The position numbers were made by a program, and so were the translations under genes. Shown here piece after piece: positions 1 to 64,000 of a stretch of 64,000 nt of DNA (positions are counted from its first letter, which is position 1; the number at the start of each line of letters is the position of its first letter). The stretch is from Candidatus Omnitrophota bacterium (lineage in GTDB: Bacteria > Omnitrophota > Gorgyraeia > Gygaellales > Profunditerraquicolaceae). The notes under the pieces are model-generated. The model saw nothing but the letters and a program-made list of their open reading frames with translations, did no database searches and was not told where the DNA came from. The DNA lies in NCBI GenBank assembly GCA_041662125.1, contig JBAZTA010000005.1, positions 52,978-116,977 on the forward strand, in the 5' to 3' direction.

Positions 1-1
1 G

Positions 2-475
2 GTCAGAATTAAGACCTCTTTTCCTGGAGATCTTATCGAGAAACAAATACCTGTTGATTTACCGCACATCCCGGGTGATTTTGTTTTACTTCAAGATGTC
101 TTTTATAATCTTATCGATAATGCGCATGATGCTGTTACTTATAAAGAAAAACTTATAAAAGATGGCAAGCTTACAAATTTTGTTGATTATAAAGGAAAAA
201 TCATTATTCGTGTTGATCAGTTTAATGATCAAGTGCGCATACAGATCAATGATAATGGGACTGGTATGGATGAAGAAACTCAGAAGCAAGTCTTTGTCCC
301 ATATTTTACCAGTAAAGCCACTGCGTATAAAGGGGCTGGCCTTGGGCTCTATATAATTCAAAAGATAATTGCCGCTCATCACGGGGAGCTTAATCTTGTC
401 TCAAAATATGGTGAGGGCTCTACCTTTACGATTACACTTCCACTCGTGCAGCAGGACAAGGAGAATCAGCTCTAG
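2..475 (+). CDS. Sensor histidine kinase, C-terminal HATPase_c fragment (5' end lies upstream of window)
   Basis: Reading frame is open from the window start (frame of position 2) to the stop at 475. Motifs: NLIDNAHDA (N-box), INDNGTGMD (G1/D-box), GAGLGLYIIQKII (G2-box). Confidence 0.85.
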   Translation, partial: VRIKTSFPGDLIEKQIPVDLPHIPGDFVLLQDVFYNLIDNAHDAVTYKEKLIKDGKLTNFVDYKGKIIIRVDQFNDQVRIQINDNGTGMDEETQKQVFVPYFTSKATAYKGAGLGLYIIQKIIAAHHGELNLVSKYGEGSTFTITLPLVQQDKENQL

Positions 476-504
476 AGTAAGATTATTTATGATATAATAA
501 AACC

Positions 505-2208
505 ATGGTAAAAATGTTTGCGGTAATAAGAAAGATTTTAGCTTTTACTGTCAAAATCTTCCTTGGGATCTTCCTTTTCTATTTATTCCTCGCCTTAATC
601 GTAATTCCGCTTGGTGCTCCTTGGGCGGCAAAAAGCCAAGGGACTAAATTACTTAAACATCCTGTCCAGGTGCGTTCAGTGTTCTTTAATCCTTTCTTGC
701 TTCGGTTGAGTATCAAGGATTTTGCTATTCTTGATACCGATAAGCAAATAATGGTTGGGTTTGACAAGTTTTGGGCTGATGTTAGTTTTATCCGTTTGTT
801 TAGGAAAGAACTTCGCGTTGAATCATTGGGCCTTGACGGTTTGGTGGTCAATACCGCGCTTTTGGTTGATGGGCAGATCAATCTGCTTGAGTTGGTGCCG
901 GCGCCTTCTGCAGCGCAGGAGCCAGTTGCAGAGAAAAAAGTTCCTATGGGAAAACCGGACGTGGTTTCGGCGTCTGCAACAAAACCTTTGCCATTGGTGA
1001 TTGTTGATTCTATTGCCTTTAAACGGGGCAGAGTAGGTTTTATTGACCGGACTGTAGAGCCTAATTTTAAGACGTCATTAAGTAACATAGATATTCAAGT
1101 CAGTGGGATCTCTACCAGGCCTGATGCTCAAGTAAAAGTTATTTTTCAAGCCTCGCTCGATGAAAAAGGTACCATTGCTACAGAAATGTTGATCATGCCT
1201 TTTGTTCAGCCGTTGAAGGTTGAAATGGCATTTTCCCTGAATAATTATATGTTGCAGGTTTTGACTCCTTATGTTGGAAAATATACCGGCCACGCAGTTA
1301 AAGAAGGTAAGTTAGACTTGAAGATGGATTACTCAATCGCGGACAATCAGCTCAAAGCCGCACATAAGCTCCTGGTGCAGCGTTTTAATTTCGGCACAAA
1401 AGTCCCCAGTAAAGATGCGTTGAATCTGCCCTTTGGATTGGCAGTGGGGCTTTTAGAGGACCCTCAGGGGCGTATCAATATTTCTTTGCCGGTTACCGGA
1501 GATATGAGTGACCCGAAATTTGAATATTTTCATCTTATCGGACAGGTGGTGAGGAACTTTTTCTTAAAAATCGTAACCAAGCCTTTGATGTTTTTAGTTT
1601 CACTTGCGGGCACAGAGTCCGGTACCGAAGAGATCGGCACCGTGCGTTTTATACCTGGTAAAACTGAGCTGTCAGTTGATGATAAACAGCGGTTACAGGC
1701 TTTGGCCTCGGGTTTAAAAGAGCGGCCGAGATTGCTGTTGGAAATTAACGGCACCTATGATCCTCAGGCAGATTGGCAGGCTATACGCCGAGAAACGTTT
1801 CAGAACAAGCTTCTTGCGATGCGTAAGGAGTGGACCCGCTCAGACAGCCGTTTAATGCAGCAACTTTATGTTGAGTTTTTCGGGGTGCGGTCTTATTGGG
1901 ATTTGGAGAAGAAATTTAAGGCTGCGGAAGGTAAGCTTGATGAAGAGGATATTACCGCGGAAATGAAACGCCGGTTAATTGAAGATGCGCCTAAAGATCA
2001 AGCAGCTTTGGATGCTCTGGCTCAGGCTCGCGCACAATTGGCCTATGATTTTTTCATTGCCGAGGGATTTGACAAAACACGGGTGAGTATTGGAACCAGC
2101 CGTCAGGCGCAAATCAGTATGGGGTATGTGCCCATGGAGTTTACCCTTACTGTGTTTGAGGATCGTGAAGATGTGCCTCAAGATAGTGCCGGCCAAGATC
2201 ACCGTTAA
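505..2208 (+). CDS. Membrane-anchored protein of unknown function (DUF748/AsmA-like by resemblance)
   Basis: 567-aa ORF. N-terminal hydrophobic helix (IFLGIFLFYLFLALIVIPLG) followed by a soluble domain. No catalytic motif recognised. Family label is tentative. Confidence 0.5.
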   Translation: MVKMFAVIRKILAFTVKIFLGIFLFYLFLALIVIPLGAPWAAKSQGTKLLKHPVQVRSVFFNPFLLRLSIKDFAILDTDKQIMVGFDKFWADVSFIRLFRKELRVESLGLDGLVVNTALLVDGQINLLELVPAPSAAQEPVAEKKVPMGKPDVVSASATKPLPLVIVDSIAFKRGRVGFIDRTVEPNFKTSLSNIDIQVSGISTRPDAQVKVIFQASLDEKGTIATEMLIMPFVQPLKVEMAFSLNNYMLQVLTPYVGKYTGHAVKEGKLDLKMDYSIADNQLKAAHKLLVQRFNFGTKVPSKDALNLPFGLAVGLLEDPQGRINISLPVTGDMSDPKFEYFHLIGQVVRNFFLKIVTKPLMFLVSLAGTESGTEEIGTVRFIPGKTELSVDDKQRLQALASGLKERPRLLLEINGTYDPQADWQAIRRETFQNKLLAMRKEWTRSDSRLMQQLYVEFFGVRSYWDLEKKFKAAEGKLDEEDITAEMKRRLIEDAPKDQAALDALAQARAQLAYDFFIAEGFDKTRVSIGTSRQAQISMGYVPMEFTLTVFEDREDVPQDSAGQDHR

Positions 2209-2264
2209 AGTTTTCTTCATCGAGCGGTAATCCTGTTACAAAATTACGTGAAATTCTCCCGATA

Positions 2265-3851
2265 TTGTTCATGCAAAGAAATATTCCAGCCAAAATAAAG
2301 ACAACTCTTCAAACAAAGATTACCCTGGTTATATTAGGTATTTTTTTATTTCTTGTGTTCCTTGAGGTTGGGTTGCGCACCGGTGGGAGTATACTAACGT
2401 TTGTGCAGGAATACGGGAACAGGCGGAGTATCAAAGAAAAAGGCGTTTATCGTATTTTGTGTTTGGGCGAATCTACTACTGCAAAGCAATACCCGCATCA
2501 TCTTGAAAAAATCTTAAATCAGCGCAAGGTTGGAGTGCGTTTCAGCGTCATAGATAAAGGCATTCCGGGAGCGGTCACTACAGTTATATTAAACCGGGTA
2601 GAATCTTACCTTGATGAATATCATCCTGATCTGGCGGTTGCGATGATGGGGATCAATGACGCAGGAAGCCATATCCCTTTTGAAGTAGGCACGGCTTCAA
2701 AAACAATGCTTTTCTTTAAGTCCTTGAGAATTTATAAACTGTTAAAGTTACTTTGGTTGCATATTTTGGTTAAAGCTCATGAGACAGGGTTTTATAAACT
2801 AAATGGATATAATCACTCTCCTGAAAAAGAGCAAGCTTATCTTACAGAGATTGACCTAAAAGATTTTACCGCCGATTCAGTTCTAACCCATGATTCCTTG
2901 AAGAAAGCCTTAGCAATAAACCCGCAGGATGATGACGCATACTCTGGATTAGGAGAACTTTGCCGCATTCAAGGGAGATTCCCTCAAGCTGAAGCGTTGT
3001 TCAGGAAAGCTCTTGAGATAAATCACAAAAACTATAAAGCACACGTTGGATTAGGATTAATATATCAAATTAATCGCGAGTTTCCTCAGTCAGAAGAATT
3101 ATTTAAAGAAGCTATCGACATCAAACCTGAAAATTTTAATGCATACGCTGGATTAGGGGCAACTTATCGCGCACAAGAAAAGCTTTATTTGGCTGAAGAG
3201 TTGTTTAAGAAAGCCATCGCCATCATCCCTGAATGTGATAATGCATACGTTGGATTAGGATGGATTTATGCGCTTCAACGTAAACCATCCCAGGCTGAAG
3301 AGTCTTTCAAGAAAGCTTTAGAGATAAATCCTGAAAATATTCATGCGTTCGTTAAGTTGGGAGAATTGTATTACTATCAAGGGCAATTGGCACAAGCTAT
3401 AGAGATATTCCATAAAGCCGCGGAAATAAAACCTAAAAACGAACGTGTACTAGGATCAATTGCATTATTATACGAAAAAACAGGTAAACAAGTACTGGCA
3501 AAAGAATATGCGGAAAAATTAAATAAATTAAGGCCGAAATATTATAAATCGGTTACCATTAACAACTATCGCAAGCTTAAAGAGATATTAGATAAAAGGA
3601 GGATAAGATTGGTTTGCGTGCAGTATCCTATGCGTAGCATCAGCCCATTAAAGAAAATATTTGAAGAAGAAAACGATGTTGTTTTTGTAGATAATGAGGC
3701 TGTATTTAAAGAAATGGGGAGAAAGGCTGAACTGAAGGAAATATTCTCGGATTTGTTTGCCGGCGATTTTGGCCATTGCACAAAAAAAGGTAACCAGCTT
3801 TTAAGCGAAAATATAGCAAATGTGATTTTAAAAGAAATATTTAACAAATAG
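2265..3851 (+). CDS. SGNH/GDSL-type hydrolase with an inserted TPR-repeat domain and N-terminal TM helix
   Basis: SGNH block I LCLGESTT (GDS-like), block III MMGINDAG (GxND), block V C-terminal GDFGHCT (DxxH). Between blocks III and V there are ~6 TPR-like repeats (AYSGLGELCRIQGRFPQAEALFRKALEINHKN..., A-x-x-GLG pattern). Paralog of 57223-58902. Confidence 0.7.
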   Translation: MFMQRNIPAKIKTTLQTKITLVILGIFLFLVFLEVGLRTGGSILTFVQEYGNRRSIKEKGVYRILCLGESTTAKQYPHHLEKILNQRKVGVRFSVIDKGIPGAVTTVILNRVESYLDEYHPDLAVAMMGINDAGSHIPFEVGTASKTMLFFKSLRIYKLLKLLWLHILVKAHETGFYKLNGYNHSPEKEQAYLTEIDLKDFTADSVLTHDSLKKALAINPQDDDAYSGLGELCRIQGRFPQAEALFRKALEINHKNYKAHVGLGLIYQINREFPQSEELFKEAIDIKPENFNAYAGLGATYRAQEKLYLAEELFKKAIAIIPECDNAYVGLGWIYALQRKPSQAEESFKKALEINPENIHAFVKLGELYYYQGQLAQAIEIFHKAAEIKPKNERVLGSIALLYEKTGKQVLAKEYAEKLNKLRPKYYKSVTINNYRKLKEILDKRRIRLVCVQYPMRSISPLKKIFEEENDVVFVDNEAVFKEMGRKAELKEIFSDLFAGDFGHCTKKGNQLLSENIANVILKEIFNK

Positions 3852-3857
3852 TAATTA

Positions 3858-5156
3858 TTGTTTTTTAAAAACCAGCTTATAATATTTCCTATGCATAAAC
3901 TTTTATACTTGCCAATAGTCAGAAAACAGCAGTGGCGCAGTGCTGACTATTTGCAGCGGTTGCAATCCACTTTATTGCAGGGGACTATTAAAACAGCATA
4001 CGATACAATTCCATTCTATAAAAAAAGGCTTGATACGGTTAGTTTTGATATTGCCAGGATCGGAGAAAAAGATTATTATAAAAAGGTCCCGGTTTTAAGC
4101 AAACAGGAAGTTAAAGAAGCTTATAGTGAAGGTTCTATTTTTAATAGTAAATATCTAAGGAAAAGTATATCCCGTACAACTTCCGGTTCATCCGGTTTCC
4201 CGCTAACAATTTATTATGATAAGAAAAGTTATGCTTATTCTGAAGCAATTTATGCCAGGGCGCTCTTGGAGCAAGGGGTGAAACTTACTGATAGGATAGC
4301 GTATTTCTGGTATGAACCGTTTAAAGAGCGCGGCTTTTGGGAGTATCTGGGATTATTTAAGAAAAGCGAAATTCTTTATACTCAATCGATAGATAAACAA
4401 TTGGAACAATTACAGAGGCTTAATCCTGATGTAATACACTGTTTTCCGAGCGCATTGTATGTTTTGTGCCGGCATATTAACAGGTTGGGTATTAAATTGA
4501 ACATCAGGCTCGTTATTACTCACGGTGAATTGCTTTTGGATAATTTCAGGAAAGAAATCGAAAATACATTTGGGGTAAAGATATTGGATCAATACGGTTC
4601 GAACGAATTTAACCGCATGGCCTGGCAGTGTAAGGAATACGGCAGTTATCATATAGATGCGGATAACATCTTTGTCGAATTCTTGGATAGAAATGATAAG
4701 GAAGTAAGCTGTGGAGAAAAAGGAAGGTTAGTTGTCACGCATCTTAATAACCGCATGATGCCGCTTATCAGATATGAAATGGGTGATTACGCGGTTAAAA
4801 AAGAAGGCTTGTGCCCCTGCGGGAGGATGTTGCCACTTTTAGAAAAGCTTGAAGGAAGAAAAGATGATTTTATTAAGCTTGCTAACGGGCAGATTTTATC
4901 TCCCCGGGCTGTTGGTGGGCTTCTTGAGCGTGTAAAATCATTAGAGAGGTATCATTTTATTCAATATCAGATAAATGGTTTTAGGATGGATATCATTCCG
5001 AACGAGTTATATAATGAAAAAGAGAAATCTTATACGCGTGGAATATTACTGGATATATTGGGAAAAGATGCGTTACTTGAAATTCGTGTTGTAAATGAGT
5101 TATCAAAATCAAGAACCGGAAAAATGCGGGCAATTGAATCGCGTTTGATGGGTTGA
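3858..5156 (+). CDS. Adenylate-forming enzyme, CapK/PaaK (phenylacetate-CoA ligase/F390 synthetase) family-like
   Basis: AMP-binding signature TSGSSGFPLTIYYD (T-S-G-S/T-S/T-G-x-P). Size of 432 aa is typical for CapK-like proteins of capsule loci. An alternative start at 3891 is possible. Confidence 0.65.
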   Translation: MFFKNQLIIFPMHKLLYLPIVRKQQWRSADYLQRLQSTLLQGTIKTAYDTIPFYKKRLDTVSFDIARIGEKDYYKKVPVLSKQEVKEAYSEGSIFNSKYLRKSISRTTSGSSGFPLTIYYDKKSYAYSEAIYARALLEQGVKLTDRIAYFWYEPFKERGFWEYLGLFKKSEILYTQSIDKQLEQLQRLNPDVIHCFPSALYVLCRHINRLGIKLNIRLVITHGELLLDNFRKEIENTFGVKILDQYGSNEFNRMAWQCKEYGSYHIDADNIFVEFLDRNDKEVSCGEKGRLVVTHLNNRMMPLIRYEMGDYAVKKEGLCPCGRMLPLLEKLEGRKDDFIKLANGQILSPRAVGGLLERVKSLERYHFIQYQINGFRMDIIPNELYNEKEKSYTRGILLDILGKDALLEIRVVNELSKSRTGKMRAIESRLMG

Positions 5157-5171
5157 TGGTTTTCTATAAGA

Positions 5172-6980
5172 TTGCCGCTGATGAAGATTATATTATTATC
5201 CCCACCGATCTTTCCTCCTAAAGAACCATATTTAGCTGTCCCTACGTTAACCGCTTTCTTGTCAAACCACGGGTTTAAAGACGTTATACAACGCGATATT
5301 AATCTGGAAACATATGATATTTTGCTCAGTAGTAAATACCTTTTGCATTGTCATCAGGCGAACAGCGAGGAATTAAGGAAATTGAGATGTAACATTGTTC
5401 CTGGGGAAGATTCCTTAAAGAAGTATAAGCTCTTAAAAACAGCTGTTCGATTCGCGCCTTATATTATTAAAAGGATTGATCGGGCCCGGGAGTATCTCAA
5501 GGCAGGCAATAAGCATAAGCGCGGTAATGTTTTTAATCTCAAGCGGCTACTGAGTTTTGAAATCCTTTCAGCAGGATTTGCCGTTATTAATGCCAGGTAT
5601 TTTCCGGCTTATATTTCATTCTCAAGTTTTAAAAACAGCTATTCTCTTGATTCTTCCCAAGGTATCTTAAAAGCTGTCGCGGACATTAAAGAAAACTTGT
5701 TTATTGAGCTGTTTCAGAAGTATATATGCCCGGGAATTATTAAGGAAAATCCTCAGCTTCTGGGCATTTCAATCAATGATAAGGAACAGGTAGTCCCGGG
5801 CCTTACCTTAGCCATGTTGCTGCATGAAGCAGGTTTGTATGTGGTTATCGGAGGGCATATATTTACTAAATACTTGCCTGTTATCCGGGAATACTTTCAG
5901 TTGTGTGATAGTTTTGTTATAGGGGGAGGTGAAAATGCGTTGGCAGCACTGTTAATAAAAATAAAAGGCAGCCAGGATTTCTTAGGTGTGCCTAACCTGG
6001 TATGGTATGATAAGATAAATAAGAAAATGATCATTAATAAAAGAGATGACCATAATACTTGTAATGCGTCTCTCACGCCTTCTTATGAAGGTTTGCCGGC
6101 GAAGTCTTACTTTTCTTTCTTTGATAATTCAATCAGGTTTCCTCTTGTGGTGGGCAAGGGATGTTATTGGAATAAGTGCGCATTTTGCGATATTTCCAGT
6201 GATACGGATTATGCGGCAAGGGATGTCTCTTTAATAATAAGCGATATCAATAAAATTATCGATTGCGATAAAGTAAACAGGTTTTTCTTTGTTATTTGTT
6301 CTTTGGAGCCGGAATTTGTGCGTAATTTGTCTAATGCTATACTTGCTCATGGATTGAAAATTGAGTGGGAAGGGTACGCGCGGTTTGAGAAGGAGTTTAA
6401 CCCTGATTTGTGCGGTTTAATGAAGCGTTCAGGCTGCAGGCGGCTTTTTATGGGGTTTGAGAGCGGTTCGCAAAGACTATTAGATCTGATGAATAAGGGG
6501 GTAGCAGTAAGCTGTATGGAAGATGTAATTTCTAATCTGTATCAGGCTGGTATTGCGGTTAATCTTTTTACGCTCTCAGGATTCCCGGGAGAATCCGATA
6601 ACGATGTTTTGGCTACAATTGAGTTTTTAACAAGAAATCGCAAAAGACTTGATTTAAGAAATTTCTATTTTGACAATGGGCAGTTTAGGTTAAACCGTAA
6701 CTGTAAAGGCCCGGGTTTGCAGCATATCTCGAAAGATGAGTTTGGTAATACGGGGATAGATGCGTTCGATTCAGGGCTTTGGCTCAGTGATAAAATATGT
6801 GGCCTATTGTGCCGCCTGGTTGAGCGTGAGTATTATCATTTTAAGGGCAGCCGCATTTTATGGCAGACTCCCCGCAGCGCGAATATATTGAAAAACGGTA
6901 TCGTTATTGCTGGAAAGCTTTTTCTGCACAGGACAGGTTTTAAGATCGTTCGATACCTTCGCAGTGCGATAGCCAAATAA
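5172..6980 (+). CDS. B12-binding (class B) radical SAM enzyme, noncanonical CX4CX2C cluster motif
   Basis: N-terminal Rossmann-like region typical of B12-binding domains. GKGCYWNKCAFCD tri-cysteine motif (spacing 4/2). GFESGSQRLLDLM motif typical of class B rSAM. Confidence 0.7.
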   Translation: MPLMKIILLSPPIFPPKEPYLAVPTLTAFLSNHGFKDVIQRDINLETYDILLSSKYLLHCHQANSEELRKLRCNIVPGEDSLKKYKLLKTAVRFAPYIIKRIDRAREYLKAGNKHKRGNVFNLKRLLSFEILSAGFAVINARYFPAYISFSSFKNSYSLDSSQGILKAVADIKENLFIELFQKYICPGIIKENPQLLGISINDKEQVVPGLTLAMLLHEAGLYVVIGGHIFTKYLPVIREYFQLCDSFVIGGGENALAALLIKIKGSQDFLGVPNLVWYDKINKKMIINKRDDHNTCNASLTPSYEGLPAKSYFSFFDNSIRFPLVVGKGCYWNKCAFCDISSDTDYAARDVSLIISDINKIIDCDKVNRFFFVICSLEPEFVRNLSNAILAHGLKIEWEGYARFEKEFNPDLCGLMKRSGCRRLFMGFESGSQRLLDLMNKGVAVSCMEDVISNLYQAGIAVNLFTLSGFPGESDNDVLATIEFLTRNRKRLDLRNFYFDNGQFRLNRNCKGPGLQHISKDEFGNTGIDAFDSGLWLSDKICGLLCRLVEREYYHFKGSRILWQTPRSANILKNGIVIAGKLFLHRTGFKIVRYLRSAIAK

Positions 6981-7013
6981 ATATGTTTAAAGAAGCGGTG
7001 AGAAAGGTTTCAT

Positions 7014-8648
7014 ATGGCGATTCGTGATAGGTTGAAAATGTTTTGGTCCCGGATGTCGCGAGTTGAAGGATGCCCGGTTCACTTATTGTGTCAAAGCGAC
7101 AAATTCCTGATTTTTATTTTGATGCTGATCGCTTTCTCTCTGAGATGGTACCATGTTGGTTTCCATGATATCTGGTATGATGAGGCCATTTCTTATAATC
7201 ACGCCATCGATAATTTTAGCAGGTTTTATCTTGTGGATTACCAATTGCCTTTGTATTACGCGATGCTCAAACTATGGGTTTTTATCTTTGGAAGCGCAAG
7301 CGCTGCATCAAGGGGGTTGTCCGTTCTTTTAAATGTTCTTACTGTCCCGTTCCTTTTTAAGCTCACTCGGTTGTTAGCTGACAGAAAGATCGCGTTGTAT
7401 ACTGTGTTGATATTCATTTTGTCTCCGTTTCAAATCTGGTACGCGCAGGAAGCAAGAAGTTACGCTTTGATAGTATTTGAAACGGTCTGCTTTTTTTATT
7501 TTCTGCTCAAATATGAGGGCAGCCGCGAACGCCGCTATTTTTACGCGGCTTTAATTGCGGTAACACTGGTTAGTTGTACGCATTATTGTCTCATTGTGTT
7601 TGTGTTCTTTCTTATCTTTGTGCATTTTAAGAAAATAAGCAGGGGTTTGGTTACTGCCTGTTTCCTGCTTGTGGCGGCGATCTTTATTTTAATACAGCCT
7701 TTGTTATCCGCGGAGTTTAAATATTTCAGTAGTATTAAATTTTGGGCCCCGAAACCCCTTTGGATCAGCCCCCTTATTACATTCAATAATTTCTTATTTT
7801 CTTATAATAGGCAGCCGTTTTTTAATATTTTAACGCTCATATTTACCGCGGGTGTGCTTGTCCTGATCTTTTTCTCGAGAGAAAAGAACAGTAATCTTCG
7901 GTTTCTGAAAATAGTTGTTTTTGTCCCGGTTTTTGCTTGTTTTATGCTGTCAAAATTGTGCGTGTCATTTTACATCGACAGGCTTTTTATATTTACATCG
8001 CCGTTCTTTTATATTTTGACGGCCTTGAGTTTGTCAGGAATAAAAAATAAGCTACTTCAAAGGACATTGTCCACTGCTTTCGTTATGATGTTGTGTGTGG
8101 CAGCGGTTTTCTACTATACAGGCATAAATGAACAAAAACCTTCATATCCTCTGAGCTCTTTTTGGTATAGAATGCATCAAGGAGTTCCTTTTAAATACCC
8201 TGTTAAAAGCATATTAAATTTCCTGGATAAATCAGCACAGCCCAACGACAGCATGTTTCTATCAGGCCTTGATTTTAGAATGCCTTTCTACCACTATTTG
8301 AGGTATGATAAGAGTTACAAAAATTTGAGAAAACTCCAGACAGATTTTCTTGTTGTTTCTTACACCCTGGAGCATGATAATTTCGAAAGCAGAATACTAA
8401 AAATGCTGTTACAGACCAAAAGAGCCAGAATTATTGACGCACAAGCCGTTTTAGAAGTCCCTCAGAAAAGTTTTAGGTATTGGCTGCTTACGTCGAACTG
8501 GAACAGGGGTATCCCGCTGTCTCCTCAAAGTAACGGCGGCCTGGTGAGGGAATATATGCGGAAGAATTTTACATTGGTGAGGACCGTTGCCATAGATGGC
8601 ATTATTGTTGATTTGTTTGAAAATAAGAAGGGTTTTCCCGCTCAATAA
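7014..8648 (+). CDS. GT-C fold glycosyltransferase (ArnT/PMT, GT39/GT83-like), polytopic membrane protein
   Basis: More than 10 predicted TM helices. Conserved acidic DE motif in the first loop (HDIWYDEAISYNH), as in ArnT/PMT family transferases that use polyprenyl-phosphate sugars. Confidence 0.65.
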   Translation: MAIRDRLKMFWSRMSRVEGCPVHLLCQSDKFLIFILMLIAFSLRWYHVGFHDIWYDEAISYNHAIDNFSRFYLVDYQLPLYYAMLKLWVFIFGSASAASRGLSVLLNVLTVPFLFKLTRLLADRKIALYTVLIFILSPFQIWYAQEARSYALIVFETVCFFYFLLKYEGSRERRYFYAALIAVTLVSCTHYCLIVFVFFLIFVHFKKISRGLVTACFLLVAAIFILIQPLLSAEFKYFSSIKFWAPKPLWISPLITFNNFLFSYNRQPFFNILTLIFTAGVLVLIFFSREKNSNLRFLKIVVFVPVFACFMLSKLCVSFYIDRLFIFTSPFFYILTALSLSGIKNKLLQRTLSTAFVMMLCVAAVFYYTGINEQKPSYPLSSFWYRMHQGVPFKYPVKSILNFLDKSAQPNDSMFLSGLDFRMPFYHYLRYDKSYKNLRKLQTDFLVVSYTLEHDNFESRILKMLLQTKRARIIDAQAVLEVPQKSFRYWLLTSNWNRGIPLSPQSNGGLVREYMRKNFTLVRTVAIDGIIVDLFENKKGFPAQ

Positions 8649-8650
8649 AT

Positions 8651-9442
8651 ATGTTCAAACGCGCTTTATTTTATTATGATCTTGCCCGATTGCAAAATGA
8701 AGGATGGGGTACGGTTTATGAATATCTGGATAAGCACCTGTTTTTAAAAAAGAAAATATCAAAAACTAAGATAAAAAGAATTTTAATTGCCGGGTTGCCT
8801 GAGAAATACGGCTATAGCCTTGATTTCTTAATGCTTGCTCAGGAGCTGGGTGTGTTGTGTACTGTAATCGATGACCGAAAAGACAGGATAGAAAGAACCA
8901 AAGAATTCGTTACCGGGCTTGCTTTAAAGAATAAGCTGGATCTGGGTTTGATCAAATTTATTGTTTCAGGCAATAGCATTATTCCTCATGATGTTGATGA
9001 TCATCCTTTAAAATATGACCTTGTTTTAAGCTGTGAGGCTATTCAGCGTTATTCTGATCCTCAGCAATTAGAGATATTAAAAAAATTAGCTTTTGTTTCA
9101 GATTCCGTATTTATTTTTATGCCAAACGCGCTGCATAGCGGACATGCCAGAAGCGGGCTTGCTACTGTAGATATAAAACAGATATCTTCCTGGAAAAAAG
9201 AGTTGGGGGGAGAGTATTCGCTCGAATACGGATTTATTGATTTTGCCCCCTGGAGCTCAGGCATAACCGGCAAAAGGAACCTGCCAGGCGTATTAGCAGG
9301 ATGTAATTTAATCCAAAGATTAATGGCGTTTATAATTGAATTGTGGCTTGGGTTGGTAAAATATATGCCGGCACGCTTTTGTGTTAATAATAGCCATATA
9401 ATTTATGCCCATATAAGTAACAGGAGCTGTTCAAAGAATTGA
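8651..9442 (+). CDS. Hypothetical protein (possible Rossmann-fold methyltransferase-like)
   Basis: 263-aa ORF tightly packed between flanking genes. ILIAGLPEKYG ... VIDD ... YDLVLSCEAIQ pattern loosely resembles class I MTase motifs I-III. The fit is weak. Confidence 0.4.
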   Translation: MFKRALFYYDLARLQNEGWGTVYEYLDKHLFLKKKISKTKIKRILIAGLPEKYGYSLDFLMLAQELGVLCTVIDDRKDRIERTKEFVTGLALKNKLDLGLIKFIVSGNSIIPHDVDDHPLKYDLVLSCEAIQRYSDPQQLEILKKLAFVSDSVFIFMPNALHSGHARSGLATVDIKQISSWKKELGGEYSLEYGFIDFAPWSSGITGKRNLPGVLAGCNLIQRLMAFIIELWLGLVKYMPARFCVNNSHIIYAHISNRSCSKN

Positions 9443-9467
9443 ATATGGCTTTATTGCGTGAGGGGTT

Positions 9468-10415
9468 ATGAAAGCTAATGCGGGGAGAATGAATAATAGG
9501 GATTTTAGCGTGGGAATAATGGCTTTTAATGAAGAGAATGCTTTGCCTTTGTTATTCGACGATTTATTGCTGCAGAAGCTTGAGAAATTTTCCATGCGTG
9601 AGGTTATTGTCGTCGCCAGCGGCTGTACCGATAATACTCAGTTGATGGCCGAAGAAGCTAAACGTAAATATCCGAATGTTAAGTTGATTATACAGAGCCA
9701 AAGGGAAGGAAAGGCGTCTGCAGTTAAGTTGTTCCTTAAGGCGGCAGAGAGTGGTTTATTGGTGTTAGTGAGCGCGGATGTAAGGGTTTCTGAAGGTAGT
9801 TTAGAAAGGCTGCTTATTCCATTATTAGAAGATAGTGTGGGGATGACGGTAGGGCGCGCGATGCCGGTTAATTCTCAAGACAGCTTTATCGGCTTTAGCG
9901 TTAATTATCTCTGGCATATGCATCATCAAATGTCATTGGTGCGCCCGAAAGCATCTGAAATCCTGGCTATGAGAAATTGCGTAAAGCATATAGATATTCA
10001 AACGGCTGTTGATGATTCTTATCTTGAGGCAATGTTAAGTAAGCAGGGGTTGGCAATAAAATATGTTTCCGGGGCAGTCGTTTATAATAAAGGCCCTGAG
10101 ACTCTTGCTGAATTTTTTTGCCAGCGGGAAAGGATATACACTGGCCATTTGTGGCTGAGAAGCAAGCTTAATTATTCGGTTGTTTCCATAGATTATCATC
10201 TGCTTATTAAATTGCTCTTAGCTGATTTAAAAATAAGGCAAAAACATTTTTTTTGGAAGATAGGCGTAGTATTGCTGGAAATGACAGCGCGTATAAACGC
10301 AATAATCAAATTTTCTTTATTTTCCTATAACCCATTTGTCTGGAAATCGTTAAGAAGCACTAAAACAGCTATTTATTTCAATGATTGCGGCTTGCCTGAA
10401 AACAATAAAATTTAA
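9468..10415 (+). CDS. Family 2 glycosyltransferase
   Basis: GT2 N-terminal pattern FSVGIMAFNEENALPLLFDDLL, VIVVASGCTDNT, acidic SAD motif. Confidence 0.75.
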   Translation: MKANAGRMNNRDFSVGIMAFNEENALPLLFDDLLLQKLEKFSMREVIVVASGCTDNTQLMAEEAKRKYPNVKLIIQSQREGKASAVKLFLKAAESGLLVLVSADVRVSEGSLERLLIPLLEDSVGMTVGRAMPVNSQDSFIGFSVNYLWHMHHQMSLVRPKASEILAMRNCVKHIDIQTAVDDSYLEAMLSKQGLAIKYVSGAVVYNKGPETLAEFFCQRERIYTGHLWLRSKLNYSVVSIDYHLLIKLLLADLKIRQKHFFWKIGVVLLEMTARINAIIKFSLFSYNPFVWKSLRSTKTAIYFNDCGLPENNKI

Positions 10416-11436
10416 TTTCAAGAATAAACGCTTTTTAAGTCAAGCGCTGCCATTAAGCCTTACATTTAACCTTACTTCCCTATGCCCCTTAAAGTGCAAG
10501 ACATGCAATATATGGAAATCAGAGCCTCATGCCGAATTGTCTTTAGAACAGTACGAGAAAATTTTCGTTTCAATTAATACCCCTATTGAGTGGATCGTTA
10601 TAACCGGAGGAGAGCCGTTTTTAAGGGCGGATTTAGATAAGATTGTCGCCGGCATTATAAAATATCTTAAACCTAAGTTTATAAATATAGCCAGTTGTGG
10701 TTATTATCCGGAGCTCAGCGTTTTGAAAACACAAAATATCCTTTCTCTATCCGGCAATTGCAGAATAAAAGTTAATTTGTCCATTGACGGGATAGAAGGC
10801 CAGCATGACTATATAAGAGGCACAGACGGCAGTTATGTTAATGTGGTTAGGACTTTTAAGCTGCTGAAGGGATTAAAACACAAAAATCTTTCGCTTGGGA
10901 TAAACACTGTTATCTCCAAATATAATATAGGAAGTTTGCGTCAGCTCTCTGACAAAATCGCTCAGCTGTTACCTTCATCTCATTTCTTTGAATTTGCGCA
11001 AAAGAGGGAGGAACTAAAGAATTCAGGCATGGATTTCTTAGCATCAGAAGAAGCCAGCATCAACTGGTTAAAAAAAGAGGCATGCTTGAGCAAAAATATT
11101 AAAAATTCATTTATTGTAGATTTATTGAGAGCTGCTTATTATAAATACTTGTTGCTCATATTTCAGGGAAGGGCTATTCCTTTGGGTTGTTTTTCCGGGT
11201 ATGCTTTTGGGCATGTATCTCCGGAAGGCATGGTATATAATTGCTGTGTCAGGCAGGATCCTTTAGGGGATTTAAAAGAAGTAAATTACGATTTCAAGAA
11301 AATCTGGTTTTCTGATGTAAAAAAAAGTATATCTGAACAAATAAACCGGGAAAAGTGCAGCTGCAGTTCAGTAAGCAGTTTTTATATTAATTTGTTATGT
11401 AGTTTGGCAAGGATATATTCTCTCTTTCTCGCATAA
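10381..11436 (+). CDS. Radical SAM enzyme with C-terminal SPASM/twitch-like Cys-rich domain
   Basis: CPLKCKTCNIW (CX3CX2C), ITGGEPFLRAD (SAM-binding GGE motif). C-terminal cysteines (GCFSGY..., NCCVRQD, CSCSS). 35-nt overlap with the upstream GT2. Confidence 0.75.
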   Translation: MIAACLKTIKFNFKNKRFLSQALPLSLTFNLTSLCPLKCKTCNIWKSEPHAELSLEQYEKIFVSINTPIEWIVITGGEPFLRADLDKIVAGIIKYLKPKFINIASCGYYPELSVLKTQNILSLSGNCRIKVNLSIDGIEGQHDYIRGTDGSYVNVVRTFKLLKGLKHKNLSLGINTVISKYNIGSLRQLSDKIAQLLPSSHFFEFAQKREELKNSGMDFLASEEASINWLKKEACLSKNIKNSFIVDLLRAAYYKYLLLIFQGRAIPLGCFSGYAFGHVSPEGMVYNCCVRQDPLGDLKEVNYDFKKIWFSDVKKSISEQINREKCSCSSVSSFYINLLCSLARIYSLFLA

Positions 11437-11479
11437 ACCTGATTTTATGGATTAAGTTTTTTAATAATTCAATGTAATT

Positions 11480-12445
11480 ATGAGATGTTTAATTACCGGG
11501 GCAACAGGTTTTATCGGCAGGCAGTTGGCCGTCAGATTAATTTCTAAAGGGCATATCGTAAGGCTGCTTTTACGCGGGAAGGATAAATTACCTCCTGAGT
11601 TTGACCAGCGGGATATTCGGATAGGCGATATAACTGTTCGCGAAAGCCTGGAAGGCATGTGTGATAGTATTGATGTGGTTTTTCATTGCGCGGGGTTATT
11701 AGGAGGATTTAGTGTCCCTAAACTGGAATATTCCCGGGTAAATGTTTCCGGGACACAGAATGTTATTAAAGAAGCTAAAAAGGCAGCGGTTAAGAAGTTC
11801 GTGTTTATTAGTTCTGCCGGTGTGATCGGCCCTACCGGAGATCTGCCTGCCCATGAAGGATCGCCATGTTTTCCTTCTAATGATTATGAAAGATCTAAAC
11901 TTTTGGCTGAGCGCTTGGTTGTTGAAAGCGGGTTGAATTATGTGATAATAAGGCCTGAGTTTGTTTATGGAAAAGAAGATCTACATGTTTTAGAGTTGTT
12001 CAGGGCAATTCAAAAACGCCGGTTTCTTATTATTGGAAGCGGCAGTTCTATTTTACACCCCACCTATATAGATGATCTCATAACCGCTCTTACGCTGTGT
12101 TTAGCTGAAAACGTAAAGAATCAAATATATCTTATTGCGGGGCCTGAGCATGTTACCGTTAAAGAATTTACTCAGTCTATCGCAACCATGGTTGGAGCTC
12201 ATTTATTGAATTTTAAAGTTCCTGTGTGGCTGGCTATGATATTGGCTGGGGTTAATGAATCCTTCGCGCACTTATTAGGTAGAGAGCCTCTTGTTACTTT
12301 TCAGAGGGTAAATTTTTTTACCAAAAGCCGGGCGTTTAATACATCTAAGTCAGCGTTAAGTCTATTATTTCGACCGCGGGTAAAACTTCAGGAAGGGTTG
12401 ATAGAGACAATTAAGTTTTATAGGAGCAGGGGGTATTTGAAGTAA
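11480..12445 (+). CDS. NAD-dependent sugar epimerase/dehydratase (extended SDR family)
   Basis: N-terminal MRCLITGATGFIGRQLAVRL (GxxGxxG Rossmann). Length 321 aa. Confidence 0.85.
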   Translation: MRCLITGATGFIGRQLAVRLISKGHIVRLLLRGKDKLPPEFDQRDIRIGDITVRESLEGMCDSIDVVFHCAGLLGGFSVPKLEYSRVNVSGTQNVIKEAKKAAVKKFVFISSAGVIGPTGDLPAHEGSPCFPSNDYERSKLLAERLVVESGLNYVIIRPEFVYGKEDLHVLELFRAIQKRRFLIIGSGSSILHPTYIDDLITALTLCLAENVKNQIYLIAGPEHVTVKEFTQSIATMVGAHLLNFKVPVWLAMILAGVNESFAHLLGREPLVTFQRVNFFTKSRAFNTSKSALSLLFRPRVKLQEGLIETIKFYRSRGYLK

Positions 12446-13617
12446 TGGAAAAAAGAAGCGTGATGATTTTAGACGGTAATACCAGGCAGACGCTTGCCTT
12501 AGCAAGGATCTTTGGCAAAAGGGGAATAAAAGTAATTATCGGCGGGTATTCTCGTTTGAGCAGGGCATTGTATTCCAAGTATTGCGCAGGGTTTTTTCTC
12601 TATCCGGCTACTGGTAATACCTCGGATATGCATCGGGTAATATTAAATAATGTGAAACGCTTTAAGCCGGATGTATTGGTGCCGGTATTAGATAGGACGT
12701 ATGCAATTGTCCTGTCGAATATTGATGACTATAAAGCATACACACATATTATTCCTTTACCGGATCTCGATACTTTTATGATAATGCTGGATAAACAGAA
12801 GGTGGTAGAGTTTGCTTTAAAATCTAATGTATCAGTGCCAAAAACCTTGTTTTATTCAGGTGCCGGGAATATTGACGAGATAAGCAGGGTGGTTGATTAT
12901 CCGGTTATTGTGAAACCTCGGTTTTCATGCGGAGGGTATGGCATGTGTATGGCTGAATCCGCCGCAGATCTGAAAGAAAAGTCTGTTGAAATGGTAAGAA
13001 AATATAATAGGAACAATATGCCTCCTGAAATTTTCTTTAATAATTCCTCATGCCTTATCCAGGAACACGTAAAAGGCAAGGTGGTGAATTTTATCGCGTA
13101 TTGCCAGGATTCTCTTGCTGTCGCATGCATTATGACAGAGACATTGGCAAATTATCCCCTTCCGTTTGGGCCGGCGTTGTCTGTGCGTAATATTAAGAAT
13201 GACGCTGTAAAAGATATTTCTTTTAAGCTCTGCCGGCTCCTCAAGTGGAATGGGTTGATCGGGTTTGAATATATTATTTCTGATACGGATACTACTCCTC
13301 AATTGATCGATGTGCATCCAAGAATCTATGGATCCATCGAGCATGCCGTTGTTTCAGGAATAGATTTTCCCTATATGCTGTTTAAGAAAGCATTGAACGA
13401 GCAGTTCGATCTGCCTGCTGATTACCAGGAAGGCAGGGAATTCCAATGGCTTATTACCGGTAAATTAATTAATTCTTTTAAAACAGGCGCATGTTTTGAG
13501 GCGATAAAATATTACTATAAAAGAAGGCATGTGCCCAATGAAGTATCATTCTCTGATTTTATGCCGCATCTTATTCATGTCGCATGCTTGCTCAAGAGCG
13601 GAAAAGATATGAGATGA
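12445..13617 (+). CDS. ATP-grasp domain ligase
   Basis: VIVKPRFSCGGYGMCMAESAADL (ATP-grasp phosphate-binding region). Size ~390 aa. Start overlaps upstream stop (TAATG). Confidence 0.7.
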   Translation: MEKRSVMILDGNTRQTLALARIFGKRGIKVIIGGYSRLSRALYSKYCAGFFLYPATGNTSDMHRVILNNVKRFKPDVLVPVLDRTYAIVLSNIDDYKAYTHIIPLPDLDTFMIMLDKQKVVEFALKSNVSVPKTLFYSGAGNIDEISRVVDYPVIVKPRFSCGGYGMCMAESAADLKEKSVEMVRKYNRNNMPPEIFFNNSSCLIQEHVKGKVVNFIAYCQDSLAVACIMTETLANYPLPFGPALSVRNIKNDAVKDISFKLCRLLKWNGLIGFEYIISDTDTTPQLIDVHPRIYGSIEHAVVSGIDFPYMLFKKALNEQFDLPADYQEGREFQWLITGKLINSFKTGACFEAIKYYYKRRHVPNEVSFSDFMPHLIHVACLLKSGKDMR

Positions 13618-13638
13618 AAATCTTACAAGGGACTTTAA

Positions 13639-14922
13639 ATGCAAGTTGATGTCCGGTATAATAATGATAATTTCTTAAATGATGGTGAAGGCCAGTTAGA
13701 TAATCCTGTCCCAAAAGTCGCCGTAACTGTGGAAGATAGCCGGTCAGGATTTTCGGGGTGGTTAGTTATTGACAGTATGATCAAGGAAGTTTCATGCGGC
13801 GGGCTTCGTGTTTATCCGGGGGTAAGCGCTGAGGAAATAAAGAGATTGGCGCGCACGATGACTTTGAAGTATGGTTTTAGCGGCATGGCAGTCGGCGGGG
13901 CAAAGGCAGGTATCAGGATTGAATCAGCGAATATAGATGCTTTGACTAAACGCAGATTACTGGGATCTTTTGGAAAGCAGATATTTTCGTTCTTGAACGA
14001 AGGTAAATATATAGCCGGTTCTGACCTTAATACCAGCCAGGTTGAGATTAATTCCATGCTTAAAGATATAGGGATTCGCTTGCCGTTGTACCGGCGTAAG
14101 ACAGGGAAGCGCTCAGGTTTTTTTACCGCTTTATCCGTTATGGTTTCTCTTGAAGCGGCAGCTTCGTTTATGCGTATGAATTTGTCAAATTCGTGCTTAG
14201 CTGTTGAAGGCTTTGGTGAAGTTGGAAGCGCTTTGTGCTGGCTTATGTCAAAAAAGAAAGGCGTAAGAATTGCCGCGATCTCTACAACAGCCGGAGCATT
14301 ATATAATCCTGACGGTTTAGATATTGATGTTTTGCTTCAATTACGGCAAAAATTCGGCAGCGACCTGATTTTTAATTATGGTGATGCGGAAGTCTTAACA
14401 AAAGAGGAACTTTTTGGGTTAGATGTTGATATTTTATCCCCTTGTGCTGTGCAACATTCGATTAATGATGGCAATGCTTTTGCTGTTAAAGCTAAGATCA
14501 TATCCGCAGGGGCAAATATTCCTGTGACTTACAGCGCAGAAAAGGCCCTTTTTAAGAAAGGAGTGGTCATAATCCCTCATTTTATAGCTAATTGCGGAGG
14601 GGTGATCGGCAATAAGCTGGAGGTTGCCGGTTTGTCCGATACTTATATTGAAAATTTCCTCAGGAGCAAGAATTCTCATAGGATCATCTCGCTGCTGGAA
14701 AAGTCGCGTTTAACGAACAAAGAGCCGGTTTTTATCGCGGAAGATTATTCGCTCAGGCAGTTTGAAATAATGAGAGTTTTGGCAGAGCGTAAAAGCCTGA
14801 AAAGTACCCTGCGGCAGTCTTTAGTCGCTTGCTTGCATAATGGGGTAATTCCTGCAAAATTATCAGCGATCATTTCGCCGTTTTATTTTGAACGTTATTT
14901 CAGGAATGATATTCGATTTTAA
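13639..14922 (+). CDS. Glu/Leu/Phe/Val-type amino-acid dehydrogenase family protein
   Basis: CGGLRVYPGVSAEEIKRLARTMTLKYGFSGMAVGGAKAGI matches the GDH-family active-site region (GG-R...MT-K...GG-K-G). Second Rossmann GxGxxG at EGFGEVGSAL. Confidence 0.7.
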   Translation: MQVDVRYNNDNFLNDGEGQLDNPVPKVAVTVEDSRSGFSGWLVIDSMIKEVSCGGLRVYPGVSAEEIKRLARTMTLKYGFSGMAVGGAKAGIRIESANIDALTKRRLLGSFGKQIFSFLNEGKYIAGSDLNTSQVEINSMLKDIGIRLPLYRRKTGKRSGFFTALSVMVSLEAAASFMRMNLSNSCLAVEGFGEVGSALCWLMSKKKGVRIAAISTTAGALYNPDGLDIDVLLQLRQKFGSDLIFNYGDAEVLTKEELFGLDVDILSPCAVQHSINDGNAFAVKAKIISAGANIPVTYSAEKALFKKGVVIIPHFIANCGGVIGNKLEVAGLSDTYIENFLRSKNSHRIISLLEKSRLTNKEPVFIAEDYSLRQFEIMRVLAERKSLKSTLRQSLVACLHNGVIPAKLSAIISPFYFERYFRNDIRF

Positions 14923-14966
14923 AGCAGTTTTTCCTGTATAAAGAATTCCTAAAAAGGGGAGCGGTA

Positions 14967-16673
14967 ATGCCTGTATATATCCTGGGAATCGCGGTATATC
15001 AGCGGGATTCATCGGCGGCTTTATTAAAAGACGGTGAGTTGCTCTGTTGTTTTGAAGAGGACAAAGTAAAGGGGATAAAACAAAAGCGGTTGTTCCCGGA
15101 AAATGCCGTAAAATTAAGCCTTGAGTTTGCCGGAATATCTATTATGGATATTTCCTTTATCATGGTTAATCACAGCCCCGCTGAAGGTTTTTGCCCTGAA
15201 TATCTCCGCCATTTCATCAATCCGCGGTTATTTAAACATCTGTTAGACAGGGCAGTGTATTTCGGTTCATTCTATCAGCTTTTGAAAAACGATCTTACCC
15301 GGATCTTTCCTGCGGAAATAAAATGTATACTGCCGAAGATAAAATTCTTGAGCCATCATTTAGCGCACGCTGCGAGCTCATATTTCCTGTCCCCTTTTGA
15401 TGATGCTGCCATTTTTACGGCAGATGGTTGTGGCGAGAGTACTTCAGTCATGTACGCGAGAGCCAAAGGCCCGGTTATTACCAAGATAAAGGAACTAAAA
15501 TTTCCGTATTCTTTGGGCAGTTTATATTCAGCAATGACTGAATACCTGGGTTTTAAACCTAATTCTGATGAAGGTACGGTGATGGCGTTGGCATCGTATG
15601 GTGATGATTCCTTGTATAATAGTTTTAAAAAAATCATTTTTCTAAAAGAAAACGGCACTTTGGGTATCGATCCCGGTTATTTCAGCTTTTATAACGAAGC
15701 GGGGAGAAAATGGACGAAAAAACTTTGCCGCGAACTCGGGCCATGCCGCGCCAAAGACGGGATCATTACGAAGCAGCATATGAATATTGCCGGAGCCCTT
15801 CAGCATGAACTGGAAGATACGGTAATTTTAATGCTGCAGTATCTTAAGAATCAAACAGGTAGCGATAATCTTTGCCTTGCCGGAGGAGTTTTTCTTAATT
15901 GCACGCTGAATAGTATTATAAAGAAAAAAGGTATTTTCTCTCATGTGTTTATTCATCCCGCGGTTAATGATGCTGGCACTGCTTATGGAGCTGCTCTTTT
16001 TAAACATTATGAAATTAACGGGCTCGGTAAAAGAAATATTGAAAATGCCTGTTTTACCCCTTATTTGGGGACTGAATATGACGATAATGCTATTAAATCG
16101 GTTTTAGAGCGAAGCGAAGTAAATTTTAGCCTCAATAATAATGTGGTAAAAACCGGGGCGCGATTATTGGCTGAAGGAAAGATCATCGGCTGGTTTCAAG
16201 GCAGGTCAGAAACCGGGCCAAGAGCATTAGGAAACAGGAGCCTCTTGGCTAATCCTCTTCAGAAGGGCGTAAGGGACCATATAAATAGTAAGATAAAGAA
16301 CAGGGAATGGTTTAGGCCATTTGCTCCTTCGGTTTTGGCAGAATATGCTCACGATTACTTTGAAGGTAATTGTTCATCCGAATATATGTTATATTCTATA
16401 AAAGCCAAGGCTGATAAAATTGAACATGTCGGCGAGTGCTGCCATGTCGATGGCACCTGCCGCCTGCAAACGGTAACCAGGGAAAGTAATAATCTTTTTT
16501 ACGCACTTATAAAAGAATTCAATGCTTTAACCGGCTTGCCGATGCTGTTAAATACATCTCTCAATCTTAGAGGTAAACCAATAGTCAGTTCTCCTCAGCA
16601 GGCTGTTGAAATGTTTAAGCGGGTGCCTTTAGATGCGCTTATTATAGGTAATTACGTATTGATGAAGCGTTAA
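14967..16673 (+). CDS. Carbamoyltransferase, NodU/CmcH/TobZ family
   Basis: N-terminus MPVYILGIAVYQRDSSAALLKDGELLCCFEEDK matches the family consensus (ILG...HD/RDS-AAAL..DG...A..EER). Length 568 aa. GGGGAG RBS 6 nt upstream. Confidence 0.85.
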   Translation: MPVYILGIAVYQRDSSAALLKDGELLCCFEEDKVKGIKQKRLFPENAVKLSLEFAGISIMDISFIMVNHSPAEGFCPEYLRHFINPRLFKHLLDRAVYFGSFYQLLKNDLTRIFPAEIKCILPKIKFLSHHLAHAASSYFLSPFDDAAIFTADGCGESTSVMYARAKGPVITKIKELKFPYSLGSLYSAMTEYLGFKPNSDEGTVMALASYGDDSLYNSFKKIIFLKENGTLGIDPGYFSFYNEAGRKWTKKLCRELGPCRAKDGIITKQHMNIAGALQHELEDTVILMLQYLKNQTGSDNLCLAGGVFLNCTLNSIIKKKGIFSHVFIHPAVNDAGTAYGAALFKHYEINGLGKRNIENACFTPYLGTEYDDNAIKSVLERSEVNFSLNNNVVKTGARLLAEGKIIGWFQGRSETGPRALGNRSLLANPLQKGVRDHINSKIKNREWFRPFAPSVLAEYAHDYFEGNCSSEYMLYSIKAKADKIEHVGECCHVDGTCRLQTVTRESNNLFYALIKEFNALTGLPMLLNTSLNLRGKPIVSSPQQAVEMFKRVPLDALIIGNYVLMKR

Positions 16674-16702
16674 TAATTGAATTAATCAATTTTTTTAAAA
16701 GA

Positions 16703-19700
16703 ATGAGATTTAATTCCGTTTTCTTAATTGTGCTGATTTTTACTATACCATGCTGCTCGTTCGCTTCTTTAGAAGACGCAGAACAAATCGAGGCAATGGA
16801 AATCAATATAAATAATAAAGATAATTTGGCGTCGCTCAAAGGTTTACTCGATAATGATTCAGATATAATCAATTATTTTAAGGTAAGAGAAAAGCTTTTT
16901 TCGATTCCTTTCGATACTTTATCGGCGTTATCAGGCCAGTACAAAAGTGAGGACTCCTTTAGCAGATTGTTGAGGCATGTCTTAAGCCAAAGGGAAAAAA
17001 GCGGGCTATTCGTCTTGGATGAAGATATCTTGATCAATAATACGCCGTTACTTAACGGCTCGCCTTTCTATCCCGATTCAAAAAAGCCGTGGTTGATATC
17101 TTCCTTGTCTCCTGAAGCTGATCATCTTTACCTGACTAATTTAAAACTTAAATATACGCCATTGGATTTAAAATGCATTTCCGGCTCTTGGTGGGCGAAG
17201 GATGATATTCTCAAAAGCCCCCTTGCGGAGTTAGTTAAGTATAATAACTGCAATTATGAATCGTTGCTGCCGGTGGAAGATACAGCTGGGCCAAGTGAAT
17301 GCAGCTGGAAATATTCTTTAAAGAAAGATAAAATATCTCCATTTCTCGTGAATCTTGCAGAGGTGCGAAATTGGGTGAAAATTTATGAAGGAAGCAGGGT
17401 TAAGCCTCATGTGTTCCGGGATTCAGTTTTTATCAGGAATAGCAGCAGGTTGTTCTGCCTGGATATGAAAACCGGGCAGCTTCGTTGGTCATTGGGAAAT
17501 TTTGACGGGAAAGAGTATGAATTATATCAGGTGTTTGATCCGCCGTATCTGAATTATCTCGCTAATGATTTTATTTTGGAGGAGGGGATAGTTTATGCTG
17601 ATTTTCGAGGCAATTTTACGGCCATAGATGTGAAGAATGCATCAAGCGGAGTTGTCCTTTGGAAATGCAGCCTGGGAGAATACAGGATGTGTGTAAAACC
17701 TGTTTTATGTAAAGGCGTTATTGTTGCCGGTTTAATAAATTCCAGGGGGGAATTATGGTTTTGCGGGTTTTCAAAAGAAAAGGGGATCATCCTCTGGAGC
17801 AATTATATCGGTACTTCCGCTTATGCCGGTTCCTTATGCGCGCTTTCTATTTCTTCTCCTGGCCGGGTCATTATCGGGACTAATCACGGGATATTGTTCA
17901 GTTTAGATCCCGATAAGGGGATAGTAGAATGGATAAGAAAATATGACCGTAAGACCTTTGATTTATTACTCTATTGGCAAAAAGGGTTTTACTCGCAGTC
18001 CTTTAAAGAAGAAGGAATGCTTGCATTCGATACTGAATTCTTGGAATATAGTAACGGCGTTATCATTTATAAGCCTTTGGAATCAGATTATGTGTATTTA
18101 TTGGAAGCTGGCAGCGGCAAGTTGTTAAATAAGATACTTATCGATCCTGAGAATTACTATGTGCTGAGTGTTAAACCGGGTAAAATGATCCTTTTGGAAA
18201 AACCCGATGAAAAAGATAAAGAATATCGTATAAAAGTCATAGACATTAAATCCGGCATGGTTACCTATGTCCAGAAACTGAATAGTGGAAAGTTGCTGGG
18301 AGTTATTTATTTTCAGGATGATAGAATAGCTTTAAAGATAAACAGTAAGATCCACATCTTGAAGATTTCTGAAACTTCCCGCGGGCTAGAGTTTTATCGC
18401 GAATATGGCGGCTTTGCTGCTGAATACTGGCTTCTGTCTTTATATGGGAATAATGTGTTTTTATCCGATATGGAAAATTTATTGAGCGTTTCTTTGACAG
18501 TTAATAAAGAAAAAGAGGTTTTGAGCTTAAATAAAAACGCGGTGAACAATAGCGAGCTTATTTGCGCTGGCCTCAAGCAAGCCATTACTCATAATGCGCC
18601 TGCAGCGGCAATTAAAGTTTTGACAGAAAATGCCCATTGGTTAAGGGAGAATGGTTTTTCATCTGAGTTGCTGGGTATCCTTCAAGATGAACGAAATGCG
18701 CTTGGTTTGCCGCAGTGGGATGCTTTTGTTAAATTTTGCGCGCATAACTTTGGAAATATGAAAATAACGTATAGAGATATTAGTATCAGTTTTAACAATT
18801 TCCTGACAGCTATAGGGTTATTCGTTGAAAGAAAACCTTCAAATATGCCTCTTGAAAATAAGGGGGTTTCTCGGCTGAAGGATAAATATCAGGTGTCAGG
18901 GGAACAGTTGTTTATGCTGCCTGTTAAAAATATAAAGGGGAAGGTTCCGGATTTTTATCTGCTTTTAAATAACGATCAGCTGATCTGTGTAAGTGAGGCA
19001 GGGAAAATCATCTGGGCGAGATCCGTTTTTTATTGTCCAAGAAGCAGGATAATTGATAAAGCCGACAAAAGAACAGGCAGGATGTATATCGATTCAATAG
19101 AAGCTTATAAGTATGAAAATGTGGTAATAGTCAATGACCATGTTAATATTCTGGCTCTTGATATCTCAAGCGGCCAGGTGATATGGAGTATAAGCGACCA
19201 GGCGGATATTTTTTCTCATGAAGGGCAATATTATTCTTCGGAGTTTAAAAGTTTATATACGCCTTATTACGCTCATAAAGAATTTGTTGAAAAAACGATG
19301 TTGCTTCTGTGCGTTTATGGTGATGATATCGCTATAGTAAGAGGAAAAAGCATCAGCATTGTCGATCCGAAAACAGGGTTTTGCAGGCAAAGCAGTGATA
19401 TTCCTGTCAGTGGCGCAATACAAGCGCTTTCGGATAATAAGTTTCTATTTCTTTTGTCGTATCATTTGGACAAGCTTATCGTGTTGGATAAACAGTTACA
19501 CGTGGTCAAAATACACGATTTGGGCTTTATGCAGAAGGCGTTTCCTAAAAAAATGGTGTTTATCCAGGATTTTGTTGCTTTGCATGTTATCGATAAGATA
19601 CATTTAATAGACCCACGTGAAGGTTTAAAATATACGATTGATACGCAAGGTAACGCTTTTGAATCTATAGAAAATTATAATGGCAGGCTGCTCGTAATCT

Positions 19701-20245
19701 ATCCTTTCGATAGGATCATTTTGTATCAGCTTAATAGAGAAAGCGAAGTTCTATTATGGGATCTGAGGCTTCCCCCTGTAGATAAAAATATATATTCATC
19801 TCAACACAGAAACTTTACGTTCTCAGAATATTATTTTATTTCAGAAGATGCCCTTTATATGCCCTATTCAATAATGAGGCAGTTTTATATTCGGAAAGTA
19901 GATTTAAAGGCCGGGAAAGATAAGGGCAGCACAATTATCCCCGGAATAAAGGGCCAGCTTTATAATTTTTATGGAGGATATGCCGATAAAAATAGAATTG
20001 GATTAATAATATCGAATAATTGTAATCCTTATGATCCAGATGACTTTAAATTGTGCTTTACGAGTGCTTCGATCATTTATACACACTATTTAGAAATGTC
20101 TAAAGACGGGAATATAGGTAAATTAGAGCATTTTCCTGAATCAAATGTGGATGGATTTGAAAAAGTCACCGGCTGTAAAACCAATAATTGCTTTATCTAT
20201 ACGGTGCTGGGGAATATCCTTACCGTGGACCGATTGTCAAACTGA
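16703..20245 (+). CDS. Large secreted protein with PQQ-like beta-propeller repeats
   Basis: Signal peptide (MRFNSVFLIVLIFTIPCCSFAS). Recurring G-x-[LIV]-x-W motifs (GQLRWSLG, GVVLWKCSLG, GIILWSNYIG, GIVEWIRKYD, GQVIWSISD) typical of PQQ/BamB-like propellers. 1180 aa. Confidence 0.55.
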   Translation: MRFNSVFLIVLIFTIPCCSFASLEDAEQIEAMEININNKDNLASLKGLLDNDSDIINYFKVREKLFSIPFDTLSALSGQYKSEDSFSRLLRHVLSQREKSGLFVLDEDILINNTPLLNGSPFYPDSKKPWLISSLSPEADHLYLTNLKLKYTPLDLKCISGSWWAKDDILKSPLAELVKYNNCNYESLLPVEDTAGPSECSWKYSLKKDKISPFLVNLAEVRNWVKIYEGSRVKPHVFRDSVFIRNSSRLFCLDMKTGQLRWSLGNFDGKEYELYQVFDPPYLNYLANDFILEEGIVYADFRGNFTAIDVKNASSGVVLWKCSLGEYRMCVKPVLCKGVIVAGLINSRGELWFCGFSKEKGIILWSNYIGTSAYAGSLCALSISSPGRVIIGTNHGILFSLDPDKGIVEWIRKYDRKTFDLLLYWQKGFYSQSFKEEGMLAFDTEFLEYSNGVIIYKPLESDYVYLLEAGSGKLLNKILIDPENYYVLSVKPGKMILLEKPDEKDKEYRIKVIDIKSGMVTYVQKLNSGKLLGVIYFQDDRIALKINSKIHILKISETSRGLEFYREYGGFAAEYWLLSLYGNNVFLSDMENLLSVSLTVNKEKEVLSLNKNAVNNSELICAGLKQAITHNAPAAAIKVLTENAHWLRENGFSSELLGILQDERNALGLPQWDAFVKFCAHNFGNMKITYRDISISFNNFLTAIGLFVERKPSNMPLENKGVSRLKDKYQVSGEQLFMLPVKNIKGKVPDFYLLLNNDQLICVSEAGKIIWARSVFYCPRSRIIDKADKRTGRMYIDSIEAYKYENVVIVNDHVNILALDISSGQVIWSISDQADIFSHEGQYYSSEFKSLYTPYYAHKEFVEKTMLLLCVYGDDIAIVRGKSISIVDPKTGFCRQSSDIPVSGAIQALSDNKFLFLLSYHLDKLIVLDKQLHVVKIHDLGFMQKAFPKKMVFIQDFVALHVIDKIHLIDPREGLKYTIDTQGNAFESIENYNGRLLVIYPFDRIILYQLNRESEVLLWDLRLPPVDKNIYSSQHRNFTFSEYYFISEDALYMPYSIMRQFYIRKVDLKAGKDKGSTIIPGIKGQLYNFYGGYADKNRIGLIISNNCNPYDPDDFKLCFTSASIIYTHYLEMSKDGNIGKLEHFPESNVDGFEKVTGCKTNNCFIYTVLGNILTVDRLSN

Positions 20246-20246
20246 T

Positions 20247-21269
20247 ATGAAAAGTGCCTCTATGAAATTAAAAATAATATTTTTTATGGTTTTGGTAAAA
20301 TTCTTTTATGGTTCAATGAATTTTTCAGCGAACGCTCAAGATATCCCAAATATTATCGTTATAACCATTAGCGGAGTTCGTAATCGCGATACTATTGACA
20401 GCCCTCAACACGAATATATCCCGAAATTATGGAATGAATTATTGCCTGAAGGTACGCTTTATACAAACTTGGTCAATACTAATTATGGTTTCCATATGCC
20501 TATTGTCAATGCTGTCAATACCGGGTATTCGTATCATTATTTCGATTGGGATTCTGCCCTCAAGGCGCCCACAATTGCCCAGTATGTGCGTAAAAAATAC
20601 AATCTCGCCGAGAATAAAGCTTGGGTTGTCGGTGTTTTTTCTATGGCTAATTGCGGATTAATAACTCATGAGCTTGGGGAAGATACTTTCCCCGCAAGTT
20701 TAATTACTGTTCCCGGAGAGTTTTCCGGTTGTCTTGAGCCGATATTGTCTTCTCAGGACCTGTTTTTCTTTAGGGAGTACCGCGCGTTACGTCAAAGAAA
20801 AATAACCGGCACTTTCCCTCAATGGGATATTGCCAGTATACAGTTTAAAATTTTGATGAAAATATTGTATGAATTTAAGCCTAAATTTGTTCATTATGTT
20901 ATGAGTAATCCGGAAATCGCGCATGCCGATTCTTACGGCAGGTATTTATTGTCGATTGAGAAGGCCGATCAGCAGATATATGAAATATGGAATACTCTAA
21001 CGAGCGACAAGTTTTATAAAGGGAATACGTATTTATTTGTCTGTGTTGATAGCACCAGGGAAAAGTATTATAAGCATCATAATGCTGATTTTCTCGGGGG
21101 CGAACCTGTTTGGCTGTATGTTTTCGGCCCTGACGTGAAAAAAGGAGAGCGTATAGGCAGAAAAATCTATCATGCTGATATGTTCGCGACGTTCGCGCGT
21201 ATTTTTAAACTGAATGTTGCTTCTGAAGGCAGGGTACTTTACGACAGCTTTATTCCTCATGATCGTTAA
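20247..21269 (+). CDS. Secreted hypothetical protein
   Basis: Signal-peptide-like N-terminus MKSASMKLKIIFFMVLVKFFYGSMNFSANAQ. ATG at 20247 chosen rather than the overlapping 20145 start. No sulfatase C/S-x-P-x-R motif. Confidence 0.45.
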   Translation: MKSASMKLKIIFFMVLVKFFYGSMNFSANAQDIPNIIVITISGVRNRDTIDSPQHEYIPKLWNELLPEGTLYTNLVNTNYGFHMPIVNAVNTGYSYHYFDWDSALKAPTIAQYVRKKYNLAENKAWVVGVFSMANCGLITHELGEDTFPASLITVPGEFSGCLEPILSSQDLFFFREYRALRQRKITGTFPQWDIASIQFKILMKILYEFKPKFVHYVMSNPEIAHADSYGRYLLSIEKADQQIYEIWNTLTSDKFYKGNTYLFVCVDSTREKYYKHHNADFLGGEPVWLYVFGPDVKKGERIGRKIYHADMFATFARIFKLNVASEGRVLYDSFIPHDR

Positions 21270-21282
21270 ATATAAAGGTTTT

Positions 21283-22380
21283 ATGCCGTTTATCAAAGAG
21301 CTCGTACGATTACTGCCTGAACGGTTCAAGCTATGCGTTAGGCCGTTTCATCTCTTTTTTTTATGCGGAATATCTATCCGCAGGCCTGCAAACTTTATAA
21401 AGTACATTTTCAATAAAAGAAAAAATATAATAAATTTTGTCCCTCCTGTATTTCATGCTGCCATAACAGCCCGTTGTAACCTGAATTGTCCAAGGTGCAT
21501 GTATCGGTTGAATAACCCGAAAGCGTTTAAAGATCCAGATGATATGAGTGAAGGTGTTTTTTCCGGAATCATGAATAGGTGGTCTTCTTATATAGATACT
21601 GTTGTTTTCAGCGGTGGAGAGCCTTTAATGCACCCGGATTTTGCTCGCTTAGTTGATATAGCTAAAAGTAAACGCCTTCAATTAAAAATAATAACAAACG
21701 GTATCCTTATTATGAGCAATATTGAAGCTTTAAAACAGTTTGACCTCATTAATATCAGTTTAGATTGCTACGATTATGATTCATTTTCGCGCTATAAGGC
21801 AGGCACTCAAGAACAATATCGGCACGTATTAGAAGGCGTGTCTCTGTTAAGGAGCAAGAATATCCCTTTTCGCGTTTCTTTTATACTTTCACAAGAGAAC
21901 GTTGATGAGGCTATGAAGTTTATCGATTTTGCGCGCACAATAGATGCTACAAATGTGATTTTCCATAATATGAACCCGCATGCCTCTGATAAATATAGCC
22001 CGTTGATTATCCAAAGTGAAAAAGTCAAAAGGTTCATCGCAGATATTACTTGTAGAGATGATTATTCGTTTAATATTCAGTTGCCGGTCATTTTTGATGA
22101 TAATTCAGAGAAAATGAAGCATTCAATTTGTAATCAGCCCTGGTATTATAGTTGTGTTGACGGCCGGGGTGATATAGCTTATTGCTGCCATCTTAAGCAC
22201 TCCCGGGATATCGGAAATATTAATTTAGGATATACGTTAAACTCTGAAAGTATTAAGAAATTCCGCGATGAAATGCGTAAACAGCGTTATCCAATGCGGG
22301 ATTGTTATTATTGTCAGCGGAGATTTTACGGCAAGGAGTACGGGGTTTTTTCAAAAGATTTGAGGCGTTGGTTAATATGA
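21283..22380 (+). CDS. Radical SAM enzyme with SPASM-like C-terminal domain
   Basis: ITARCNLNCPRCMY (CX3CX2C), FSGGEPLMHPD. C-terminal CNQPWYYSCVDGRGDIAYCCH ... CYYCQRRF cysteine cluster. AAAGG RBS upstream of the ATG at 21283. Confidence 0.75.
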   Translation: MPFIKELVRLLPERFKLCVRPFHLFFLCGISIRRPANFIKYIFNKRKNIINFVPPVFHAAITARCNLNCPRCMYRLNNPKAFKDPDDMSEGVFSGIMNRWSSYIDTVVFSGGEPLMHPDFARLVDIAKSKRLQLKIITNGILIMSNIEALKQFDLINISLDCYDYDSFSRYKAGTQEQYRHVLEGVSLLRSKNIPFRVSFILSQENVDEAMKFIDFARTIDATNVIFHNMNPHASDKYSPLIIQSEKVKRFIADITCRDDYSFNIQLPVIFDDNSEKMKHSICNQPWYYSCVDGRGDIAYCCHLKHSRDIGNINLGYTLNSESIKKFRDEMRKQRYPMRDCYYCQRRFYGKEYGVFSKDLRRWLI

Positions 22381-23771
22381 AAATAGAACCGAAGCGATGT
22401 TCAGGAGGCAATAAGCTGAAAGTACTTTTCGCTGTGCATTATAGCGCCGAATATCATGAATATATTGATATATCTATTGTTTCAGCTTTATTAAAAGCTA
22501 ATGGCTATAAAGTTAAAGCAGTTCAAGCGACCTATGCCGCATTAAAAGCGGAATTAGCTGAGCCGAGCATAGTAATTTGCAGCGTTTGGTCATCAGCTGC
22601 TATAGATTATTATGCAGCTCTTTTGCGCGGTTTAAAGAAAGATTATTTGTTTTTTTCAGCTTTGTGCGGTTCTTATCCTACAATGGCTCCGGAACTTATA
22701 GAAAATGAAGGCATTGACGGGGTTTGTATAGGAGAGCCGGTATTTGCTCTTGTTGAGTTAATAGAAAAGTTAAGCCTGAATGGATCCATTACAGGTGTTT
22801 TGAATTGGTGGGTTAAGTCCGATGGAAATATTTATAAGAATCCGCAGAGAGAATTAATTGAGGATTTAGATATCCTGCCTTTCGCGGATATTGGCTTGCT
22901 GAAGGATACTCCATTGTTTAATCCAATGATTAAGCATATTATTGCCTCGCGGGGCTGCCCGTTTGGCTGTTCATATTGCCGTAATTCCAGTTACAAATAC
23001 AGCGACCACGCGAGAATACTCCGTAATAGGAGCGTTGAAAATGTCATCGAAGAGATCTTGCGCGCGAAAAAGGACCATTCCTTAAAATTTATTGTTTTTA
23101 ATGATGCGATATTCGGATTGAATATTGAATGGCTGCGCGGTTTTTCTGAAAGCTATGGGAAGAATGTGCATCTTCCGTTTTATTGTAATGTAAGGGCGGA
23201 TCTTATCACGGAAAAGAGTGTCAGCTATTTAAGCCATGCGGGGTGTAGGAGCGTTTCAGTGGGAATAGAAACTTCCGATGAATTGTCGCGTAACAAGGTG
23301 TTGGGGAAGAATATCTCGAACGCGCAAATAGAAAAAGCACTGATAGTATTAAAGCGGGCAGGTATACGGATAAGAGCTACAAATATTGTAGGTATTTCTT
23401 GCGCTCCTATAACTGCTGATATAGAAACAGTAAGGTTTAATAGGCGTTGTGGCGTGGATTTCGCTGAGGCGTTTCCTCTGGCATATTTACCAAATACCGG
23501 GTTATCTAAGAAAACACCTGCAATAGTTAAAAAGTATCCGGAAGAGTTAATGAATCTAAAGTATCTATTTGGGGTCGCTGTTGAATTTCCGTTTCTTATA
23601 AGCGTGATGCAATTTCTTATACGATTGCCCTTGCGAAGGGTATATTGGTGGATAGGAATGTTTTGGAGAGAATATTGTTATAGTATGCGTATTTATCATT
23701 TGGGAATTGGTTATTTTTTTCAAAGAATACGCAATTGCAGAAAGCATATTAAAATTTACAGCACTATGTGA
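22377..23771 (+). CDS. B12-binding (class B) radical SAM enzyme
   Basis: ASRGCPFGCSYCRNS (CX3CX2C), GIETSDELSRNKVLGK. N-terminal B12-binding-like domain. Start overlaps upstream stop (ATGA). Confidence 0.75.
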   Translation: MKIEPKRCSGGNKLKVLFAVHYSAEYHEYIDISIVSALLKANGYKVKAVQATYAALKAELAEPSIVICSVWSSAAIDYYAALLRGLKKDYLFFSALCGSYPTMAPELIENEGIDGVCIGEPVFALVELIEKLSLNGSITGVLNWWVKSDGNIYKNPQRELIEDLDILPFADIGLLKDTPLFNPMIKHIIASRGCPFGCSYCRNSSYKYSDHARILRNRSVENVIEEILRAKKDHSLKFIVFNDAIFGLNIEWLRGFSESYGKNVHLPFYCNVRADLITEKSVSYLSHAGCRSVSVGIETSDELSRNKVLGKNISNAQIEKALIVLKRAGIRIRATNIVGISCAPITADIETVRFNRRCGVDFAEAFPLAYLPNTGLSKKTPAIVKKYPEELMNLKYLFGVAVEFPFLISVMQFLIRLPLRRVYWWIGMFWREYCYSMRIYHLGIGYFFQRIRNCRKHIKIYSTM

Positions 23772-23816
23772 AAAAGATAAATTGCAAAATCTGTCTAAGT
23801 TAATTTGGGGAGCGGC

Positions 23817-25127
23817 ATGAAAAAGGGTTTTTTCTATACGAGGGCGTCGAACCTGAAGGATTCTTTGCCAAGTGAATTATTTTTTGGCAGGCAATATTTC
23901 TTTGTTAGGAAACTGTTGCGTATGCAGGAAAAAGAAATCAGGGGTGATTCGCTGGATTTATTAATTAGAAAAAGACTCGCCGGCTTATTGAAAAATACTC
24001 TTCTGTATGTGCCGTTTTATATTGACACCGTAAAGATAAAACCTGATCAGATAAATACCGGTAATGTTTTCGATATACTTAAAAGTTTCCCCTATCTCGA
24101 GAAGAAAACTATTATGGGAAATCAAAAAGATTTTATTAACAGGCGATATAATAAGAAAAACCTTTTTTATTTTACCAGCGCTGGTTCTACCGGTGAGGGT
24201 ATTGGAGTTTGGAGGACTAAGCAGGAAATAGAGGCTAAGCAGGCTTTTTTAGATCATGAATTGTCAAAATTTGGCAGCAAGATAAGCGGCTCTAAAATGG
24301 CTATTTGCAGCAGCAGTGCCAGAAAAAAAGCTTCTGAGCCTCCCTGCGAAAGGCGGGGGAGGCTTTTAATGGTATCTCCGTATCATTTCAATAAACAGTA
24401 TATTGAATCAGTATATGTCGAGCTTAAGAAATTTCAGCCGGATTATATATATATATATCCCAGTTGCATGGCTGAGCTAGCAGAATTTATTATCGAGATG
24501 GGCAAACCTGTTTTCGAATGCAAAGGAATTATTTTTATGGCTGAAGCGCTTATGCCTTGCCAATATCAATTTCTCCGGAAAGCTTTTAAATCCCCCATGC
24601 GTATATTCTATAGTTTGACCGAAGGAACCAATATCGCCTATAGCGGAGAAGGACAGGATATATTTAAATATACATTGAATCCCTTGTATTCCTTTTCTGA
24701 AAACCGTATCGATGATAAAGGGTTTTTTGAGATTGTCGGTACGTCGTATTGGAATTTAGCCATGCCGCTGATCCGTTATTGCACGCAGGATTATGGGCTC
24801 ATAGAAAAAGATGTCATTAATTGCCTTGATGGCAGAAAACAGGATCTTTTATATGCAAAGAATGGAGGAGTTATAACAGGAGTTTCCGTTAAAATAGATG
24901 AATTTACCTGGGATTATGTATATGATTATCAAATTATTCAGGAAATAAAAGGAGAAATAATTATTAAAGTCGTTCCAAGGCATAATTTTAATACCAGCGT
25001 AAAGAATCGAATTTTAGAGAAACAGAAAGAAAGGTGGGGTTATTTCTTTGATATTAAACTGGAGGTTGTAGATACTATTCCCCGGACAAATGCCGGCAAG
25101 AGGCGATTAATAGTCGGTTTAATTTGA
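23817..25127 (+). CDS. Adenylate-forming enzyme, CapK/PaaK family-like (second copy)
   Basis: FTSAGSTGEGIGVWRT (AMP-binding P-loop-like motif). GGGGAG RBS 5 nt upstream of the ATG at 23817. The ORF-track start at 23805 is TTG. Confidence 0.6.
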   Translation: MKKGFFYTRASNLKDSLPSELFFGRQYFFVRKLLRMQEKEIRGDSLDLLIRKRLAGLLKNTLLYVPFYIDTVKIKPDQINTGNVFDILKSFPYLEKKTIMGNQKDFINRRYNKKNLFYFTSAGSTGEGIGVWRTKQEIEAKQAFLDHELSKFGSKISGSKMAICSSSARKKASEPPCERRGRLLMVSPYHFNKQYIESVYVELKKFQPDYIYIYPSCMAELAEFIIEMGKPVFECKGIIFMAEALMPCQYQFLRKAFKSPMRIFYSLTEGTNIAYSGEGQDIFKYTLNPLYSFSENRIDDKGFFEIVGTSYWNLAMPLIRYCTQDYGLIEKDVINCLDGRKQDLLYAKNGGVITGVSVKIDEFTWDYVYDYQIIQEIKGEIIIKVVPRHNFNTSVKNRILEKQKERWGYFFDIKLEVVDTIPRTNAGKRRLIVGLI

Positions 25128-25146
25128 TATTTGTTATAAATGTGCA

Positions 25147-26609
25147 TCAATTGATCTCTGCCCAAACCGTATATTTTGAACCATGATTTCTTCCTGCTTT
25201 TGCTTCAACAGAATCAATAGGCATTAATGACCGGAATCCGCCCATAAATCTATAATTTTCCCCATCAGTAGAAAAGAAGTTTCTGTCAATATACGTATAT
25301 GTTTGCCCGCCGGTCTTGTTTTTTATTATTGGGGTTTTCATTTCAGGCTGTAAAACGTAGGGCCCTCTTTCACGCAGTCCTTTTTTTAATTCTATCCTGA
25401 ACTTTGCATTTTTTAATGAACCTCTGGTATGGCCGTAACATCCATAGCTGGCTTGCATTGGTTTAGCGTGTAAAGCTATCCCCCGGGGGTCTATCTTTGT
25501 GAGATCTATCCCTTGCGATATTAAAAATGCGATTAAATCCTTATTCGCCGCTTTTGTTGTTTTGAATTCATTTTTTTTATTTGGAGGGGTTATATGAGTT
25601 TCAACATCCTCGTAGGCATGTACATCGTAAGACATCCCTAATGCCGACATCCATGCTTTAGTATCATTGATGCGTTTTGAATTACCGGTTCCCCAGGCGG
25701 GATTATCAATATTAAGCGTCAGGCTATTTGCCTTTATTGTTTGCCTGATGGAGTCATTTTCCAAGAGCGGGATATTGATCTTTGTGCTCGGCTTTTTCAA
25801 TTTCGCTATAGGATCAGAGGCGCGCGCGTACAAAAGGTAATCGCATTGTCCGTTGTTTTTCTTTAAATAGCGTTCGAACTCGTGCGGGCCGAAAAACCTG
25901 TCAAATCCTGAAAACTTCATTACTTCTTTATCGGATACTGTCTCTTTTCCTTTTTTGCCAAATTCTGATTCCTTCATTTCCTGGTATTTTTGGTTAGTAA
26001 CCGCTAATAAAGCAATTTTTCTCCTGAATTTATGCCTTAAATTATCGAGAGAAGCTCGAAAATGTTTTTTAAAATACGAGTTTTTATTCCCGCATGAAAA
26101 AATGCATTCCCAAAGCTGGTACATAGCCAGGGAGTTTTCTATTTCAAATGTCCTTCCTCTTAAAGCTTCGCGTACTTCTGCTTCATTGAGATGAGCTGCT
26201 AATCGCAGGAATTCATCCGGCAATCCGACCATATCAATCTGGACCCAGGCATTAATGGGGGTTGCGTCCGGTTTCATGCAATATTGATAGTCTGTGTCAA
26301 ATTCTCTGTTTGCTTCTACTAAAGGGCGAAAAGCTTTGTTATATTCCGCATATAGATTACAGAGAGCCTGAGAGACCACGTGAGGGTATTGAGTTTTATA
26401 TTCAGGTAAGACATGAAATGATGCCGGTGAGAGTAAGCCTTCATTTGTTCGAATAAGCATCTGAATGTCTTCTTTTTCTATTGTGGAGCCCAGGAGGGCG
26501 GTTTGGGGAGTTTCTATGCATTTATCAAGAAACTTCCTTGCTGAAAATCCTGATAGGGGGAGTTTTTTGTTTGTGTTACCCCTGTTTTGCATAGAATATC
26601 GCGGTAATT
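25147..26609 (-). CDS. Hypothetical protein, no confident family
   Basis: Long minus-strand ORF convergent with the upstream '+' operon. Start placed at the MRKELPRY methionine; N-terminal extension in the ORF track reads as low-complexity. The C-terminal region (YGCYGHTRG ... GGFRSL) is faintly ATP-grasp-like but unassigned. Confidence 0.5.
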
Positions 26610-26792
26610 CTTTTCTCATGCGGGTTTGGTTAATATTAAGAAGCCCCAGCCGTATAATAATACGGAATAAATTACTGTTTATGCAGTTCAACGTTATTAT
26701 ACTGATATAGCCGTAAGAAATCAAGCGATTGCAATTTGCTTAAAAAGTAAATGAGGGAATTGAGGAATGGCTGGTGTGCTGCTTTCTGCAGT

Positions 26793-26879
26793 AAGACCGG
26801 GTCTTGAGTGTGGGATTGAAATGTGTATAAGACCCGGTCTTTTCGAGGTGAGGCACTGTAATCCAAGACCGGGTCTTGT
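26793..26879. repeat. Three copies of a ~15-nt palindromic repeat (TAAGACCGGGTCTTGA-like), copies 1/3 direct and copy 2 inverted
   Basis: gtAAGACCGGGTCTTGag (26793-26808), atAAGACCCGGTCTTtt (26828-26841), cCAAGACCGGGTCTTGtc (26865-26879). The same family recurs at 59875-59960. Confidence 0.6.
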
Positions 26880-26915
26880 CTGTCCGGGTGTGAGCTTCCT
26901 GCTCAAATAAATTAG

Positions 26916-26943
26916 TTGACAAATTTTAATATTAGTGTAAACT
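26916..26943 (+). promoter_or_regulatory. Candidate sigma70-type promoter upstream of cspA (TTGACA-16nt-TAAACT)
   Basis: TTGACA at 26916-26921, 16-nt spacer, TAAACT at 26938-26943. Would give a ~125-nt leader. Confidence 0.3.
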
Positions 26944-26979
26944 GAAAAAGACGTAGTAAATAAGGCAATAGGAATCTTG

Positions 26980-27018
26980 AACCGCAAGGTAGGATGATAT
27001 AGCCTTGCGGTTTTTTGT
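26980..27018 (+). promoter_or_regulatory. Terminator-like hairpin within the cspA leader (possible attenuator or RNA regulatory structure)
   Basis: AACCGCAAGG-13nt loop-CCTTGCGGTT followed by TTTTTTG. Perfect 10-bp stem. Confidence 0.45.
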
Positions 27019-27067
27019 TTGCTCTGGTATTTACTATGAATATTGATCGAGAAAGGAGGAACAAGTA

Positions 27068-27268
27068 ATGGCAAGAGGTAAAGTAAAGTGGTTCAGCAAC
27101 CAAAAGGGATATGGGTTTATTACTCCTGAGTCTGGTAAAGATGTATTCGTACATCATAGCGCAATTCAGGGTGAGGGCTATAAAACTTTAGAAGAAGGTC
27201 AAGAAGTAGAATTCGAGATCGAAAACGGTGCTAAGGGAGAACAAGCTACGAAAGTAGTCAAGTTATAA
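27068..27268 (+). CDS. cspA: Cold-shock protein, CspA family
   Basis: 66 aa. [31 protein letters not shown] (RNP1/RNP2 motifs of the cold-shock domain). GAAAGGAGG RBS upstream. Confidence 0.95.
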
Positions 27269-27287
27269 TCTCCGGTAAGAAAATAAG

Positions 27288-27320
27288 AGGCCCGGCAGTT
27301 ACTGTCGGGCCTTTCTTCTT
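27288..27320 (+). terminator. Rho-independent terminator downstream of cspA
   Basis: AGGCCCGGCAG-tta-CTGTCGGGCCT followed by TTCTTCTTT. Confidence 0.6.
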
Positions 27321-27379
27321 TACGTTGAAATTTTCGGAGTCTGGATTTTGCATCATAGTGTGACTTTAGGGGTGCCAGC

Positions 27380-27733
27380 ATGAAAAAAGACCTTATTATT
27401 GTCGGCGACAGAGTTTTAATAGCTCCTGATACGGGAGAAGACAGGACAGATACGGGATTGTACCTGCCTCAGGGAGTAAAAGAGAAGGAAAAGGTACAGA
27501 GCGGGCTCATTGTGAGGACAGGGCCCGGTTACCCTGTTCCCGACCCTGCTTCAATGGAGATTGAACCCTGGGAAACAACGAAGTTCGATAGTAAATATTT
27601 CCCTTTGCAGGCGAAAGAGGGCGATTACTGTATTTTCTTACGTAACGCCGGGATCGAGATAGAGTTTGAGGGCAAGAAGTATATTGTGGTGCCTCACGCA
27701 GCTATTTTAGTGATTTTAAGAAACAAACTCTAA
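27380..27733 (+). CDS. GroES/Cpn10-like protein (orphan, no adjacent groEL)
   Basis: IVGDRVLIAPD ... QSGLIVRTGPG ... EGDYCIFLRNAGIEIEFEGKKYIVV resembles the Cpn10 fold pattern. 117 aa with an insert relative to canonical ~95-aa GroES. Confidence 0.5.
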   Translation: MKKDLIIVGDRVLIAPDTGEDRTDTGLYLPQGVKEKEKVQSGLIVRTGPGYPVPDPASMEIEPWETTKFDSKYFPLQAKEGDYCIFLRNAGIEIEFEGKKYIVVPHAAILVILRNKL

Positions 27734-28085
27734 GCCCTTCCGATATAATTCACGAAAAAAACCTATGCAAAACAATAAAGCAGCGCAGGCGTTTCTTTTT
27801 TTTGGTAAAGTCGGCTGTTTCCTGCCTATCCTTATATTTTTTAATTTATTCTTTGGCTTGATCTTCTTTGATTTCAGGACTTGGTTTTTTGTCGAAGTGG
27901 TGTTGGTTGCTTTGTTTTTCTTTGTTTTGTTTGTTACGATGAAAACGGCAAATTCAGTTGTTTCAAGAGGAGCGTTCCGTTCGGTGAGAAAAAGCAGGGG
28001 GGTCATTGATGTGGAGGCAAAAGTGGTGGATGGCCCGCAAGAGGATACTGATAAACGCGAGAAATTGAATTGAGGCTGAAAAGGC

Positions 28086-28113
28086 TTGACAATTGAGAGC
28101 AATATATTACAAT
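28086..28113 (+). promoter_or_regulatory. Candidate sigma70-type promoter for hppA (TTGACA-16nt-TACAAT)
   Basis: TTGACAattgagagcaatatatTACAAT, ~30 nt upstream of the AAAAGGAG RBS of hppA. Confidence 0.35.
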
Positions 28114-28144
28114 AAGTCCTTTAACTTTTAAAAAGGAGTTAGAT

Positions 28145-30244
28145 ATGCAATTCGATCTGTTGTTATTAGCACCGGTAGGTTCGATTTTGGCTTTAGGTTT
28201 CGCTTTTTATCTGGCCTTAAGTATTTTAAAAATGGATGAAGGAACGGATAAAATGAAGGAGATTGCTCAAGCTGTGCGTGTGGGTGCCCAGGCTTATTTA
28301 AAAAGGCAATATCTTGGCATCGCTATGTTTTTTATCGTTGTTTTTCTTATTCTTCTGGCGATGGCTTTGAAGAATTATTTGGTTATATTTGTGCCGTTTG
28401 CTTTTTTAACCGGCGGTATCTTTTCAGGTTTATCCGGTTTTATCGGTATGTCTATTGCTACACAGTCTTCTAACCGGACAGCGCAAGCGGCATCCAAGAG
28501 CTTAAACTCCGGTTTGCGTGTGGCTTTTTCCAGTGGAGCAGTTATGGGCCTTACGGTGGTGGGTTTGGGCCTGTTAGATCTAAGTATTTGGTATTATTTC
28601 CTAAATTGGTATTATTCTTGTCATCCCATTCCGTTAGGAACGGATAAGATTGCGGCAATTACTTCTACTATGCTTTGTTTTGGTATGGGTGCCAGCTCTA
28701 TGGCGCTTTTTGCCAGAGTAGGTGGTGGTATTTTTACTAAGGCTGCGGATGTAGGAGCGGATTTAGTGGGTAAAGTAGAGGCAGGAATTCCTGAAGATGA
28801 CCCGCGTAATCCTGCAGTTATCGCGGATAATGTAGGAGACAATGTCGGTGACGTTGCTGGTATGGGCGCCGATCTTTATGAATCATATGTGGGTTCAATA
28901 GTCGCTACCTCTGCTTTAGGTGTGGCTGCGGGCTTAGGTGTTGCCGGTGTAACCGTTCCTATGGTTATGGCAGCAGTGGGAGTGATTGCTTCCATCATTG
29001 GAACATTTTTTGTAAAAAGCGGGGAGCAGGCCAGCCAAAAAGTATTATTGGCAGCTTTACGTAAAGGTGTATTTACCAGTTCATTATTAGTGGCAGTAAT
29101 TTCATATTTTCTCGTTAGATACACTCTCGGGGTTGAGCATTTGGGTGTTTATTGGTCAGTTCTGGCAGGTTTAGTTGCCGGTGTTTTAATTGGTTTGGTA
29201 ACTGAGTATTATACTTCCAGCGGTTTTAAGCCCACGCGTTCGATTGCGGATGCTTCTTTAACCGGTCCGGCAACGGTAATTATCGGTGGTATTGCTGTTG
29301 GTATGATGTCTACGGCTATTCCGGTAATTATTGTTTGCGTCGCGATCATGATCAGTTTTTACTTGTCTGGCGGAGCAGCAAATTTTAATGCCGGGCTTTA
29401 TGGTATTGCTATTTCAGCGGTAGGCATGCTTTCCACTTTAGGGATAACTTTGGCTACTGATGCCTATGGGCCGGTTGCGGATAACGCCGGTGGAAATGCC
29501 GAAATGGCTAAATTGCCTCCTGAGGTAAGGAAACGCACTGACGCTTTGGATGCCCTTGGTAATACAACGGCAGCCACCGGTAAAGGTTTTGCTATTGGTT
29601 CAGCGGCTCTGACAGCGCTCGCCTTGATTGCGGCTTATAAGGATCAGGTTTTACTCTTAGGAAAAGATGTAAATACAAGCATGATGAATCCTACGGTATT
29701 AGTTGGTTTATTCTTAGGCGGAATGTTGCCATTTTTATTCTGTTCTATGACTATGCGTGCTGTTGGAAGAGCTGCAGGTAAAATCGTGGTGGAAGTACGC
29801 CGGCAGTTTAAGGAAATAATCGGTATTATGGAAGGCACAGCTAAACCGGATTACGCGCGTTGTGTAAGTATTGCAACTGCGGCTGCGCAAAAAGAAATGA
29901 TTGCACCATCTCTCTTGGCAATTGTTGCTCCGATTGCTGTAGGTTTATTAATCGGTATTGATGCAGTTGCCGGGCTACTGATGGGCGCAACGGTCACGGG
30001 TTTTGTTTTAGCGGTGATGATGGCCAATTCCGGTGGTGCCTGGGATAACGCTAAGAAATTTGTCGAAGAAGGGCATTATGGCGGCAAAGGTTCGCCTGCG
30101 CATAAAGCTACGGTAGTTGGCGATACCGTAGGGGATCCTTTTAAAGATACCTCAGGCCCGAGTTTGAATATTTTGATCAAACTCATGTCTATGGTTTCGA
30201 TCGTGTTCGCGTCATTTATCATCAAAAATTCTTTGATCAAATAA
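28145..30244 (+). CDS. hppA: Membrane-bound proton/sodium-translocating pyrophosphatase
   Basis: 699 aa, polytopic. Signature [19 protein letters not shown] ... [17 protein letters not shown] and C-terminal GGAWDNAKK...[12 protein letters not shown]. Confidence 0.95.
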
Positions 30245-30389
30245 GTATAGGTTTAAGCAGCTTAAAAAAGGCAAGTCATCTGTTGTTTTCTGACGGAAGA
30301 TTTGCCTTTTTTATTGCCGCGTTTATACCGATTTCTCGCTCTTGATAAGGCTTGAAATTCTCATAATTAACGATATAATGATAAAGGTT

Positions 30390-31580
30390 ATGCCAAAGAT
30401 CAATCTCCTTTATATCATTACGAAATTAGAGCTGGGTGGGGCGCAAAAACAACTCTTAAGCTTGATTGCCAGCCTTGATAAAACCAGGTATACTGTCGTA
30501 TTGTTTACCGGTAATAAGGGGTTGTTGTTACAGGATTTTGCCTCAATTCCCGGGGTGACGATCCAGGCGTCGCGGTTTCTGGAAAGGCCGATCAATCCTT
30601 TAAAAGATCTTATAGCTTTCTTTGAGATTTATTGGTTCATCCGGAAACAAAAGTTCCATATCGTCCATACGCATAGTTCTAAAGCCGGAATTATTGGCCG
30701 CCTTGCCGCGCGGATGGCTCATACGAGTTGTATTATTCATACGGTGCATGGGTGGCCGTTCAATGATCATCAGCCTGGTTTTGTAAGATTTGTTTACATT
30801 TGGCTTGAAAGGATATGCGCGCGGTATTCTGATAGAGTGGTTGTTGTTTCGCGTTTTGATAAACAAAAGGGGCTTACCCAAAAGATCGGCAGGGAACCTG
30901 TGTATTGCCTGATACGCTATGGGATTGATCATGATAAGTTCAGGCGTCAAAAAGAAGATGTCCGGATGAGTGTAAGGGACAGTTTCGCAATACGAGCGGA
31001 TGAATTGCTCATCGGTATGGTCGCCTGTTTTAAACCTCAAAAAAACCCCCTTGATTTCATCAGGGTAGCTTCCTTAATAAGGGATAGCGTAGCGCCTGAA
31101 AAAGTTTCTTTGGGCGTCAAATTCCTGCTTATCGGAGATGGGGTTTTACGCGGCCGTATTGAGGAATTGACCCATGCGTATGGGCTCGATGAACAGGTGA
31201 TCTTAGCCGGCTGGCGGCAAGATATGCCCGCGCTTTTTTCTGCAATGGATATTCTGGTTCTGACTTCTTTATGGGAAGGAATGCCTATCGTGGTATTGGA
31301 AGCGATGCGATGTGGTGTGCCGGTAGTCGTAACTAATACCGGAGGGGTAGCTGAAGTAGTTAAAGATGGCGTGACCGGATTTTTAGTACTTGCGCATGAA
31401 CCCGCATTGATGGCGCAGCAGGTGAGCGTTTTATTAAAAAACGATATTTTAAGGAAACGCATGGGGCAGACAGCAGCAGAGGCGTTGGGAGATAGCTTTC
31501 GCGTTGGAAACATGGTGGTAGAGACGCAAGAGATGTATGAGGATATCTTGAAAAAAAAGGGGCCCGGTTATGATCACTAA
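30390..31580 (+). CDS. Family 4 glycosyltransferase (GT4, retaining, GT-B fold)
   Basis: N-terminal KINLLYIITKLELGGAQKQLL. C-terminal EGMPIVVLEAMRCGVPVVVTNTGGVAEVV (E-x7-E motif). Start ambiguous (30342 TTG, 30378 ATG, 30390 ATG); 30390 chosen for the MPKI + AAAGG context. Confidence 0.7.
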   Translation: MPKINLLYIITKLELGGAQKQLLSLIASLDKTRYTVVLFTGNKGLLLQDFASIPGVTIQASRFLERPINPLKDLIAFFEIYWFIRKQKFHIVHTHSSKAGIIGRLAARMAHTSCIIHTVHGWPFNDHQPGFVRFVYIWLERICARYSDRVVVVSRFDKQKGLTQKIGREPVYCLIRYGIDHDKFRRQKEDVRMSVRDSFAIRADELLIGMVACFKPQKNPLDFIRVASLIRDSVAPEKVSLGVKFLLIGDGVLRGRIEELTHAYGLDEQVILAGWRQDMPALFSAMDILVLTSLWEGMPIVVLEAMRCGVPVVVTNTGGVAEVVKDGVTGFLVLAHEPALMAQQVSVLLKNDILRKRMGQTAAEALGDSFRVGNMVVETQEMYEDILKKKGPGYDH

Positions 31581-32556
31581 ATTTGTTCTCTTGTTTCTTA
31601 TCGCCTCAGGCGTGAGTTTTTTGTTTTTGCTTTTTTTTATGAAGCGATTCGCGAAATCAAAGGTTTTATCTGTGCGCGGCATCCCTCTTGTCGGAGGTAT
31701 CGCGATAGCTTTAAGCTTTTTGGGCGTAGCGGTTATTTGGCTTATCGGCGGCGGCTTCTGGTCAAAAGAACTCTTCGGATTGCTGGGGGCTTCAATGGTT
31801 ATGTTAGTTTTCGGCATTGTTGATGATGTTAGAGAATTATCCGTTGCATCTAAATTCGCGGTCCAGATCATTGCGGCTTTGCTGCTCATTTTTTTCAATG
31901 TAAGGACCCAAATCGCCTTGATCGGCACTATTCCTAATGCGCTTATTACGTTGGTGTGGGTGGTCGGAATCACCAATGCGTTTAATCATTTGGATGTTAT
32001 GGACGGTTTGGCTGGGGGTGTTGCCATGATCGCGGCGTTTTCTTTCTTCGTTCTGGGGCTGTTTCAATATGATTTAAGTATCGCGATCATTTCGATAATA
32101 TTAGCCGGCACTCTTTTAAGTTTCTTGATTTATAATGTTCCTCCTGCCCGTATGTATATGGGTAACTCCGGCAGTCATTTCTTAGGTTTTGTCCTGGCAG
32201 CGATTGCTTTAGTCCTGCAATACGCTCAAATGGAAAACCGGGTAGCGTTGTTGAGCCCTCTTTTGATCCTGGGTTTTCCGATTTTTGATACGATATTTGT
32301 CATGCTGGTGCGTATGCGGCGGAAAAAATCGGTTTTTAAGAAAAGTATTGATCATTTTGCGTTGCGATTGCTCAAAGCCGGGTTTTCAAAACGAAAGGCG
32401 TTGTTGTGTATGGGGGGCGTGTCTTTAATTTATTCCTGCTGCGGAGTTGTTTTGCATGTTCTCAAGAATCAAACGGGGATTATTGTCATCTTAAGCTTAG
32501 TTCTCTGCAGTTTTCTGCTAACCAAAGCTGTCGGTAAAGCATCATTAGATGGTTAA
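31570..32556 (+). CDS. Polyprenyl-phosphate N-acetylhexosamine-1-phosphate transferase (WecA/MraY family)
   Basis: GIPLVGGIAIALSFL, IVDDVRELS, NAFNHLDVMDGLAGG motifs. ~10 TM helices. Confidence 0.85.
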   Translation: MITKFVLLFLIASGVSFLFLLFFMKRFAKSKVLSVRGIPLVGGIAIALSFLGVAVIWLIGGGFWSKELFGLLGASMVMLVFGIVDDVRELSVASKFAVQIIAALLLIFFNVRTQIALIGTIPNALITLVWVVGITNAFNHLDVMDGLAGGVAMIAAFSFFVLGLFQYDLSIAIISIILAGTLLSFLIYNVPPARMYMGNSGSHFLGFVLAAIALVLQYAQMENRVALLSPLLILGFPIFDTIFVMLVRMRRKKSVFKKSIDHFALRLLKAGFSKRKALLCMGGVSLIYSCCGVVLHVLKNQTGIIVILSLVLCSFLLTKAVGKASLDG

Positions 32557-33853
32557 AAAAAGAATTATTATTTTAGGGGCAGGTGTTGCTGGTTTGAGCG
32601 CTGCATGGCATTTGCAGAAAAACAATATTGATTGCCATGTGTATGAAAAAGAAGATGAAGTAGGCGGATTATGCCGCTCCCAGAAAATAGAAAATTTTAC
32701 TTTTGATTATTGCGGGCACGTACTGCATTTCAGGCACGCGTATGTGTTTGATCTGATCAAAAAGATGTTAGGCGGCAATTTAGCCGCACATCGAAAAAGC
32801 GCCTGGGTCCATTCGTTTGGGGTTGATACCCGTTATCCTTTTCAGGCAAATCTTTTCGGGTTGCCGCATTCGGTCGTTGAAGAGTGCCTCTTGGGTTTTA
32901 TTGAGGCGCAAAAGAGTGATGGTAAGGGAATCGGTCAAAAACAGGATTTCTCCTCCTGGATACATGCTACATTTGGAAACGGTATCGCGCGTCATTTCAT
33001 GATCCCCTATAATACGAAATTCTGGACCATTGCGCCGGAGAAAATGACCTGCGAATGGTTTGATGGTTTTATACCCGTACCTACGTTAAGGGAAGTTGTT
33101 GAAGGGACTATTGAAGAAAGTAAACGGCAATTCGGCTATAATGCCCGGTTTTGGTACCCTAAACAGGGGGGGATAAGCCAAGTCCCTCAGGCGTTTGCCA
33201 AGGGGCTTGCGAATATATGTACCGGCATTCGAGTTACGGGGATCAATCTGGAAAAAAAAGAAATAACTCTTTCTTCCGGGCATAGCCAAGCTTTCGATTG
33301 TTTGATCTCGACACTGCCTTTACCTGAGGTGGCAAAGCTTTTGCATTGGATGCCGCCGGCGGCGAGGAGGTCGTTTGCAAAATTAAGATGGAATTCGATC
33401 TATAATTTGAATCTCGGATTTGATGGAGCAGAAGGGTCTCGGCGTCATTGGATATATTACCCGAAGCCAGATGTGTGCTTTTTTCGCGCTGGTTTCCCGC
33501 ACAATTTCTCTTCTGATCTTGTTCCGGCTCATAAAAGCTCTTTATATATTGAAGTCGCTTATTCACAAAAAAAAGATATTGATAAAAGGAGTATTATTGC
33601 CCGTATAAAAAAAGATCTAAAGAAAGTCGGCCTTTTTTCTGCGGAAAACCATGTGCGTGTCAGTCGTGGCAATGATATTCAATACGGGTATCCTTTGTAT
33701 GACAGAAATTATAACCTGGCGCGCAGTGTGATCGTACGCTACCTTTTGGGAAAAAACATGTTTTTATGCGGCCGGTATGGCTCATGGCGGTATATGTCCA
33801 TGGAGGATGCGATACTTGACGGCAAGAATACAGCGGAATCATTCTTATTATGA
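32549..33853 (+). CDS. FAD-dependent oxidoreductase (amine-oxidase / UDP-galactopyranose-mutase-like fold)
   Basis: N-terminal KRIIILGAGVAGLSAAWHL...VYEKEDEVGG (FAD-binding GxGxxG + acidic residue). Length 434 aa. Confidence 0.6.
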   Translation: MVKKRIIILGAGVAGLSAAWHLQKNNIDCHVYEKEDEVGGLCRSQKIENFTFDYCGHVLHFRHAYVFDLIKKMLGGNLAAHRKSAWVHSFGVDTRYPFQANLFGLPHSVVEECLLGFIEAQKSDGKGIGQKQDFSSWIHATFGNGIARHFMIPYNTKFWTIAPEKMTCEWFDGFIPVPTLREVVEGTIEESKRQFGYNARFWYPKQGGISQVPQAFAKGLANICTGIRVTGINLEKKEITLSSGHSQAFDCLISTLPLPEVAKLLHWMPPAARRSFAKLRWNSIYNLNLGFDGAEGSRRHWIYYPKPDVCFFRAGFPHNFSSDLVPAHKSSLYIEVAYSQKKDIDKRSIIARIKKDLKKVGLFSAENHVRVSRGNDIQYGYPLYDRNYNLARSVIVRYLLGKNMFLCGRYGSWRYMSMEDAILDGKNTAESFLL

Positions 33854-34629
33854 TACAAAACAGGATCAAAGCGCTTTTTCTTTACCGGCATACGCTCTGG
33901 GATATGGCGATCTCACAGCTTAAAGCGCGGTATGCATCATCTTTTTCCGGGATATATTCTTCTTTGATCAGCCCTTTCTTGATCATGTCGGTCATAACAT
34001 TTGTTTTTACCTGTGTTTTTAAAGTGGAGATGCGTAATTTTCCTTTGTTTATTTTCTCGGGTATCATTCCCTGGATGTTTTTCTCAAACGCGTTAACAGA
34101 ATCTGCGTCTTCCATTTTGAACCAACTTAACATTTTGCGGCAGTTTAACCTCCCCCGGGAAATCTTGCCGTTAAGCTGTGTCTTGGCGCATTTTCTTAAC
34201 TTTCTTGTCGGTTGGGTGGTTCTCTATCCGGTTTTTTTGTTTTTTAACCCGAAAATAATCCTTCTTTTGCCGTTTTTATGTATCATCATTCTTCTTCACC
34301 TGGTTTTGCTGCTGGGGTTGGGGCTGCTTTTATCAGTCCTTACCGTTTTATTCCGGGATATCGTTTATTTACTCTCAGTCGCACTTATGTTCCTGTTTTG
34401 GATCACTCCTGTTTTTTATTCCACTGCTGTCATGCCCGCGCAGTTCCAGTGGATATTTAACTTTAATCCCATGGTCCCGTTTATCCTTGCCTATCAGAAG
34501 ATCCTTTATTACGGCGTCATCCCTGAAACCTTTTTGATCTTGAGTGTTTTTTCCTGGTCAGTGATGAGTGTTATTCTGGGTTTTATTGTTTTCTCGCGTC
34601 TTGAGAATAAGATCTTAAAAAATATATAA
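33850..34629 (+). CDS. wzm: ABC-2 type polysaccharide exporter permease (Wzm/KpsM/TagG family)
   Basis: LFLYRHTLWDMAISQLKARYASSFSGIYSSLISPFLIM motif region. 6 TM helices. Start overlaps upstream stop (ATGA). Confidence 0.8.
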   Translation: MIQNRIKALFLYRHTLWDMAISQLKARYASSFSGIYSSLISPFLIMSVITFVFTCVFKVEMRNFPLFIFSGIIPWMFFSNALTESASSILNQLNILRQFNLPREILPLSCVLAHFLNFLVGWVVLYPVFLFFNPKIILLLPFLCIIILLHLVLLLGLGLLLSVLTVLFRDIVYLLSVALMFLFWITPVFYSTAVMPAQFQWIFNFNPMVPFILAYQKILYYGVIPETFLILSVFSWSVMSVILGFIVFSRLENKILKNI

Positions 34630-37350
34630 ATGAAGATCATTTCTTTTAACGATGTCTGGGAAATGTACCGCCTTAAGATGGTGGTAGCTCATAAGGCGCA
34701 GTGGGAAAACTTCTGGGCGTTAAAAGGAGTTTCTTTCGATATTGAGCAGGGAGAGACGGTCGGGCTTATCGGCGGCAATGGCATGGGTAAAACAACCATA
34801 TTAAAATTGATCATGGGTATGCTGCAGCCGGACAGGGGCCAGATCAAAGTAAACGGCAGAGTGTCTGGTTTACTGGAGTTAGGCGCCGGATTTCAACCGG
34901 AGTTGACGGGATTAGAGAACGTTCATTTGAATGTCGGCTTGTTTGGCGTTGCGCATAATGAAATCGATGAGAGAGCGAAAGATATTGTCAGTTTCGCTGA
35001 AATCGGCAGGTTTATAAACGCGCCGGTTAAATGTTATTCTCAGGGTATGTTTGTAAGGCTTGCTTTTGCCATCGCCATACACGTTAATTTCGAGATCCTT
35101 TTAATTGACGATATCTTGGCGGTCGGCGACGAATTTTATCAAAGAAGGTGTATTAAGAAGATTTTGGAACTAAAAGAACAGGGCAAGACTATTATTTTTG
35201 TCAGCCATGACCTCGCTCTGCTGGGGCGCCTTTGTAAAAGGGCATTGTTTATGAAAGACGGGCGGTTGATCAAAGATGACCTTATCGATAATTCTATTTC
35301 ATTATATTCACAGACGATAGGTGCCAAAGAAGGCGTGGCGGTTTTAGAGAAGAAGCCCCTCGATGTTGTTTTTAATAATGGCAGTGTTTTCTTTAATTGG
35401 AATGAAAAACTCCTGACCCCTAATACCGGAGTGACGAGTTCTTTTTTTATATCAAACCAATGGTATAGTTCTACCCAGGCTGAATGGGAAGTCACTCAGG
35501 TCAGTGAGTCTGAATTTTGTGCCCGTGGCGTTTTCTATCACGTGCCGTTAACGATACTCTGGAGAATATCTCTATGCGAAGGAAATGAGATAAAGTTCAG
35601 TTTCAGCAGTGAGGCTTCCCGGCTACTGGAGATCAAAACGGGGCATATCGATTTTATGTTCATTAATGAATATGCCCGGTGGGTAACTGCGGTCGAGTCA
35701 GGCGAATTCCCTGTTATTGATTTGCAAGACGCGCATGCAAAGCCTCAGCTTGAGCACAATGTTTCACGCCAGTCTATAGGCCTGCTCGCCGGGGGCCACC
35801 GGCGTGAAGTTTTCATTCCGTCTTTGGGCATTTCTTATGATAGCTGTACGCAGGTAAAGAAGACCCAAGTGTATAACACTGACTATATGGGGAATTGCCG
35901 GCTCATACGATTTAGCACTGGCGCTTTCTTTCAAGACGCCGGCTTAGAGCCTCAAGCGTCCGTTTATTTTCAAGGGTCGGTTGTGTTTAATGTCCCTGAT
36001 ATCAACAGCTTTTTGATCCAGAAACAGAATGATGTAATTCTGACTCAAGGCGATCTTCGCTTGATGTTTAATAATGGCTCATGTTTGCTTGCCTGGGCAG
36101 GCATTTATTTGACAAAGACGTATCATTTGATAACGTTGATCTTTTCGAAAGGAAAACAATGGCCTTCTAATAACGCGCAGTGGGATGTTGAGAAGGCCGG
36201 CGTTTATTCCTTGACTGCTCGGGGAATCCGTCCGGGGCTCGGCTTTGTTGAAGTATGGCGCCTGGAGATCACGGGAAAATCTTCTTTCCGCTGGCAAGTT
36301 GGACTTGAAGTCAAACAGGAGATCCCTCTTGAAGAACAATATATGTGTTTTATGTGTTCAGAGCAGTATCGCTCCTGGTTTGCTGCCCATGGCAGGGGGA
36401 GTTTTCCCGATAATTTTCTGGAAACAGATGTAGACGTTGCGCAGCGGTGTATCGGTGAGGGATCAGTCGGCGTATACAGTGAGAATAAACAGTTCCCAAC
36501 TTTAACGGTCAGGTTTTCCAAAGAGCTGAATAATTTCGCCAAGATAATGAATGCTGATTTTAATGAAAGAGCCCGGATCGTGCGCATTCAAAGGGTTGAG
36601 CCGGAAAAGGATATTCTTCATTCTCCCGGGACGTATCCTTGCCTGGATGTGGAAGTGGTATTGGGTGAGGATGCCCCTCAGGGCACTGAATCCGCCCGTA
36701 GTACGGTGCAGTCGGATAAACTAAAGTTCGTCTTTGAGAAAGGACGGGGTGAGTTGTTTTGGGATGGTGTCGAGCTCACGAAACGTTTGGGATTCTATAC
36801 TGCTTTACGTTGCGGCGGGCGTTGGTATGATTCTTTGTCTGATGCGCTCTGGAAAGTGCAGCAGAAAGATACGTTGGTGTCCGCGCGAGGTAAATGGCAG
36901 CATTTGCCTGTAAGCCAGGTATGGGAAATACGGCTACATTCCAGCACTTCGATCGAAGTAGTGGTAAAAATGATCGTTGAGCAGGAAATAGAAGTCGACC
37001 GGATACAGGCAAACCTGATGCTGTTAGAACGGTATACCCGCTGGACGGCAGGGAAAAGTTCCGGGGAATTTTCCGATTTTAAAGATACTCTTGATGATGA
37101 TTGGGATAGTGTTTACCGGGAAACCAATGGTTTGGGATGTATCGGCGTAGGAGCCGTTAAAGACTCATCTGTGTATATGCCTGCTGTGCATGTTTCTTAT
37201 AGGAAATCAAGTTTTACCTGGGTGCCGACAGTTATTAATTCTGACATTTATCATCGAGCCAGAGTCCTTCAAATGTTGAACTCAAAGACTCAGAAGATAC
37301 CCGCTGGTGAATACATGTATTTCATCGGTGAAATAAAGATCTCCCATTAA
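34630..37350 (+). CDS. wzt: ABC polysaccharide exporter ATPase (Wzt/KpsT family) with ~650-aa C-terminal extension
   Basis: Walker A GGNGMGKTT, signature/Walker B region LLIDDILAVGDEF, H-loop VSHD. Residues ~250-906 are extra and have no recognised motif. Confidence 0.8.
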   Translation: MKIISFNDVWEMYRLKMVVAHKAQWENFWALKGVSFDIEQGETVGLIGGNGMGKTTILKLIMGMLQPDRGQIKVNGRVSGLLELGAGFQPELTGLENVHLNVGLFGVAHNEIDERAKDIVSFAEIGRFINAPVKCYSQGMFVRLAFAIAIHVNFEILLIDDILAVGDEFYQRRCIKKILELKEQGKTIIFVSHDLALLGRLCKRALFMKDGRLIKDDLIDNSISLYSQTIGAKEGVAVLEKKPLDVVFNNGSVFFNWNEKLLTPNTGVTSSFFISNQWYSSTQAEWEVTQVSESEFCARGVFYHVPLTILWRISLCEGNEIKFSFSSEASRLLEIKTGHIDFMFINEYARWVTAVESGEFPVIDLQDAHAKPQLEHNVSRQSIGLLAGGHRREVFIPSLGISYDSCTQVKKTQVYNTDYMGNCRLIRFSTGAFFQDAGLEPQASVYFQGSVVFNVPDINSFLIQKQNDVILTQGDLRLMFNNGSCLLAWAGIYLTKTYHLITLIFSKGKQWPSNNAQWDVEKAGVYSLTARGIRPGLGFVEVWRLEITGKSSFRWQVGLEVKQEIPLEEQYMCFMCSEQYRSWFAAHGRGSFPDNFLETDVDVAQRCIGEGSVGVYSENKQFPTLTVRFSKELNNFAKIMNADFNERARIVRIQRVEPEKDILHSPGTYPCLDVEVVLGEDAPQGTESARSTVQSDKLKFVFEKGRGELFWDGVELTKRLGFYTALRCGGRWYDSLSDALWKVQQKDTLVSARGKWQHLPVSQVWEIRLHSSTSIEVVVKMIVEQEIEVDRIQANLMLLERYTRWTAGKSSGEFSDFKDTLDDDWDSVYRETNGLGCIGVGAVKDSSVYMPAVHVSYRKSSFTWVPTVINSDIYHRARVLQMLNSKTQKIPAGEYMYFIGEIKISH

Positions 37351-39272
37351 TGGATATTTCTATAGTTGTTCCGACATTTAACCGTAAAAATAAGCTTAAA
37401 TCCTGCCTGGAATCGATTTTTGCCCAGGATTACCCCTTAGAGCGTTTTGAAATTATTGTTGTTGATGACGGCTCTACTGATGGGACCAAGGACATGGTTG
37501 CAGCATTAAAGCCTGCTTTTCCTCATCTGCGTTATTACTATCAGGAGAATCAAGGGCCGGCAGCTGCCAGGAATTTCGGGGTCAGGCAGTCAAAAGCTGA
37601 CATCGTAGGGTTTACTGATGACGATTGCCGATTAAGCAGATCATGGGTGCGCGCGATGCTTGCATCGTATGCTTTAGAGCCTTTGGCAGACGTTGTCGGA
37701 GGCAAAACAAGCGTTGATGCGCGCAACATAAAAGCGCTGGTGAGCCAGTCTTTAAGTGACGGCGCGATATTCGCGGATATAGGGGTTGAGAAAAAGATAA
37801 TTTTTTTCCCGACCTGTAATGTCTCTTATAAAAAAAGCTCTGTGAACGCAGAATTTGCTCAGTCATTCTGTTTTCCTGCCGGTGAAGACCTGGAGTTTTT
37901 CTGGAGGCTGTATAAGGGCGGAAGCAGGTTTGTTTTTAATAAAAATATCGCAATCACTCACAATTGCCATATGAACCTGAGGTCGTTTATTCGTCAGGCA
38001 TACTTATACGGCAGAGGTAATTTCCGGGTTAAGTATGTCCATCAAGACCATCCTTTATTAAAAGAAATAAAAACGAACAATATTTTTTGTTTCTTCGGGG
38101 CAACAATACTTAATTTATTGAAAATACCGCGTTTTGCTTATACGTTAGGTTTTTCTTTGGTGAAAAAACACCGCATCCGCGGGTTTTATACGCGGCTGCA
38201 GGTTTTTGCGTTTTTTATACTGCATAAGGTCGTGTATTTGCTTGGCAATTTTGTCGAATATTTCACGGTCAGAAAAATGGCTCAACCAGGACAAAGCGTT
38301 GATTGCCCTTCTATAACAAACAGCCTTCTCAAGCCGGAAACTATTATATTGGATATTACGCATCGCTGTAATCTTTTCTGCACAATTTGCGATATAAGAA
38401 AAGATAAACCTATTCTTGAATATTCCACGCAGGAAGTAAAAGATCTTATCGTGCAGGCAATTGACTGGGGAGTTCATGATTTTGTGCTCTCCGGCGGGGA
38501 AGCGCTCATGCGCAAGGATATTCTCTCAATCCTTGATTTTGTTAAGGAAAAGAAGTATTGCGTTGGTTTGCTGACAAACGGAATTTTGCTCACTCAGGAT
38601 TTCCTCAGGGTACTTTTGCCGTATTTAACTTCTGGTTCGTTATCGCTCTGTATCTCTCTTGATAGTTTGCGCGCCGCTGTTCATGACGAGATCCGCGGTC
38701 TGCCGGGGTGTTTTGATAAAACATTCGCGGGTATTACAATGCTTGCGCAGCAAAAACAAGTTTTTCCGAACATAAATTTTAACGTGATCACGATCATACT
38801 CAACGAAAACTTAGAAGAGCTGCAGACGATCGCCAGTACTGTTTTATCGTTGAATGCTAATTCTTTGCAATTTCAGCCTTTACTTTCCAATAACCGGATC
38901 TTGAAAGACAGGGCAGATAAGGTTAAATATTGGGTGCCTCGAGAACGAATACCGGTCCTTGATAAAGCCATCGATGCTCTGGTCGTCTTTAAAAAGGCTA
39001 ACCCCGCGTTTATGAGGAATTCTGAAAACAATCTTGAATTAGTAAAGAAATATTTCCGGGGAAGCCTTGTAAATTCTGATATACAGTGCCATAACGCGGC
39101 AAAAACTATGCTTATTGCCTATACCGGCGATATAACGACTTGTTTTGATTGTTATGGAAATATACGCAAAGAGCCCTTAGAGCAAATCTTTCATGCTCCT
39201 GCGGCAGAGCAGGCGCGCCGGAAAGCTGCCGGTTGCGCAGCACCGTGCCTGCTGCCATGTTTTACCGACTAA
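37350..39272 (+). CDS. Fusion protein: N-terminal family 2 glycosyltransferase + C-terminal radical SAM/SPASM domain
   Basis: N-term ISIVVPTFNRKNKLKSCLESI...EIIVVDDGSTDGT...FTDDDC (GT2). From ~aa 330 ILDITHRCNLFCTICDI (CX3CX2C), LSGGEALMRKD and C-terminal Cys cluster (CHNAAKT...TCFDCYGN...CAAPCLLPC). Single uninterrupted ORF of 640 aa. Confidence 0.75.
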   Translation: MDISIVVPTFNRKNKLKSCLESIFAQDYPLERFEIIVVDDGSTDGTKDMVAALKPAFPHLRYYYQENQGPAAARNFGVRQSKADIVGFTDDDCRLSRSWVRAMLASYALEPLADVVGGKTSVDARNIKALVSQSLSDGAIFADIGVEKKIIFFPTCNVSYKKSSVNAEFAQSFCFPAGEDLEFFWRLYKGGSRFVFNKNIAITHNCHMNLRSFIRQAYLYGRGNFRVKYVHQDHPLLKEIKTNNIFCFFGATILNLLKIPRFAYTLGFSLVKKHRIRGFYTRLQVFAFFILHKVVYLLGNFVEYFTVRKMAQPGQSVDCPSITNSLLKPETIILDITHRCNLFCTICDIRKDKPILEYSTQEVKDLIVQAIDWGVHDFVLSGGEALMRKDILSILDFVKEKKYCVGLLTNGILLTQDFLRVLLPYLTSGSLSLCISLDSLRAAVHDEIRGLPGCFDKTFAGITMLAQQKQVFPNINFNVITIILNENLEELQTIASTVLSLNANSLQFQPLLSNNRILKDRADKVKYWVPRERIPVLDKAIDALVVFKKANPAFMRNSENNLELVKKYFRGSLVNSDIQCHNAAKTMLIAYTGDITTCFDCYGNIRKEPLEQIFHAPAAEQARRKAAGCAAPCLLPCFTD

Positions 39273-39287
39273 AGCGGGATACCTACG

Positions 39288-40421
39288 ATGAGTATTGATC
39301 ATAAACGGTTGTTGTATTTGGCGCGGCGCGGCTTTCTGTTTTGGCTTTCCCGGAAAATTGACTATCCGCTTGTTTCCCCTGATTGCCTGCAGATCAATTT
39401 TACCTTCCGCTGTAATTTGCGTTGTAAAATGTGCAGTATGCAGGAGCGTATGGAGTCGTTTCGCCTGCAAAATAAACAAATAGAATTAGATAAGCAGACT
39501 ATAAAAAAGCTTATTAAAGAAGCCTTTGCTATGGGTGTTGTGTATTTGATCTTGATAGGAGGGGAGCCGTTCTTAGACCCCGGGATATATGAGATCATTG
39601 CATATGCCAAACAATGCGGGATGCGTGGTGTGACTGTTGTTACTAACGGGACGCTGTTTTCTGAACCTGTTATAAAGGAAATTTTTGATTGTAAGCTGGA
39701 TAACTTAAGTATTTCTATCGATGCGGCTTCAGAGGCAGTTGTTTCTCAAATACGAGGGGAGAACGTTTTGCAAAAGATCATCGATAACGTAACGCTGCTT
39801 AACCGGATGAAAGAACGCGCTCAGTTGGCCCTGCCGAATATTGTATGTGTATGCACAATTATGAACCAAAATGTGCATGAGATCATGGATGTTGTCGCGT
39901 TGTGCCGGAAGTTAAAGATCCCGCGGATCATCTTTCAGCCCGTTGTGCACGACAATACCGATCAAAACCGTATTGATTTCAGTTCCGATGTTTTTATCCC
40001 GGCACAAAAGTTTTCGGTGCTCGATGGTGCAATTGATTCCCTTATTGAGTATAAGCAATCAAATCGTAATAATTATGAGTTTGTTGCCAATTCGACCGTC
40101 CATTTAAAGCTAATAAAAAAATATTTCCGCTCTGCTTTAAAACCCCGGGAGCTGCCTTGTTATTCCGGTTTTAATCGTATTCAGGTGGTCCAGGAAGGAA
40201 AAATATATTTTTGCGTTAATCAGTCTGAGCATGAAGCAGTCGTGGGGAATATGAATACCGATAGTTTGAAAGCAGTGTGGTTTTCAAAAGAAGCCCGGGA
40301 CTTAAGAAAATTGATACGTAAATGCGTGTTTCCCTGTTTGCAGTGGTGCGCGTACCGCGATGAATTTATTGAGATATCAGATATTTGGGAAAAAAACAAG
40401 CTTTTTAAAAACAATCCGTAG
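39288..40421 (+). CDS. Radical SAM enzyme with SPASM-like domain
   Basis: FTFRCNLRCKMCSM, IGGEPFLDP. C-terminal CYSGFNRIQV...CVNQSEHEAVVGNM...CVFPCLQWC. Confidence 0.75.
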   Translation: MSIDHKRLLYLARRGFLFWLSRKIDYPLVSPDCLQINFTFRCNLRCKMCSMQERMESFRLQNKQIELDKQTIKKLIKEAFAMGVVYLILIGGEPFLDPGIYEIIAYAKQCGMRGVTVVTNGTLFSEPVIKEIFDCKLDNLSISIDAASEAVVSQIRGENVLQKIIDNVTLLNRMKERAQLALPNIVCVCTIMNQNVHEIMDVVALCRKLKIPRIIFQPVVHDNTDQNRIDFSSDVFIPAQKFSVLDGAIDSLIEYKQSNRNNYEFVANSTVHLKLIKKYFRSALKPRELPCYSGFNRIQVVQEGKIYFCVNQSEHEAVVGNMNTDSLKAVWFSKEARDLRKLIRKCVFPCLQWCAYRDEFIEISDIWEKNKLFKNNP

Positions 40422-40439
40422 GAAAATACAAGAAACGAT

Positions 40440-41864
40440 ATGAGAAACGCTCAAAAACAGGCAGAGTTAGTTTTGGTTATGTGCCCCTTATGGGGCGTAT
40501 CTCAGCCTCCGATCAGTATCAGTTACCTCAGTGGGTTTTTGCAGAAGCATGGTGTCAGTGTCAGATGTTTTGATTTTAGTTCGGCGTTGTATAGGGTTTT
40601 TCCGGAAAAGAAGTGCTGGGACTTGAATTTCCCGGAATATTTTATGTCTCCTGAACTTTTTAACCGGCATATCAAACCTGTTTTAAATCCGGTTATCAGC
40701 GATTGGGCTGGGCAAATTCTGGCGTTGCGTCCTTCTGTGGTAGGGTTTTCTTTATTTATGTCAAATATGTCTGCGAGTTTGCTTTTAGCTCAGGAGCTCA
40801 AAAAACGTGCCCCTGATCTTCTAATCGTCGCGGGAGGCTGTGAAGTCACCAGGATCAAACGCATATACGTTGACGGCATACAGCGCAGAGCGCATCTGGA
40901 TACCGATGTTATAGACAGCGGTGTTTTTGACCTGTTTATTGACGGGGAGGGGGAACAATCACTCTTGGAAATAGTTTCTTTGATCAGGAAAAATGAGGAT
41001 TTTCATTTGATCAAGGGCGCAGTGTTCCGCCAAAATGGGAAGTTTGTTGCCAACCCGCCGCAAGAGCTCATGGCTAACCTCGATATCGTGCCGCCTCCTG
41101 ATTTCCATGATTTTTTTCTTGATGATTATACAAGGCGCAGCCTGCCGATCGTTACCAGCCGCGGTTGCGTGAACCGGTGTACTTTTTGTGCCGACAGCCC
41201 TTTGTGGAAAGTCTACCGGTACCAGTCAGCGGAAAAAGTTTTTAACGAATTCTCTTTCTTATCCAAAGAATACGGCATCTCTGATTTTGAAATAGTCGAT
41301 TCAACGTTTAACGGTAATATCGAGCGCGTGGATAAGCTCTGCGCGTTGATCATTAAGTCTGGCTTAAAGATCCGCTGGGCAGCAAAAGCGACGCTGCGCA
41401 AAGAAATGGATCATGCTTTGTTATGCCATATGCAAAAAGCCGGTTGCGTCGATCTTGCTTATGGCGTAGAAAGCGGCTCCTACCGTGTGCTGCAGGATAT
41501 GCGTAAGAATACCGATCTGCTTGAGATCAAAAGGATCATACGAGATACCTGGAAAGCAAAGATCCGGGTGAATAGTTTTTTCCTGATCGGTTACCCGACA
41601 GAAACGGAAGATGATTTTCAGTTAACCCTTGATTTTGTCAAGGAAAACGCGCGCTATATTCATCGTTTTGACCAGATCACCGGTTGCCATTTAGAAGAAG
41701 ATTCTTATTTGAGCCTTAATGCACAGCAATATGGTATCGAGATAAAAGATGACGGGTGGTGGAGCCCTGTGAGCACGCCTGCTATACGTAAAGACCGGCT
41801 CAATAGGTTTCGTGAACTTGCGCGCAAACTCCATGCGCATTATCGCTGTGAAGTGCAGCTGTGA
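40440..41864 (+). CDS. B12-binding (class B) radical SAM enzyme
   Basis: TSRGCVNRCTFCADS, GVESGSYRVLQDM. N-terminal B12-binding-like domain. Confidence 0.75.
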   Translation: MRNAQKQAELVLVMCPLWGVSQPPISISYLSGFLQKHGVSVRCFDFSSALYRVFPEKKCWDLNFPEYFMSPELFNRHIKPVLNPVISDWAGQILALRPSVVGFSLFMSNMSASLLLAQELKKRAPDLLIVAGGCEVTRIKRIYVDGIQRRAHLDTDVIDSGVFDLFIDGEGEQSLLEIVSLIRKNEDFHLIKGAVFRQNGKFVANPPQELMANLDIVPPPDFHDFFLDDYTRRSLPIVTSRGCVNRCTFCADSPLWKVYRYQSAEKVFNEFSFLSKEYGISDFEIVDSTFNGNIERVDKLCALIIKSGLKIRWAAKATLRKEMDHALLCHMQKAGCVDLAYGVESGSYRVLQDMRKNTDLLEIKRIIRDTWKAKIRVNSFFLIGYPTETEDDFQLTLDFVKENARYIHRFDQITGCHLEEDSYLSLNAQQYGIEIKDDGWWSPVSTPAIRKDRLNRFRELARKLHAHYRCEVQL

Positions 41865-43021
41865 TACATATGAAACTGCTTAAAGAATTAGAAAAGAACC
41901 TGGGGTATTATTTCTCAGGGGTAGTTAATGCCCCTTTGAGTAAACCGCATTGGATATTTGTGAGCCTGACGCATCGCTGTAATTATTCTTGTCAAATGTG
42001 CGGAGTAAGCAAGATCTTACGGGAGCATGAGTTGGATTTTGGGCTCCTGCAAAAAGTTTTTAAAGAGATAGCAGGATGGGATTCTGATTGTGTCATGGTT
42101 TTTACCGGCGGGGAGCCTTTTTTGCGCAAGGATATATTTGAGATCATTGCCTGCGCGGTTTCTCTGGGAATTAAAACTGAGTTGGTCAGCAATGGAAGCC
42201 AAATTATAGACAGGGCTATCGCGCGCAAGATAATACGTTCGGGATTAAGCAATATCGCTATTTCTCTTGATGGCGCATCTGCAAAGGTCCATGATGGCAT
42301 ACGGGGAGTTCCCGGCGCATTTGAGATGGCTTTGGATGCGTTAGGCTTCTTAAGTGAAGAAAAAAAGTTGTATCCTTGCGGCCCGCAGATCTCTGTTTGG
42401 ACGACCATAATGAAAGAAAATGTATTTGAGTTGTCACAGATCATTCCCGTAACCAGGGCGCAAGGCGTTGAATGCCTCGTATATCACCCGGTGATTGTGA
42501 CGCAAGATGATATGCAAAATACGATCAAATCCGGGCATTTTTGGGTTACCGAAGAATATATCGCGCCTTTAAAACAACAAATAGAAAAAATAGCCGCATA
42601 TCAGAAGAAAGAAGGGTATGTCGCATTTTTGCATGACCCATTTTTATGGCTTCGATATTTTCAGTGGGATCTTACAAAAGAAGACTGGAAATGTAATCCT
42701 TTTGTTTTTATTGATATCGGGCCTGATGCCTTTGTAAGAAGCTGCGGCCCGGCTTTTGGCAATGTCAAAGAAATGACCTTGAGTGAATGTTTAGAGACTA
42801 AGGAAGCAAATCGGGCGCGGGAAAGAATGCTGCGCTGTGATCGGCCGTGTTTACAGACTTGCTGGGGCAGGCCGGAGGCCGACGCTTTAGAAGATATCGT
42901 GCGGAATTTCAGCAAAGAAGTAGAGGGCTTGCGCGTTTCAAAAGGGCGGAAAAAAGATGTGTTGAACGCTGCTGTCGCGTTATTGTCACGGTATGAATCC
43001 ATGATCCGCAAAGATTATTAA
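41861..43021 (+). CDS. Radical SAM enzyme with SPASM-like domain
   Basis: LTHRCNYSCQMCGV, FTGGEPFLRKD. C-terminal CGPAFGNVKEM...CDRPCLQTC. Confidence 0.75.
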   Translation: MIHMKLLKELEKNLGYYFSGVVNAPLSKPHWIFVSLTHRCNYSCQMCGVSKILREHELDFGLLQKVFKEIAGWDSDCVMVFTGGEPFLRKDIFEIIACAVSLGIKTELVSNGSQIIDRAIARKIIRSGLSNIAISLDGASAKVHDGIRGVPGAFEMALDALGFLSEEKKLYPCGPQISVWTTIMKENVFELSQIIPVTRAQGVECLVYHPVIVTQDDMQNTIKSGHFWVTEEYIAPLKQQIEKIAAYQKKEGYVAFLHDPFLWLRYFQWDLTKEDWKCNPFVFIDIGPDAFVRSCGPAFGNVKEMTLSECLETKEANRARERMLRCDRPCLQTCWGRPEADALEDIVRNFSKEVEGLRVSKGRKKDVLNAAVALLSRYESMIRKDY

Positions 43022-43023
43022 AA

Positions 43024-44187
43024 ATGGAACCACGATTATCAGAAGTGATTATTTCGATCACAAACCGCTGTAATTTGCAGTGCGCGATGTGCCAGATACC
43101 GTTGAGGGCTGCTCCGGAAATGACGACGCCTGAACTCAAAGGCTTGATCGAGGATATCGTTGATCTGCATCCCCGCAGTATCGTTTTTAGCGGCGGGGAG
43201 CCGCTCATGCGTCCTGATATCGGCGAGCTGATCGCGTTCGCGAATCAGCGTAAAGTCAATACCTGCCTTACCTCAAACGGGACAATGATCACTGATCAAA
43301 CGGCTGCCATGCTTGCCTCATCAGGTGTGGGCGTGGTCAATGTTTCTATTGAGGGTGGCCAAGAGATCCATGACGCGTTGCGCGGGCGCGGTAATTATAA
43401 GAAAGCTGTTGATGCTTTGGAAAACTTACGGCGCCATAAGATCGAAACAACGATCGCTACCATGGTATGTAACCTGAATTTCGGCTCCCTTTCTGAAGTC
43501 ATGGAATTGGCCGCTCGTTTTGGGGTAACGACGGTAAAATTCCAGCCGTTCAGCGATATATTCTTAAAGGATAAGGCGGACGCCGGCCGGTTTTTTTGCG
43601 GCGAAAAAACAATCGATGATATCCGCGGGAACATAGAAAAAGTCATAGAACTCTCCAGGAAATACAGGATTTCTACTAATCCGCCTGCTTATCTGAGGAA
43701 TATTCCCGAGTACCTCACGGGCATGAGCAAGTATAGTACAAATGTTCAATGCCCTGCTTTATGGACTTCCTGCCCGATCTCTTCAGAAGGGGATGTCCAT
43801 CTCTGTTGGGTGCTTTCTGAAATTGTTATCGGCAATTGTAAGAGTAAAAAGATCACTGAGATCTGGGGCTCGGTTGCCCATGACCGGTTGCGAAAATCCG
43901 TGCTGAAAGATAAATGTTCAGGCTGCCTTATGAGTTGCTATGATACGCAGTACGGTACCAATAGTATCCCTGAATTGATAGCTCTTAAAGCCCGGAAAAT
44001 AAAACAGCCTCAATTCTACAAGCGCCAGTATTTTAGGGCGTATCAATACGCGCAATACCTTTTTAAGAAAGTTTTCAATACCCTGCTGCGTTTAAATAAT
44101 CCTCTTAAGAAAAATAAAAAAGCGGTATCCCTGGTTTTAGACGAGATTCGCGCCGCAAAAGATTTCTTAAGGAAACAAATGCATTGA
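43024..44187 (+). CDS. Radical SAM enzyme with SPASM-like domain
   Basis: ITNRCNLQCAMCQI, FSGGEPLMRPD. C-terminal CPALWTSCPISSEGDVHLCW...CSGCLMSCYD. Confidence 0.75.
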   Translation: MEPRLSEVIISITNRCNLQCAMCQIPLRAAPEMTTPELKGLIEDIVDLHPRSIVFSGGEPLMRPDIGELIAFANQRKVNTCLTSNGTMITDQTAAMLASSGVGVVNVSIEGGQEIHDALRGRGNYKKAVDALENLRRHKIETTIATMVCNLNFGSLSEVMELAARFGVTTVKFQPFSDIFLKDKADAGRFFCGEKTIDDIRGNIEKVIELSRKYRISTNPPAYLRNIPEYLTGMSKYSTNVQCPALWTSCPISSEGDVHLCWVLSEIVIGNCKSKKITEIWGSVAHDRLRKSVLKDKCSGCLMSCYDTQYGTNSIPELIALKARKIKQPQFYKRQYFRAYQYAQYLFKKVFNTLLRLNNPLKKNKKAVSLVLDEIRAAKDFLRKQMH

Positions 44188-45470
44188 GAGTGGATAGTAT
44201 GAATGATGTTTGCCTCTATATTCCCTGCTATAATTCTGAAAAAACGATTCGTTTGAGCCTTGAGGCAGTGTTAAAGCAGTCGTATCCGTTAAAAGAGGTC
44301 CTCGTTATTGATGACTGTTCCAGCGATAAAAGCGTTGAGATCGTTTCGTCATATCCGGTAAAACTCCTGCGGCTTGATACTAACAGCGGGTTGGCATCGG
44401 TAAGGAATATTGCAATACATACTTTAAAATCTGAATATGTCGCATCGGTGGATGCGGATTGTGTGCCTGAAAAAGATTGGCTCAAGTATAGTATGCGCAG
44501 ATTCGACCGGAAAGGGATTGCCGGGGTAGGCGGAAAGCTTGTTGAGCGAAACCAGTCGAGCTTAGCTGATATCTGGCGCAGCGTGCACATGAAGCAGCAC
44601 TGGGATGGGGCAGGGAATAACCCTGAATTTTTATTCGGTTCAAATACTGTATTTAAAAAAGAAACTTTGGTGAATATTGGAGGTTATAACGAAATATTAA
44701 GGAATAATTACGAGGATGTTGATATTTGCAACCGCTTGGAGAAGGCGGGGTATAGTTATGTATACGAGCCTGAGGCGATAGCGTATCATTATAAACAGGA
44801 TGATGCCTGTTCTGTCCTTAATAATTTCTGGAGATGGTATTTCCCGTATAATCAGAGCCAGGGCTTTTATTCCGGTGAGGAAAAATTATTGTTAAAGGTA
44901 AAGGATAACCTGGGGTTGGCAAACCGTTTTATCGGTGAGGATGCGGCTGCCGGCCGCCAGGAGCTGCTTTATTTGGATTTTCTACTGGCGTTCCATCATT
45001 CGTTAAAAGACCTGGAATATATGTTTATTTGCCAATCTTCGTCGTATCCTGATTCTCTGCCGTCTACCTATTGGCTGTCGTTAGTTGATCTGACGTTCGC
45101 ATGCCACGTAAACCTGCCGGGCAAGGATTTGCTGACTTTTTTGCCTGAGTCAAACGCTTTTGTCCAGAACTGCCTCGCGCTTAACCTGATCTTAGGAGGA
45201 TTGTTGAAAAAAGAATTTAAGAGTGACAATTTTAACAGGCTTTTGTTTAAACATCTGCTGTTTTCTTTGGATACCTTTGATGATGATGCTTTCTTGGACG
45301 CTATGGCTAACCTGGTTAATTATCATACGGATTGGCGCCTGTTGTTTCAGGCGAAGCATCCGTATCTTAATTCTTTGTTCCTTGAGCATTTTATTAATGT
45401 TTTCAACAATTGGATCTGGAACCTCAAGCCCTGCATTAAAGGGATTGAATCGTCCGCTCAAAAATTTTGA
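44184..45470 (+). CDS. Family 2 glycosyltransferase with C-terminal extension
   Basis: CLYIPCYNSEKTIRLSLEAVLKQSYPLKEVLVIDDCSSDKS. DAD motif. Confidence 0.75.
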   Translation: MRVDSMNDVCLYIPCYNSEKTIRLSLEAVLKQSYPLKEVLVIDDCSSDKSVEIVSSYPVKLLRLDTNSGLASVRNIAIHTLKSEYVASVDADCVPEKDWLKYSMRRFDRKGIAGVGGKLVERNQSSLADIWRSVHMKQHWDGAGNNPEFLFGSNTVFKKETLVNIGGYNEILRNNYEDVDICNRLEKAGYSYVYEPEAIAYHYKQDDACSVLNNFWRWYFPYNQSQGFYSGEEKLLLKVKDNLGLANRFIGEDAAAGRQELLYLDFLLAFHHSLKDLEYMFICQSSSYPDSLPSTYWLSLVDLTFACHVNLPGKDLLTFLPESNAFVQNCLALNLILGGLLKKEFKSDNFNRLLFKHLLFSLDTFDDDAFLDAMANLVNYHTDWRLLFQAKHPYLNSLFLEHFINVFNNWIWNLKPCIKGIESSAQKF

Positions 45471-45496
45471 TCACACTATTGTTTTAATAAAAAGGA

Positions 45497-45913
45497 GTGA
45501 CTATGAAAAGAAAAAAGATGCCGACAACACGTGTTTTAGATCTTACCGCGATAGCGGTCCTGGTGGTGGGGCTTGTATTATGCGGCTATGTGCTTTTTTT
45601 TAAGTTTATCGGTGTCAAGTCGGTGCTCATCAGTATTGTAACATTTCTGATGAGCGTTGTTTTAGCCGCGTTGATCCGCATGATCGGGATAATGGGTGAG
45701 TTCCTGTATACGATCACAGAATCTTTGTTTACCCTGAATCAATCGGTTGTATCATTGTCTGATGATGTTTTACGCCAGGAGCTATCGGAAATCTCGGAAA
45801 TAAAGCATGGTATTGAGAAAATAAGTTCAGACACAAAAGATATTACCGTGAGTATTGATGATATTAATGTTTTTTTTCAGAAAATAGAGCGGCATTTAGA
45901 CCTGAAAAGATAA
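45497..45913 (+). CDS. Small membrane protein, hypothetical
   Basis: AAAAGGAG RBS upstream. Two TM helices, then a predicted coiled-coil tail. Confidence 0.5.
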   Translation: MTMKRKKMPTTRVLDLTAIAVLVVGLVLCGYVLFFKFIGVKSVLISIVTFLMSVVLAALIRMIGIMGEFLYTITESLFTLNQSVVSLSDDVLRQELSEISEIKHGIEKISSDTKDITVSIDDINVFFQKIERHLDLKR

Positions 45914-47271
45914 TGCGCATTGTATTGTTGAACCTTCCCTGGAGAAAACAGGGTTGTTTTGGGGTCAGGGCCGGCTCTCGCTGGCCTTTCACGGTTAAAC
46001 CGCGCACCGAGGGGCCCCTGCAGTATCTGCCGTTCCCTTTTTTCCTCGCATACGCTACAGCGCTTCTGAATCAGCAAAAACACAACGCGATGCTTATTGA
46101 CGCGATCGCGCAAGGGATGGATGAACATCTCATCCTCGACAAAGTTCGATTGCTTATGCCGGAGCTTATGGTCATAGAAACCTCAACTCCAAGTTTCGAT
46201 AATGATATCAATATTATTAAAGGCCTTGCGCGCGCGGTTCCCGCATGTCAGATAGTCTTGTGCGGCCCTCATGCCAGCGTGTATCCGAAATTTATCCTTG
46301 AACAGTATGATTTTGTTTCATTTGTTTTAGTCGGCGAGTATGAAATGACTCTCGCCGATTTAGCTAAAGCCAGAAGCCAAGGGCTGCCTTTGAGATCGGT
46401 GCCGGGTTTAGCTTTTCGTAAAGGCAAAGAGGTCTTTGTTACTGCTCGAAGAAAGACGCTCGGCGACCTTGATAGCTTGCCCTTGCCGGAAAGGGAATCC
46501 CTTCCCCTATATAATTATAATGATGGATTTTGCGGATTAGCTCAGCCTAATGTGCAGATGGTTTCCAGCCGCGGGTGCCCGTTCAATTGTACCTATTGCC
46601 TTTGGCCGCAAACACTGTATTTTGAACGCAAATACAGGAAACGAAACCCCGTCAAAGTAATAGATGAAATGGAGTTTTTGATCAAGAATTACCGGTTTAA
46701 AGCGGTATATTTCGACGATGACTTGTTTAATTATGATAAGGATCATGTCGCGGGGATTTGCCGTGAGATCGTTAAAAGAGGGATCTCTATCCCCTGGGCA
46801 GTAATGGCGCGCGCGGATTTGATGAATGAGGGTATGCTTGAACAGATGTCTGAGGCTGGGTTATACGCGGTAAAGTATGGCATTGAAGCGGTCAATAAGA
46901 ATATCTTAGGTTTGTGCAGGAAACAAATGAACTTGAAGAAAGCCTGTTCTATGATCGCCTTTACCAAAAAACTCGGCATAAAAATTCATTTAACCTTTTG
47001 TTTGGGGTTACCCGGAGAAACAAACACTACGCTTCGGGAAACCCGTGATTTCATCGATGCTGTAAAGCCTGATTCTTTGCAATTTTCTTTTGCAACGCCG
47101 TTTCCCGGGACGCGGTATTTTGATTTTGTGGAAAAAAAAGGGTATCTTGTATCGCGTGACTGGGGAGATTATGATGGAAATTTGCGGTGTATCGTTAAGA
47201 CGGCTGCGTTAAGCGCGCAGGAATTAGAAGGTGTTCGCAATGATCTCTATCGTTATTATAACCTGCAATAG
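45913..47271 (+). CDS. B12-binding (class B) radical SAM enzyme
   Basis: SSRGCPFNCTYCLWP, GIEAVNKNILGL. N-terminal B12-binding-like domain. Confidence 0.75.
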   Translation: MRIVLLNLPWRKQGCFGVRAGSRWPFTVKPRTEGPLQYLPFPFFLAYATALLNQQKHNAMLIDAIAQGMDEHLILDKVRLLMPELMVIETSTPSFDNDINIIKGLARAVPACQIVLCGPHASVYPKFILEQYDFVSFVLVGEYEMTLADLAKARSQGLPLRSVPGLAFRKGKEVFVTARRKTLGDLDSLPLPERESLPLYNYNDGFCGLAQPNVQMVSSRGCPFNCTYCLWPQTLYFERKYRKRNPVKVIDEMEFLIKNYRFKAVYFDDDLFNYDKDHVAGICREIVKRGISIPWAVMARADLMNEGMLEQMSEAGLYAVKYGIEAVNKNILGLCRKQMNLKKACSMIAFTKKLGIKIHLTFCLGLPGETNTTLRETRDFIDAVKPDSLQFSFATPFPGTRYFDFVEKKGYLVSRDWGDYDGNLRCIVKTAALSAQELEGVRNDLYRYYNLQ

Positions 47272-48106
47272 CGCTGCCTGCATTAAAGCGTGCTTGGATT
47301 CTCTGCGCGCGCAGGCAGGGGCCGGTTTTGAGGTTATTATTGTCGATAATGGATCGACAGATGCGACGCGGGATATAATAAAGGAGTCTTACCCGCAAGC
47401 TGCCCTGATCGCCAATACGGTTAATGTTGGAGCGGCGGGAGCGCGTAATCAAGGGATCAATGCTGCGCGGGGCAGCTGGGTACTTACTTTGGATTCGGAT
47501 ATTGTCTTAGGAGAACAGTTCCTGTCGCGTTTTGATACGTATTTGAGCGGATTACCTTTCGGCGTAGGGATGGTGCAGCCAAAAATACTGGACAGTAAAG
47601 CAAAGATTATTTATTCCTGCGGGATCCATATGTCCTGGTTTTTTCGTTTTTTTGATATCGGTTTAGGCAGCGCGGATAGTGAAAAATTTGGCAAAGAGCA
47701 AGATATTTTCGGGGTATGCTCAGCTGCTTCTTTTTATAGACGGCAAATGCTTTCTGATATCAAAGAATCATACGGTTATTTCGATGAGCGGTTTTTCTTT
47801 CTGGTCGAAGATGTTGACCTATCATGGAGAGCTCATGCCCGTGGCTGGAAAGCGCGGTATTTTCCTGATGCCGCCTGTTTTCATAAAGGCAATAGTTCTG
47901 GTTTTAGCCGTAAGGCAAGGCAGTACCTTTGCTGGCGTAACCGGAAATTGATGATCGCTAAAAACCAGCACGTATTTTTCCGCAGGGCAATATCTTTTGT
48001 TTTATATGACGCCCCCCGCGCGATATTCCTTTTCTTTGCTAACAGCTATGTGCGCCGCGCGCTGCTTCATATCGGGGAGACAACCAAGGATAAGCTGACC
48101 AGATGA
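47240..48106 (+). CDS. Family 2 glycosyltransferase
   Basis: MISIVIITCNSAACIKACLDSL...EVIIVDNGSTD, DSD motif. GAAGGTG RBS 7 nt upstream of the ATG at 47240. The ORF-track start at 47231 is GTG. Confidence 0.7.
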   Translation: MISIVIITCNSAACIKACLDSLRAQAGAGFEVIIVDNGSTDATRDIIKESYPQAALIANTVNVGAAGARNQGINAARGSWVLTLDSDIVLGEQFLSRFDTYLSGLPFGVGMVQPKILDSKAKIIYSCGIHMSWFFRFFDIGLGSADSEKFGKEQDIFGVCSAASFYRRQMLSDIKESYGYFDERFFFLVEDVDLSWRAHARGWKARYFPDAACFHKGNSSGFSRKARQYLCWRNRKLMIAKNQHVFFRRAISFVLYDAPRAIFLFFANSYVRRALLHIGETTKDKLTR

Positions 48107-48918
48107 GTTCAGATCCGTATTTAAAAGAATTAGAAAGCCAGAGTATTTATGTAATCAGGGAAGCGTATTGGGAATATAAGGATTCTTTAGCCCTCTTATG
48201 GAGTATGGGTAAAGATTCAACCGTCCTCGTGCACCTGGCGAGGAAAGCGTTTCTTGGAACGGTTCCTATCCCGGTCATACATATAGATACGACATTTAAA
48301 TTCCAACAGATCTATGATTTCCGGAAGCGTTACGCCGGGAAATGGGGATTAAAGCTGGTTGTCGCGCGCAATGAGGAAGCGATCCTTGATCGTATGTCGC
48401 CAAAGCTGGGAAGGTTTGAGTGCTGCAATGCTTTAAAAACAGAAGCGCTTAAACAGATCGTAGCAAAACGCGGCTTGAAAGCTTTACTGGTTGCTATACG
48501 CAGGGACGAGCACGCGATCAGAGCGAAAGAAAGGTATTTTTCTTCCCGCGATAAGGATTTTAAATGGGATTACGCTCACCAGTCCCTGGAATTGTGGGCG
48601 GAGTATTATAAGTCCCAAGGAAAAAAAGAAACGCATTTCCGCGTCCATCCGTTGCTGGGGTGGAGAGAGATCGATATATGGAGGTATACGAAACAGGAAA
48701 AACTTCCTGTTGTCAGCCTTTATTTCGCGCGAAAAGGGAAACGCTACCGCAGTATCGGTTGTGAATGCTGCTGTCAGCCGGTTGCTTCCCAAGCGCGCAG
48801 CCTTGAGAAAATCGTTCGGGAAATCAGTTCTACTTCTATCGCGGAGAGATCTGGCCGCATCCAGGATAAAGAAAAAGCGTACATGATGCAGAAATTGCGG
48901 TCATTAGGATACATGTAA
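48103..48918 (+). CDS. cysD: Sulfate adenylyltransferase subunit 2
   Basis: Near-collinear with E. coli CysD: LESQSIYVIREA, LLWSMGKDSTVLVHLARKAF (PP-loop), IDTTFKFQQIYDFRKRYAGKWGLKLVV, C-terminal LGWREIDIWRY. Confidence 0.9.
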   Translation: MSSDPYLKELESQSIYVIREAYWEYKDSLALLWSMGKDSTVLVHLARKAFLGTVPIPVIHIDTTFKFQQIYDFRKRYAGKWGLKLVVARNEEAILDRMSPKLGRFECCNALKTEALKQIVAKRGLKALLVAIRRDEHAIRAKERYFSSRDKDFKWDYAHQSLELWAEYYKSQGKKETHFRVHPLLGWREIDIWRYTKQEKLPVVSLYFARKGKRYRSIGCECCCQPVASQARSLEKIVREISSTSIAERSGRIQDKEKAYMMQKLRSLGYM

Positions 48919-48923
48919 ATACG

Positions 48924-50165
48924 ATGAATAAATATTTAAGAATAGCAGTAACGGGGGATGTTGATTCCGGTAAATCTACTTTGATCGGCAGGGTTTTATC
49001 TGAACTCAGCCCTGTTTCTGCCCATATGATGGATGAAGTCTCCCAGGCCTGTAAGCGCTTGGGAAGAGATTTTGAATTTGCTTATTTGTTAGATAGCCTG
49101 GAAGAAGAGCGGCAGGAACAACGCACGATTGATACCACGCAGGTTTTTTGTAAGGCGCGTAATGGCTTGGAAATCGTCTTTATTGATGTTCCCGGACACC
49201 GGGAATTGATTAAAAACATGCTCAGCGGAACTTCGCTGGCTGATGGGGCGATTTTGGTAGTTGATGCCGGCAAGCCAATAGCAGAACAGGCCAGGAGGCA
49301 CGCGTTTATTTTAGCATTTTTAGGTATCAGGCATGTTATGGTGGCTCTGAATAAGATGGATGCAATCGGGTTTCAGGAGCAGGAGTTTGAAAGGATAAAG
49401 GCCGGCATACAAGCATCCTTAAAACCAATAGGAATAGACCCGGAATTCTTTGTTCCGATATCGGCAAAAGAGGGGGAGAATCTTCTTAAGCCATCAAAGC
49501 GCATGAAATGGTATACTGGTGATACCCTTATTGACGCCTTAAGCTCTGTTCGTTTCAGGAAAAAGCCTCATGCAGCGCGTCCTGCACTTGAAAGCAAAGA
49601 ATTCGTTTTTTTAGTCCAGGATATTTATCAGCTTAAAAAGAAAAAGATCGCTGTGGGGCTGTTAGTGCTTGGCAGTATTGGTTTAAAATCATCCTGTTGC
49701 GTCTTGCCTCTGAATACGAAGAACAGGGTAGAGGAAATATTAGAATTGGGTAGATCAAGGAAGAGCGTTCGTTCGCCTGAAGGGCCGGGATTAGTGTTGA
49801 GGGATATGTCTTGCCTGAAGCGGGGGGATATTGTTTGTGTTTCTAAAAATCTTAACGTTACGTTTGAGTTCTCGGCAAAGGTTTTTTGTGTAAAACAACT
49901 GCGGAAAAATAAGAGTATTAATCTCAAGTGCGGGCCTCAAGAAACGGTAGCGCATGTTTCCCGGATAACGCATGCCTGGGAAACTTCAGGTTTACGCGAA
50001 ATAAATATTGACCAGGGGGTGGTAGAAGAAAATAATATTGCAGAGGTAAGAGTTTCTGTTGAACAGAGAATAGTATTCGCAGAACGAAGTTTCACCGGCA
50101 GTTTGGGAAGGTTTGTTTTACGCGATCACCAGGGAGATATCGAGGCAATAGGAATAATTCAATAG
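48924..50165 (+). CDS. cysN: Sulfate adenylyltransferase subunit 1 (GTPase)
   Basis: G1 GDVDSGKST, LDSLEEERQEQRTID, G3 DVPGH, G4 NKMD. Collinear with E. coli CysN. Length 413 aa. Confidence 0.85.
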   Translation: MNKYLRIAVTGDVDSGKSTLIGRVLSELSPVSAHMMDEVSQACKRLGRDFEFAYLLDSLEEERQEQRTIDTTQVFCKARNGLEIVFIDVPGHRELIKNMLSGTSLADGAILVVDAGKPIAEQARRHAFILAFLGIRHVMVALNKMDAIGFQEQEFERIKAGIQASLKPIGIDPEFFVPISAKEGENLLKPSKRMKWYTGDTLIDALSSVRFRKKPHAARPALESKEFVFLVQDIYQLKKKKIAVGLLVLGSIGLKSSCCVLPLNTKNRVEEILELGRSRKSVRSPEGPGLVLRDMSCLKRGDIVCVSKNLNVTFEFSAKVFCVKQLRKNKSINLKCGPQETVAHVSRITHAWETSGLREINIDQGVVEENNIAEVRVSVEQRIVFAERSFTGSLGRFVLRDHQGDIEAIGIIQ

Positions 50166-50171
50166 GAGCGG

Positions 50172-51374
50172 ATGGTTAAGTTTTTATTTAATTATATTGA
50201 TCCGGGGCCTGGTTTTATATTTGGGCAGAATCCTTCGCTTTTCTTGGGGGTGCTGGCTGGCCTGCTTGGCAGCCTGGTGTTTTTGATGCAACTTGGGTTT
50301 AAATTTCTGAAAAGGTTTTTTGTCGCAGGTATTTTACTCGTAATCCTTATAATCATGGGAGTTTTGATCATGCATACTATCTCGCCGCGTAACAAACGAA
50401 AAGTCGTTATTTTAGGGATTGATGCGATGTCCGCGGATATTGTCGAGCAACTCATGAGAGAAGGCAAACTGCCGAACCTTGCTTCTTTGAAGCTGCAAGG
50501 CTCGTATGCGCGCCTTGCCACGACTAATCCGAGTGAATCGATTGTTGCCTGGTCTAGCTTTTCGACCGGGCAAAACCCGGGTAGCCACGGGATTTTTGAT
50601 TTTATTATGCGTAACCCCGGGAAATATAGCCCCTATTTGGCTCTCAATGAGATTACCAGCAACGCTGATGGCAGTATGTTTATTACGAATAGAAAGCAGG
50701 GAGAGAATTTCTGGAATATTCTTTCCCGCAATAAGATCCCTTCGTATATTTATTTTTGTCCGAACACTTTCCCTCCTGAACGGATCATGGGGAAGATGAT
50801 TTCAGGTATGGGTGTCCCTGATATTTTAGGAACGATGGGGAAATTCTCTTTTTATACGACAAAGCCATTGACCCCGGCAGATAAAGAGAGCCGCGGCAGG
50901 GTGATCCAGGTTAGCGCAGATAACAACAGTATTGCGGCTTATTTGTACGGGCCGATGGTTGCTTCAAGCAATGCGCCTGCTGAATCTAAAATTCCGCTCA
51001 AGATAATTCTAAAACCCTCAGAGAATAAAGCGGCCATAACGGTTGGAGGCAAAAACGTTGTATTAAAAAAAGGCGCGTGGAGTGATTGGGTTGAAGTATC
51101 CTTTGATATTGGAGGGTTTCGTAAAGCGTATGGAATTACCCGGATGTACCTTAAATCGGTTTCTCCTGATTTTGAGCTTTACCTGAGCCCTGTTAATTTT
51201 GACCCGCAGCGCCCGCTTTTCAAGATCTCTTTTCCCAGTGGGCTGTCCCGTGAATTAGCCAAAGATAACGGCTTGTTTTACACTCAGGGGATGCCTTATG
51301 ATACCTGGGCTTTGACTGAAATGCGGCTTGATGAAGATGCATTCCTGGAATTGGTTGATGAGATCCCCGGTTAA
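50172..51374 (+). CDS. Nucleotide pyrophosphatase/phosphodiesterase (NPP, alkaline-phosphatase superfamily) N-terminal part, membrane anchored
   Basis: TM helix, then VVILGIDAMSADIVEQL and TTNPSESIVAWSSFSTGQNPGSHGI (NPP metal site 1 / Thr nucleophile region). Terminated by TAA at 51372-51374. Confidence 0.6.
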   Translation: MVKFLFNYIDPGPGFIFGQNPSLFLGVLAGLLGSLVFLMQLGFKFLKRFFVAGILLVILIIMGVLIMHTISPRNKRKVVILGIDAMSADIVEQLMREGKLPNLASLKLQGSYARLATTNPSESIVAWSSFSTGQNPGSHGIFDFIMRNPGKYSPYLALNEITSNADGSMFITNRKQGENFWNILSRNKIPSYIYFCPNTFPPERIMGKMISGMGVPDILGTMGKFSFYTTKPLTPADKESRGRVIQVSADNNSIAAYLYGPMVASSNAPAESKIPLKIILKPSENKAAITVGGKNVVLKKGAWSDWVEVSFDIGGFRKAYGITRMYLKSVSPDFELYLSPVNFDPQRPLFKISFPSGLSRELAKDNGLFYTQGMPYDTWALTEMRLDEDAFLELVDEIPG

Positions 51375-51419
51375 CATGAGAAAATTTGTTCCCGTGAATT
51401 AAAAAAACATTCATCAGGG

Positions 51420-52235
51420 GTGTTCTTTTATTATTTCGAGGTTCTGGATATCATTTCGCACATGTTTTGGCGGTATCAAGACACGCAGCATCCCCTCTAT
51501 GAAAATGATCCCCGCTATAAAGGGATCATCAATGGGTATTACGAAAAAGCAGATCAGATGGTTGGTAAAATACTTAAGCAGCTTGATAAAGATACTATAG
51601 TGATCATTCTTTCTGACCATGGGTTTACTGCTTTTCGTAGAGCCGTTAATCTTAATCGATGGCTTTTAGAACAGGGGTATCTTAGCCTCAAACCGGGTAC
51701 AGATGAAAGCAAAGGTTTTTTAGAGAATATCGATTGGCAAAAGACAAAAGCATATGCTTTGGGGTTTGGCGGCATTTATCTGAATAAAACAGCCAGGGAG
51801 TATTATGGGATTGTTTCTGACTCGGACGTTTTGGCGCTTAAAGATGAACTTAAAAGGAGGCTGCAGGTATTCATAGATCCGCACACGGGGGATAATGTTG
51901 TTCATGCTGTGTATCTGCAGGAAGAAATATTCCAGGGGCTGGCCTCTGGCAATGCTCCGGATCTATTCGTCGGGTTTAATGCGGGATATCGCGCGTCATG
52001 GCAGACAGCGTTAGGCGCAGTACCCAAGACGCTTATTGATGAAAATAAGCGAAAATGGAGCGGGGACCATTTGGTCGACCCCCATTTAGTGCCGGGCGTG
52101 ATCTTCAGTAACAAAAAAATCGCCGTGTCAGCGCCTTCGATAATTGATATTTTTCCGACTATTTTGAGGTTATATGGCGTTCGTTTTCCGGAAGATATAC
52201 CGGGAAAGCCTTTGTTGAGCAGCGATGATACTTGA
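51420..52235 (+). CDS. NPP-family C-terminal part (same frame as 50172-51374, separated by one in-frame TAA)
   Basis: VLDIISHMFW (D-x-x-x-H) and IVIILSDHGF (DHG metal site 2). Frame continuity with the upstream ORF: both starts are on the same phase (coordinate mod 3 = 0). Confidence 0.55.
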   Translation: MFFYYFEVLDIISHMFWRYQDTQHPLYENDPRYKGIINGYYEKADQMVGKILKQLDKDTIVIILSDHGFTAFRRAVNLNRWLLEQGYLSLKPGTDESKGFLENIDWQKTKAYALGFGGIYLNKTAREYYGIVSDSDVLALKDELKRRLQVFIDPHTGDNVVHAVYLQEEIFQGLASGNAPDLFVGFNAGYRASWQTALGAVPKTLIDENKRKWSGDHLVDPHLVPGVIFSNKKIAVSAPSIIDIFPTILRLYGVRFPEDIPGKPLLSSDDT

Positions 52236-52928
52236 GTATACTGCAGGCCACCTGATAAGCGGCACTTTAAAGAATGCTTCCGCGATGATGTTTGCTGTTT
52301 TCTTTGTCTCTCCTGATCTCCTTTGATAGAAGTCGATGGGAATTTCTTTGATCTTGAATCCTGCCTTGTATGCCCTATACATGAATTCGGCTTGAAACAC
52401 AAATCCGCTAGAGATAAACGTATCGAGCCGTATTTCTTCAAGCAGTTTCCTTTTAAAACACTTGAATCCTCCTAAAGAATCGCTTAAGGGCAGGTTTAAA
52501 ACAAAACGGGTATAGGCGTTGGCGCAATAACTCAAGAAAGTTATATGCGAGGGGTTTCTTTTGCTTCTGTGGTACCGCGTGCCTATGACAATGTCAGCTT
52601 GAGCGATCTCCGAGATAAATTCCGGCAGATAGCGCGGGTCGTGCGAGAAGTCAGCGTCCATTTGAATGATGTAATCCGCATTTAGCCTGAGGGCTTCTTG
52701 AAAACCCGCGATGTAAGCTTTCCCGAGCCCTGATTTTCTTTGCCTGTGCAAGACTTTGATACGGGGATTGTTTCCTGCGAGTTTGTCCGCGACTGCGCCG
52801 GTTGCGTCAGGAGAATTATCATCGACAAAAAGTATATGTGCCTGGGGCAGAAGGGAGAATATCCGTTCTGATAAAGGAGAAATATTGTCTTTCTCGTTAT
52901 ATGTCGGTATGACTATGACTGTCTTCAT
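52170..52928 (-). CDS. Polyprenyl-phosphate sugar synthase (DPM1/ArnC-like family 2 glycosyltransferase)
   Basis: VIVIPTYNEKDNISPLSERIF...ILFVDDNSPDATGAVADKL...KSGLGKAYIAGF...QMDADFSHDP. Classic DPM1-like motif set. Confidence 0.8.
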   Translation of the reverse strand: MKTVIVIPTYNEKDNISPLSERIFSLLPQAHILFVDDNSPDATGAVADKLAGNNPRIKVLHRQRKSGLGKAYIAGFQEALRLNADYIIQMDADFSHDPRYLPEFISEIAQADIVIGTRYHRSKRNPSHITFLSYCANAYTRFVLNLPLSDSLGGFKCFKRKLLEEIRLDTFISSGFVFQAEFMYRAYKAGFKIKEIPIDFYQRRSGETKKTANIIAEAFFKVPLIRWPAVYSSIIAAQQRLSRYIFRKTNAI

Positions 52929-54039
52929 CGTTGATCGATATTCCTAATAAGAGCCACCAGGCCATCGCTACCTCTGGCAGAAAAAAAGTGAAATCAATAA
53001 GGTTATGTATGAGAAAAACCGAAACGCAAGACAGGACTGCGATAGTGGTACGTTGGTTTTCCCGGCTCAAGCGTATGCTGCCCATCGCTTTTTTGCAGGA
53101 TCCTGCGACCAACCAGATAAAAGCCAGAAGGCCCGTTATTCCCATTTCAGCCCAGATCTGTAAATATGAGTTATGAGCGAATCGTGTTTGGGGAAGGTTA
53201 AAATTGCCTATGCCGATGCCGGTAAAGGGGGCTTTAAAAATAATAGTGAAAGTTTCTTTCCAATAGTTCATTCTCGCTAAAGTCGAGAATATAGGTTGGA
53301 TATGTACTTTTGCCGTAGTCGTGCGCATTATGGCAACGATCCCCAGGATCAGGAGCAATGAGCCAAGTAGTGCCATAACTATTTTACGGTCTTTGATCTG
53401 TAATACTATGTAAAGGCATAACCCTAAGAACGTGCTGGCGATGGCGCCAAAAGAGCGGGTGAGCAGCAGCGTTAAGACCAAAGGAATCATATACCAGCTT
53501 TTTTTGGGGTTGATGAGGGTAAGCGGGATAAACATGCCCACATAACCGCCGAGCATGTTCGGGCTGACAAAAGGGAAATATGCCCTGTTTTGGTTAAGGG
53601 TTTCAATGATGTAAGGGGCTTTGATCCCGTGCATTCTTACGTAATGCAAGAGATTGAGGTATCCAAAAAAGTATTGATACATTGCAGCCAGGCTTACGAT
53701 GAGCGCAAAGATGACCATTGCATGAATGCACAGGGATTTCTGACGGCTGGTAAAAGTTGCGGCAAGAAAGAGAATGAGGATGCCGCTTGTATACTTGGAG
53801 AGTTCTGCAATACTGTTTAATTTTACAAGCGAGAAGGCAACCGAAATTATCAGTGACAGGCAAAACAAAAGTATTGGCAAGGCAATTGGCTTCAGAGACT
53901 GAGAGGCCTTGATCTTGAGGATACAATACAGCATTGCGAAGCAAAGAAAAAATGTAGAATATAGATAATTGAGCTGCGGGTATGCTAAAGAAGAGATAAA
54001 AGGCCGGAAAAAGATTAACAATAGAAAGAAGATAAACAT
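52897..54039 (-). CDS. O-antigen ligase/polymerase family membrane protein (Wzy_C domain)
   Basis: ~10 TM helices. HNSYLQIWAEMGITGLLAF (H-N-x-Y-L...E-x-G-x-x-G, Wzy_C signature). Confidence 0.65.
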   Translation of the reverse strand: MFIFFLLLIFFRPFISSLAYPQLNYLYSTFFLCFAMLYCILKIKASQSLKPIALPILLFCLSLIISVAFSLVKLNSIAELSKYTSGILILFLAATFTSRQKSLCIHAMVIFALIVSLAAMYQYFFGYLNLLHYVRMHGIKAPYIIETLNQNRAYFPFVSPNMLGGYVGMFIPLTLINPKKSWYMIPLVLTLLLTRSFGAIASTFLGLCLYIVLQIKDRKIVMALLGSLLLILGIVAIMRTTTAKVHIQPIFSTLARMNYWKETFTIIFKAPFTGIGIGNFNLPQTRFAHNSYLQIWAEMGITGLLAFIWLVAGSCKKAMGSIRLSRENQRTTIAVLSCVSVFLIHNLIDFTFFLPEVAMAWWLLLGISINDEDSHSHTDI

Positions 54040-54102
54040 TGTGATATAATTTTAGTCAATATTAACCTAAAAGTCAAATAGATTCATTTTGCATGGTGCC
54101 CT

Positions 54103-55092
54103 ATGGACGCTCGGATATGTAAAAAATGCGTACTACCGGAATTTAAGCCTGACATATGGCTTAATCAGGACGGGGTCTGTAATATCTGCGTCGATTTCCA
54201 GGAACATAAAGCTTCAGGAAAATCCCTGCCGCCGCTTGAATCGGAATTTACTAAACTATTGCTTAAGTTCAGGGGGAAGAATAAATATGATTGCCTGGTG
54301 ATGTGTAGCGGCGGAAAAGACAGCACCATAAGCCTGTATTACATGAAGAAAAAGTACCATCTGAATGTCCTGGCATTTACTTTTGATCATGGTTTTGAGA
54401 ATGACGAGGCTTTGGAGAATATACGAAACGCCGTTGATATCCTTGGAGTCGAATGGTTATATTTTAAGTCTGATTTTATGAAAGACGTTTTCCGCCGTAT
54501 GATAGAAACAAATACCAGCGCGCCGTTATGCCATGTCTGCGCGATCTGGTATCTGCAGCTCACTTATGATGTTGCCGCGCGCTACCGTATCCCGCTGGTT
54601 GTCGCCGGCTGGACAAAAGGGCAATCAACGGAATATGGAGAATTGGGAACGGAATACACCGCGATGTCTAAAGCCACACAGGTTTTTATCCGGGAGTATT
54701 TAAGGGTATTGCCACAGTATAAAGATTTCCCCCTCAGCATTAAAGAAGTCCTGCAGATATCCCGGAGAAAGTTTCGTATAACTTCTGTTTCTCCTCACTG
54801 GTTCCTGCGCTATGAGCCTGAAGAAATCATGCAAACATTGCAAAAAGAGCTGCGCTGGAAGGCGCCTCTCATGAGTTATCCTAAGGATTCGACCAATTGT
54901 ATCATGAACTTTGCCAGTGTCTATCAGACTATGCGGCATTTCGGGTATACTCATTATCATGTTGAAATGAGCAAACTTATAAGAAAGAACGAAATGACCA
55001 GGCAGGAAGCTTTAAAGCTTTTAGCGATCGATTTTGATAAAGCCTATTGTGATTCACTGCTGAGTAAGATCGGATGCTGTATTGCACAATAA
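54103..55092 (+). CDS. N-acetyl-sugar amidotransferase-like PP-loop ATPase (WbuX/LPS biosynthesis family-like)
   Basis: N-terminal zinc-ribbon cysteines (CKKCVLPE...GVCNIC) followed by the PP-loop LVMCSGGKDST. Confidence 0.6.
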   Translation: MDARICKKCVLPEFKPDIWLNQDGVCNICVDFQEHKASGKSLPPLESEFTKLLLKFRGKNKYDCLVMCSGGKDSTISLYYMKKKYHLNVLAFTFDHGFENDEALENIRNAVDILGVEWLYFKSDFMKDVFRRMIETNTSAPLCHVCAIWYLQLTYDVAARYRIPLVVAGWTKGQSTEYGELGTEYTAMSKATQVFIREYLRVLPQYKDFPLSIKEVLQISRRKFRITSVSPHWFLRYEPEEIMQTLQKELRWKAPLMSYPKDSTNCIMNFASVYQTMRHFGYTHYHVEMSKLIRKNEMTRQEALKLLAIDFDKAYCDSLLSKIGCCIAQ

Positions 55093-55114
55093 CCGGGGGC
55101 CTTGGCTATTACCT

Positions 55115-55339
55115 ATGGAGTTTAAGAAGAAGCTAAAGGAGTTTGTCGGCATAATCCAAAAGGTAATCATAACGTTTCTTTTGTTTTTTTTGTACCTTTT
55201 TGCTTTTGGGGCCATGTTTTTATTCATGAAAGCCTTTAGAATCAACTTAGGTTGCTCCGGGCGATCAGGCGCCGCTTCTTTTTGGGAAAAAGCCAAAGGC
55301 TATTGCAGCGGCATGGATGAAAGTATGAGGGGGTCTTAG
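55115..55339 (+). CDS. Small hydrophobic protein upstream of the carbamoyltransferase (hypothetical)
   Basis: MEFKKKLKEFVGIIQKVIITFLLFFLYLFAFGAMFLFMKAF; one TM helix. The ORF-track start at 55082 is TTG; ATG at 55115 preferred. Confidence 0.35.
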   Translation: MEFKKKLKEFVGIIQKVIITFLLFFLYLFAFGAMFLFMKAFRINLGCSGRSGAASFWEKAKGYCSGMDESMRGS

Positions 55340-55344
55340 GAAAC

Positions 55345-55506
55345 ATGAAGAAAATAGCCTATATTTTTAAGGAAATGTTTTATATGATCCGCCTGCATAA
55401 ATTATTTTTTATCGCACCACTCCTGTTTGTCCTGGCGTTATTAGCTATACTCGTTTATTATGTCGGGCCAACTGTCATTATGTCGTTCATTTACGCGGGT
55501 ATCTGA
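55345..55506 (+). CDS. Small membrane protein (53 aa, below ORF-track cutoff), hypothetical
   Basis: ATG at 55345, translation MKKIAYIFKEMFYMIRLHKLFFIAPLLFVLALLAILVYYVGPTVIMSFIYAGI, GAGGGGG upstream. Small TM proteins of this kind commonly accompany NodU/CmcH-type carbamoyltransferases (recollection, not searched). Confidence 0.3.
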   Translation: MKKIAYIFKEMFYMIRLHKLFFIAPLLFVLALLAILVYYVGPTVIMSFIYAGI

Positions 55507-55540
55507 GTTTTGACTTGAGAATCAATCATACGGGAATCCT

Positions 55541-57226
55541 ATGAAGGTCCTTGGTGTATCTTGTTTTTACCACGATTCAGCGGCATGCTTGATATCAGAC
55601 GGAAAGATCGTCGCGGCCGCTCAGGAAGAACGCTTCAACCGGCGTAAAAACTCGCCTGATTTTCCTATCAACGCGATCAATTATTGCCTTCAGCAGGACA
55701 GCGCGTCCGTTTATGATATTGATTACATCGGATTTTATGAAAAGCCTTTCTTGAAATTTTCCCGCGTTATTGTAAGCCATCTGCAATCCTTTCCTTTTTC
55801 TTTGCGCAATTTTATCGATACTGTCCCTCATTGGCTGGCTGACCGCCTTATTATGCCCCTTGTTTTCAAACGTGAATTAGGGTTTGAGGGGAAGGTTTTG
55901 TTTATTCCTCATCATATGTCTCATGCGGCAAGCGCTTTTTTTTCCTCTGGATTTAATGAGGCTGCTATCTTGACTGTAGATGGCGTGGGAGAATGGGCGT
56001 CGGTAACCTGCGGGGTGGGCAAAGGCAATCAAATCACGATCAATAAAGAATTGCGTTTTCCTCATTCCCTGGGACTTTTATATACGGCAGTGACGACGTT
56101 CCTTGGTTTTCAAGCGTTGGAAGGAGAAGGGACCGTTATGGGATTAGCGGCCTTGGGAAAACCGGCGTATGTGGATAAATTTAAATCCATCATTTCTCTT
56201 AAACAAGACGGTAGTTTTCATCTGGATATGCGTTATTTCGGGTTCTTTAACGAAGGCCGCATGATGTACACTCAAAGGTTTGTGCGGGCATTCGGCAGTC
56301 CCCGCTTGCCGGGTGGAAAGTTAGAAGAGCGGCATTGTGATATTGCCTGTAGCCTGCAGGCGGTTACTGAAGAGGCGCTTGTCAATCTAGCCTGCGGCCT
56401 TTACCATGATACCGGAGTTGACAGCTTATGCCTGGCAGGAGGGGTATGTTTGAATTGTGTGGCAAACCAGAAGATCAAAGAAAAGACGCCTTTTAAAAGG
56501 ATTTTTATTCAACCTGCTGCTGGCGATAGCGGCGGGGCGTTAGGCGCGGCTGCCTATATTTATTTTAACCTTCTTAACAACCAGCCGGACAACCTGATGG
56601 TAGACGCTTACCTTGGGCCTGAATTCAGCGCCGCGCAGATAAAAAGGGTTTTAGTCAATAATGCAGTTGATTTTAAGGAATTTGAGGAAGCTTCGTTATG
56701 TAAATATATCGCGGCAAAGATTTATGAGAGTAAGATCATCGGCTGGTTCCAGGGCCGGATGGAGTTTGGCCCCCGGGCGTTGGGTAACCGTTCCATCCTG
56801 GCTAATCCTTGTAATCCTGACATGAAAGAATTGCTGAATAAGAAAGTCAAGGATCGAGAGCCATTCCGGCCGTACGCGCCGCTGGTGCTGGAAGAAAAAG
56901 CCGCGGATTATTTCCAAATGAGCGGACCGTCTTCGTTTATGTTATTGGCGCCACAGGTGAGAAAAGATAAGGTTGCGGTTATCCCGGCGGTTACGCATTA
57001 CGATGGTTCCGCCCGGGTCCAGACAGTGAATAAAAATGGTAACCCGAAATTGTGGCAGTTGGTTAAAGAATTTGAAAATCTGACCGGGGTGCCGGTTATC
57101 ATCAATACATCGTTTAATCTGCGGGGGCAACCGATTGTCTGCAGTCCTGAAGATGCGCTCGGAAGTTTTCAAAGTAGCGCGATGGATATCTTGGTCTTAG
57201 GAAATTTCGTCATAGAAAAGTCATGA
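55541..57226 (+). CDS. Carbamoyltransferase, NodU/CmcH/TobZ family (second copy)
   Basis: MKVLGVSCFYHDSAACLISDGKIVAAAQEERFNRRKN. Near-canonical family N-terminus. 561 aa. Confidence 0.85.
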   Translation: MKVLGVSCFYHDSAACLISDGKIVAAAQEERFNRRKNSPDFPINAINYCLQQDSASVYDIDYIGFYEKPFLKFSRVIVSHLQSFPFSLRNFIDTVPHWLADRLIMPLVFKRELGFEGKVLFIPHHMSHAASAFFSSGFNEAAILTVDGVGEWASVTCGVGKGNQITINKELRFPHSLGLLYTAVTTFLGFQALEGEGTVMGLAALGKPAYVDKFKSIISLKQDGSFHLDMRYFGFFNEGRMMYTQRFVRAFGSPRLPGGKLEERHCDIACSLQAVTEEALVNLACGLYHDTGVDSLCLAGGVCLNCVANQKIKEKTPFKRIFIQPAAGDSGGALGAAAYIYFNLLNNQPDNLMVDAYLGPEFSAAQIKRVLVNNAVDFKEFEEASLCKYIAAKIYESKIIGWFQGRMEFGPRALGNRSILANPCNPDMKELLNKKVKDREPFRPYAPLVLEEKAADYFQMSGPSSFMLLAPQVRKDKVAVIPAVTHYDGSARVQTVNKNGNPKLWQLVKEFENLTGVPVIINTSFNLRGQPIVCSPEDALGSFQSSAMDILVLGNFVIEKS

Positions 57227-58902
57227 AAGCATTCAGACAGCGCTTGATCGTCATCTTGATTGGCATAGCGGTAACTCTTTTTGTGTTAGAGGCCGGATTG
57301 CGCATACTCGGATCGTTCTACGCAAAGCGCGCTTCTCGAAAATCAAAAGCTGATAGTTGCCAATATACGGTTTTATGCGTGGGGGATTCTTTTGTCTTCG
57401 GATTTGGGGTGCCTTTTGAGCAGTCTTTTCCTGTTCAACTGCAGGTTTTATTGGATAATAAAAATCCGGAGAGGAGAATTAAGGTTGTCAACCGGGGGGT
57501 CGGCGCGCAGACAACGACACTGCTTTTGCAAGGTTTGCCGTACGAGATCAGTACGATTGATCCCGACCTGGTCATTGTATTAAGCGGGGGCGCGAATCAA
57601 TGGAATTCCACGGGTTATTATACTTACCTTAAAGGAAACACAGTTAAGGCAATGCTTCAGGATTCTTTCAGTAGAAGCGCAATAGTTAAGTTGGTTAAGC
57701 TTTTATCTTTTAATATAAGAAATAAAATGAAGGAAATTACATGTCAAAGGGATAATTTTGATATGCAATTCGCTGGTGGTGCGTTTGGAAAAGAAAGGGA
57801 GCCGATGCGTGATACCTTGTATAATCTTAATCTTGGAATGCGCTATATTGATGAAAGGGATTATGCCAGGGCCAGGGATTTGTTCCAAAGGATGATCGCA
57901 AGGGATCCTCAGGATACGGCGGGATATTTTGGCATGGGGACTGTTCTTACCATCCAGCAGTTTTATACGCAAGCAACAGGATTTTTCCAGCAAGCAATCG
58001 AGTTGGATCCTGCTGATGCCAGGAGTTATGGAGGGCTGGCTTTGTGTTACAAAGAAAATCGGGATTATCAAAACGCCTTGGCATGGTTTAAGAAAGCTCT
58101 CAGATTATCTCCTGAGGACAGCCGGATCTATTGGAATGTAGGCAGTATTTATCTGGAGCAGCGTGAATTTGCCGAAGCGGAAAAATGGTTTTCTGAGGCG
58201 ATTACCCGTAATCCGCGTGATAGCCGCGCTTATTATTATATGGGGAAATTTTATAAAGATCAGGGGAAATATGTTGAGGCATTGCAATGGTTTGATAAAG
58301 GTTTGAGAGTGGATCCTCAGGATTGGTCGAACTATTACGGGTTTGCCTGCGTTTATTCTGAGAGGAATGAGTTCGGGCAGGCAGTACCCTGGATAAAACA
58401 AGGGATCAAAGCCGCTCCTGCTTCTTTAGAGAACCTTAATTATAGGTTAATCGTCTATGTCTTCCGGCAGGTTATGCCATATGACGAAGTGGTTACATTT
58501 ATCCGCGGAATCATGCAAAATGCGGGGGTGCCGCGCGATGTGTGGGAGTTCTATAATGCAAGAGATATCGGTCAAAAAGAGGGTGCATGGCTTGAACATG
58601 ATTTAGATAGTATTGCTCGAATATGTAAAGAGAAAAATATTCCGGTCATGTTTCAGAATTATCCCTTTGGTTTTGATTTCGCCTCTTTAGTCCTTCAAAA
58701 GGTCGCCGAAAAGAATTCGATTCCTTTTGTGGATAACCGCCGGGTTTTTGATGCGTTGTGGGAAAAGGGCGAAAAACGGGGGGATTATTCTGTCCCTGAC
58801 GGCCATTGTAATGGAAAAGGCTATGGGGTTATCGCGAATAATATTTATGAGAAGTTAATAGAGCTTGGATGGTTTGATCCCGGCAAAAAAATAGGGAACT
58901 AA
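57223..58902 (+). CDS. SGNH/GDSL-type hydrolase with inserted TPR-repeat domain (paralog of 2265-3851)
   Basis: Block I VLCVGDSFVFGFG, block II NRGVGAQTT, block III LSGGANQWNS, block V C-terminal VPDGHCNG (DxxH). TPR repeats between. Start overlaps the carbamoyltransferase stop (ATGA). Confidence 0.7.
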   Translation: MKAFRQRLIVILIGIAVTLFVLEAGLRILGSFYAKRASRKSKADSCQYTVLCVGDSFVFGFGVPFEQSFPVQLQVLLDNKNPERRIKVVNRGVGAQTTTLLLQGLPYEISTIDPDLVIVLSGGANQWNSTGYYTYLKGNTVKAMLQDSFSRSAIVKLVKLLSFNIRNKMKEITCQRDNFDMQFAGGAFGKEREPMRDTLYNLNLGMRYIDERDYARARDLFQRMIARDPQDTAGYFGMGTVLTIQQFYTQATGFFQQAIELDPADARSYGGLALCYKENRDYQNALAWFKKALRLSPEDSRIYWNVGSIYLEQREFAEAEKWFSEAITRNPRDSRAYYYMGKFYKDQGKYVEALQWFDKGLRVDPQDWSNYYGFACVYSERNEFGQAVPWIKQGIKAAPASLENLNYRLIVYVFRQVMPYDEVVTFIRGIMQNAGVPRDVWEFYNARDIGQKEGAWLEHDLDSIARICKEKNIPVMFQNYPFGFDFASLVLQKVAEKNSIPFVDNRRVFDALWEKGEKRGDYSVPDGHCNGKGYGVIANNIYEKLIELGWFDPGKKIGN

Positions 58903-58906
58903 ACGT

Positions 58907-59872
58907 ATGTCCGCAGTTCTGGTAAGTATTATCATTGTCACCGCAGGCAAAGAAGGCCATATTCACAAGTGCCTTTCTTCGATCGTAAAACAATCCTTTC
59001 GTAATACAGAGACAATAGTTATCGATAATTCTCTCAATAGTGCTTTAGGCTATTTTATTGCAAGAGAGTTTCCCTTCTCTCGAGTATTGAAAAGTGAAAA
59101 AAACCTGTTTTATTGCGCGGCTTTAAACAAGGGGATAGCCGAAAGCAGGGGAGAGTTCGTTCTCTGTCTCAATGATGATGTGGTTTTAGATGAGCGTTTT
59201 GTTGAGGAAGCGCTGCGGGGTTTTAGCGTGGGCCCTGGTATCGGGATGGTCAGCGGTAAGATCTTGCGTCCAGATAAGAAAACGATAGATAGCGCGGGGT
59301 TGTTTTTGAGCCTCTGGAGGACACCGCTTGAGCGCGGGTATGGGAGAATCGATAGGGGCCAGTTTGAGCGCCAGGGTTATGTTTTTGGGGTCAACGGCGC
59401 AGTAGCGTTTTATAGGAAAGAGATGCTCAATTCCCTGCTTATAAAAGGATTGCCCGGAGGGCAGGAATATTTTGACACAGACCTTGGATTTTTCTATGAA
59501 GACCTGGATATTGCCTGGAGGGCGCAAAAGAGCGGATGGAAGGGGTATTATATACCTGCTGCGATCGCCTATCATGTGCGGGGCGCTACTGCTCGCCAGA
59601 GCAAAGGCATTAATAAAAGGTTTGCCCGGTTTTATCTTAACGATGAATTAAACTTTAATTTAATAAGGAACAGGTATCTGGTGATCATTAAGAATGATAA
59701 GCTCCTTACTTTTTTAGCTTGCCTGTTCTTTATGATTCTTTTTGATCTTGTGACGTTTGCGTATTTAATCATCTTCCGGCCAACTGTATTAAAATTCTTC
59801 TTCAATTCTGCCATACCTTTTCGATCAGCCCTGCGTAAAAGAAAACTCATCAAGCAACTTAAACGCATATAA
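58907..59872 (+). CDS. Family 2 glycosyltransferase
   Basis: VSIIIVTAGKEGHIHKCLSSIVKQSFRNTETIVIDNS, NDD motif, DLDIAWRAQKSGWKGYYIP region typical of the rhamnosyltransferase-like GT2 subgroup. Confidence 0.75.
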   Translation: MSAVLVSIIIVTAGKEGHIHKCLSSIVKQSFRNTETIVIDNSLNSALGYFIAREFPFSRVLKSEKNLFYCAALNKGIAESRGEFVLCLNDDVVLDERFVEEALRGFSVGPGIGMVSGKILRPDKKTIDSAGLFLSLWRTPLERGYGRIDRGQFERQGYVFGVNGAVAFYRKEMLNSLLIKGLPGGQEYFDTDLGFFYEDLDIAWRAQKSGWKGYYIPAAIAYHVRGATARQSKGINKRFARFYLNDELNFNLIRNRYLVIIKNDKLLTFLACLFFMILFDLVTFAYLIIFRPTVLKFFFNSAIPFRSALRKRKLIKQLKRI

Positions 59873-59874
59873 GC

Positions 59875-59960
59875 CAAGACCCGGTCTTATCTATAAGTGA
59901 GTGTAAACAAGACCGGGACTTGAAATGCAGTGTTTTATCATTGATAAGTCCCGGTCTTGA
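59875..59960. repeat. Second cluster of the CAAGACCGGGTCTTG-like palindromic repeat (3 copies; copies 2 and 3 are mutual reverse complements)
   Basis: CAAGACCCGGTCTTAT (59875-59890), CAAGACCGGGACTTGA (59908-59923), TAAGTCCCGGTCTTGA (59945-59960). Immediately after the last GT2 stop. Confidence 0.6.
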
Positions 59961-60076
59961 ATTGTAAGGTTTTATATTAGAGTTGTAAGTATCTCATTAT
60001 AAAGTAGTTATGAGCTAGGGTTTATGACTAAAAAAAATATGCATTTTCCCGGAATAAATGCTATACTTTACCCATC

Positions 60077-60670
60077 ATGAAAGATTTGAACTTTGTGCAA
60101 AAGTGTATTGATGGAGACAAGCAGGCTTGGGATGAGTTTATCAGTAAATATTCCCGTCTTATTTACAATTATATATATTCCGTTTTGCGTAGTAAGGGGA
60201 CTGATCATCTCAGTGGTGATATGGTAAATGATCTGTTCCAGGAAATTATTCTTTCCCTGGTTGAAGACAATTTTAAAAAGCTCAGGAGTTTTAAATCCCG
60301 TAACGGCTGCAGTTTTGCCACCTGGCTGCGGCAGATCGTTGTTAACAGAACGATTGATCACATCCGCGGCCGCAAGGACCATATTTCAATAAGCGATGAG
60401 CAGGCTCTTGATGAGGAGTTTTTGTCTGATGATTCGCTTTCAGTTTCCCGCGGGGTTTTTGATAAAGAAAAGTTTGTTTTGTTAAAAGATTGCATTGCCC
60501 GATTAGATACGGATGAGCGTTTTTTCCTGGAAATGTATATCAATCAAGGCTTGAGTTTGGATACTTTAAAAGAATTACTTCAGGTTTCCCGGGGAGCGAT
60601 CGATATGCGTAAAACCAGGATCATTGATAGTTTGAGAGAGTGTTTTAAGCTTAAAGGGTTTCTCGTGTAG
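60077..60670 (+). CDS. RNA polymerase sigma factor, ECF (sigma-70 group 4) family
   Basis: Region 2 (DLFQEIILSLVEDNFKKLRSFKSRNGCSFATWLRQIVVNRTIDHIR) and region 4 HTH (GLSLDTLKELLQVSRGAIDMRKTRIIDSLRE). Confidence 0.85.
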   Translation: MKDLNFVQKCIDGDKQAWDEFISKYSRLIYNYIYSVLRSKGTDHLSGDMVNDLFQEIILSLVEDNFKKLRSFKSRNGCSFATWLRQIVVNRTIDHIRGRKDHISISDEQALDEEFLSDDSLSVSRGVFDKEKFVLLKDCIARLDTDERFFLEMYINQGLSLDTLKELLQVSRGAIDMRKTRIIDSLRECFKLKGFLV

Positions 60671-60697
60671 TATAGATGAGAAAAGATAAAGGGGGCT

Positions 60698-61408
60698 ATG
60701 CAGGAAAAATCACGCCGGTTCATTAAATCAGTTTATAGTCTATGGAAAAAGCATCACTATGATCCAGGGCAAGCGCATCCTGACGCCGTGACATTTGCCT
60801 GTTTCTTTGAAGGCAGTCTTTCCAAACAAGAGAGCCATGAGTTCAAGCAACACATTGTTTTGTGCGTTACCTGCGCTGAAAAAGTGGCTGCGCATGTTTC
60901 TTTGGGTGAGTTTGAGCATGCCTTTGTCCCGCCGGAACTTCTGCTATCCCTGCGAAGCCGTTTGAGTGAGCGTATCAGCCGATATATTCTGGAAATTTGG
61001 CTTATACTTAAAAGCAAGACGCTGAAGCTGCTTGATACAACGGGTAAGGTGTTGTCAGGTGATGAATTTATCCCGGCCGCTGTTTTGCGCAGCAGTAAAA
61101 CTGTTGAGTTTCAGGATGAACTGATCGTTTGTAATGAGTTTAATGATCTTCGTGTAGAGATCAGGATCGAAAATAAGTATCCGCGCAATCCCCGGGTAAG
61201 CGTATTAGTGAAAGATATGTCGAGCAAAAATATTTTGCAAAAAGAAACCCGGGTTGCGCTTGTTCGGGAAGGGGTAGAAGTAGAATCGTATGCAGTTGTT
61301 TCAGGCAAAGCATGTTTTGAAGATGTAGTGGCAGGAAACTATACCTTAGTTATATTTATTGATAACGAGGCTATCGCTTCGATCCTCTTGAATATGCAAG
61401 TAGCTTAG
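60698..61408 (+). CDS. Putative zinc-binding anti-sigma factor (ZAS-like)
   Basis: HIVLCVTCAEKV (H-x3-C-x2-C) directly downstream of the ECF sigma gene. Confidence 0.55.
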   Translation: MQEKSRRFIKSVYSLWKKHHYDPGQAHPDAVTFACFFEGSLSKQESHEFKQHIVLCVTCAEKVAAHVSLGEFEHAFVPPELLLSLRSRLSERISRYILEIWLILKSKTLKLLDTTGKVLSGDEFIPAAVLRSSKTVEFQDELIVCNEFNDLRVEIRIENKYPRNPRVSVLVKDMSSKNILQKETRVALVREGVEVESYAVVSGKACFEDVVAGNYTLVIFIDNEAIASILLNMQVA

Positions 61409-61418
61409 ACCTAAAACT

Positions 61419-63623
61419 ATGGGTGAGCAACAAAATACTTTAGTCCTGGAGATCTTGTACCATCAGGCGCAACTTAAGATGTGCGTCACTGCACTGGGAG
61501 AACTTACCTCAAGTATCAGGCATTATAGCATCCAGCCAATTTCCTTTTCTTCCATAACTGCTGTATCAGAAGACATGCAACAGATACTGAATAAAGCAAA
61601 TAAGAAAGGTGTTTTTGATTCTGATCTGATCCAAAGGCTTAAGAAGGACGGGCAGATCTTATGGGATGGGCTTTTAAGCCATCCGGTCAAAGCTTGCCTG
61701 CGGGCATCTGTGTCGTCAAGCCTGATTTTAAGCCTGGATGAAGAATTGGTCAATATCCCCTGGGAGCTCTTGTTTGATGGAGATGATTTTCTAAGCCTTA
61801 AGTTCAGTATGGGAAGAATGCTCAGGAGTAAGGAAAAAATTCCGCTGGCGCAATCCCGTCTTGTTTCAAATAAAATTAAAATGCTGATATTGGCTGATCC
61901 TACCGATGACCTCAAACATGCCTATACTGAAGGGCAGGATATTTTGCGTCAGTTAAGCAAAAAGAATGCGAATATCGCGCTTGATTTTAAATCAGCCATG
62001 GTTGATAGGATATATGTCCAAAAGAGCCTTAGGGATTATGATATCGTTCATTTTGCCGGGCATGGTGAATCTGATATCAGAGATCCTGATAAAACAGGTT
62101 GGGTGTTGCATGATGGGATATTTTCGGTAAGCGATATTATGAGCATGGCGGGATCATCAGCGTTTCCATCGCTGGTATTCTCGAATGCCTGTTATTGCGC
62201 CTGTAGGTATCCCGGGGATCTACAGGGTGATCATCAAAAACAGGAATATGACCTGGCATCGGCATTTTTATTATCCGGGGTCAGGCATTATGTCGGAAGC
62301 TTGCGTCAAGTTGAAGATCAGGTCAGTTTGGTTTTCGCGCGGGCATTTTATGCTTATCTCCTGCAGGAAAAGCCGATCGGGGAATGCCTGCGTTTAGGGC
62401 GGTTAAAGTTAATTGAGGTGTATGGCTCCGATTCGGTATTTTGGGCGGGTTATTTTTTGTATGGAGACCCGAATTTTTGTTTTTTCCCTAAAACATTTCC
62501 CTTGCAGCAAAAAAGCGCGGTGGCAACGCTTAAGCGAATGCCGAAAAAATGGGCGCGGTTAAGTTCTGTGGGAGCGCTCGTTTTCGCATGCGGTATGGTT
62601 TTTCAGAGTTATGTGCCGGTTTCAAGCCCTCAAACATATTTTTTAATGCTTCAATCAGGGAAATTGATGCGCCAGGGAAAAAATGGTGCTGCAGCCCTGT
62701 TTTACAAGCAGATCCAGAAAAAAGACCCTTTGTTTCTGGCGGTCTATATTCCGATGGCGCAAGCGTATCAAAAGCAGGGGCGCCGTGATGAAGCGTTAGC
62801 ATGTTATTTTGAATATGCCTATTATAGCCAGAAAATGCGGGACCATAAGCATTTGTCTGCGGCGTATATCGCCATCGGCTGGCTCTATTATCAAAAAGGG
62901 GAATATCCAAAAGCATTTGATTTCTATCAAAAATCCCTGGCCATTTGCCGCGCTCGTCAGGACACCTTACATGAAGCTACTGCTTTGAGAAAACTGGCTT
63001 TATGGTATATTGATAAGGATGACAATGATAAAGCGCTTGAATTGTTGACAAAAAGTTCTGAGATAAACCGAGAACATCAGGAACAATCCAAGTACCGGTA
63101 CAACCTGGCATGCGATTATTTTAACCTGGGGCTTTTGTTCACGAATAAGGATGACCATGAACTTGCCAGAAGTTTTTATACTAAGAGCCTGGCGTTGTTC
63201 AAGAAACTTGATCTGCGGGAAGAACTCAGTGATTACTATTTTAACCTTGGTGAGATTTATTTATTTGATAAACAATACCAGCAGGCGCTTGATTGTTATC
63301 GGGAGGGTTTAAAGATCGACCAGTACCAGGGGAATCTGCCTAATATCGCCAGCGATTATACGATGATCGGTGAATGGTACCTGGATATGGATAATCTCTT
63401 GAAAGCCGAAGAATTGTTTCATGCGGCGGCTCGTATTTGCAAGAATGCACACTTAGAGCCGGAATTAGCGGCAGTAAACTTTAATTTGGGGCTCGTTTAT
63501 AAAAAACGAAGGCAGAAAGATAAAGCGCGGGAATATTTCATGCAGGCGCGGGAGTTTTACCGTTCTGTTGATACTCCTGATCATGAAAAGGTCGAAGAGG
63601 AAATCTTTGAACTTAATGGTTGA
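61419..63623 (+). CDS. CHAT-domain (caspase-like) protein with TM helix and C-terminal TPR repeats
   Basis: CHAT catalytic dyad context DIVHFAGHGES ... LVFSNACYCA. TM helix ARLSSVGALVFACGMVF. Then >8 TPR-like repeats (YIAIGWLYYQKGEYPKAFDFYQKSLAI...). Confidence 0.7.
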   Translation: MGEQQNTLVLEILYHQAQLKMCVTALGELTSSIRHYSIQPISFSSITAVSEDMQQILNKANKKGVFDSDLIQRLKKDGQILWDGLLSHPVKACLRASVSSSLILSLDEELVNIPWELLFDGDDFLSLKFSMGRMLRSKEKIPLAQSRLVSNKIKMLILADPTDDLKHAYTEGQDILRQLSKKNANIALDFKSAMVDRIYVQKSLRDYDIVHFAGHGESDIRDPDKTGWVLHDGIFSVSDIMSMAGSSAFPSLVFSNACYCACRYPGDLQGDHQKQEYDLASAFLLSGVRHYVGSLRQVEDQVSLVFARAFYAYLLQEKPIGECLRLGRLKLIEVYGSDSVFWAGYFLYGDPNFCFFPKTFPLQQKSAVATLKRMPKKWARLSSVGALVFACGMVFQSYVPVSSPQTYFLMLQSGKLMRQGKNGAAALFYKQIQKKDPLFLAVYIPMAQAYQKQGRRDEALACYFEYAYYSQKMRDHKHLSAAYIAIGWLYYQKGEYPKAFDFYQKSLAICRARQDTLHEATALRKLALWYIDKDDNDKALELLTKSSEINREHQEQSKYRYNLACDYFNLGLLFTNKDDHELARSFYTKSLALFKKLDLREELSDYYFNLGEIYLFDKQYQQALDCYREGLKIDQYQGNLPNIASDYTMIGEWYLDMDNLLKAEELFHAAARICKNAHLEPELAAVNFNLGLVYKKRRQKDKAREYFMQAREFYRSVDTPDHEKVEEEIFELNG

Positions 63624-63653
63624 GCGTTGTTTTGATATCGAGGAGAAAGTACC

Positions 63654-64000
63654 ATGTTTTCCCAGGTAAATAAATGGCTGTACATATCTTTTGGGCTTAT
63701 ATTCTGTTTGACTTTTTTTACCAAGAATAATTATCATGGGGTAAACCGTATAGCCCCGGATGTCTTACATGCGCCTGTTCAGGAAAAGATAAAAGGCAAT
63801 GAACATATTGATTTTGAAATAAAGGGGTATTCGTACGATCTGACCCCGGTGTTTGAATATGAAATAAACGCGCTGGTTGTCAGTAAATTAAATTATAAAC
63901 TCTTTGGTATTTATCGCTCAGACAGTATTTTTCCAGTTGACCTGTGTATGATCTGGGGAGATAACGTCTTGCAGAAGCTATATAAAAATTGGACACTTCG
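63654..64000 (+). CDS. Hypothetical protein, 5' part only (runs past the window end)
   Basis: AGGAGAAAG RBS then ATG at 63654. N-terminal TM/signal-like segment (WLYISFGLIFCLTFF). Open to the window end. Confidence 0.4.
   Translation, partial: MFSQVNKWLYISFGLIFCLTFFTKNNYHGVNRIAPDVLHAPVQEKIKGNEHIDFEIKGYSYDLTPVFEYEINALVVSKLNYKLFGIYRSDSIFPVDLCMIWGDNVLQKLYKNWTL

Follow-up and report, generated by a model that had tools for sequence, protein, structure and literature searches.

What does a protein that joins a glycosyltransferase to a radical SAM enzyme do, and on which molecule does its radical half act? The question is raised by a gene in a stretch of 64,000 nucleotides (hereafter the window) from a Candidatus Omnitrophota bacterium; members of this uncultured phylum are ultra-small and partly dependent on hosts. 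Antibiotic pathways and two lipid head-group pathways are known to use radical SAM chemistry on sugars. We know of no account of it in the assembly of bacterial surface polysaccharides, and the literature searched contained none; nor did that search find any description of a glycosyltransferase-radical SAM fusion system in surface-polysaccharide pathways, two Xanthomonas papers naming both terms proving unrelated.

The original prediction, made from sequence, placed GT2 motifs, radical SAM motifs and a C-terminal multi-Cys region in one uninterrupted frame at 37350-39272, and each of these elements was recovered. The forward strand carries a single 640-aa ORF without stop or frameshift, with IVVPTFNR (residues 5-12), VVDDGSTDGT (37-46) and FTDDDC (88-93) in its N-terminal half, CNLFCTICD (340-348) and SGGEALMRKD (381-390) further on, and Cys residues at 580, 598, 601, 629, 633 and 637. 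Both domain assignments are supported by HMM searches, all Pfam matches passing their gathering cut-offs, an agreement well beyond chance. The gene and its parts are as follows:

37350..39272, + strand: GT2-radical SAM/SPASM-like fusion gene, 640 aa, ATG start (Pfam and homologs)
37350..38054, + strand: GT-A catalytic core, residues 1-~235 (Pfam, conservation, fold)
38082..38282, + strand: three conserved helices closing the GT2 half, residues 245-311 (conservation, structure)
38259..38333, + strand: inter-domain linker, residues 304-328 (homolog alignment, pLDDT)
38334..38909, + strand: radical SAM core, residues 329-~520 (Pfam, conservation, fold)
39075..39269, + strand: SPASM/twitch-like tail, residues ~576-640 (Pfam, conservation)

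The GT2 half (residues 1-~311) is followed by a variable, disordered linker and the radical SAM half (329-640). The linker is poorly conserved, ranges from 10 to 26 residues across homologs and is predicted to be disordered (pLDDT < 50 at residues 310-325); the two modules are tethered by this short flexible segment. The same full-length architecture was found in other genomes, in at least 120 protein clusters (identity 45-79%, query coverage 97-100%) and about 60 species-level genomes, nearly all of them Omnitrophota, and NCBI, JGI and Logan each list the identical protein. A mis-assembly or sequencing frameshift that fused two genes could in principle mimic such a protein, and two loci (L057 and L064) do carry the halves as separate, overlapping ORFs broken in the linker. 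However, both breaks coincide precisely with the linker, a position that one would expect of a modular protein, or of local sequencing errors in those MAGs. The single frame is kept in the at least 120 protein clusters, and in 49 species-level loci, despite the variable linker length. In the DNA of the domain junction (38200-38400) unusual homopolymer runs were not found. Because the full-length architecture is conserved in relatives, a chimeric assembly is excluded; we give an artefact of either kind a negligible chance and conclude that the gene encodes a genuine two-module protein. Its ATG overlaps the stop codon of the upstream wzt gene (TAATG), and the fusion is translationally coupled to Wzt, inside a glycan operon.

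Catalytic motifs of both halves are invariant among 59 homologs. The N-terminal half is a predicted inverting GT-A/GT2 glycosyltransferase: Glycos_transf_2 (PF00535) matches residues 4-121 (E 2.9e-32, 112.4 bits against a cut-off of 23.3), PF13641 and PF10111 also exceed their cut-offs, the half adopts a GT-A fold in the structural comparison, and the invariant residues comprise D40, D90-x-D92 (nt 37617-37625) and G178-E179-D180 (nt 37881-37889). An Asp at the position of the catalytic base is conserved in TarS, TarP, SpsA and PcManGT (PMC12595478), and D180 is the putative general base here, by inferred structural equivalence to that Asp. The fold of this half resembles WrtF, TarP, TarS and K4CP, and its closing helices, which superpose on those of PcManGT, HAS and BcsA, are probably membrane-interface helices. 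We also considered a polyprenyl-phosphate transferase of the GtrB/ArnC/DPMS type, which would have two transmembrane helices, but this is not supported: the profile scores lie far below those to glycan-extending GT2s, the helices contain invariant polar residues (N255, K258, R261, H292, K293 and N300), and their hydropathy is only borderline (Kyte-Doolittle maximum 1.57).

In the C-terminal half, Radical_SAM (PF04055) matches residues 336-495 (E 3.8e-18, 66.6 bits against a cut-off of 29.5), the partial TIM-barrel fold of radical SAM enzymes is present, and C340-X3-C344-X2-C347 (nt 38367-38390) and G382-G383-E384 are invariant. The tail matches SPASM (PF13186) marginally at residues 580-629 (E 2.3e-5, 25.0 bits against a cut-off of 21.5), a precomputed match that only some homologs carry. 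The SPASM family motif has seven Cys (CX9-15GX4C, a gap, CX2CX5CX3C, a gap, C) and ligates two auxiliary 4Fe-4S clusters. The first element is present and invariant in the fusion as CX12GX4C (C580...C598), and the second reads CX3CX3C (629/633/637); five Cys of the tail are invariant, while 49% of homologs keep C601 and 64% keep C639. The tail could bind one cluster (twitch-like) or two that are incompletely Cys-ligated. By both sequence and fold the closest solved relative is BlsE, a decarboxylase of a free nucleoside-sugar; DesII, a TDP-sugar enzyme, is a further structural neighbour, and SkfB and SuiB are close as well. None of the named NCBIfam equivalogs (AhbD, NirJ, BlsE, MftF, EpsD and others) reaches its curated cut-off for the fusion, the highest scores being 141 against 370 bits for EpsD, 126 against 280 for MftF (TIGR03965, matched by the GT2 half), 90 against 500 for AhbD and 56.6 against 400 for BlsE (TIGR04466).

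The fusion lies in a tightly packed operon (junctions of -41 to +45 nt) that, judged from its gene content, is a Wzm/Wzt ABC-transporter-dependent, polyprenyl-phosphate-linked glycan export operon: Wzm and a Wzt-type ATPase are encoded together with a predicted polyprenyl-phosphate transferase and cytoplasmic glycosyltransferases. Besides the fusion, the operon and the gene adjoining it comprise:

30342..31580, + strand: GT4 (GT-B fold) glycosyltransferase, first gene of the operon
31570..32556, + strand: WecA/MraY-type polyprenyl-phosphate HexNAc-1-P transferase, initiating enzyme (PF00953)
32549..33853, + strand: UDP-galactopyranose mutase (UGM) homolog, flavoenzyme (4dsg, E 1.6e-42, residues 4-416)
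33850..34629, + strand: Wzm, ABC-2 permease
34630..37350, + strand: Wzt, 906 aa, ATPase followed by three beta-modules
39288..40421, + strand: radical SAM/SPASM paralog, 28% identical to the radical SAM half of the fusion and with the same C...C / CX3CX3C tail
40440..41864, + strand: first B12-binding radical SAM enzyme
41861..43021, + strand: radical SAM paralog, in the conserved core after the variable block
43024..44187, + strand: radical SAM/SPASM paralog, conserved core
44184..45470, + strand: GT2, 428 aa
45497..45913, + strand: small protein, 138 aa, no family match; hydrophobic N-terminal segments are read from its sequence
45913..47271, + strand: second B12-binding radical SAM enzyme, HpnJ-like (255 bits, below the cut-off of 577.6)
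47231..48106, + strand: GT2, 291 aa
48103..50165, + strand: CysD and CysN, sulfate adenylyltransferase subunits
52897..54039, - strand: membrane protein with a Wzy_C / O-antigen-ligase domain, adjoining the operon

Counting both halves of the fusion, the operon encodes six radical SAM, three GT2 and one GT4 domain. The WecA model TIGR02380 scored 100 bits on the initiating transferase, below its cut-off of 326. No classical SDR-type enzyme modifying sugar nucleotides was found in the operon, only the UGM homolog, and a promoter and terminator scan returned sites no more frequently than in shuffled sequence.

The Wzt ATPase is 39-43% identical to the O-antigen Wzt of Aquifex aeolicus. Residues ~236-906 form three homologous all-beta modules of about 215 aa each, repeats that hhalign detected and self-BLAST missed. 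Pfam found no Wzt_C (PF14524) in the Wzt of the window, and a profile of the repeats matched no PDB sequence and was unrelated to a Wzt carrying Wzt_C, a module that is present in the divergent P0125 branch. Wzt_C occurs only in the subset of pathways that recognise a chain cap and is not obligatory.

Gene order of the operon is conserved phylum-wide in Omnitrophota. Between the fusion and the next GT2 gene, related loci carry three to seven radical SAM modules and no glycosyltransferase. The number of radical SAM modules varies without any change in glycosyltransferase number between the two conserved GT2 genes; radical SAM genes, not glycosyltransferases, make up the variable part of the locus. 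Related clusters contain independent radical SAM fusions of other glycosyltransferases, another GT2 and a GT4, which span two different folds. At locus L001 the ortholog of the GT2 at 44184..45470 also carries a radical SAM/SPASM domain in the same protein (880 aa). Relatives also include triple fusions (GT2-rSAM-rSAM) and arrays of at least seven radical SAM genes; the third module of 963-aa relatives is not orthologous to any radical SAM gene of the window (23% identity).

Multidomain tailoring or terminating enzymes are familiar from glycan assembly (the kinase-methyltransferase WbdD of E. coli O9a and WbbB of Klebsiella O12), and we know of no radical SAM enzymes in these ABC-dependent pathways, nor were any found in the literature searched. 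With ABC-dependent O-antigen and glycan pathways, such as the Rhizobium tropici wzm/wzt operon with WrtF, the locus shares WecA-type initiation, cytoplasmic GT2/GT4 assembly on a polyprenyl carrier, Wzm/Wzt export, modifying activities fused into multidomain proteins and an extra C-terminal module on Wzt, which in known systems reads the terminal modification (PMC12595478). It differs from them in its six radical SAM domains, one of them glycosyltransferase-fused, and in a Wzt whose three ~215-aa beta-modules are unrelated in sequence to canonical Wzt_C.

Among known radical SAM systems, the hopanoid side-chain pathway (HpnI, a glycosyltransferase, HpnK, and HpnJ, a radical SAM enzyme) and the calditol synthase Cds offer a precedent in which a glycosyltransferase attaches a sugar to a lipid anchored in the membrane and a radical SAM enzyme afterwards rearranges it in place (PMC13459092), and the second B12-radical SAM enzyme of the operon resembles HpnJ. 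These are, however, separate proteins acting on one membrane-lipid head-group sugar and not on an exported polymer, and hopanoid or GDGT genes are absent here. The sugar-acting radical SAM enzymes of secondary metabolism, BlsE and DesII and also BtrN, NeoN and AviX12, belong to antibiotic pathways, where each works as a stand-alone protein on a small sugar of the nucleoside, nucleotide or aminoglycoside type. None of them is known to be joined to a glycosyltransferase or to have its gene in an export operon for surface glycans. In the proteusin/RiPP pathway of polytheonamide (PoyB/C/D) several radical SAM enzymes tailor one polymer. Proteusin pathways share with the locus the side-by-side SPASM-type and B12-dependent radical SAM genes and, plausibly, repeated action on one polymeric scaffold before export, but there the scaffold is made ribosomally, as a peptide that comes with a leader and an RRE; here neither a precursor peptide nor an RRE was found, and the machinery is specific to carbohydrates. 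Mycofactocin biosynthesis likewise pairs a SPASM radical SAM enzyme (MftC) with a GT2, MftF, from the broad subfamily to which the GT2 half belongs; among glycosyltransferase models, TIGR03965 gives the second-best match. Its enzymes are not fused, however, and MftF decorates a peptide-derived cofactor; the MftA, B, D and E genes are absent here, and the MftF score remains below its cut-off.

On this basis we favour, at about even chances, a reading in which the fusion is a bifunctional enzyme of an ABC-dependent, lipid-linked glycan pathway, with its radical half acting on a lipid-linked sugar. The tethered radical SAM half would reductively cleave SAM to give a 5'-deoxyadenosyl radical, which would take hydrogen from a C-H bond of a sugar residue in the lipid-linked intermediate, with epimerisation, oxidation or deoxygenation, decarboxylation or C-C bond formation as possible outcomes. 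The three to seven downstream stand-alone radical SAM and B12-radical SAM enzymes would then tailor the glycan further, before export by Wzm/Wzt. The ABC-dependent route is the sole polysaccharide pathway that keeps the finished chain in the reducing, SAM-containing cytoplasm, and it is compatible with radical SAM tailoring because the chain stays there.

The original prediction had argued that the radical substrate is the nascent glycan or its lipid-linked precursor and not a peptide. A sugar remains the favoured substrate, whereas its lipid-linked state is less secure: a nucleotide-sugar donor is equally compatible with the fusion, and BlsE, the closest solved structure, acts on a free nucleoside-sugar. 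The radical SAM half might turn a common nucleotide sugar, UDP-hexose or UDP-hexuronate for example, into an unusual donor for the attached GT2. The fusion would then channel a donor that is labile or rare, and nucleotide sugars would be the substrates of the other radical SAM enzymes too. BlsE as the closest solved relative, DesII as a neighbour, the short tether, which suits hand-over of a diffusible product, and the lack of a classical SDR-type enzyme in the operon, a role that the radical SAM enzymes could fill, all speak for such a route. If each donor has its own transferase, however, extra donors would need extra transferases, and the three to seven radical SAM modules come without a matching change in glycosyltransferases; GT2-rSAM-rSAM fusions and arrays of at least seven genes better fit serial tailoring of one scaffold, and we consider donor synthesis unlikely, though still to be reckoned with. 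Chemistry on the lipid itself (the polyprenyl carrier or a membrane lipid, cf. Tes, GDGT-MAS and the hopanoid enzymes), with the glycosyltransferases adding head-group sugars and a tailored glycolipid as product, appears very improbable: matches to lipid enzymes fall well under the family cut-offs and are weaker than those to BlsE, SkfB and SuiB, the operon has no lipid-synthesis genes, and a polysaccharide is the product to be expected from Wzm/Wzt, UGM and the ligase-like gene.

There is good support for a substrate other than a peptide. Some points do favour a peptide: its maturation is the best-known role of SPASM-type radical SAM enzymes, SkfB and SuiB lie close by in structure, RiPP C-methyltransferase models give the first B12-radical SAM enzyme its highest scores (TIGR03975 with 151 and ApyD with 148 bits, both sub-cut-off), and the GT2 half has its sub-cut-off match to MftF; a glycocin-like or mycofactocin-like RiPP, or a protein, might thus be matured, glycosylated and exported by the ABC transporter. 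Yet no RRE/PqqD-like Pfam match occurs in the fusion or the other operon proteins, the region N-terminal to the radical SAM core is taken up by the GT2 domain and a disordered linker, and the operon leaves no free intergenic space for a precursor gene. A search of the intergenic gaps of 68 related loci found no conserved small ORF, the largest family being present in only two. The transporter is of the O-antigen Wzm/Wzt type and not a peptide exporter, WecA, UGM, GT4 and the ligase-like gene are carbohydrate machinery, and all peptide-related NCBIfam models stay far under their cut-offs. These results speak against a RiPP cluster, and we regard a peptide or protein system in general as quite improbable.

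We tentatively propose, as a reading that is less likely than not, a "radical glycan maturation" system in Omnitrophota, and possibly in some DPANN-labelled genomes, in which three to eight radical SAM and B12-radical SAM enzymes, some fused to glycosyltransferases, tailor the lipid-linked surface glycan at the polymer level while the ABC-dependent route keeps it in the cytoplasm. If true, the reactions might include epimerisation, C-methylation, ring contraction or cross-linking, and the system would be for carbohydrates what proteusin/RiPP maturation is for peptides. Diversity of the surface would come from exchanging radical SAM genes, not glycosyltransferases; the triple beta-module of Wzt would check a radical-made epitope before export, and the Wzt-adjacent fusion may make the cap.

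Because the conserved fusion sits in an export operon rich in radical enzymes, our findings suggest that Omnitrophota remodel surface sugars by radical chemistry. Repeated glycosyltransferase-radical SAM fusions, together with the variable radical SAM block, would mean that glycans are diversified in a new way, one giving sugar structures beyond ordinary nucleotide-sugar chemistry. The 640-aa protein, with both predicted activities, offers a clonable entry point for radical chemistry on a lipid-linked or polymeric carbohydrate. Such chemistry would bear on the cell surface of Omnitrophota and may matter for host interaction.

The gene at 37350..39272 on the + strand is one 640-aa ORF without internal stops, in which Pfam recognizes Glycos_transf_2 (residues 4-121, E 2.9e-32), Radical_SAM (residues 336-495, E 3.8e-18) and SPASM (residues 580-629, E 2.3e-5), each above its gathering cut-off. 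This confirms the original observation of a single polypeptide with no stop between a GT2 glycosyltransferase and a radical SAM enzyme; the motifs quoted for both were all found at their positions, and the protein belongs to the GT2 family and to the radical SAM superfamily. In an AF2 model built from a 59-sequence alignment (mean pLDDT 87.9), a GT-A core (residues 1-~235) is followed by three more helices (245-257, 259-273 and 279-311), a disordered linker (310-325, pLDDT <50), the radical SAM barrel (331-~510) and, at the C-terminus, a small domain rich in Cys; with a pTM of 0.53, the model does not define how the two halves are oriented to each other. Because helices 245-311 carry invariant polar residues (N255, K258, R261, H292, K293 and N300) and are of borderline hydropathy (Kyte-Doolittle maximum 1.57), we read them as probable membrane-interface rather than membrane-spanning elements.

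A word-indexed search through 5.8 billion proteins gave 1118 matches, the best 120 of which cover 97-100% of the query at 45-79% identity, measure 582-976 aa (nearly all 620-670) and each contain both the GT2 and the Radical_SAM domain. Many different assemblies (NCBI, JGI, ENA and Logan) contributed these 120, and every organism named by a source is Candidatus Omnitrophota or Omnitrophica; NCBI, JGI and Logan all record an identical protein, which lies on a 183-kb contig. With each GTDB species represented by a single genome, a scan gave 72 loci, nearly all in Omnitrophota MAGs (some auto-labelled 'uncultured Planctomycetales/Planctomycetia'); 49 of the 72 loci carry a full-length fusion ORF. 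Across 59 aligned homologs, D40, D90/D92 and G178-E179-D180 are invariant in the GT2 half and C340/C344/C347, G382-G383-E384, C580, C598, C629, C633 and C637 in the radical SAM half, whereas the linker (E303 to P329) is poorly conserved and varies from 10 to 26 residues with the frame kept in every case. The halves have diverged similarly (mean pairwise identity 57% and 59%; r = 0.47, a descriptive value only). In two MAG loci, L057 (5215-7111) and L064 (10001-11906), they are separate overlapping ORFs broken exactly in the linker, either natural splits or local frameshift errors. The recurrent full-length architecture and the frame held across a variable linker rule out an artefact.

No NCBIfam equivalog model reached its cut-off with the fusion and no named equivalog applies: EpsD (141 bits against 370) and MftF (126 against 280) were the top glycosyltransferase models, and the top radical SAM models, AhbD, NirJ2 and BlsE, all fell short. 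The list for the GT2 half comprises PcManGT (22.2), BcsA (21.8), K4CP (21.5), AvpGT (21.3), GlfT2 (20.4), WrtF (20.3), and TarP and TarS (about 19). In a profile search of PDB sequences, the glycan-extending GT2s K4CP (139 bits), GalT1 (85), TarS (77) and TarP (62) stood far above the polyprenyl-phosphate GT2s DPMS (47), GtrB (37) and ArnC (31-34), and BlsE was the top radical SAM enzyme (58 bits, E 6e-15). Searched exhaustively by itself, the radical SAM half drew 24102 matches, only 87 of them below E 1e-30; this small, tight family is made up mainly of fusions, with a few stand-alone proteins at 43-49% identity, one of them encoded within a run of seven radical SAM genes. The canonical SPASM motif has seven Cys, including CX2CX5CX3C, whereas the fusion has five invariant Cys (C-X12-G-X4-C ... 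C-X3-C-X3-C), and because of this departure its place in the SPASM subfamily is only tentative, and one auxiliary cluster is as possible as two. The pattern (C-X16-17-C ... C-X3-C-X3-C) is common to the paralogs at 39288-40421 and 41861-43021, and the three may define a subfamily.

The fusion lies in an operon running from 30342 to 52235, in which all genes are on the + strand with junctions of -41 to +45 nt:

From 30342, + strand: GT4, first gene
Second gene, + strand: WecA/MraY-type transferase (PF00953)
32549-33853, + strand: UDP-galactopyranose mutase (UGM) homolog, a flavoenzyme, full-length against 4dsg (eukaryote-type), E 1.6e-42
Between UGM homolog and Wzt, + strand: Wzm (ABC-2 permease)
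34630-37350, + strand: Wzt (ATPase), 906 aa, directly 5' of the fusion
37350-39272, + strand: GT2-radical SAM fusion
39288-40421, + strand: radical SAM/SPASM, next after the fusion
Second gene after the fusion, + strand: B12-radical SAM
41861-43021, + strand: radical SAM
43024-44187, + strand: radical SAM/SPASM
44184-45470, + strand: GT2
45497-45913, + strand: 138-aa protein whose N-terminal segments are hydrophobic as judged from the sequence
After the 138-aa ORF, + strand: HpnJ-like B12-radical SAM
Between the HpnJ-like gene and CysD/CysN, + strand: GT2
From 48103, + strand: CysD and CysN (sulfate activation), toward the operon end
50172-51374 and 51420-52235, + strand: two alkaline-phosphatase-superfamily ORFs
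Just downstream of the operon, - strand: Wzy_C/O-antigen-ligase-like gene

The Wzt stop codon overlaps the fusion start codon (TAATG). Although Pfam labels 32549-33853 an amine oxidase, its homology to eukaryote-type UGM implies a putative furanose sugar in the product. With CysD and CysN encoded at the operon end, the glycan may be sulfated. The ORFs at 50172-51374 and 51420-52235 correspond to the first and the second portion of a single Phosphodiest/sulfatase-type profile and look like a split or frameshifted gene. The 138-aa protein has no family match, and similar ORFs hold its position in three related loci (L008, L024 and L027). The 64-kb window has ten radical SAM domains, and glycan-biosynthesis functions make up the majority of its genes. 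Four more radical SAM genes lie upstream (5172-6980, 10381-11436, 21214-22380 and 22302-23771), among GT-C (PMT_2), GT2, SDR epimerase, ATP-grasp and carbamoyltransferase genes and one for a 1180-aa PQQ_2 beta-propeller protein. Near the window ends, a CHAT-protease/TPR protein (61419-63623) and an AsmA/DUF748 protein (505-2208) have no obvious link to the fusion.

Residues ~236-906 of Wzt form a 650-aa C-terminal extension in which an all-beta module of about 215 aa occurs in three homologous copies (hhalign E about 1e-42; AF2 whole-Wzt model, mean pLDDT 81.8). No relationship to Pfam families, PDB sequences or Wzt_C was detected for it; its 21 homologs, nearly all about 905 aa and one 681 aa, are from Omnitrophota where named. 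The extension may be a new substrate-recognition module.

A common frame, GT4 - WecA - UGM - (TPR) - Wzm - Wzt (~905 aa) - fusion - radical SAM block - radical SAM (41861-type) - radical SAM (43024-type) - GT2 - B12-radical SAM - GT2, recurs with fusion homologs down to about 41% identity. The long Wzt is present in 37 of 42 informative cases (directly upstream of the fusion in 23), a radical SAM gene directly follows in 39 of 44, and 2-8 further radical SAM modules lie within 10 kb downstream (median 6, n = 30). In 16 of the 17 loci in which the fusion and the following conserved GT2 can both be seen, 3-7 radical SAM modules and no glycosyltransferase lie between them. This block, whose window counterpart is 39288-44187, is hypervariable between conserved flanks in loci L006-L073 (e.g. 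L008, L022, L035 and L039), a variation that resembles serotype cassettes but is carried by radical SAM genes. A divergent branch around homolog P0125 (611-623 aa; L043, L051, L055, L078 and L079) is on contigs labelled Woesearchaeota, Nanoarchaeota or 'archaeon', which could reflect horizontal transfer between ultra-small lineages or mis-binning; its neighbours are radical SAM enzymes, GT2s, a GT4, a GT-C and Wzm/Wzt, the Wzt with a canonical Wzt_C glycan-binding domain. Other fused architectures (L080 10698-12840; P0018, P0122, P0133, P0137 and P0138, among others) include GT2-rSAM-rSAM (963-976 aa), B12-rSAM-GT2-rSAM (1161 aa), another GT2 type with two radical SAM modules after it (1167-1251 aa), a triple radical SAM protein, a radical SAM/SPASM-GT4 fusion and, at L001 20045-22687, an 880-aa ortholog of the GT2 at 44184-45470 (45% identity) with its own radical SAM/SPASM module.

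It had been argued that the radical SAM substrate is the nascent glycan or its lipid-linked precursor rather than a peptide. The exclusion of a peptide holds up: the fusion lacks the features of RiPP maturases, Pfam finds no RRE/PqqD domain in it or the other operon proteins, the operon junctions leave no room for a precursor-peptide gene, and no small-ORF family is common to more than 2 of 68 related loci. Radical SAM domains have become fused, repeatedly and independently, to glycosyltransferases with two different folds, and by Rosetta-stone reasoning this is evidence that both chemistries serve one pathway. Given these repeated fusions, the absence of RRE and precursor, and gene surroundings that are all carbohydrate machinery, a carbohydrate substrate is well supported and, in our judgement, quite probable. 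The lipid-linked glycan is less settled, as a nucleotide sugar is a live alternative, one that the kinship of the radical SAM half to BlsE and DesII and an operon without classical SDR-type sugar-nucleotide-modifying enzymes would both fit. Against it, radical SAM number is decoupled from glycosyltransferase number, triple fusions exist, and the ABC-dependent route is the only one in which the entire chain stays cytoplasmic; for these reasons we consider it more likely that the lipid-linked glycan is tailored.

Judging from sequence, gene context and structure prediction, we propose that the GT2 half would dock on the membrane via its interface helices and move a sugar onto a polyprenyl-PP-linked glycan, with D90/D92 serving metal and donor and D180 acting as base. 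The 10-26-residue tether would keep the radical SAM half within a few nanometres, where SAM would be cleaved at the C340/C344/C347 cluster and hydrogen taken from a sugar carbon of the lipid-linked intermediate, the auxiliary cluster(s) managing the electron for oxidation, epimerisation, decarboxylation or C-C coupling. The downstream radical SAM and B12-radical SAM enzymes would tailor the glycan further before export by Wzm/Wzt and, perhaps, attachment by the ligase-like protein. More speculatively, since the conserved, translationally coupled pair is formed by the fusion and the long Wzt, the fusion may produce a terminal epitope read by the Wzt beta-modules, by analogy with the terminators WbdD and WbbB. 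Terminating groups are recognised by Wzt carbohydrate-binding modules (PMC12595478).

ABC-dependent O-antigen pathways with multidomain terminators share the logistics of this operon but are not known to use radical chemistry. In HpnI/HpnK/HpnJ and calditol synthase, a radical SAM enzyme follows a glycosyltransferase on a lipid-anchored sugar, but as separate proteins and on a single head-group sugar (PMC13459092). BlsE, DesII and other sugar-acting radical SAM enzymes are of the same fold class as the radical SAM half but use small substrates, and proteusin maturation likewise directs a SPASM and B12 radical SAM array at one polymer, which there is a peptide. The two-domain architecture is already in databases under generic names; our full-text literature search found no description of a GT2-radical SAM fusion or of a Wzm/Wzt glycan cluster containing radical SAM enzymes. 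Variable polysaccharide cassettes are mentioned in a recent preprint on Omnitrophota genomes, which lists radical SAM domains in a different setting, that of giant proteins; a term search of this preprint turned up no passage on the present system. We classify the system as a glycan pathway of the ABC-dependent kind whose proposed radical SAM tailoring arm, of which the fusion is the epitome, is unprecedented.

Follow-up and report, generated by a model that had tools for sequence, protein, structure and literature searches.

A Wzt-type ABC ATPase of Omnitrophota with a tail of three tandem supersandwich modules, a possible glycan-binding array

In the present study, we found that the long C-terminal tail of a Wzt-type ABC ATPase from Omnitrophota consisted of three tandem, anciently diverged copies of one module of ~220 aa. 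Self-comparison revealed a pairwise identity of 23-27% among the three copies, with E-values of 3e-14 to 3e-18. The gene was located in a 64,000-nt stretch of DNA (the window) from a metagenome-assembled genome, and its 906-aa product comprised a nucleotide-binding domain (NBD, aa 1-236) and a soluble tail of 670 aa (aa 237-906). We propose, with a probability of roughly 0.5, that the tail may be a non-canonical cytoplasmic glycan-binding array, which would link the export of a lipid-linked glycan to its tailoring by radical-SAM (rSAM) enzymes. The features of the gene and its NBD were as follows.

34630..37350, + strand: wzt ORF, 906 aa, a single uninterrupted reading frame
34630..35337, + strand: Wzt NBD (aa 1-236), identified by its motifs and by Pfam, NCBIfam and PDB-sequence matches
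34771-34797, + strand: Walker A GGNGMGKTT (aa 48-56), NBD motif
35035-35049, + strand: ABC signature YSQGM (aa 136-140), NBD motif
35098-35112, + strand: Walker B LLIDD (aa 157-161), NBD motif
35203-35211, + strand: H-loop SHD (aa 192-194), NBD motif
35293..35313, + strand: hinge-helix segment SISLYSQ, placed by residue-by-residue alignment with A. aeolicus Wzt

The preliminary description of this DNA had assigned the first ~250 aa to an NBD with Walker A, Walker B and H-loop motifs, and all three were found as claimed. ABC_tran (aa 31-161) was the sole Pfam match of the whole protein. The top NCBIfam models for the NBD were TagH and Wzt/RfbE-type, which covered aa 14-242 with E-values of 6e-57 to 4e-44 and scores below the equivalog cut-offs. 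The closest PDB sequences were those of A. aeolicus Wzt (8DKU, 7K2T, 6AMX; E ~1e-63), and the alignment ended at aa 239. With complete ABC motifs and Wzt/TagH-type NBDs as its nearest relatives, the NBD belongs, as judged from its sequence, to the Wzt class. The residue-by-residue alignment further paired Y226 (35305-35307) with Tyr233 of A. aeolicus Wzt, through which the NBD touches the O antigen in the solved complex (PMC9445017). Y226 was at least 90% conserved among 30 homologues. The linker motif KEG was also retained, and we counted it for the glycan-binding reading. The gene could well supply the ATPase of a Wzm/Wzt-type exporter, whose predicted role would be to export a surface glycan linked to polyprenol. 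The modules of the tail were delimited as follows.

35338..36033, + strand: module R1 (aa 237-468), NBD-proximal class, from self-comparison, an HMM domain at aa 238-461, the AF2 tail model and class analysis
35875-35901, + strand: R1 copy of the shared motif, NTDYMGNCR
36034..36699, + strand: module R2 (aa 469-690), internal class, from self-comparison, HMM and class analysis
36550-36576, + strand: R2 copy of the shared motif, NADFNERAR
36700..37347, + strand: module R3 (aa 691-906), C-terminal class, from the AF2 model, Foldseek and class analysis
37237-37263, + strand: R3 copy of the shared motif, NSDIYHRAR

R1 terminates in a short linker helix. The R2 class showed the lowest conservation of the three classes (3 invariant positions) and the R3 class the highest (14 invariant positions); the latter is also the class of single-module Wzt proteins and the main class in enzyme fusions. 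The tail had been described beforehand as three to four times the canonical length and as lacking any recognisable motif, and both points held. Its 670 aa compare with 173-230 aa in canonical Wzt proteins, whose tails carry a 143-position Wzt_C domain, and aa 237-906 gave no match in Pfam, NCBIfam or PDB sequences, even as a 30-sequence profile. Similarly, 41 isolated modules searched against Pfam at E<=10 matched no family, enzymes and Wzt_C included. The internal triplication is absent from the preliminary description.

Structure prediction and a Foldseek search of the tail, the check that had been proposed for it, yielded confident β-supersandwich modules. The AF2 model of the single R3 module reached a pLDDT of 94.7 and a pTM of 0.91, and in the models of the tail and of the single module each module spanned 216-232 aa with ~20 strands. 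We are confident that the predicted module fold is a ~20-strand β-supersandwich of the galactose-mutarotase-like class, as found in CAZyme accessory domains and YidC P1. In the three-module tail model, the inter-module arrangement was unreliable (pTM 0.52), and its multi-domain geometry gave weak Foldseek E-values, so the search was redone with the single module. This search returned 62 PDB matches at E<1e-3 (probability 1.0; best E 7e-7), with TM-scores normalised to the module of 0.56-0.68 against supersandwich structures and identities of 7-12%. The closest folds were cyclic β-1,2-glucan synthase (Cgs), the GH36/GH129 N-domains, GH63 YgjK, galactose mutarotase, GH38, LacZ domain 5 and PL4. 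A viral fold library matched only uncharacterised chlorovirus proteins and GH65-like proteins. The module thus shares fold class and size with these domains, whereas it is carried on an ABC NBD, rSAM or GT-C enzymes instead of glycoside hydrolases, and in tandem array. Neither Pfam nor PDB sequences revealed sequence-detectable homology to supersandwich member families, and the predicted similarity is at the superfamily level only. The same fold also occurs in non-glycan proteins, namely YidC P1 and a chlorovirus minor capsid protein.

The tail sits exactly where the canonical carbohydrate-binding domain (CBD) would be, which we counted for the glycan-binding reading, and, as in canonical Wzt proteins (E. 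coli O9a, K. pneumoniae/R. terrigena O12, A. aeolicus; 7K2T, 8DKU), a soluble C-terminal β-domain directly follows the hinge helix. The adjoining Wzm permease, the glycan cluster with a WecA-like initiator and the hinge Tyr are likewise shared with these systems. However, the canonical proteins carry one jelly roll of ~143 aa, whereas three supersandwich modules were found here. Wzt_C (PF14524) gave no match at E<=0.01 in the whole protein, with positive controls at 6e-31 to 1e-12; hhalign of the module against bona fide Wzt_C domains gave a probability of 0.2%; the module HMM scored <=2 bits on nine canonical Wzt tails; and Wzt CBD chains were absent among the best 50 Foldseek PDB matches of both the tail and the single module. 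These comparisons and the models indicate that the tail module is distinct from the Wzt_C carbohydrate-binding domain. The comparison with Wzt C-terminal domains had been proposed earlier, together with the possibility that the extension is a standard, already-annotated CBM in duplicate; a duplicated module was indeed found, but it has neither a Pfam model nor similarity to Wzt_C.

Two other groups of exporter ATPases were compared. TagH of B. subtilis (PRK13545, 549 aa; the top NCBIfam model, with E 6e-57) likewise serves as the ATPase of an ABC-2-type polymer exporter and extends far beyond its NBD at the C-terminus, but the match stopped at model position 250 of 549 and the extensions are unrelated. 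The TagH extension crosses the membrane. A membrane-spanning extension of this kind was considered and rejected for the present protein, since hydropathy revealed no TM-like segment in the tail (maximum 19-residue Kyte-Doolittle mean 1.21; <=1.54 in 30 homologues). The CBD-less Wzt/KpsT-type exporters (K. pneumoniae O1/O2 Wzt and mycobacterial Wzt/RfbE, 9QFX) share NBD homology and a Wzm partner, but differ in lacking the 670-aa tail. They end after the NBD, and their export is coupled to synthesis without chain recognition (PMC11231755).

The same architecture of NBD and tail was found in 49 species-level genome loci by a scan that used the tail alignment and whose two peptide patterns favour close orthologues. 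Thirty full-length homologues from independent assemblies contained the same three modules with near-identical module lengths. In a window from a metagenome-assembled genome, one might suspect assembly chimerism or two or more genes wrongly called as one, and an assembly fusion had been named beforehand as a possible explanation. With one uninterrupted ORF, these homologues and conserved neighbours across the 49 loci, this explanation is refuted and its probability is negligible. Omnitrophota was the phylum in every record naming one, among the 49 loci and the named cluster members; the module has so far been seen only in this uncultured phylum, the taxonomic range of the wider family being read from few named cluster members.

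An exhaustive profile search yielded 635 clusters, and the Wzt proteins carried from one to five or more modules. The copy number changes by whole modules, while the first and last module classes stay fixed. One protein (P0150) was a valid one-module Wzt; a second candidate (P0112) was rejected as a truncated fragment at a contig end. Such steps with fixed end classes, together with the low conservation of the internal R2-class modules, would also suit a spacer or molecular ruler, in which rigid tandem modules set the distance from the membrane or the NBD, and hence chain length or complex geometry, with the copy number tuning the length. Chain-length rulers are known in ABC-transporter-dependent pathways, the WbdD coiled coil being one. 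We nevertheless regard a ruler as decidedly improbable: it leaves unexplained both the module on rSAM and GT-C enzymes and the polar N-x-D...R motif conserved in every module copy, and the predicted inter-module geometry is uncertain.

The module was also fused to rSAM/SPASM enzymes and to GT-C PMT_2 glycosyltransferases, and in P0069 and P0154 modules, an rSAM/SPASM domain and an NBD are joined in one chain. The GT-C fusions have 7-10 TM helices by hydropathy count, a count that does not set the side of the module (cytoplasm or periplasm). The module is, by these annotated fusions, mobile among glycan-pathway proteins. Ten positions (T27, S45, W51, W75, Y112, W115, F124, P161, N180 and R188 in R3 numbering) were retained in the Wzt, rSAM and GT-C contexts, although the conserved Trp, Tyr and Phe residues may be mere core residues. 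One residue set kept in all positions and contexts fits one common ligand better than many protein partners.

The conserved polar residues N180, D182 and R188, together with enzymes among the structural neighbours (galactose mutarotase and the PL4 rhamnogalacturonan lyase), would be compatible with catalysis, in which at least one supersandwich module acts on the glycan or its sugars in an epimerase/mutarotase-like or lyase-like manner and the protein is a transporter-enzyme fusion. The preliminary description had likewise considered an additional enzymatic activity, for which we found no positive support. Across 445 modules no His or Glu was invariant, nor was there an invariant set of the His/Glu/Lys type; D182 was only ~65% conserved, and the copies share their conserved positions. 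Judged by sequence conservation, the module would differ from galactose mutarotase in showing no recognisable counterpart of its catalytic His/Glu pattern. Moreover, 3-5 tandem copies with one signature are the usual pattern of binding modules and not of enzymes, and even at E 10 no Pfam enzyme family was matched. We regard catalytic modules as highly improbable. The genes around wzt were as follows.

30342..33853, + strand: GT1 glycosyltransferase, WecA-like polyprenyl-phosphate HexNAc-1-P transferase and FAD-dependent oxidoreductase, conserved upstream genes (Pfam, NCBIfam)
33850..34629, + strand: Wzm-like ABC-2 permease, 259 aa (Pfam ABC2_membrane, E 3.7e-10; NCBIfam Wzm/RfbD-type permease)
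37350..39272, + strand: GT2 glycosyltransferase fused to a radical-SAM/SPASM domain, 640 aa, conserved downstream partner (Pfam)
39288..47271, + strand: downstream tailoring block of six genes, rSAM and GT2, listed below
39288-40421, + strand: rSAM/SPASM
40440-41864, + strand: B12-rSAM
41861-43021, + strand: rSAM
43024-44187, + strand: rSAM/SPASM
44184-45470, + strand: GT2
45913-47271, + strand: B12-rSAM

The TAA stop of wzm abuts the ATG of wzt, and the ATG of the GT2-rSAM gene overlaps the wzt stop (TAATG). A Wzm gene directly precedes wzt in nearly all related loci, and the conserved gene order is GT1, WecA-like, FAD-oxidoreductase, Wzm, Wzt, GT2-rSAM fusion and several rSAM genes. The cluster also holds several GT2 genes and a Wzy_C ligase-like gene. 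With its WecA-like GT4 initiator, GT1, GT2s and the Wzy_C ligase-like gene, the locus is, by annotated gene content, a polyprenol-linked glycan biosynthesis cluster; in every case, the module-bearing genes lay in glycan clusters with many rSAM genes. These rSAM partner genes differ from those of canonical Wzt systems, as does the lack of a recognised terminator gene: no canonical terminator (WbdD-like kinase/methyltransferase or Kdo transferase) was recognised within the 64-kb window, so a glycan 'cap' is hypothetical here. SPASM-type rSAM enzymes usually act on peptides; hence the tailored substrate could also be a non-glycan molecule.

The tight, translationally coupled synteny with the GT2-rSAM fusion could alternatively reflect a protein-docking scaffold, in which the array would bind proteins and not glycan, recruiting rSAM enzymes and glycosyltransferases to the transporter in a synthesis-tailoring-export complex. 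The fused proteins, P0069 and P0154 among them, would be its covalent form, and a variable copy number could mirror a variable number of partners. However, the module is also found on GT-C enzymes and singly, the same residues are conserved throughout, and folds of this class are typical of proteins that handle sugars. We consider docking of this kind unlikely.

The preliminary description had suggested a multi-module reader of the glycan terminus; the multi-module part stood, with three homologous ~220-aa modules of supersandwich fold, and glycan binding is what we infer. In the glycan-binding array that we propose, three Omnitrophota-specific supersandwich modules would stand in for the jelly-roll, cap-binding Wzt_C domain. 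The array would be soluble and cytoplasmic, and its modules would bind the finished glycan, in this cluster the target of numerous radical-SAM enzymes, of carbamoyltransferases and possibly of sulfation. Such binding, like that of canonical CBDs, would concentrate the correctly modified chains and admit no others to export. The R1-class module may work against the NBD hinge helix bearing the equivalent of the O-antigen-contact Tyr, and the R3-class module may be the prototype of the ligand-binding unit. On radical-SAM and GT-C enzymes, the same module would recruit the same polymer to its tailoring enzymes. A further idea, which we hold to be rather doubtful, is that the module acts as a phylum-specific polymer-reading handle that passes one lipid-linked glycan from enzyme to enzyme and then to the transporter. 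How many modules there are, and of which class, would then encode the radical-SAM marks or chain length required before export, a checkpoint unlike a single terminal cap.

In the ABC-transporter-dependent glycan pathways known to date, a single small jelly-roll domain licenses export by reading a single terminal cap. The Omnitrophota, which are ultra-small, uncultured and probably host-dependent, rely as a phylum on another domain family, for which neither Pfam nor NCBIfam has a model; it forms tandem arrays of variable length and returns on radical-SAM and GT-C enzymes of the same clusters. If the modules bind glycan, polysaccharide exporters would have solved substrate recognition structurally a second, independent time. 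The modules could then also help to find and purify the heavily radical-SAM-modified surface polymer of these bacteria, and annotation would gain a new family of carbohydrate-binding modules. At present, module-bearing proteins are labelled only as 'ABC transporter ATP-binding protein' or 'radical SAM protein'.

The Wzt-type protein of this Candidatus Omnitrophota MAG was read as 906 aa from one unbroken reading frame, with the following features.

34630-37350 (+), Wzt-type ABC ATPase
aa 48-56, Walker A, GGNGMGKTT
aa 136-140, signature, YSQGM
aa 157-161, Walker B, LLIDD
aa 192-194, H-loop, SHD
aa 237-468, 469-690 and 691-906, tail modules R1, R2 and R3

The sole Pfam match was ABC_tran (aa 31-161), and the top NCBIfam models were TagH and Wzt/RfbE-type nucleotide-binding domains (NBDs; aa 14-242). 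The nearest solved structures were those of A. aeolicus Wzt (8DKU, 7K2T and 6AMX; E ~1e-63), and the alignment stopped at aa 239. These results confirmed the preliminary description of an N-terminal NBD, with its Walker A, Walker B and H-loop, followed by a long tail. An identical deposited protein carries the name "ABC transporter ATP-binding protein". The gene was translationally coupled at both ends: an ABC-2 (Wzm-like) permease gene stopped directly before the wzt ATG, and the wzt stop overlapped the next start (TAATG). That coupled downstream gene (37350-39272, +) encodes a 640-aa protein in which a GT2 domain (aa 4-265) is fused to radical-SAM (rSAM)/SPASM (aa 336-629); the fusion is unusual in its own right and is kept downstream of wzt in most related loci.

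Residues 237-906 gave no Pfam, NCBIfam or PDB-sequence match, whether searched singly or with a 30-sequence profile. When the tail was cut at aa 237, 469 and 691, the three segments aligned mutually end to end (23-27% identity; pairwise E 3e-14 to 3e-18). All three modules were present in 30/30 full-length homologues from independent assemblies (31-84% identity over the full length and 23-80% over the tail), with near-constant lengths of about 231, 222 and 216-224 aa. The uninterrupted ORF and these homologues exclude an assembly artefact, such as the fusion of two genes considered previously. Orthologous modules were closer to each other than paralogous ones, indicating that the triplication is old. 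No TM-like segment was found in the tail; it is therefore soluble and extends the NBD within the cytoplasm, in contrast to B. subtilis TagH.

The fold was predicted using AlphaFold2. The tail alignment yielded three domains, each all-β with about 18-20 strands, and a short linker helix after module 1 (mean pLDDT 86.4, pTM 0.52), and the C-terminal module by itself was modelled with a pLDDT of 94.7 and a pTM of 0.91. Foldseek against the PDB returned galactose-mutarotase-like β-supersandwich domains (probability 1.0; module-normalised TM 0.56-0.68), with 62 matches at E<1e-3 and 7-12% sequence identity, so the predicted fold is assigned at the superfamily level only. The neighbours included cyclic β-1,2-glucan synthase, GH36/GH129-type N-domains, GH63 YgjK, galactose mutarotase, GH38 α-mannosidase, LacZ domain 5, PL4 lyase, YidC P1 and a PBCV-1 minor capsid protein. 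A catalytic role for the modules, which the enzymes among these neighbours would recall, was considered very improbable. The R3 model (window 36700-37347) was close to the chlorovirus capsid protein (8H2I chains; TM about 0.6/0.5) and also resembled uncharacterised chlorovirus proteins in BFVD (A7K9Q9 and M1H8F2).

The tail was compared with those of nine plasmid-borne Wzt proteins (412-472 aa), whose genes adjoin methyl-, sulfo- or pyruvyl-transferases, or more glycosyltransferases. Their tails measured 173-230 aa, against 670 aa here, and the canonical carbohydrate-binding domain (CBD; Pfam Wzt_C) was matched in three of the four scanned with Pfam (E 6e-31 to 1e-12). The module HMM scored at most 2 bits on the nine canonical tails, and hhalign of a 90-module alignment against the canonical-tail alignment gave a probability of 0.2%. 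When 41 isolated modules were scanned permissively against Pfam (E<=10), no consistent family emerged, and no Wzt CBD chain occurred among the best 50 Foldseek PDB matches of the tail or single-module model. The HMM, hhalign and Pfam results rejected identity with Wzt_C; nor was the tail an already-annotated domain, the other outcome envisaged beforehand. Y226 aligned with A. aeolicus Tyr233, a hinge-helix residue contacting O antigen in the solved complex (PMC9445017), and was conserved in >=90% of homologues. The NBD thus preserves the feature by which NBD and CBD work together in canonical Wzt. The protein belongs to a Wzm/Wzt exporter that shares the NBD and hinge Tyr with canonical Wzt, whereas a different β-module, arrayed in tandem and absent from Pfam and NCBIfam, takes the CBD position.

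When 1.84 billion representative proteins were searched exhaustively with the profile, 635 clusters matched at E<=1e-3, including 308 below 1e-30. Wherever a record named a phylum, it was Omnitrophota; some TPA MAGs were labelled merely "uncultured Planctomycetales/Planctomycetia", "bacterium" or "uncultured bacterium". Copies were counted with a single-module HMM on 179 proteins (33 first-search homologues plus 146 new ones among the 150 best representative matches). Among those with an N-terminal Wzt NBD, one to five copies occurred in 2, 21, 71, 12 and 11 proteins, respectively. One apparent single-module Wzt was rejected as a truncated fragment, and P0150 was a true one-module Wzt, carrying an R3-class module; a 2244-aa protein had up to eight partial matches. 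Class-specific HMMs placed an R1-class module first and an R3-class module last in nearly all arrays, with variable internal modules. Invariant positions numbered 14 in R3 (the most conserved class), 11 in R1 and 3 in R2. A spacer or ruler, whose length would follow the copy number, was considered improbable.

The module also occurred in other proteins: P0069 and P0154 combine NBD, modules and a C-terminal rSAM/SPASM domain; P0075 has modules and rSAM/SPASM without an NBD; P0123 is a B12-rSAM protein with interleaved modules; and P0062, P0097, P0149, P0159 and P0140 are PMT_2-type GT-C membrane glycosyltransferases of other Omnitrophota with two or three C-terminal modules. Across the Wzt, rSAM and GT-C contexts (445 modules; R3 numbering), T27, S45, W51, W75, Y112, W115, F124, P161, N180 and R188 were kept, and the motif N-[STA]-D-x5-R was present in each module of the window Wzt. 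The rSAM fusions could also suit a protein-docking scaffold for rSAM and GT enzymes, which we regard as unlikely.

In the most economical reading, to which we assign a probability of about 0.5, the modules would bind the glycan of the cluster and link its export to its tailoring by radical-SAM enzymes. This reading is suggested by the array's exact placement at the canonical CBD position, the retained hinge Tyr, a predicted fold class typical of sugar-handling proteins, and the module's spread to tailoring enzymes and GT-C transferases. The probability was held there because the fold match is at superfamily level only and SPASM enzymes often have peptides as substrates. In that case R3 would be the archetypal binding unit and R1 a form adapted to contact with the NBD. 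The literature on Wzt CBDs or Omnitrophota, compared without the 2019 Wzt CBM-organisation survey, yielded no description of the module or architecture. The Wzt exporter is already known; the putative recognition-domain family and its tandem, variable-copy architecture are new.

A scan with one genome per species gave 49 loci. Most with sufficient flanks shared the order GT1, WecA-like, FAD-oxidoreductase, Wzm, Wzt, GT2-rSAM fusion, rSAM/SPASM, B12-rSAM and so on. The same cluster type surrounded relatives with one, two and five modules, and at least eight rSAM genes surrounded P0075. The window glycan locus is exceptionally rich in rSAM genes: ten lie within 5172-47271, interleaved with GT2, GT1 and GT-C genes, and two of the ten carry a B12-binding domain. 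Several GT2s and a Wzy_C ligase-like gene were also present, together with genes listed below. The module HMM found no match in the window beyond the Wzt tail.

Starts of radical-SAM-domain genes: 5172, 10381, 21214, 22302, 37350, 39288, 40440, 41861, 43024, 45913
2265-3851 and 57223-58902 (+), paralogous pair, GDSL-like lipase/acylhydrolase domain plus long TPR array
7014-8648 (+), PMT_2-type GT-C glycosyltransferase, without the module
14967-16673 and 55541-57226 (+), two NodU/CmcH-type carbamoyltransferases
16703-20245 (+), 1180-aa protein mid-locus, weak PQQ_2/β-propeller match only
48103-50165 (+), CysD-like (PAPS_reduct) and CysN-like (GTP_EFTU) pair, sulfate adenylyltransferase
50172-51374 and 51420-52235 (+), adjacent ORFs matching the N-terminal (positions 1-117) and C-terminal (163-322) portions, respectively, of one Pfam Phosphodiest model
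3858-5156, 8651-9442, 20145-21269, 23805-25127 (+) and 25147-26724 (-), five ORFs of 263-525 aa without a Pfam match

The CysD/CysN-like pair within the glycan cluster suggests polymer sulfation. The Phosphodiest pair, whose second ORF also had a weak sulfatase match, may reflect a gene split, a frameshift or a sequencing error. Carbamoyltransferases were also found in several related loci (L001, L009 and L014), and GDSL-lipase genes recurred in L001, L061, L064 and L065. In L062, the contig of P0062, the GT-C-module fusion adjoined a B12-rSAM gene, two CobD/CbiB-like genes and a FecCD/Peripla_BP_2/ABC cobalamin- or siderophore-type importer, which hints at a cobalamin supply tied to B12-rSAM enzymes. 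ORFs 20145-21269, 21214-22380 and 22302-23771 overlapped each other by 56-79 nt. Nearly all genes lay on the + strand, GC skew was positive throughout, and G+C was about 0.37-0.42 in 1-28000 versus about 0.42-0.46 in 28000-64000.

What the first reader, a model, noticed from the sequence alone, without database searches (positions are those of the whole stretch)
48103..50165. cysD-cysN sulfate-activation pair embedded in the glycan locus without visible APS kinase or sulfotransferase
CysD and CysN are recognisable almost residue-by-residue against the E. coli proteins. They sit between a GT2 gene and an NPP-family gene, not in a cysteine-biosynthesis context. This suggests APS/PAPS supply for sulfation of the glycan. 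However, no CysC (APS kinase) domain is fused to CysN (413 aa only) and no classical sulfotransferase motif (5'-PSB/3'-PB) was noticed in the window. The transferase may be non-canonical, one of the unassigned proteins, or encoded elsewhere.
Basis: partly seen in the sequence, partly recalled or inferred. Interest (0 to 1): 0.6.

Follow-up and report, generated by a model that had tools for sequence, protein, structure and literature searches.

The report
Sulfate-activation genes wired to phosphatase-like enzymes
A divergent cysD-cysN sulfate-activating pair sits inside a sugar-polymer gene cluster of an uncultured Omnitrophota bacterium. In relatives it is almost always joined to uncharacterised alkaline-phosphatase-type enzymes rather than to the usual kinase and sulfotransferase, which hints at an undescribed way of adding sulfate to glycans.

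Summary
They are true CysD/CysN homologues but divergent. Identity to enterobacterial proteins is 37% and 30%, and both score below the NCBIfam equivalog cut-offs. No APS kinase or canonical sulfotransferase family hits any of 48 window ORFs.

The new result is context. The pair belongs to a conserved cassette: GT2, CysD, CysN, then an alkaline-phosphatase-superfamily "NPP-like" protein (COG3379, uncharacterised).
- The cassette occurs in 8/8 independent Omnitrophota loci, often with Thr-nucleophile sulfatase-like proteins and a TauE/TSUP permease.
- NPP-like genes lie within 5 kb of short-type cysDN (adjacent in two) in Pirellulales, Lachnospiraceae and Micrarchaeota.
- No NPP-like or sulfatase-like gene lies near cysDN in 0/68 canonical control loci.

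Best reading: a dedicated APS synthase feeding glycan sulfation. The alkaline-phosphatase-type enzymes are the best candidates for the missing sulfuryl-transfer or processing step. This is inferred, not shown.

In this genome the NPP-like gene carries one in-frame TAA (51372-51374), and the sulfatase-like gene found in the closest relative is absent. The rest of the genome could not be checked for cysC or cysH.

The parts
47231..48106 (+). GT2 glycosyltransferase (291 aa). Its stop overlaps the cysD start (ATGA). It is a conserved member of the cassette.
   Evidence: Pfam Glycos_transf_2 1.9e-28. The junction sequence was read. Orthologues of 44-54% identity lie beside cysDN/NPP-like in L001, L003, L089, L091, L094, L097, L101 and L102. 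In L090 the orthologue is fused to a sulfatase-like domain.
48103..48918 (+). Short-type CysD (sulfate adenylyltransferase small subunit, ATP pyrophosphatase fold), 271 aa.
   Evidence: The PP-loop SMGKDS is present. Identity is 51-60% to short CysD of Clostridium, Lachnospiraceae and Pirellulales, and 37% to enterobacterial CysD.
48924..50165 (+). Short CysN-like GTPase (413 aa) with no APS kinase domain.
   Evidence: The G1, G3 and G4 motifs are invariant in the family alignment A1. The exact protein is on record as an Omnitrophota MAG 'GTP-binding protein' (P0001).
50172..52235 (+). NPP-like alkaline-phosphatase-superfamily gene (COG3379 type, about 688 codons, N-terminal two-helix membrane hairpin). 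It is interrupted by one nonsense codon.
   Evidence: PF01663 matches both halves. Both halves are in the same frame. An intact 689-aa orthologue exists in L001. Metal ligands and the Ser/Thr nucleophile are invariant in the family. An AF2 model of orthologue P0122 has pLDDT 80 and the NPP / alkaline phosphatase / PhnA fold.
51372..51374 (+). In-frame TAA replacing a Glu codon (GAA) of the orthologues.
   Evidence: The window reads ...DEIPG*HEKIC... where L001 reads ...DEITGEHEKIC.... TAA is the commonest ordinary stop in the window, 25 of 48 genes. The public annotation also gives the 400-aa stump (P0138).

Best explanation
cysD-cysN here encode a divergent 'short-type' GTP-coupled ATP sulfurylase that makes APS. 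The pair is not a free-standing housekeeping operon. It is the core of a conserved glycan-modification cassette: GT2, CysD, CysN, then a COG3379 NPP-like enzyme. In relatives the cassette also carries Thr-nucleophile sulfatase-like enzymes and a TauE/TSUP anion permease.

Proposed flow:
1. Sulfate is taken up.
2. CysDN adenylylates it, with GTP hydrolysis driving the reaction and PPi hydrolysis pulling it.
3. The activated sulfuryl group is passed to the glycan built by the neighbouring glycosyltransferases.

Neither an APS kinase nor a P-loop sulfotransferase accompanies the pair. A bimetallo alkaline-phosphatase-superfamily enzyme with an intact Ser/Thr nucleophile almost always does. That enzyme, or those enzymes, are therefore the most likely catalysts of the sulfuryl-transfer or sulfate-ester-processing step, possibly taking sulfate from APS itself.

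Status of each step:
- Shown: the homology, the motifs, the operon coupling and the conserved synteny.
- Inferred: APS synthesis, use for the glycan, and any sulfotransferase role of the AP-type enzymes.

In this particular genome the NPP-like gene has a nonsense codon and the sulfatase-like gene is missing. The downstream step may therefore be impaired, or the stop may be an assembly or strain artefact.
For: Homology and intact catalytic motifs of CysD and CysN.

The short-type CysD also occurs with CysN::CysC-length fusions in Clostridium. This suggests that the subtype is an ordinary sulfurylase.

Operon coupling: a 4-nt ATGA overlap, then 5-nt and 6-nt spacers.

Conserved context:
- All 8 independent Omnitrophota loci (CysN 40-66% identity) have a PF01663 or sulfatase-like gene directly beside cysDN. 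They lie among GT2, GT4 and radical-SAM genes. None has cysH, cysI or cysK nearby.
- A second NPP-like gene is inserted between cysD and cysN in L089 and L097.
- The orthologue of the window's GT2 is fused to a sulfatase-like domain in L090.
- A TauE permease lies directly upstream of cysD in L003, L006, L096, L097 and L099.

Other phyla: NPP-like genes accompany short-type cysDN in Pirellulales (L013, adjacent), Micrarchaeota (L018, flanking on both sides), Lachnospiraceae (L012, about 4 kb downstream) and further Omnitrophota (L008, L010).

Control: 0 of 68 canonical cysDN loci have an NPP-like or sulfatase-like gene within 10 kb.

Reverse test: 19 of 31 loci anchored on close NPP-like genes carry cysD/cysN. 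The two top-120 hit lists share 43 contig lengths.

Enzyme competence: the NPP-like family keeps D84, S/T123, D427, H431, D483, H484 and H634 invariant and has the NPP / alkaline phosphatase fold.

Literature: classical sulfotransferases can use APS in vitro (PMC10638397), so APS is a chemically competent donor.
Against: - No biochemical evidence exists for any sulfuryl transfer by a Ser/Thr alkaline-phosphatase-superfamily enzyme of this family.
- Several partner proteins look extracytoplasmic and so would not meet cytoplasmic APS directly. These include a lipoprotein-type signal in the L089 insert, signal anchors in L097 and L099, and signal anchors in most sulfatase-like proteins.
- A more distant NPP-like subfamily (49 soil and peat loci) is never next to cysDN.
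- L006 has a CTP_transf_like::APS_kinase fusion 10 kb away, so PAPS may be made in some relatives.
- L008 has an ASST-type arylsulfotransferase beside cysN.
- The rest of this genome could not be searched for cysC, cysH or sulfotransferases.
- Here the NPP-like gene is interrupted.
Confidence: 0.45

Rival explanations
1. Conventional PAPS route. CysDN only supplies APS. An APS kinase and a P-loop (PF00685/PF13469-type) sulfotransferase are encoded elsewhere in the genome. The NPP-like and sulfatase-like proteins add or remove phospho-substituents, as EptA, LtaS, OpgB and PIG-N-type transferases do. They would be linked to cysDN only because all of them decorate the same glycan.
For: All characterised glycan sulfotransferases are PAPS-type (PMC11625862; PMC13291958). 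PF00884 and PF01663 domains are known phospho-alcohol transferases (established knowledge). NCBIfam shows weak EptA and LtaS similarity for the sulfatase-like protein. Many of these proteins look periplasmic. L006 has an APS-kinase fusion 10 kb away.
Against: No APS kinase or sulfotransferase lies in 64 kb here, nor within 10 kb of cysDN in 7 of 8 Omnitrophota loci. The linkage of NPP-like genes to cysDN is tighter than general 'same locus' membership: immediately adjacent, inserted between cysD and cysN, and recurring in other phyla and in non-glycan contexts.
Confidence: 0.25
2. Sulfur scavenging and assimilation. The alkaline-phosphatase-type proteins are extracytoplasmic sulfate-ester hydrolases. 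TauE/TSUP imports the released sulfate. CysDN is the organism's only, housekeeping, sulfurylase feeding APS reductase and cysteine synthesis encoded elsewhere.
For: CysDN is normally assimilatory. The partners include the PF00884 'Sulfatase' family, and a TauE permease is adjacent. Signal anchors are present on many partners. No second cysDN is known for this genome.
Against: 10 of 10 sulfatase-like proteins have Thr in place of the Cys/Ser of the C/S-x-P-x-R formylglycine motif, and they lack the Arg. No anaerobic sulfatase maturase equivalog was found. Some partners lack signals. cysD is translationally coupled to a GT2, and in one relative that GT2 is fused to the sulfatase-like domain. No cysH, cysI or cysK is seen in any locus.
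Confidence: 0.15
3. The module is decaying or non-functional in this genome, or the CysDN-like pair activates another oxyanion (selenate, molybdate, a phosphonate). In that case no sulfated glycan is made here.
For: The NPP-like gene carries a nonsense codon, and the sulfatase-like gene present in the closest relative (L001/L002) is missing. CysN scores below every CysN model cut-off and close to EF-1alpha.
Against: There is only one lesion. The rest of the NPP-like gene and both cys genes are intact and 66-81% identical to orthologues. The GTPase and PP-loop motifs are intact. A TSUP/TauE neighbour in relatives points to a sulfur oxyanion.
Confidence: 0.1

Closest known systems
CysD/CysN sulfate-activating complex (E. 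coli, P. syringae 1ZUN, M. tuberculosis)
   Same: Two adjacent genes: a PP-loop ATP pyrophosphatase-fold subunit and an EF-Tu-like GTPase subunit. Catalytic motifs are present.
   Different: Identity is only 37% and 30%. CysD lacks a segment of about 30 aa, and CysN lacks the N-terminal extension and any CysC domain. Both are below equivalog cut-offs. The context is glycan genes rather than cysH/cysJI/cysC.
NodP/NodQ-NodH (rhizobial Nod-factor sulfation) and other dedicated sulfate-activation copies in glycoconjugate clusters
   Same: A cysDN paralogue placed in a glycoconjugate biosynthesis cluster to supply activated sulfate (established knowledge).
   Different: NodQ carries the APS kinase domain, and NodH is a P-loop PAPS sulfotransferase. 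Neither is present here. Alkaline-phosphatase-superfamily genes take their place.
Nucleotide pyrophosphatase/phosphodiesterase (NPP), PafA/SPAP alkaline phosphatases and phosphonoacetate hydrolase
   Same: The same fold and the same bimetallo ligand set with a Ser/Thr nucleophile.
   Different: Identity is 10-14%. The protein has an inserted beta-rich domain of about 200 aa and an N-terminal membrane hairpin with a conserved Y[IV]DPGxGF motif. It has no named NCBIfam family and shows operonic linkage to cysDN.
Periplasmic PF00884 transferases (EptA/MCR, LtaS, OpgB) and S1 formylglycine sulfatases
   Same: The sulfatase-like partners in relatives share the PF00884 fold, an N-terminal membrane anchor and a Thr nucleophile like EptA and LtaS. 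Overall sequence is closest to S1 sulfatases.
   Different: They have no C/S-x-P-x-R motif, so they are not formylglycine sulfatases. They have a single anchor helix rather than the 5-TM domain of EptA and LtaS. None is present in this window.
PAPS-independent arylsulfate sulfotransferases (ASST) and carrier-relay sulfation (Cpz8/Cpz4 in caprazamycin biosynthesis, recalled from memory)
   Same: The idea of sulfation without a PAPS-type final transferase. An ASST-family gene does sit between cysN and the NPP-like gene in L008.
   Different: No ASST family hit exists in this window. ASST is a beta-propeller with a His nucleophile, not an alkaline-phosphatase fold.

Membership tests
CysD (sulfate adenylyltransferase subunit 2) | PAPS_reduct/ATP-PPase fold with the PP-loop SxGKDS | tested here: met
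   PF01507 4e-37. SMGKDS is at residues 34-39. 1ZUN_A matches at E 2e-56.
CysD (sulfate adenylyltransferase subunit 2) | Score above the curated NCBIfam cut-offs | tested here: inconclusive
   It passes the PRK05253 subfamily model (298 > 195). It fails TIGR02039 (227 < 397) and the equivalog NF009214 (235 < 413).
CysD (sulfate adenylyltransferase subunit 2) | ATP sulfurylase activity (APS formation) | not testable with these tools
   This needs an enzyme assay. The same short subtype is paired with CysN::CysC-length fusions in Clostridium.
CysN (sulfate adenylyltransferase subunit 1, GTPase) | G1-G4 GTPase motifs plus EF-Tu-like domains II/III, encoded next to cysD | tested here: met
   GDVDSGKST, DVPGH and NKMD are present. 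GTP_EFTU and GTP-eEF1A_C are detected. The start is 5 nt after the cysD stop.
CysN (sulfate adenylyltransferase subunit 1, GTPase) | Score above the curated CysN model cut-offs and clearly better than translation factors | tested here: not met
   TIGR02034 scores 228 < 336 and PRK05124 scores 221 < 590. EF-1alpha scores 212. In the PDB, CysN matches at 1e-46 and aEF1A at 3e-46.
CysC / APS kinase | PF01583 P-loop kinase domain, fused to CysN or separate | tested here: not met
   CysN ends at 413 aa. No PF01583 hit occurs in 48 window ORFs. The rest of the genome was not searched.
Canonical PAPS sulfotransferases (PF00685, PF03567, PF13469, PF09037) and ASST (PF05935/PF14269) | Family HMM match, or 5'-PSB/3'-PB motifs | tested here: not met
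   No hit at E<=1e-3 in any ORF of at least 110 aa. No hit at E<=5 in the unassigned ORFs. Three unassigned ORFs have no PDB sequence match.
NodPQ-type dedicated sulfate activation | A cysDN paralogue in a glycoconjugate cluster, together with an APS kinase and a PAPS sulfotransferase | tested here: not met
   The first feature is met. The kinase and the sulfotransferase are absent from the window.
Alkaline phosphatase superfamily, NPP-like branch (PF01663) | Bimetallo site ligands (D, D-x3-H, D-H, H) plus a Ser/Thr nucleophile; alpha/beta core fold | tested here: met
   D84, S/T123, D427, H431, D483, H484 and H634 are invariant in 30 sequences. Foldseek matches NPP, PafA and PhnA at E about 1e-9. 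In the window the gene is split by a TAA.
S1 formylglycine sulfatases (for the sulfatase-like partners in relatives) | C/S-x-P-x-R motif converted to formylglycine | tested here: not met
   Thr occupies the nucleophile position in 10/10 sequences and the Arg is absent. No anSME equivalog was found.

The most novel reading that the evidence does not exclude
COG3379 NPP-like enzymes, and/or the Thr-type sulfatase-like enzymes, form a new class of sulfotransferase that is independent of PAPS. They would take the sulfuryl group from APS made by the adjacent short CysDN. Transfer would be either direct, via a sulfo-Ser/Thr enzyme intermediate in the cytoplasm, or through a membrane carrier handed to the extracytoplasmic family members, by analogy with the lipid-donor logic of EptA and LtaS. 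The sulfate would end up on a glycan.
Probability: 0.3. Interest if true: 0.85.

Novelty: new variant of a known kind. Interest (0 to 1): 0.62.

Why it matters
Reviews list four sulfotransferase classes, none with an alkaline-phosphatase fold (PMC11625862). PAPS is treated as the universal donor.

Here a sulfate-activating pair is repeatedly wired, across phyla, to uncharacterised alkaline-phosphatase-type enzymes, with no kinase and no classical transferase. This gives a concrete, testable candidate for APS-dependent glycan sulfation.

It would also assign a first function to a very large uncharacterised family: COG3379, with thousands of members in Omnitrophota alone.

If the link proves indirect, the result still shows that these ultra-small, uncultured bacteria invest in a dedicated sulfate-activation step for a heavily tailored surface polymer.

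Tried and rejected
- Hidden sulfotransferase or kinase among the unassigned ORFs. I ran Pfam at E<=5 and PDB sequence searches and found nothing. ORF 8651-9442 looks like a Rossmann methyltransferase by eye. ORF 20145-21269 is a weak alkaline-phosphatase-like protein that lacks the first Asp.
- Radical SAM/SPASM neighbours acting as anaerobic sulfatase maturases. Rejected: no equivalog hit (the best, TIGR03942, scores 48 bits against a cut-off of 349), and the sulfatase-like proteins have no formylglycine motif.
- The genome-contig scan anchored on CysN returned mostly canonical CysN because of the generic pattern GKSTLIGRxL. I reused those loci as the control set.
- Extending along the contig to look for cys genes failed. 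One edge protein gave only a 7.6-kb contig with nothing relevant, and the other is not on record.
- H. volcanii Agl7 (sulfation of DolP-hexose, PMC3892788) was considered as a possible precedent. Its protein family could not be established from the papers held, so it is not used as evidence.
- The E. faecium Mn-arylsulfatase was checked as a possible non-formylglycine precedent. It uses Cys-derived formylglycine, so it is no precedent.
- The apparent 486-aa 'CysD fusion' in L117 is an ORF-extension artefact.
- The Inositol_P neighbour in L129 is ambiguous between HisN and CysQ.
Full report
**1. The observation**

Both ORFs are exactly at the reported coordinates on the + strand: 48103-48918 (271 aa) and 48924-50165 (413 aa).

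The first ORF is a PAPS_reduct/ATP-pyrophosphatase-fold protein.
- Pfam scores it at 4e-37.
- It has the PP-loop SMGKDS.
- Its best solved relative is P. syringae CysD (1ZUN_A, E 2e-56), from which it lacks about 30 residues.

The second ORF is an EF-Tu-type GTPase.
- Motifs G1 (GDVDSGKST), G3 (DVPGH) and G4 (NKMD) are intact, and it has an eEF1A-like C-terminal domain.
- Its best solved relative is CysN (1ZUN_B, 1e-46), only marginally ahead of archaeal EF-1alpha.

- Identity to enterobacterial CysD is 37%, and to CysN 29-30%.
- CysD passes only a subfamily model in NCBIfam.
- CysN is below every CysN cut-off.

CysN has no APS-kinase domain.

I scanned 48 window ORFs of at least 110 aa against Pfam. 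I rescanned the unassigned ones at E<=5 and some of them against PDB sequences. No APS kinase, no P-loop sulfotransferase and no ASST family was found.

**2. Organism and locus**

The exact CysN-like protein is on record from a Candidatus Omnitrophota MAG, on a 183-kb contig (P0001).

The window is one long, mostly co-directional glycan locus. It contains:
- a WecA-type GT4, a GT4 and six GT2 genes;
- Wzm/Wzt ABC export genes and a Wzy_C protein;
- two carbamoyltransferases and a WbuX-like amidotransferase;
- about a dozen radical-SAM enzymes, including B12-dependent ones and a GT2::rSAM-SPASM fusion.

cysD is translationally coupled to the upstream GT2 by an ATGA overlap. cysN starts 5 nt after cysD. 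The next gene starts 6 nt after cysN, behind a GGAG.

**3. The downstream gene**

The "NPP-family gene" appears as two ORFs, 50172-51374 and 51420-52235. They lie in the same frame and are separated by a single TAA at 51372-51374.

The 66%-related genome L001 reads GAA (Glu) at that position and encodes an intact 689-aa protein. TAA is the commonest ordinary stop in the window (25 of 48). This is therefore a nonsense codon in the assembly, and the public annotation also gives a 400-aa stump (P0138).

Everything else in the gene is conserved. The lesion is either recent or a sequencing or strain artefact.

L001/L002 also carry a sulfatase-family gene directly after the NPP-like gene, and the window lacks it. 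Here the NPP-like gene instead converges on, and overlaps, the reverse-strand GT2.

**4. Conserved cassette**

I fetched the surroundings of CysN-like relatives of 40-66% identity. In all 8 independent Omnitrophota loci, cysD-cysN is flanked directly by alkaline-phosphatase-superfamily genes.
- In 7 of 8 loci a 610-690-aa PF01663 gene lies immediately downstream.
- In L003 a PF00884 sulfatase-like gene lies there instead.
- L089 has a second PF01663 gene between cysD and cysN, as does L097 in a later set.
- One to four sulfatase-like genes lie nearby.
- A TauE/TSUP permease lies directly upstream of cysD in several loci.
- The surrounding genes are GT2, GT4 and radical-SAM genes, never cysH, cysI or cysK.

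The window's GT2 (47231-48106) has orthologues of 44-54% identity beside the cassette in nine loci. In L090 it is fused, through one hydrophobic helix, to a sulfatase-like domain.

An APS-kinase domain was seen only once. It is fused to a cytidylyltransferase-like domain, 10 kb from cysN in L006.

**5. Controls and the reverse test**

A species-representative genome scan returned mostly canonical cysDN, which I used as controls. I built HMMs from the cassette proteins and searched all ORFs.
- 0 of 68 canonical loci (CysD about 300 aa) had an NPP-like or sulfatase-like gene within 10 kb.
- Five of the eleven short-type CysD (262-273 aa) loci in that set had NPP-like genes within 5 kb:
  - L008 and L010 (Omnitrophota);
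  - L013 (Pirellulales), immediately upstream;
  - L018 (Micrarchaeota), on both sides;
  - L012 (Lachnospiraceae), two copies about 4 kb downstream, in what looks like a small-molecule or glycolipid cluster.
- Short-type cysDN without such neighbours also exists, in Clostridium (with CysN::CysC-length fusions), Dehalococcoidia and Bathyarchaeia.

The short subtype as such is therefore an ordinary sulfurylase lineage of anaerobes. This supports APS synthesis as its activity.

I then anchored a metagenome scan on the NPP-like family.
- 19 of 31 loci of the close subfamily carried cysD/cysN. Most of the others were short contigs. Clear negatives were L098, L104 and L118.
- None of 49 loci of a more distant soil and peat subfamily carried cysD/cysN.

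The linkage is therefore strong and specific for this subfamily, but it is not universal for the whole family.

**6. What the partner proteins are**

The NPP-like family is annotated only as "alkaline phosphatase family protein" or "AlkP superfamily phosphohydrolase/phosphomutase" (COG3379).
- It has no NCBIfam family.
- Only one paper in the library mentions the COG, and it is irrelevant.
- The family is more conserved than CysN: 53-77% against 40-49% identity.
- All bimetallo ligands and a Ser/Thr nucleophile are invariant.
- An AlphaFold model (pLDDT 80, pTM 0.81) matches NPP, ENPP, PafA/SPAP and phosphonoacetate hydrolase at 10-14% identity.
- It has an inserted beta-rich domain and an N-terminal two-helix membrane hairpin whose topology is ambiguous.

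The sulfatase-like partners resemble S1 sulfatases overall, but they have Thr at the nucleophile position in 10/10 sequences and lack the C/S-x-P-x-R motif. They are not formylglycine sulfatases. They look more like Thr-nucleophile transferases of the EptA/LtaS kind.

None of the window's SPASM radical-SAM proteins is an anaerobic sulfatase maturase by NCBIfam.

**7. Mechanism and its limits**

The parsimonious reading is as follows. CysDN makes APS. The cassette serves modification of the glycan, not cysteine synthesis. The alkaline-phosphatase-type enzymes carry out the step that a kinase plus a P-loop sulfotransferase perform elsewhere.

Two points give this chemical plausibility.
- The superfamily is known for phosphoryl/sulfuryl promiscuity (established knowledge).
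- APS is a competent donor for classical sulfotransferases in vitro (PMC10638397; also noted in PMC13291958).

There is a real difficulty.
- Several partners look extracytoplasmic. These are the lipoprotein-type signal on the L089 insert, the signal anchors on L097 and L099, and the signal anchors on most sulfatase-like proteins.
- Others are signal-less: the small NPP-like proteins of L010, L012, L013 and L018, and two sulfatase-like proteins in L088.

Direct use of cytoplasmic APS therefore cannot apply to all of them. Either a relay through a carrier or a role in processing sulfate esters outside the cell has to be considered.

An ASST-family gene between cysN and the NPP-like gene in L008 shows that PAPS-independent sulfuryl transfer is part of this genomic neighbourhood in at least one relative.

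**8. Rivals**

- (a) cysC and a classical sulfotransferase lie elsewhere, and the alkaline-phosphatase-type enzymes add phospho-substituents.
- (b) The genes form a sulfur-scavenging and assimilation unit: sulfatase-like hydrolases, TauE import and housekeeping CysDN.
- (c) The module is decaying here, or it activates another oxyanion.

Each is weighed in the structured sections of this report. None can be excluded without the whole genome or biochemistry. I could not obtain the rest of the genome.

**9. Verdict**

The most useful new fact is the conserved, cross-phylum coupling of short-type cysDN to COG3379 and PF00884-type enzymes in the absence of kinase and classical transferase.

The pair itself is a new member of a known family. 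The cassette is a new variant of dedicated sulfate activation. A truly new sulfotransferase class is possible, at about 0.3, but unproven.

Noticed in passing
window 51372-51374: A single in-frame TAA splits the otherwise well-conserved NPP-like gene. The orthologue has GAA at this position. The deposited annotation also shows only the 400-aa N-terminal stump.
   Followed up: yes
window 52170-52235 vs L001 13302-14681: The closest relative has a Thr-type sulfatase-like gene between the NPP-like gene and the reverse-strand GT2. In the window it is absent, and the two convergent genes overlap by 66 nt.
   Followed up: partly
window 34630-37350: A Wzt/TagH-like ABC ATPase carries a C-terminal extension of about 650 aa. 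The extension has no Pfam, NCBIfam or PDB-sequence match. It may be a glycan-terminus recognition domain.
   Followed up: partly
window 5172-47271 (e.g. 37350-39272, 40440-41864, 45913-47271): There is an unusual density of radical-SAM enzymes (about 12) inside a glycan locus. They include B12-binding ones (HpnJ/BchE-like) and a GT2::radical-SAM/SPASM fusion. None reaches an equivalog cut-off.
   Followed up: partly
window 20145-21269: This secreted 374-aa ORF has a weak alkaline-phosphatase-superfamily (PF01676) match at E 0.009. The first metal-binding Asp appears to be replaced ('ITISGVR'). It may be a degenerate family member.
   Followed up: no
window 2265-3851 and 57223-58902; 14967-16673 and 55541-57226: Two SGNH-lipase::TPR proteins and two NodU/CmcH-type carbamoyltransferases occur as duplicated pairs at the two ends of the locus.
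   Followed up: no
L008 2586-4217: An ASST-family arylsulfotransferase-like gene (PF05935/PF14269) lies directly between cysN and a reverse-strand NPP-like gene in another Omnitrophota genome.
   Followed up: partly
L006/L007 20865-21209 (gene runs off the locus): A 292-aa fusion of a cytidylyltransferase-like domain with an APS-kinase domain lies 10 kb from cysDN, next to methyltransferases and B12 radical-SAM genes.
   Followed up: no
L012 7033-21083: A Lachnospiraceae locus reads MFS, AraC, cysD, cysN, HAD::radical-SAM, alpha/beta hydrolase, GT2, two signal-less NPP-like genes, an AMP-ligase, an O-methyltransferase-like gene and PIG-L. It looks like a biosynthetic cluster for a possibly sulfated small molecule or glycolipid.
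   Followed up: partly
L123-L171 (e.g. L129 6801-14428, L160 8089-15233): A distant soil and peat subfamily has two large NPP-like paralogues in tandem, separated by a conserved ORF of about 270 aa with no family. It also has a small NPP-like gene and a 560-690-aa sulfatase-like gene. It never has cysDN. In L129 an IMPase-family (HisN/CysQ-ambiguous) gene lies next door, and ORFs of similar size and position in L131 and L140 were not scanned.
   Followed up: partly
L116 2236-3075 (-): A very divergent 279-aa CysD paralogue keeps the C-terminal ...ERSGRQQDKE...LRSLGYM motif. It sits divergently next to an NPP-like gene, with no cysN in the 8.4-kb contig.
   Followed up: no
N-termini of the NPP-like family (window 50172-50400): A conserved N-terminal motif Y[IV]DPGxGF-x-F-x-Q is followed by two hydrophobic helices. 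The helices are separated by a Lys/Arg-rich loop and followed by another Lys/Arg-rich stretch, so the topology cannot be called from charge bias.
   Followed up: partly
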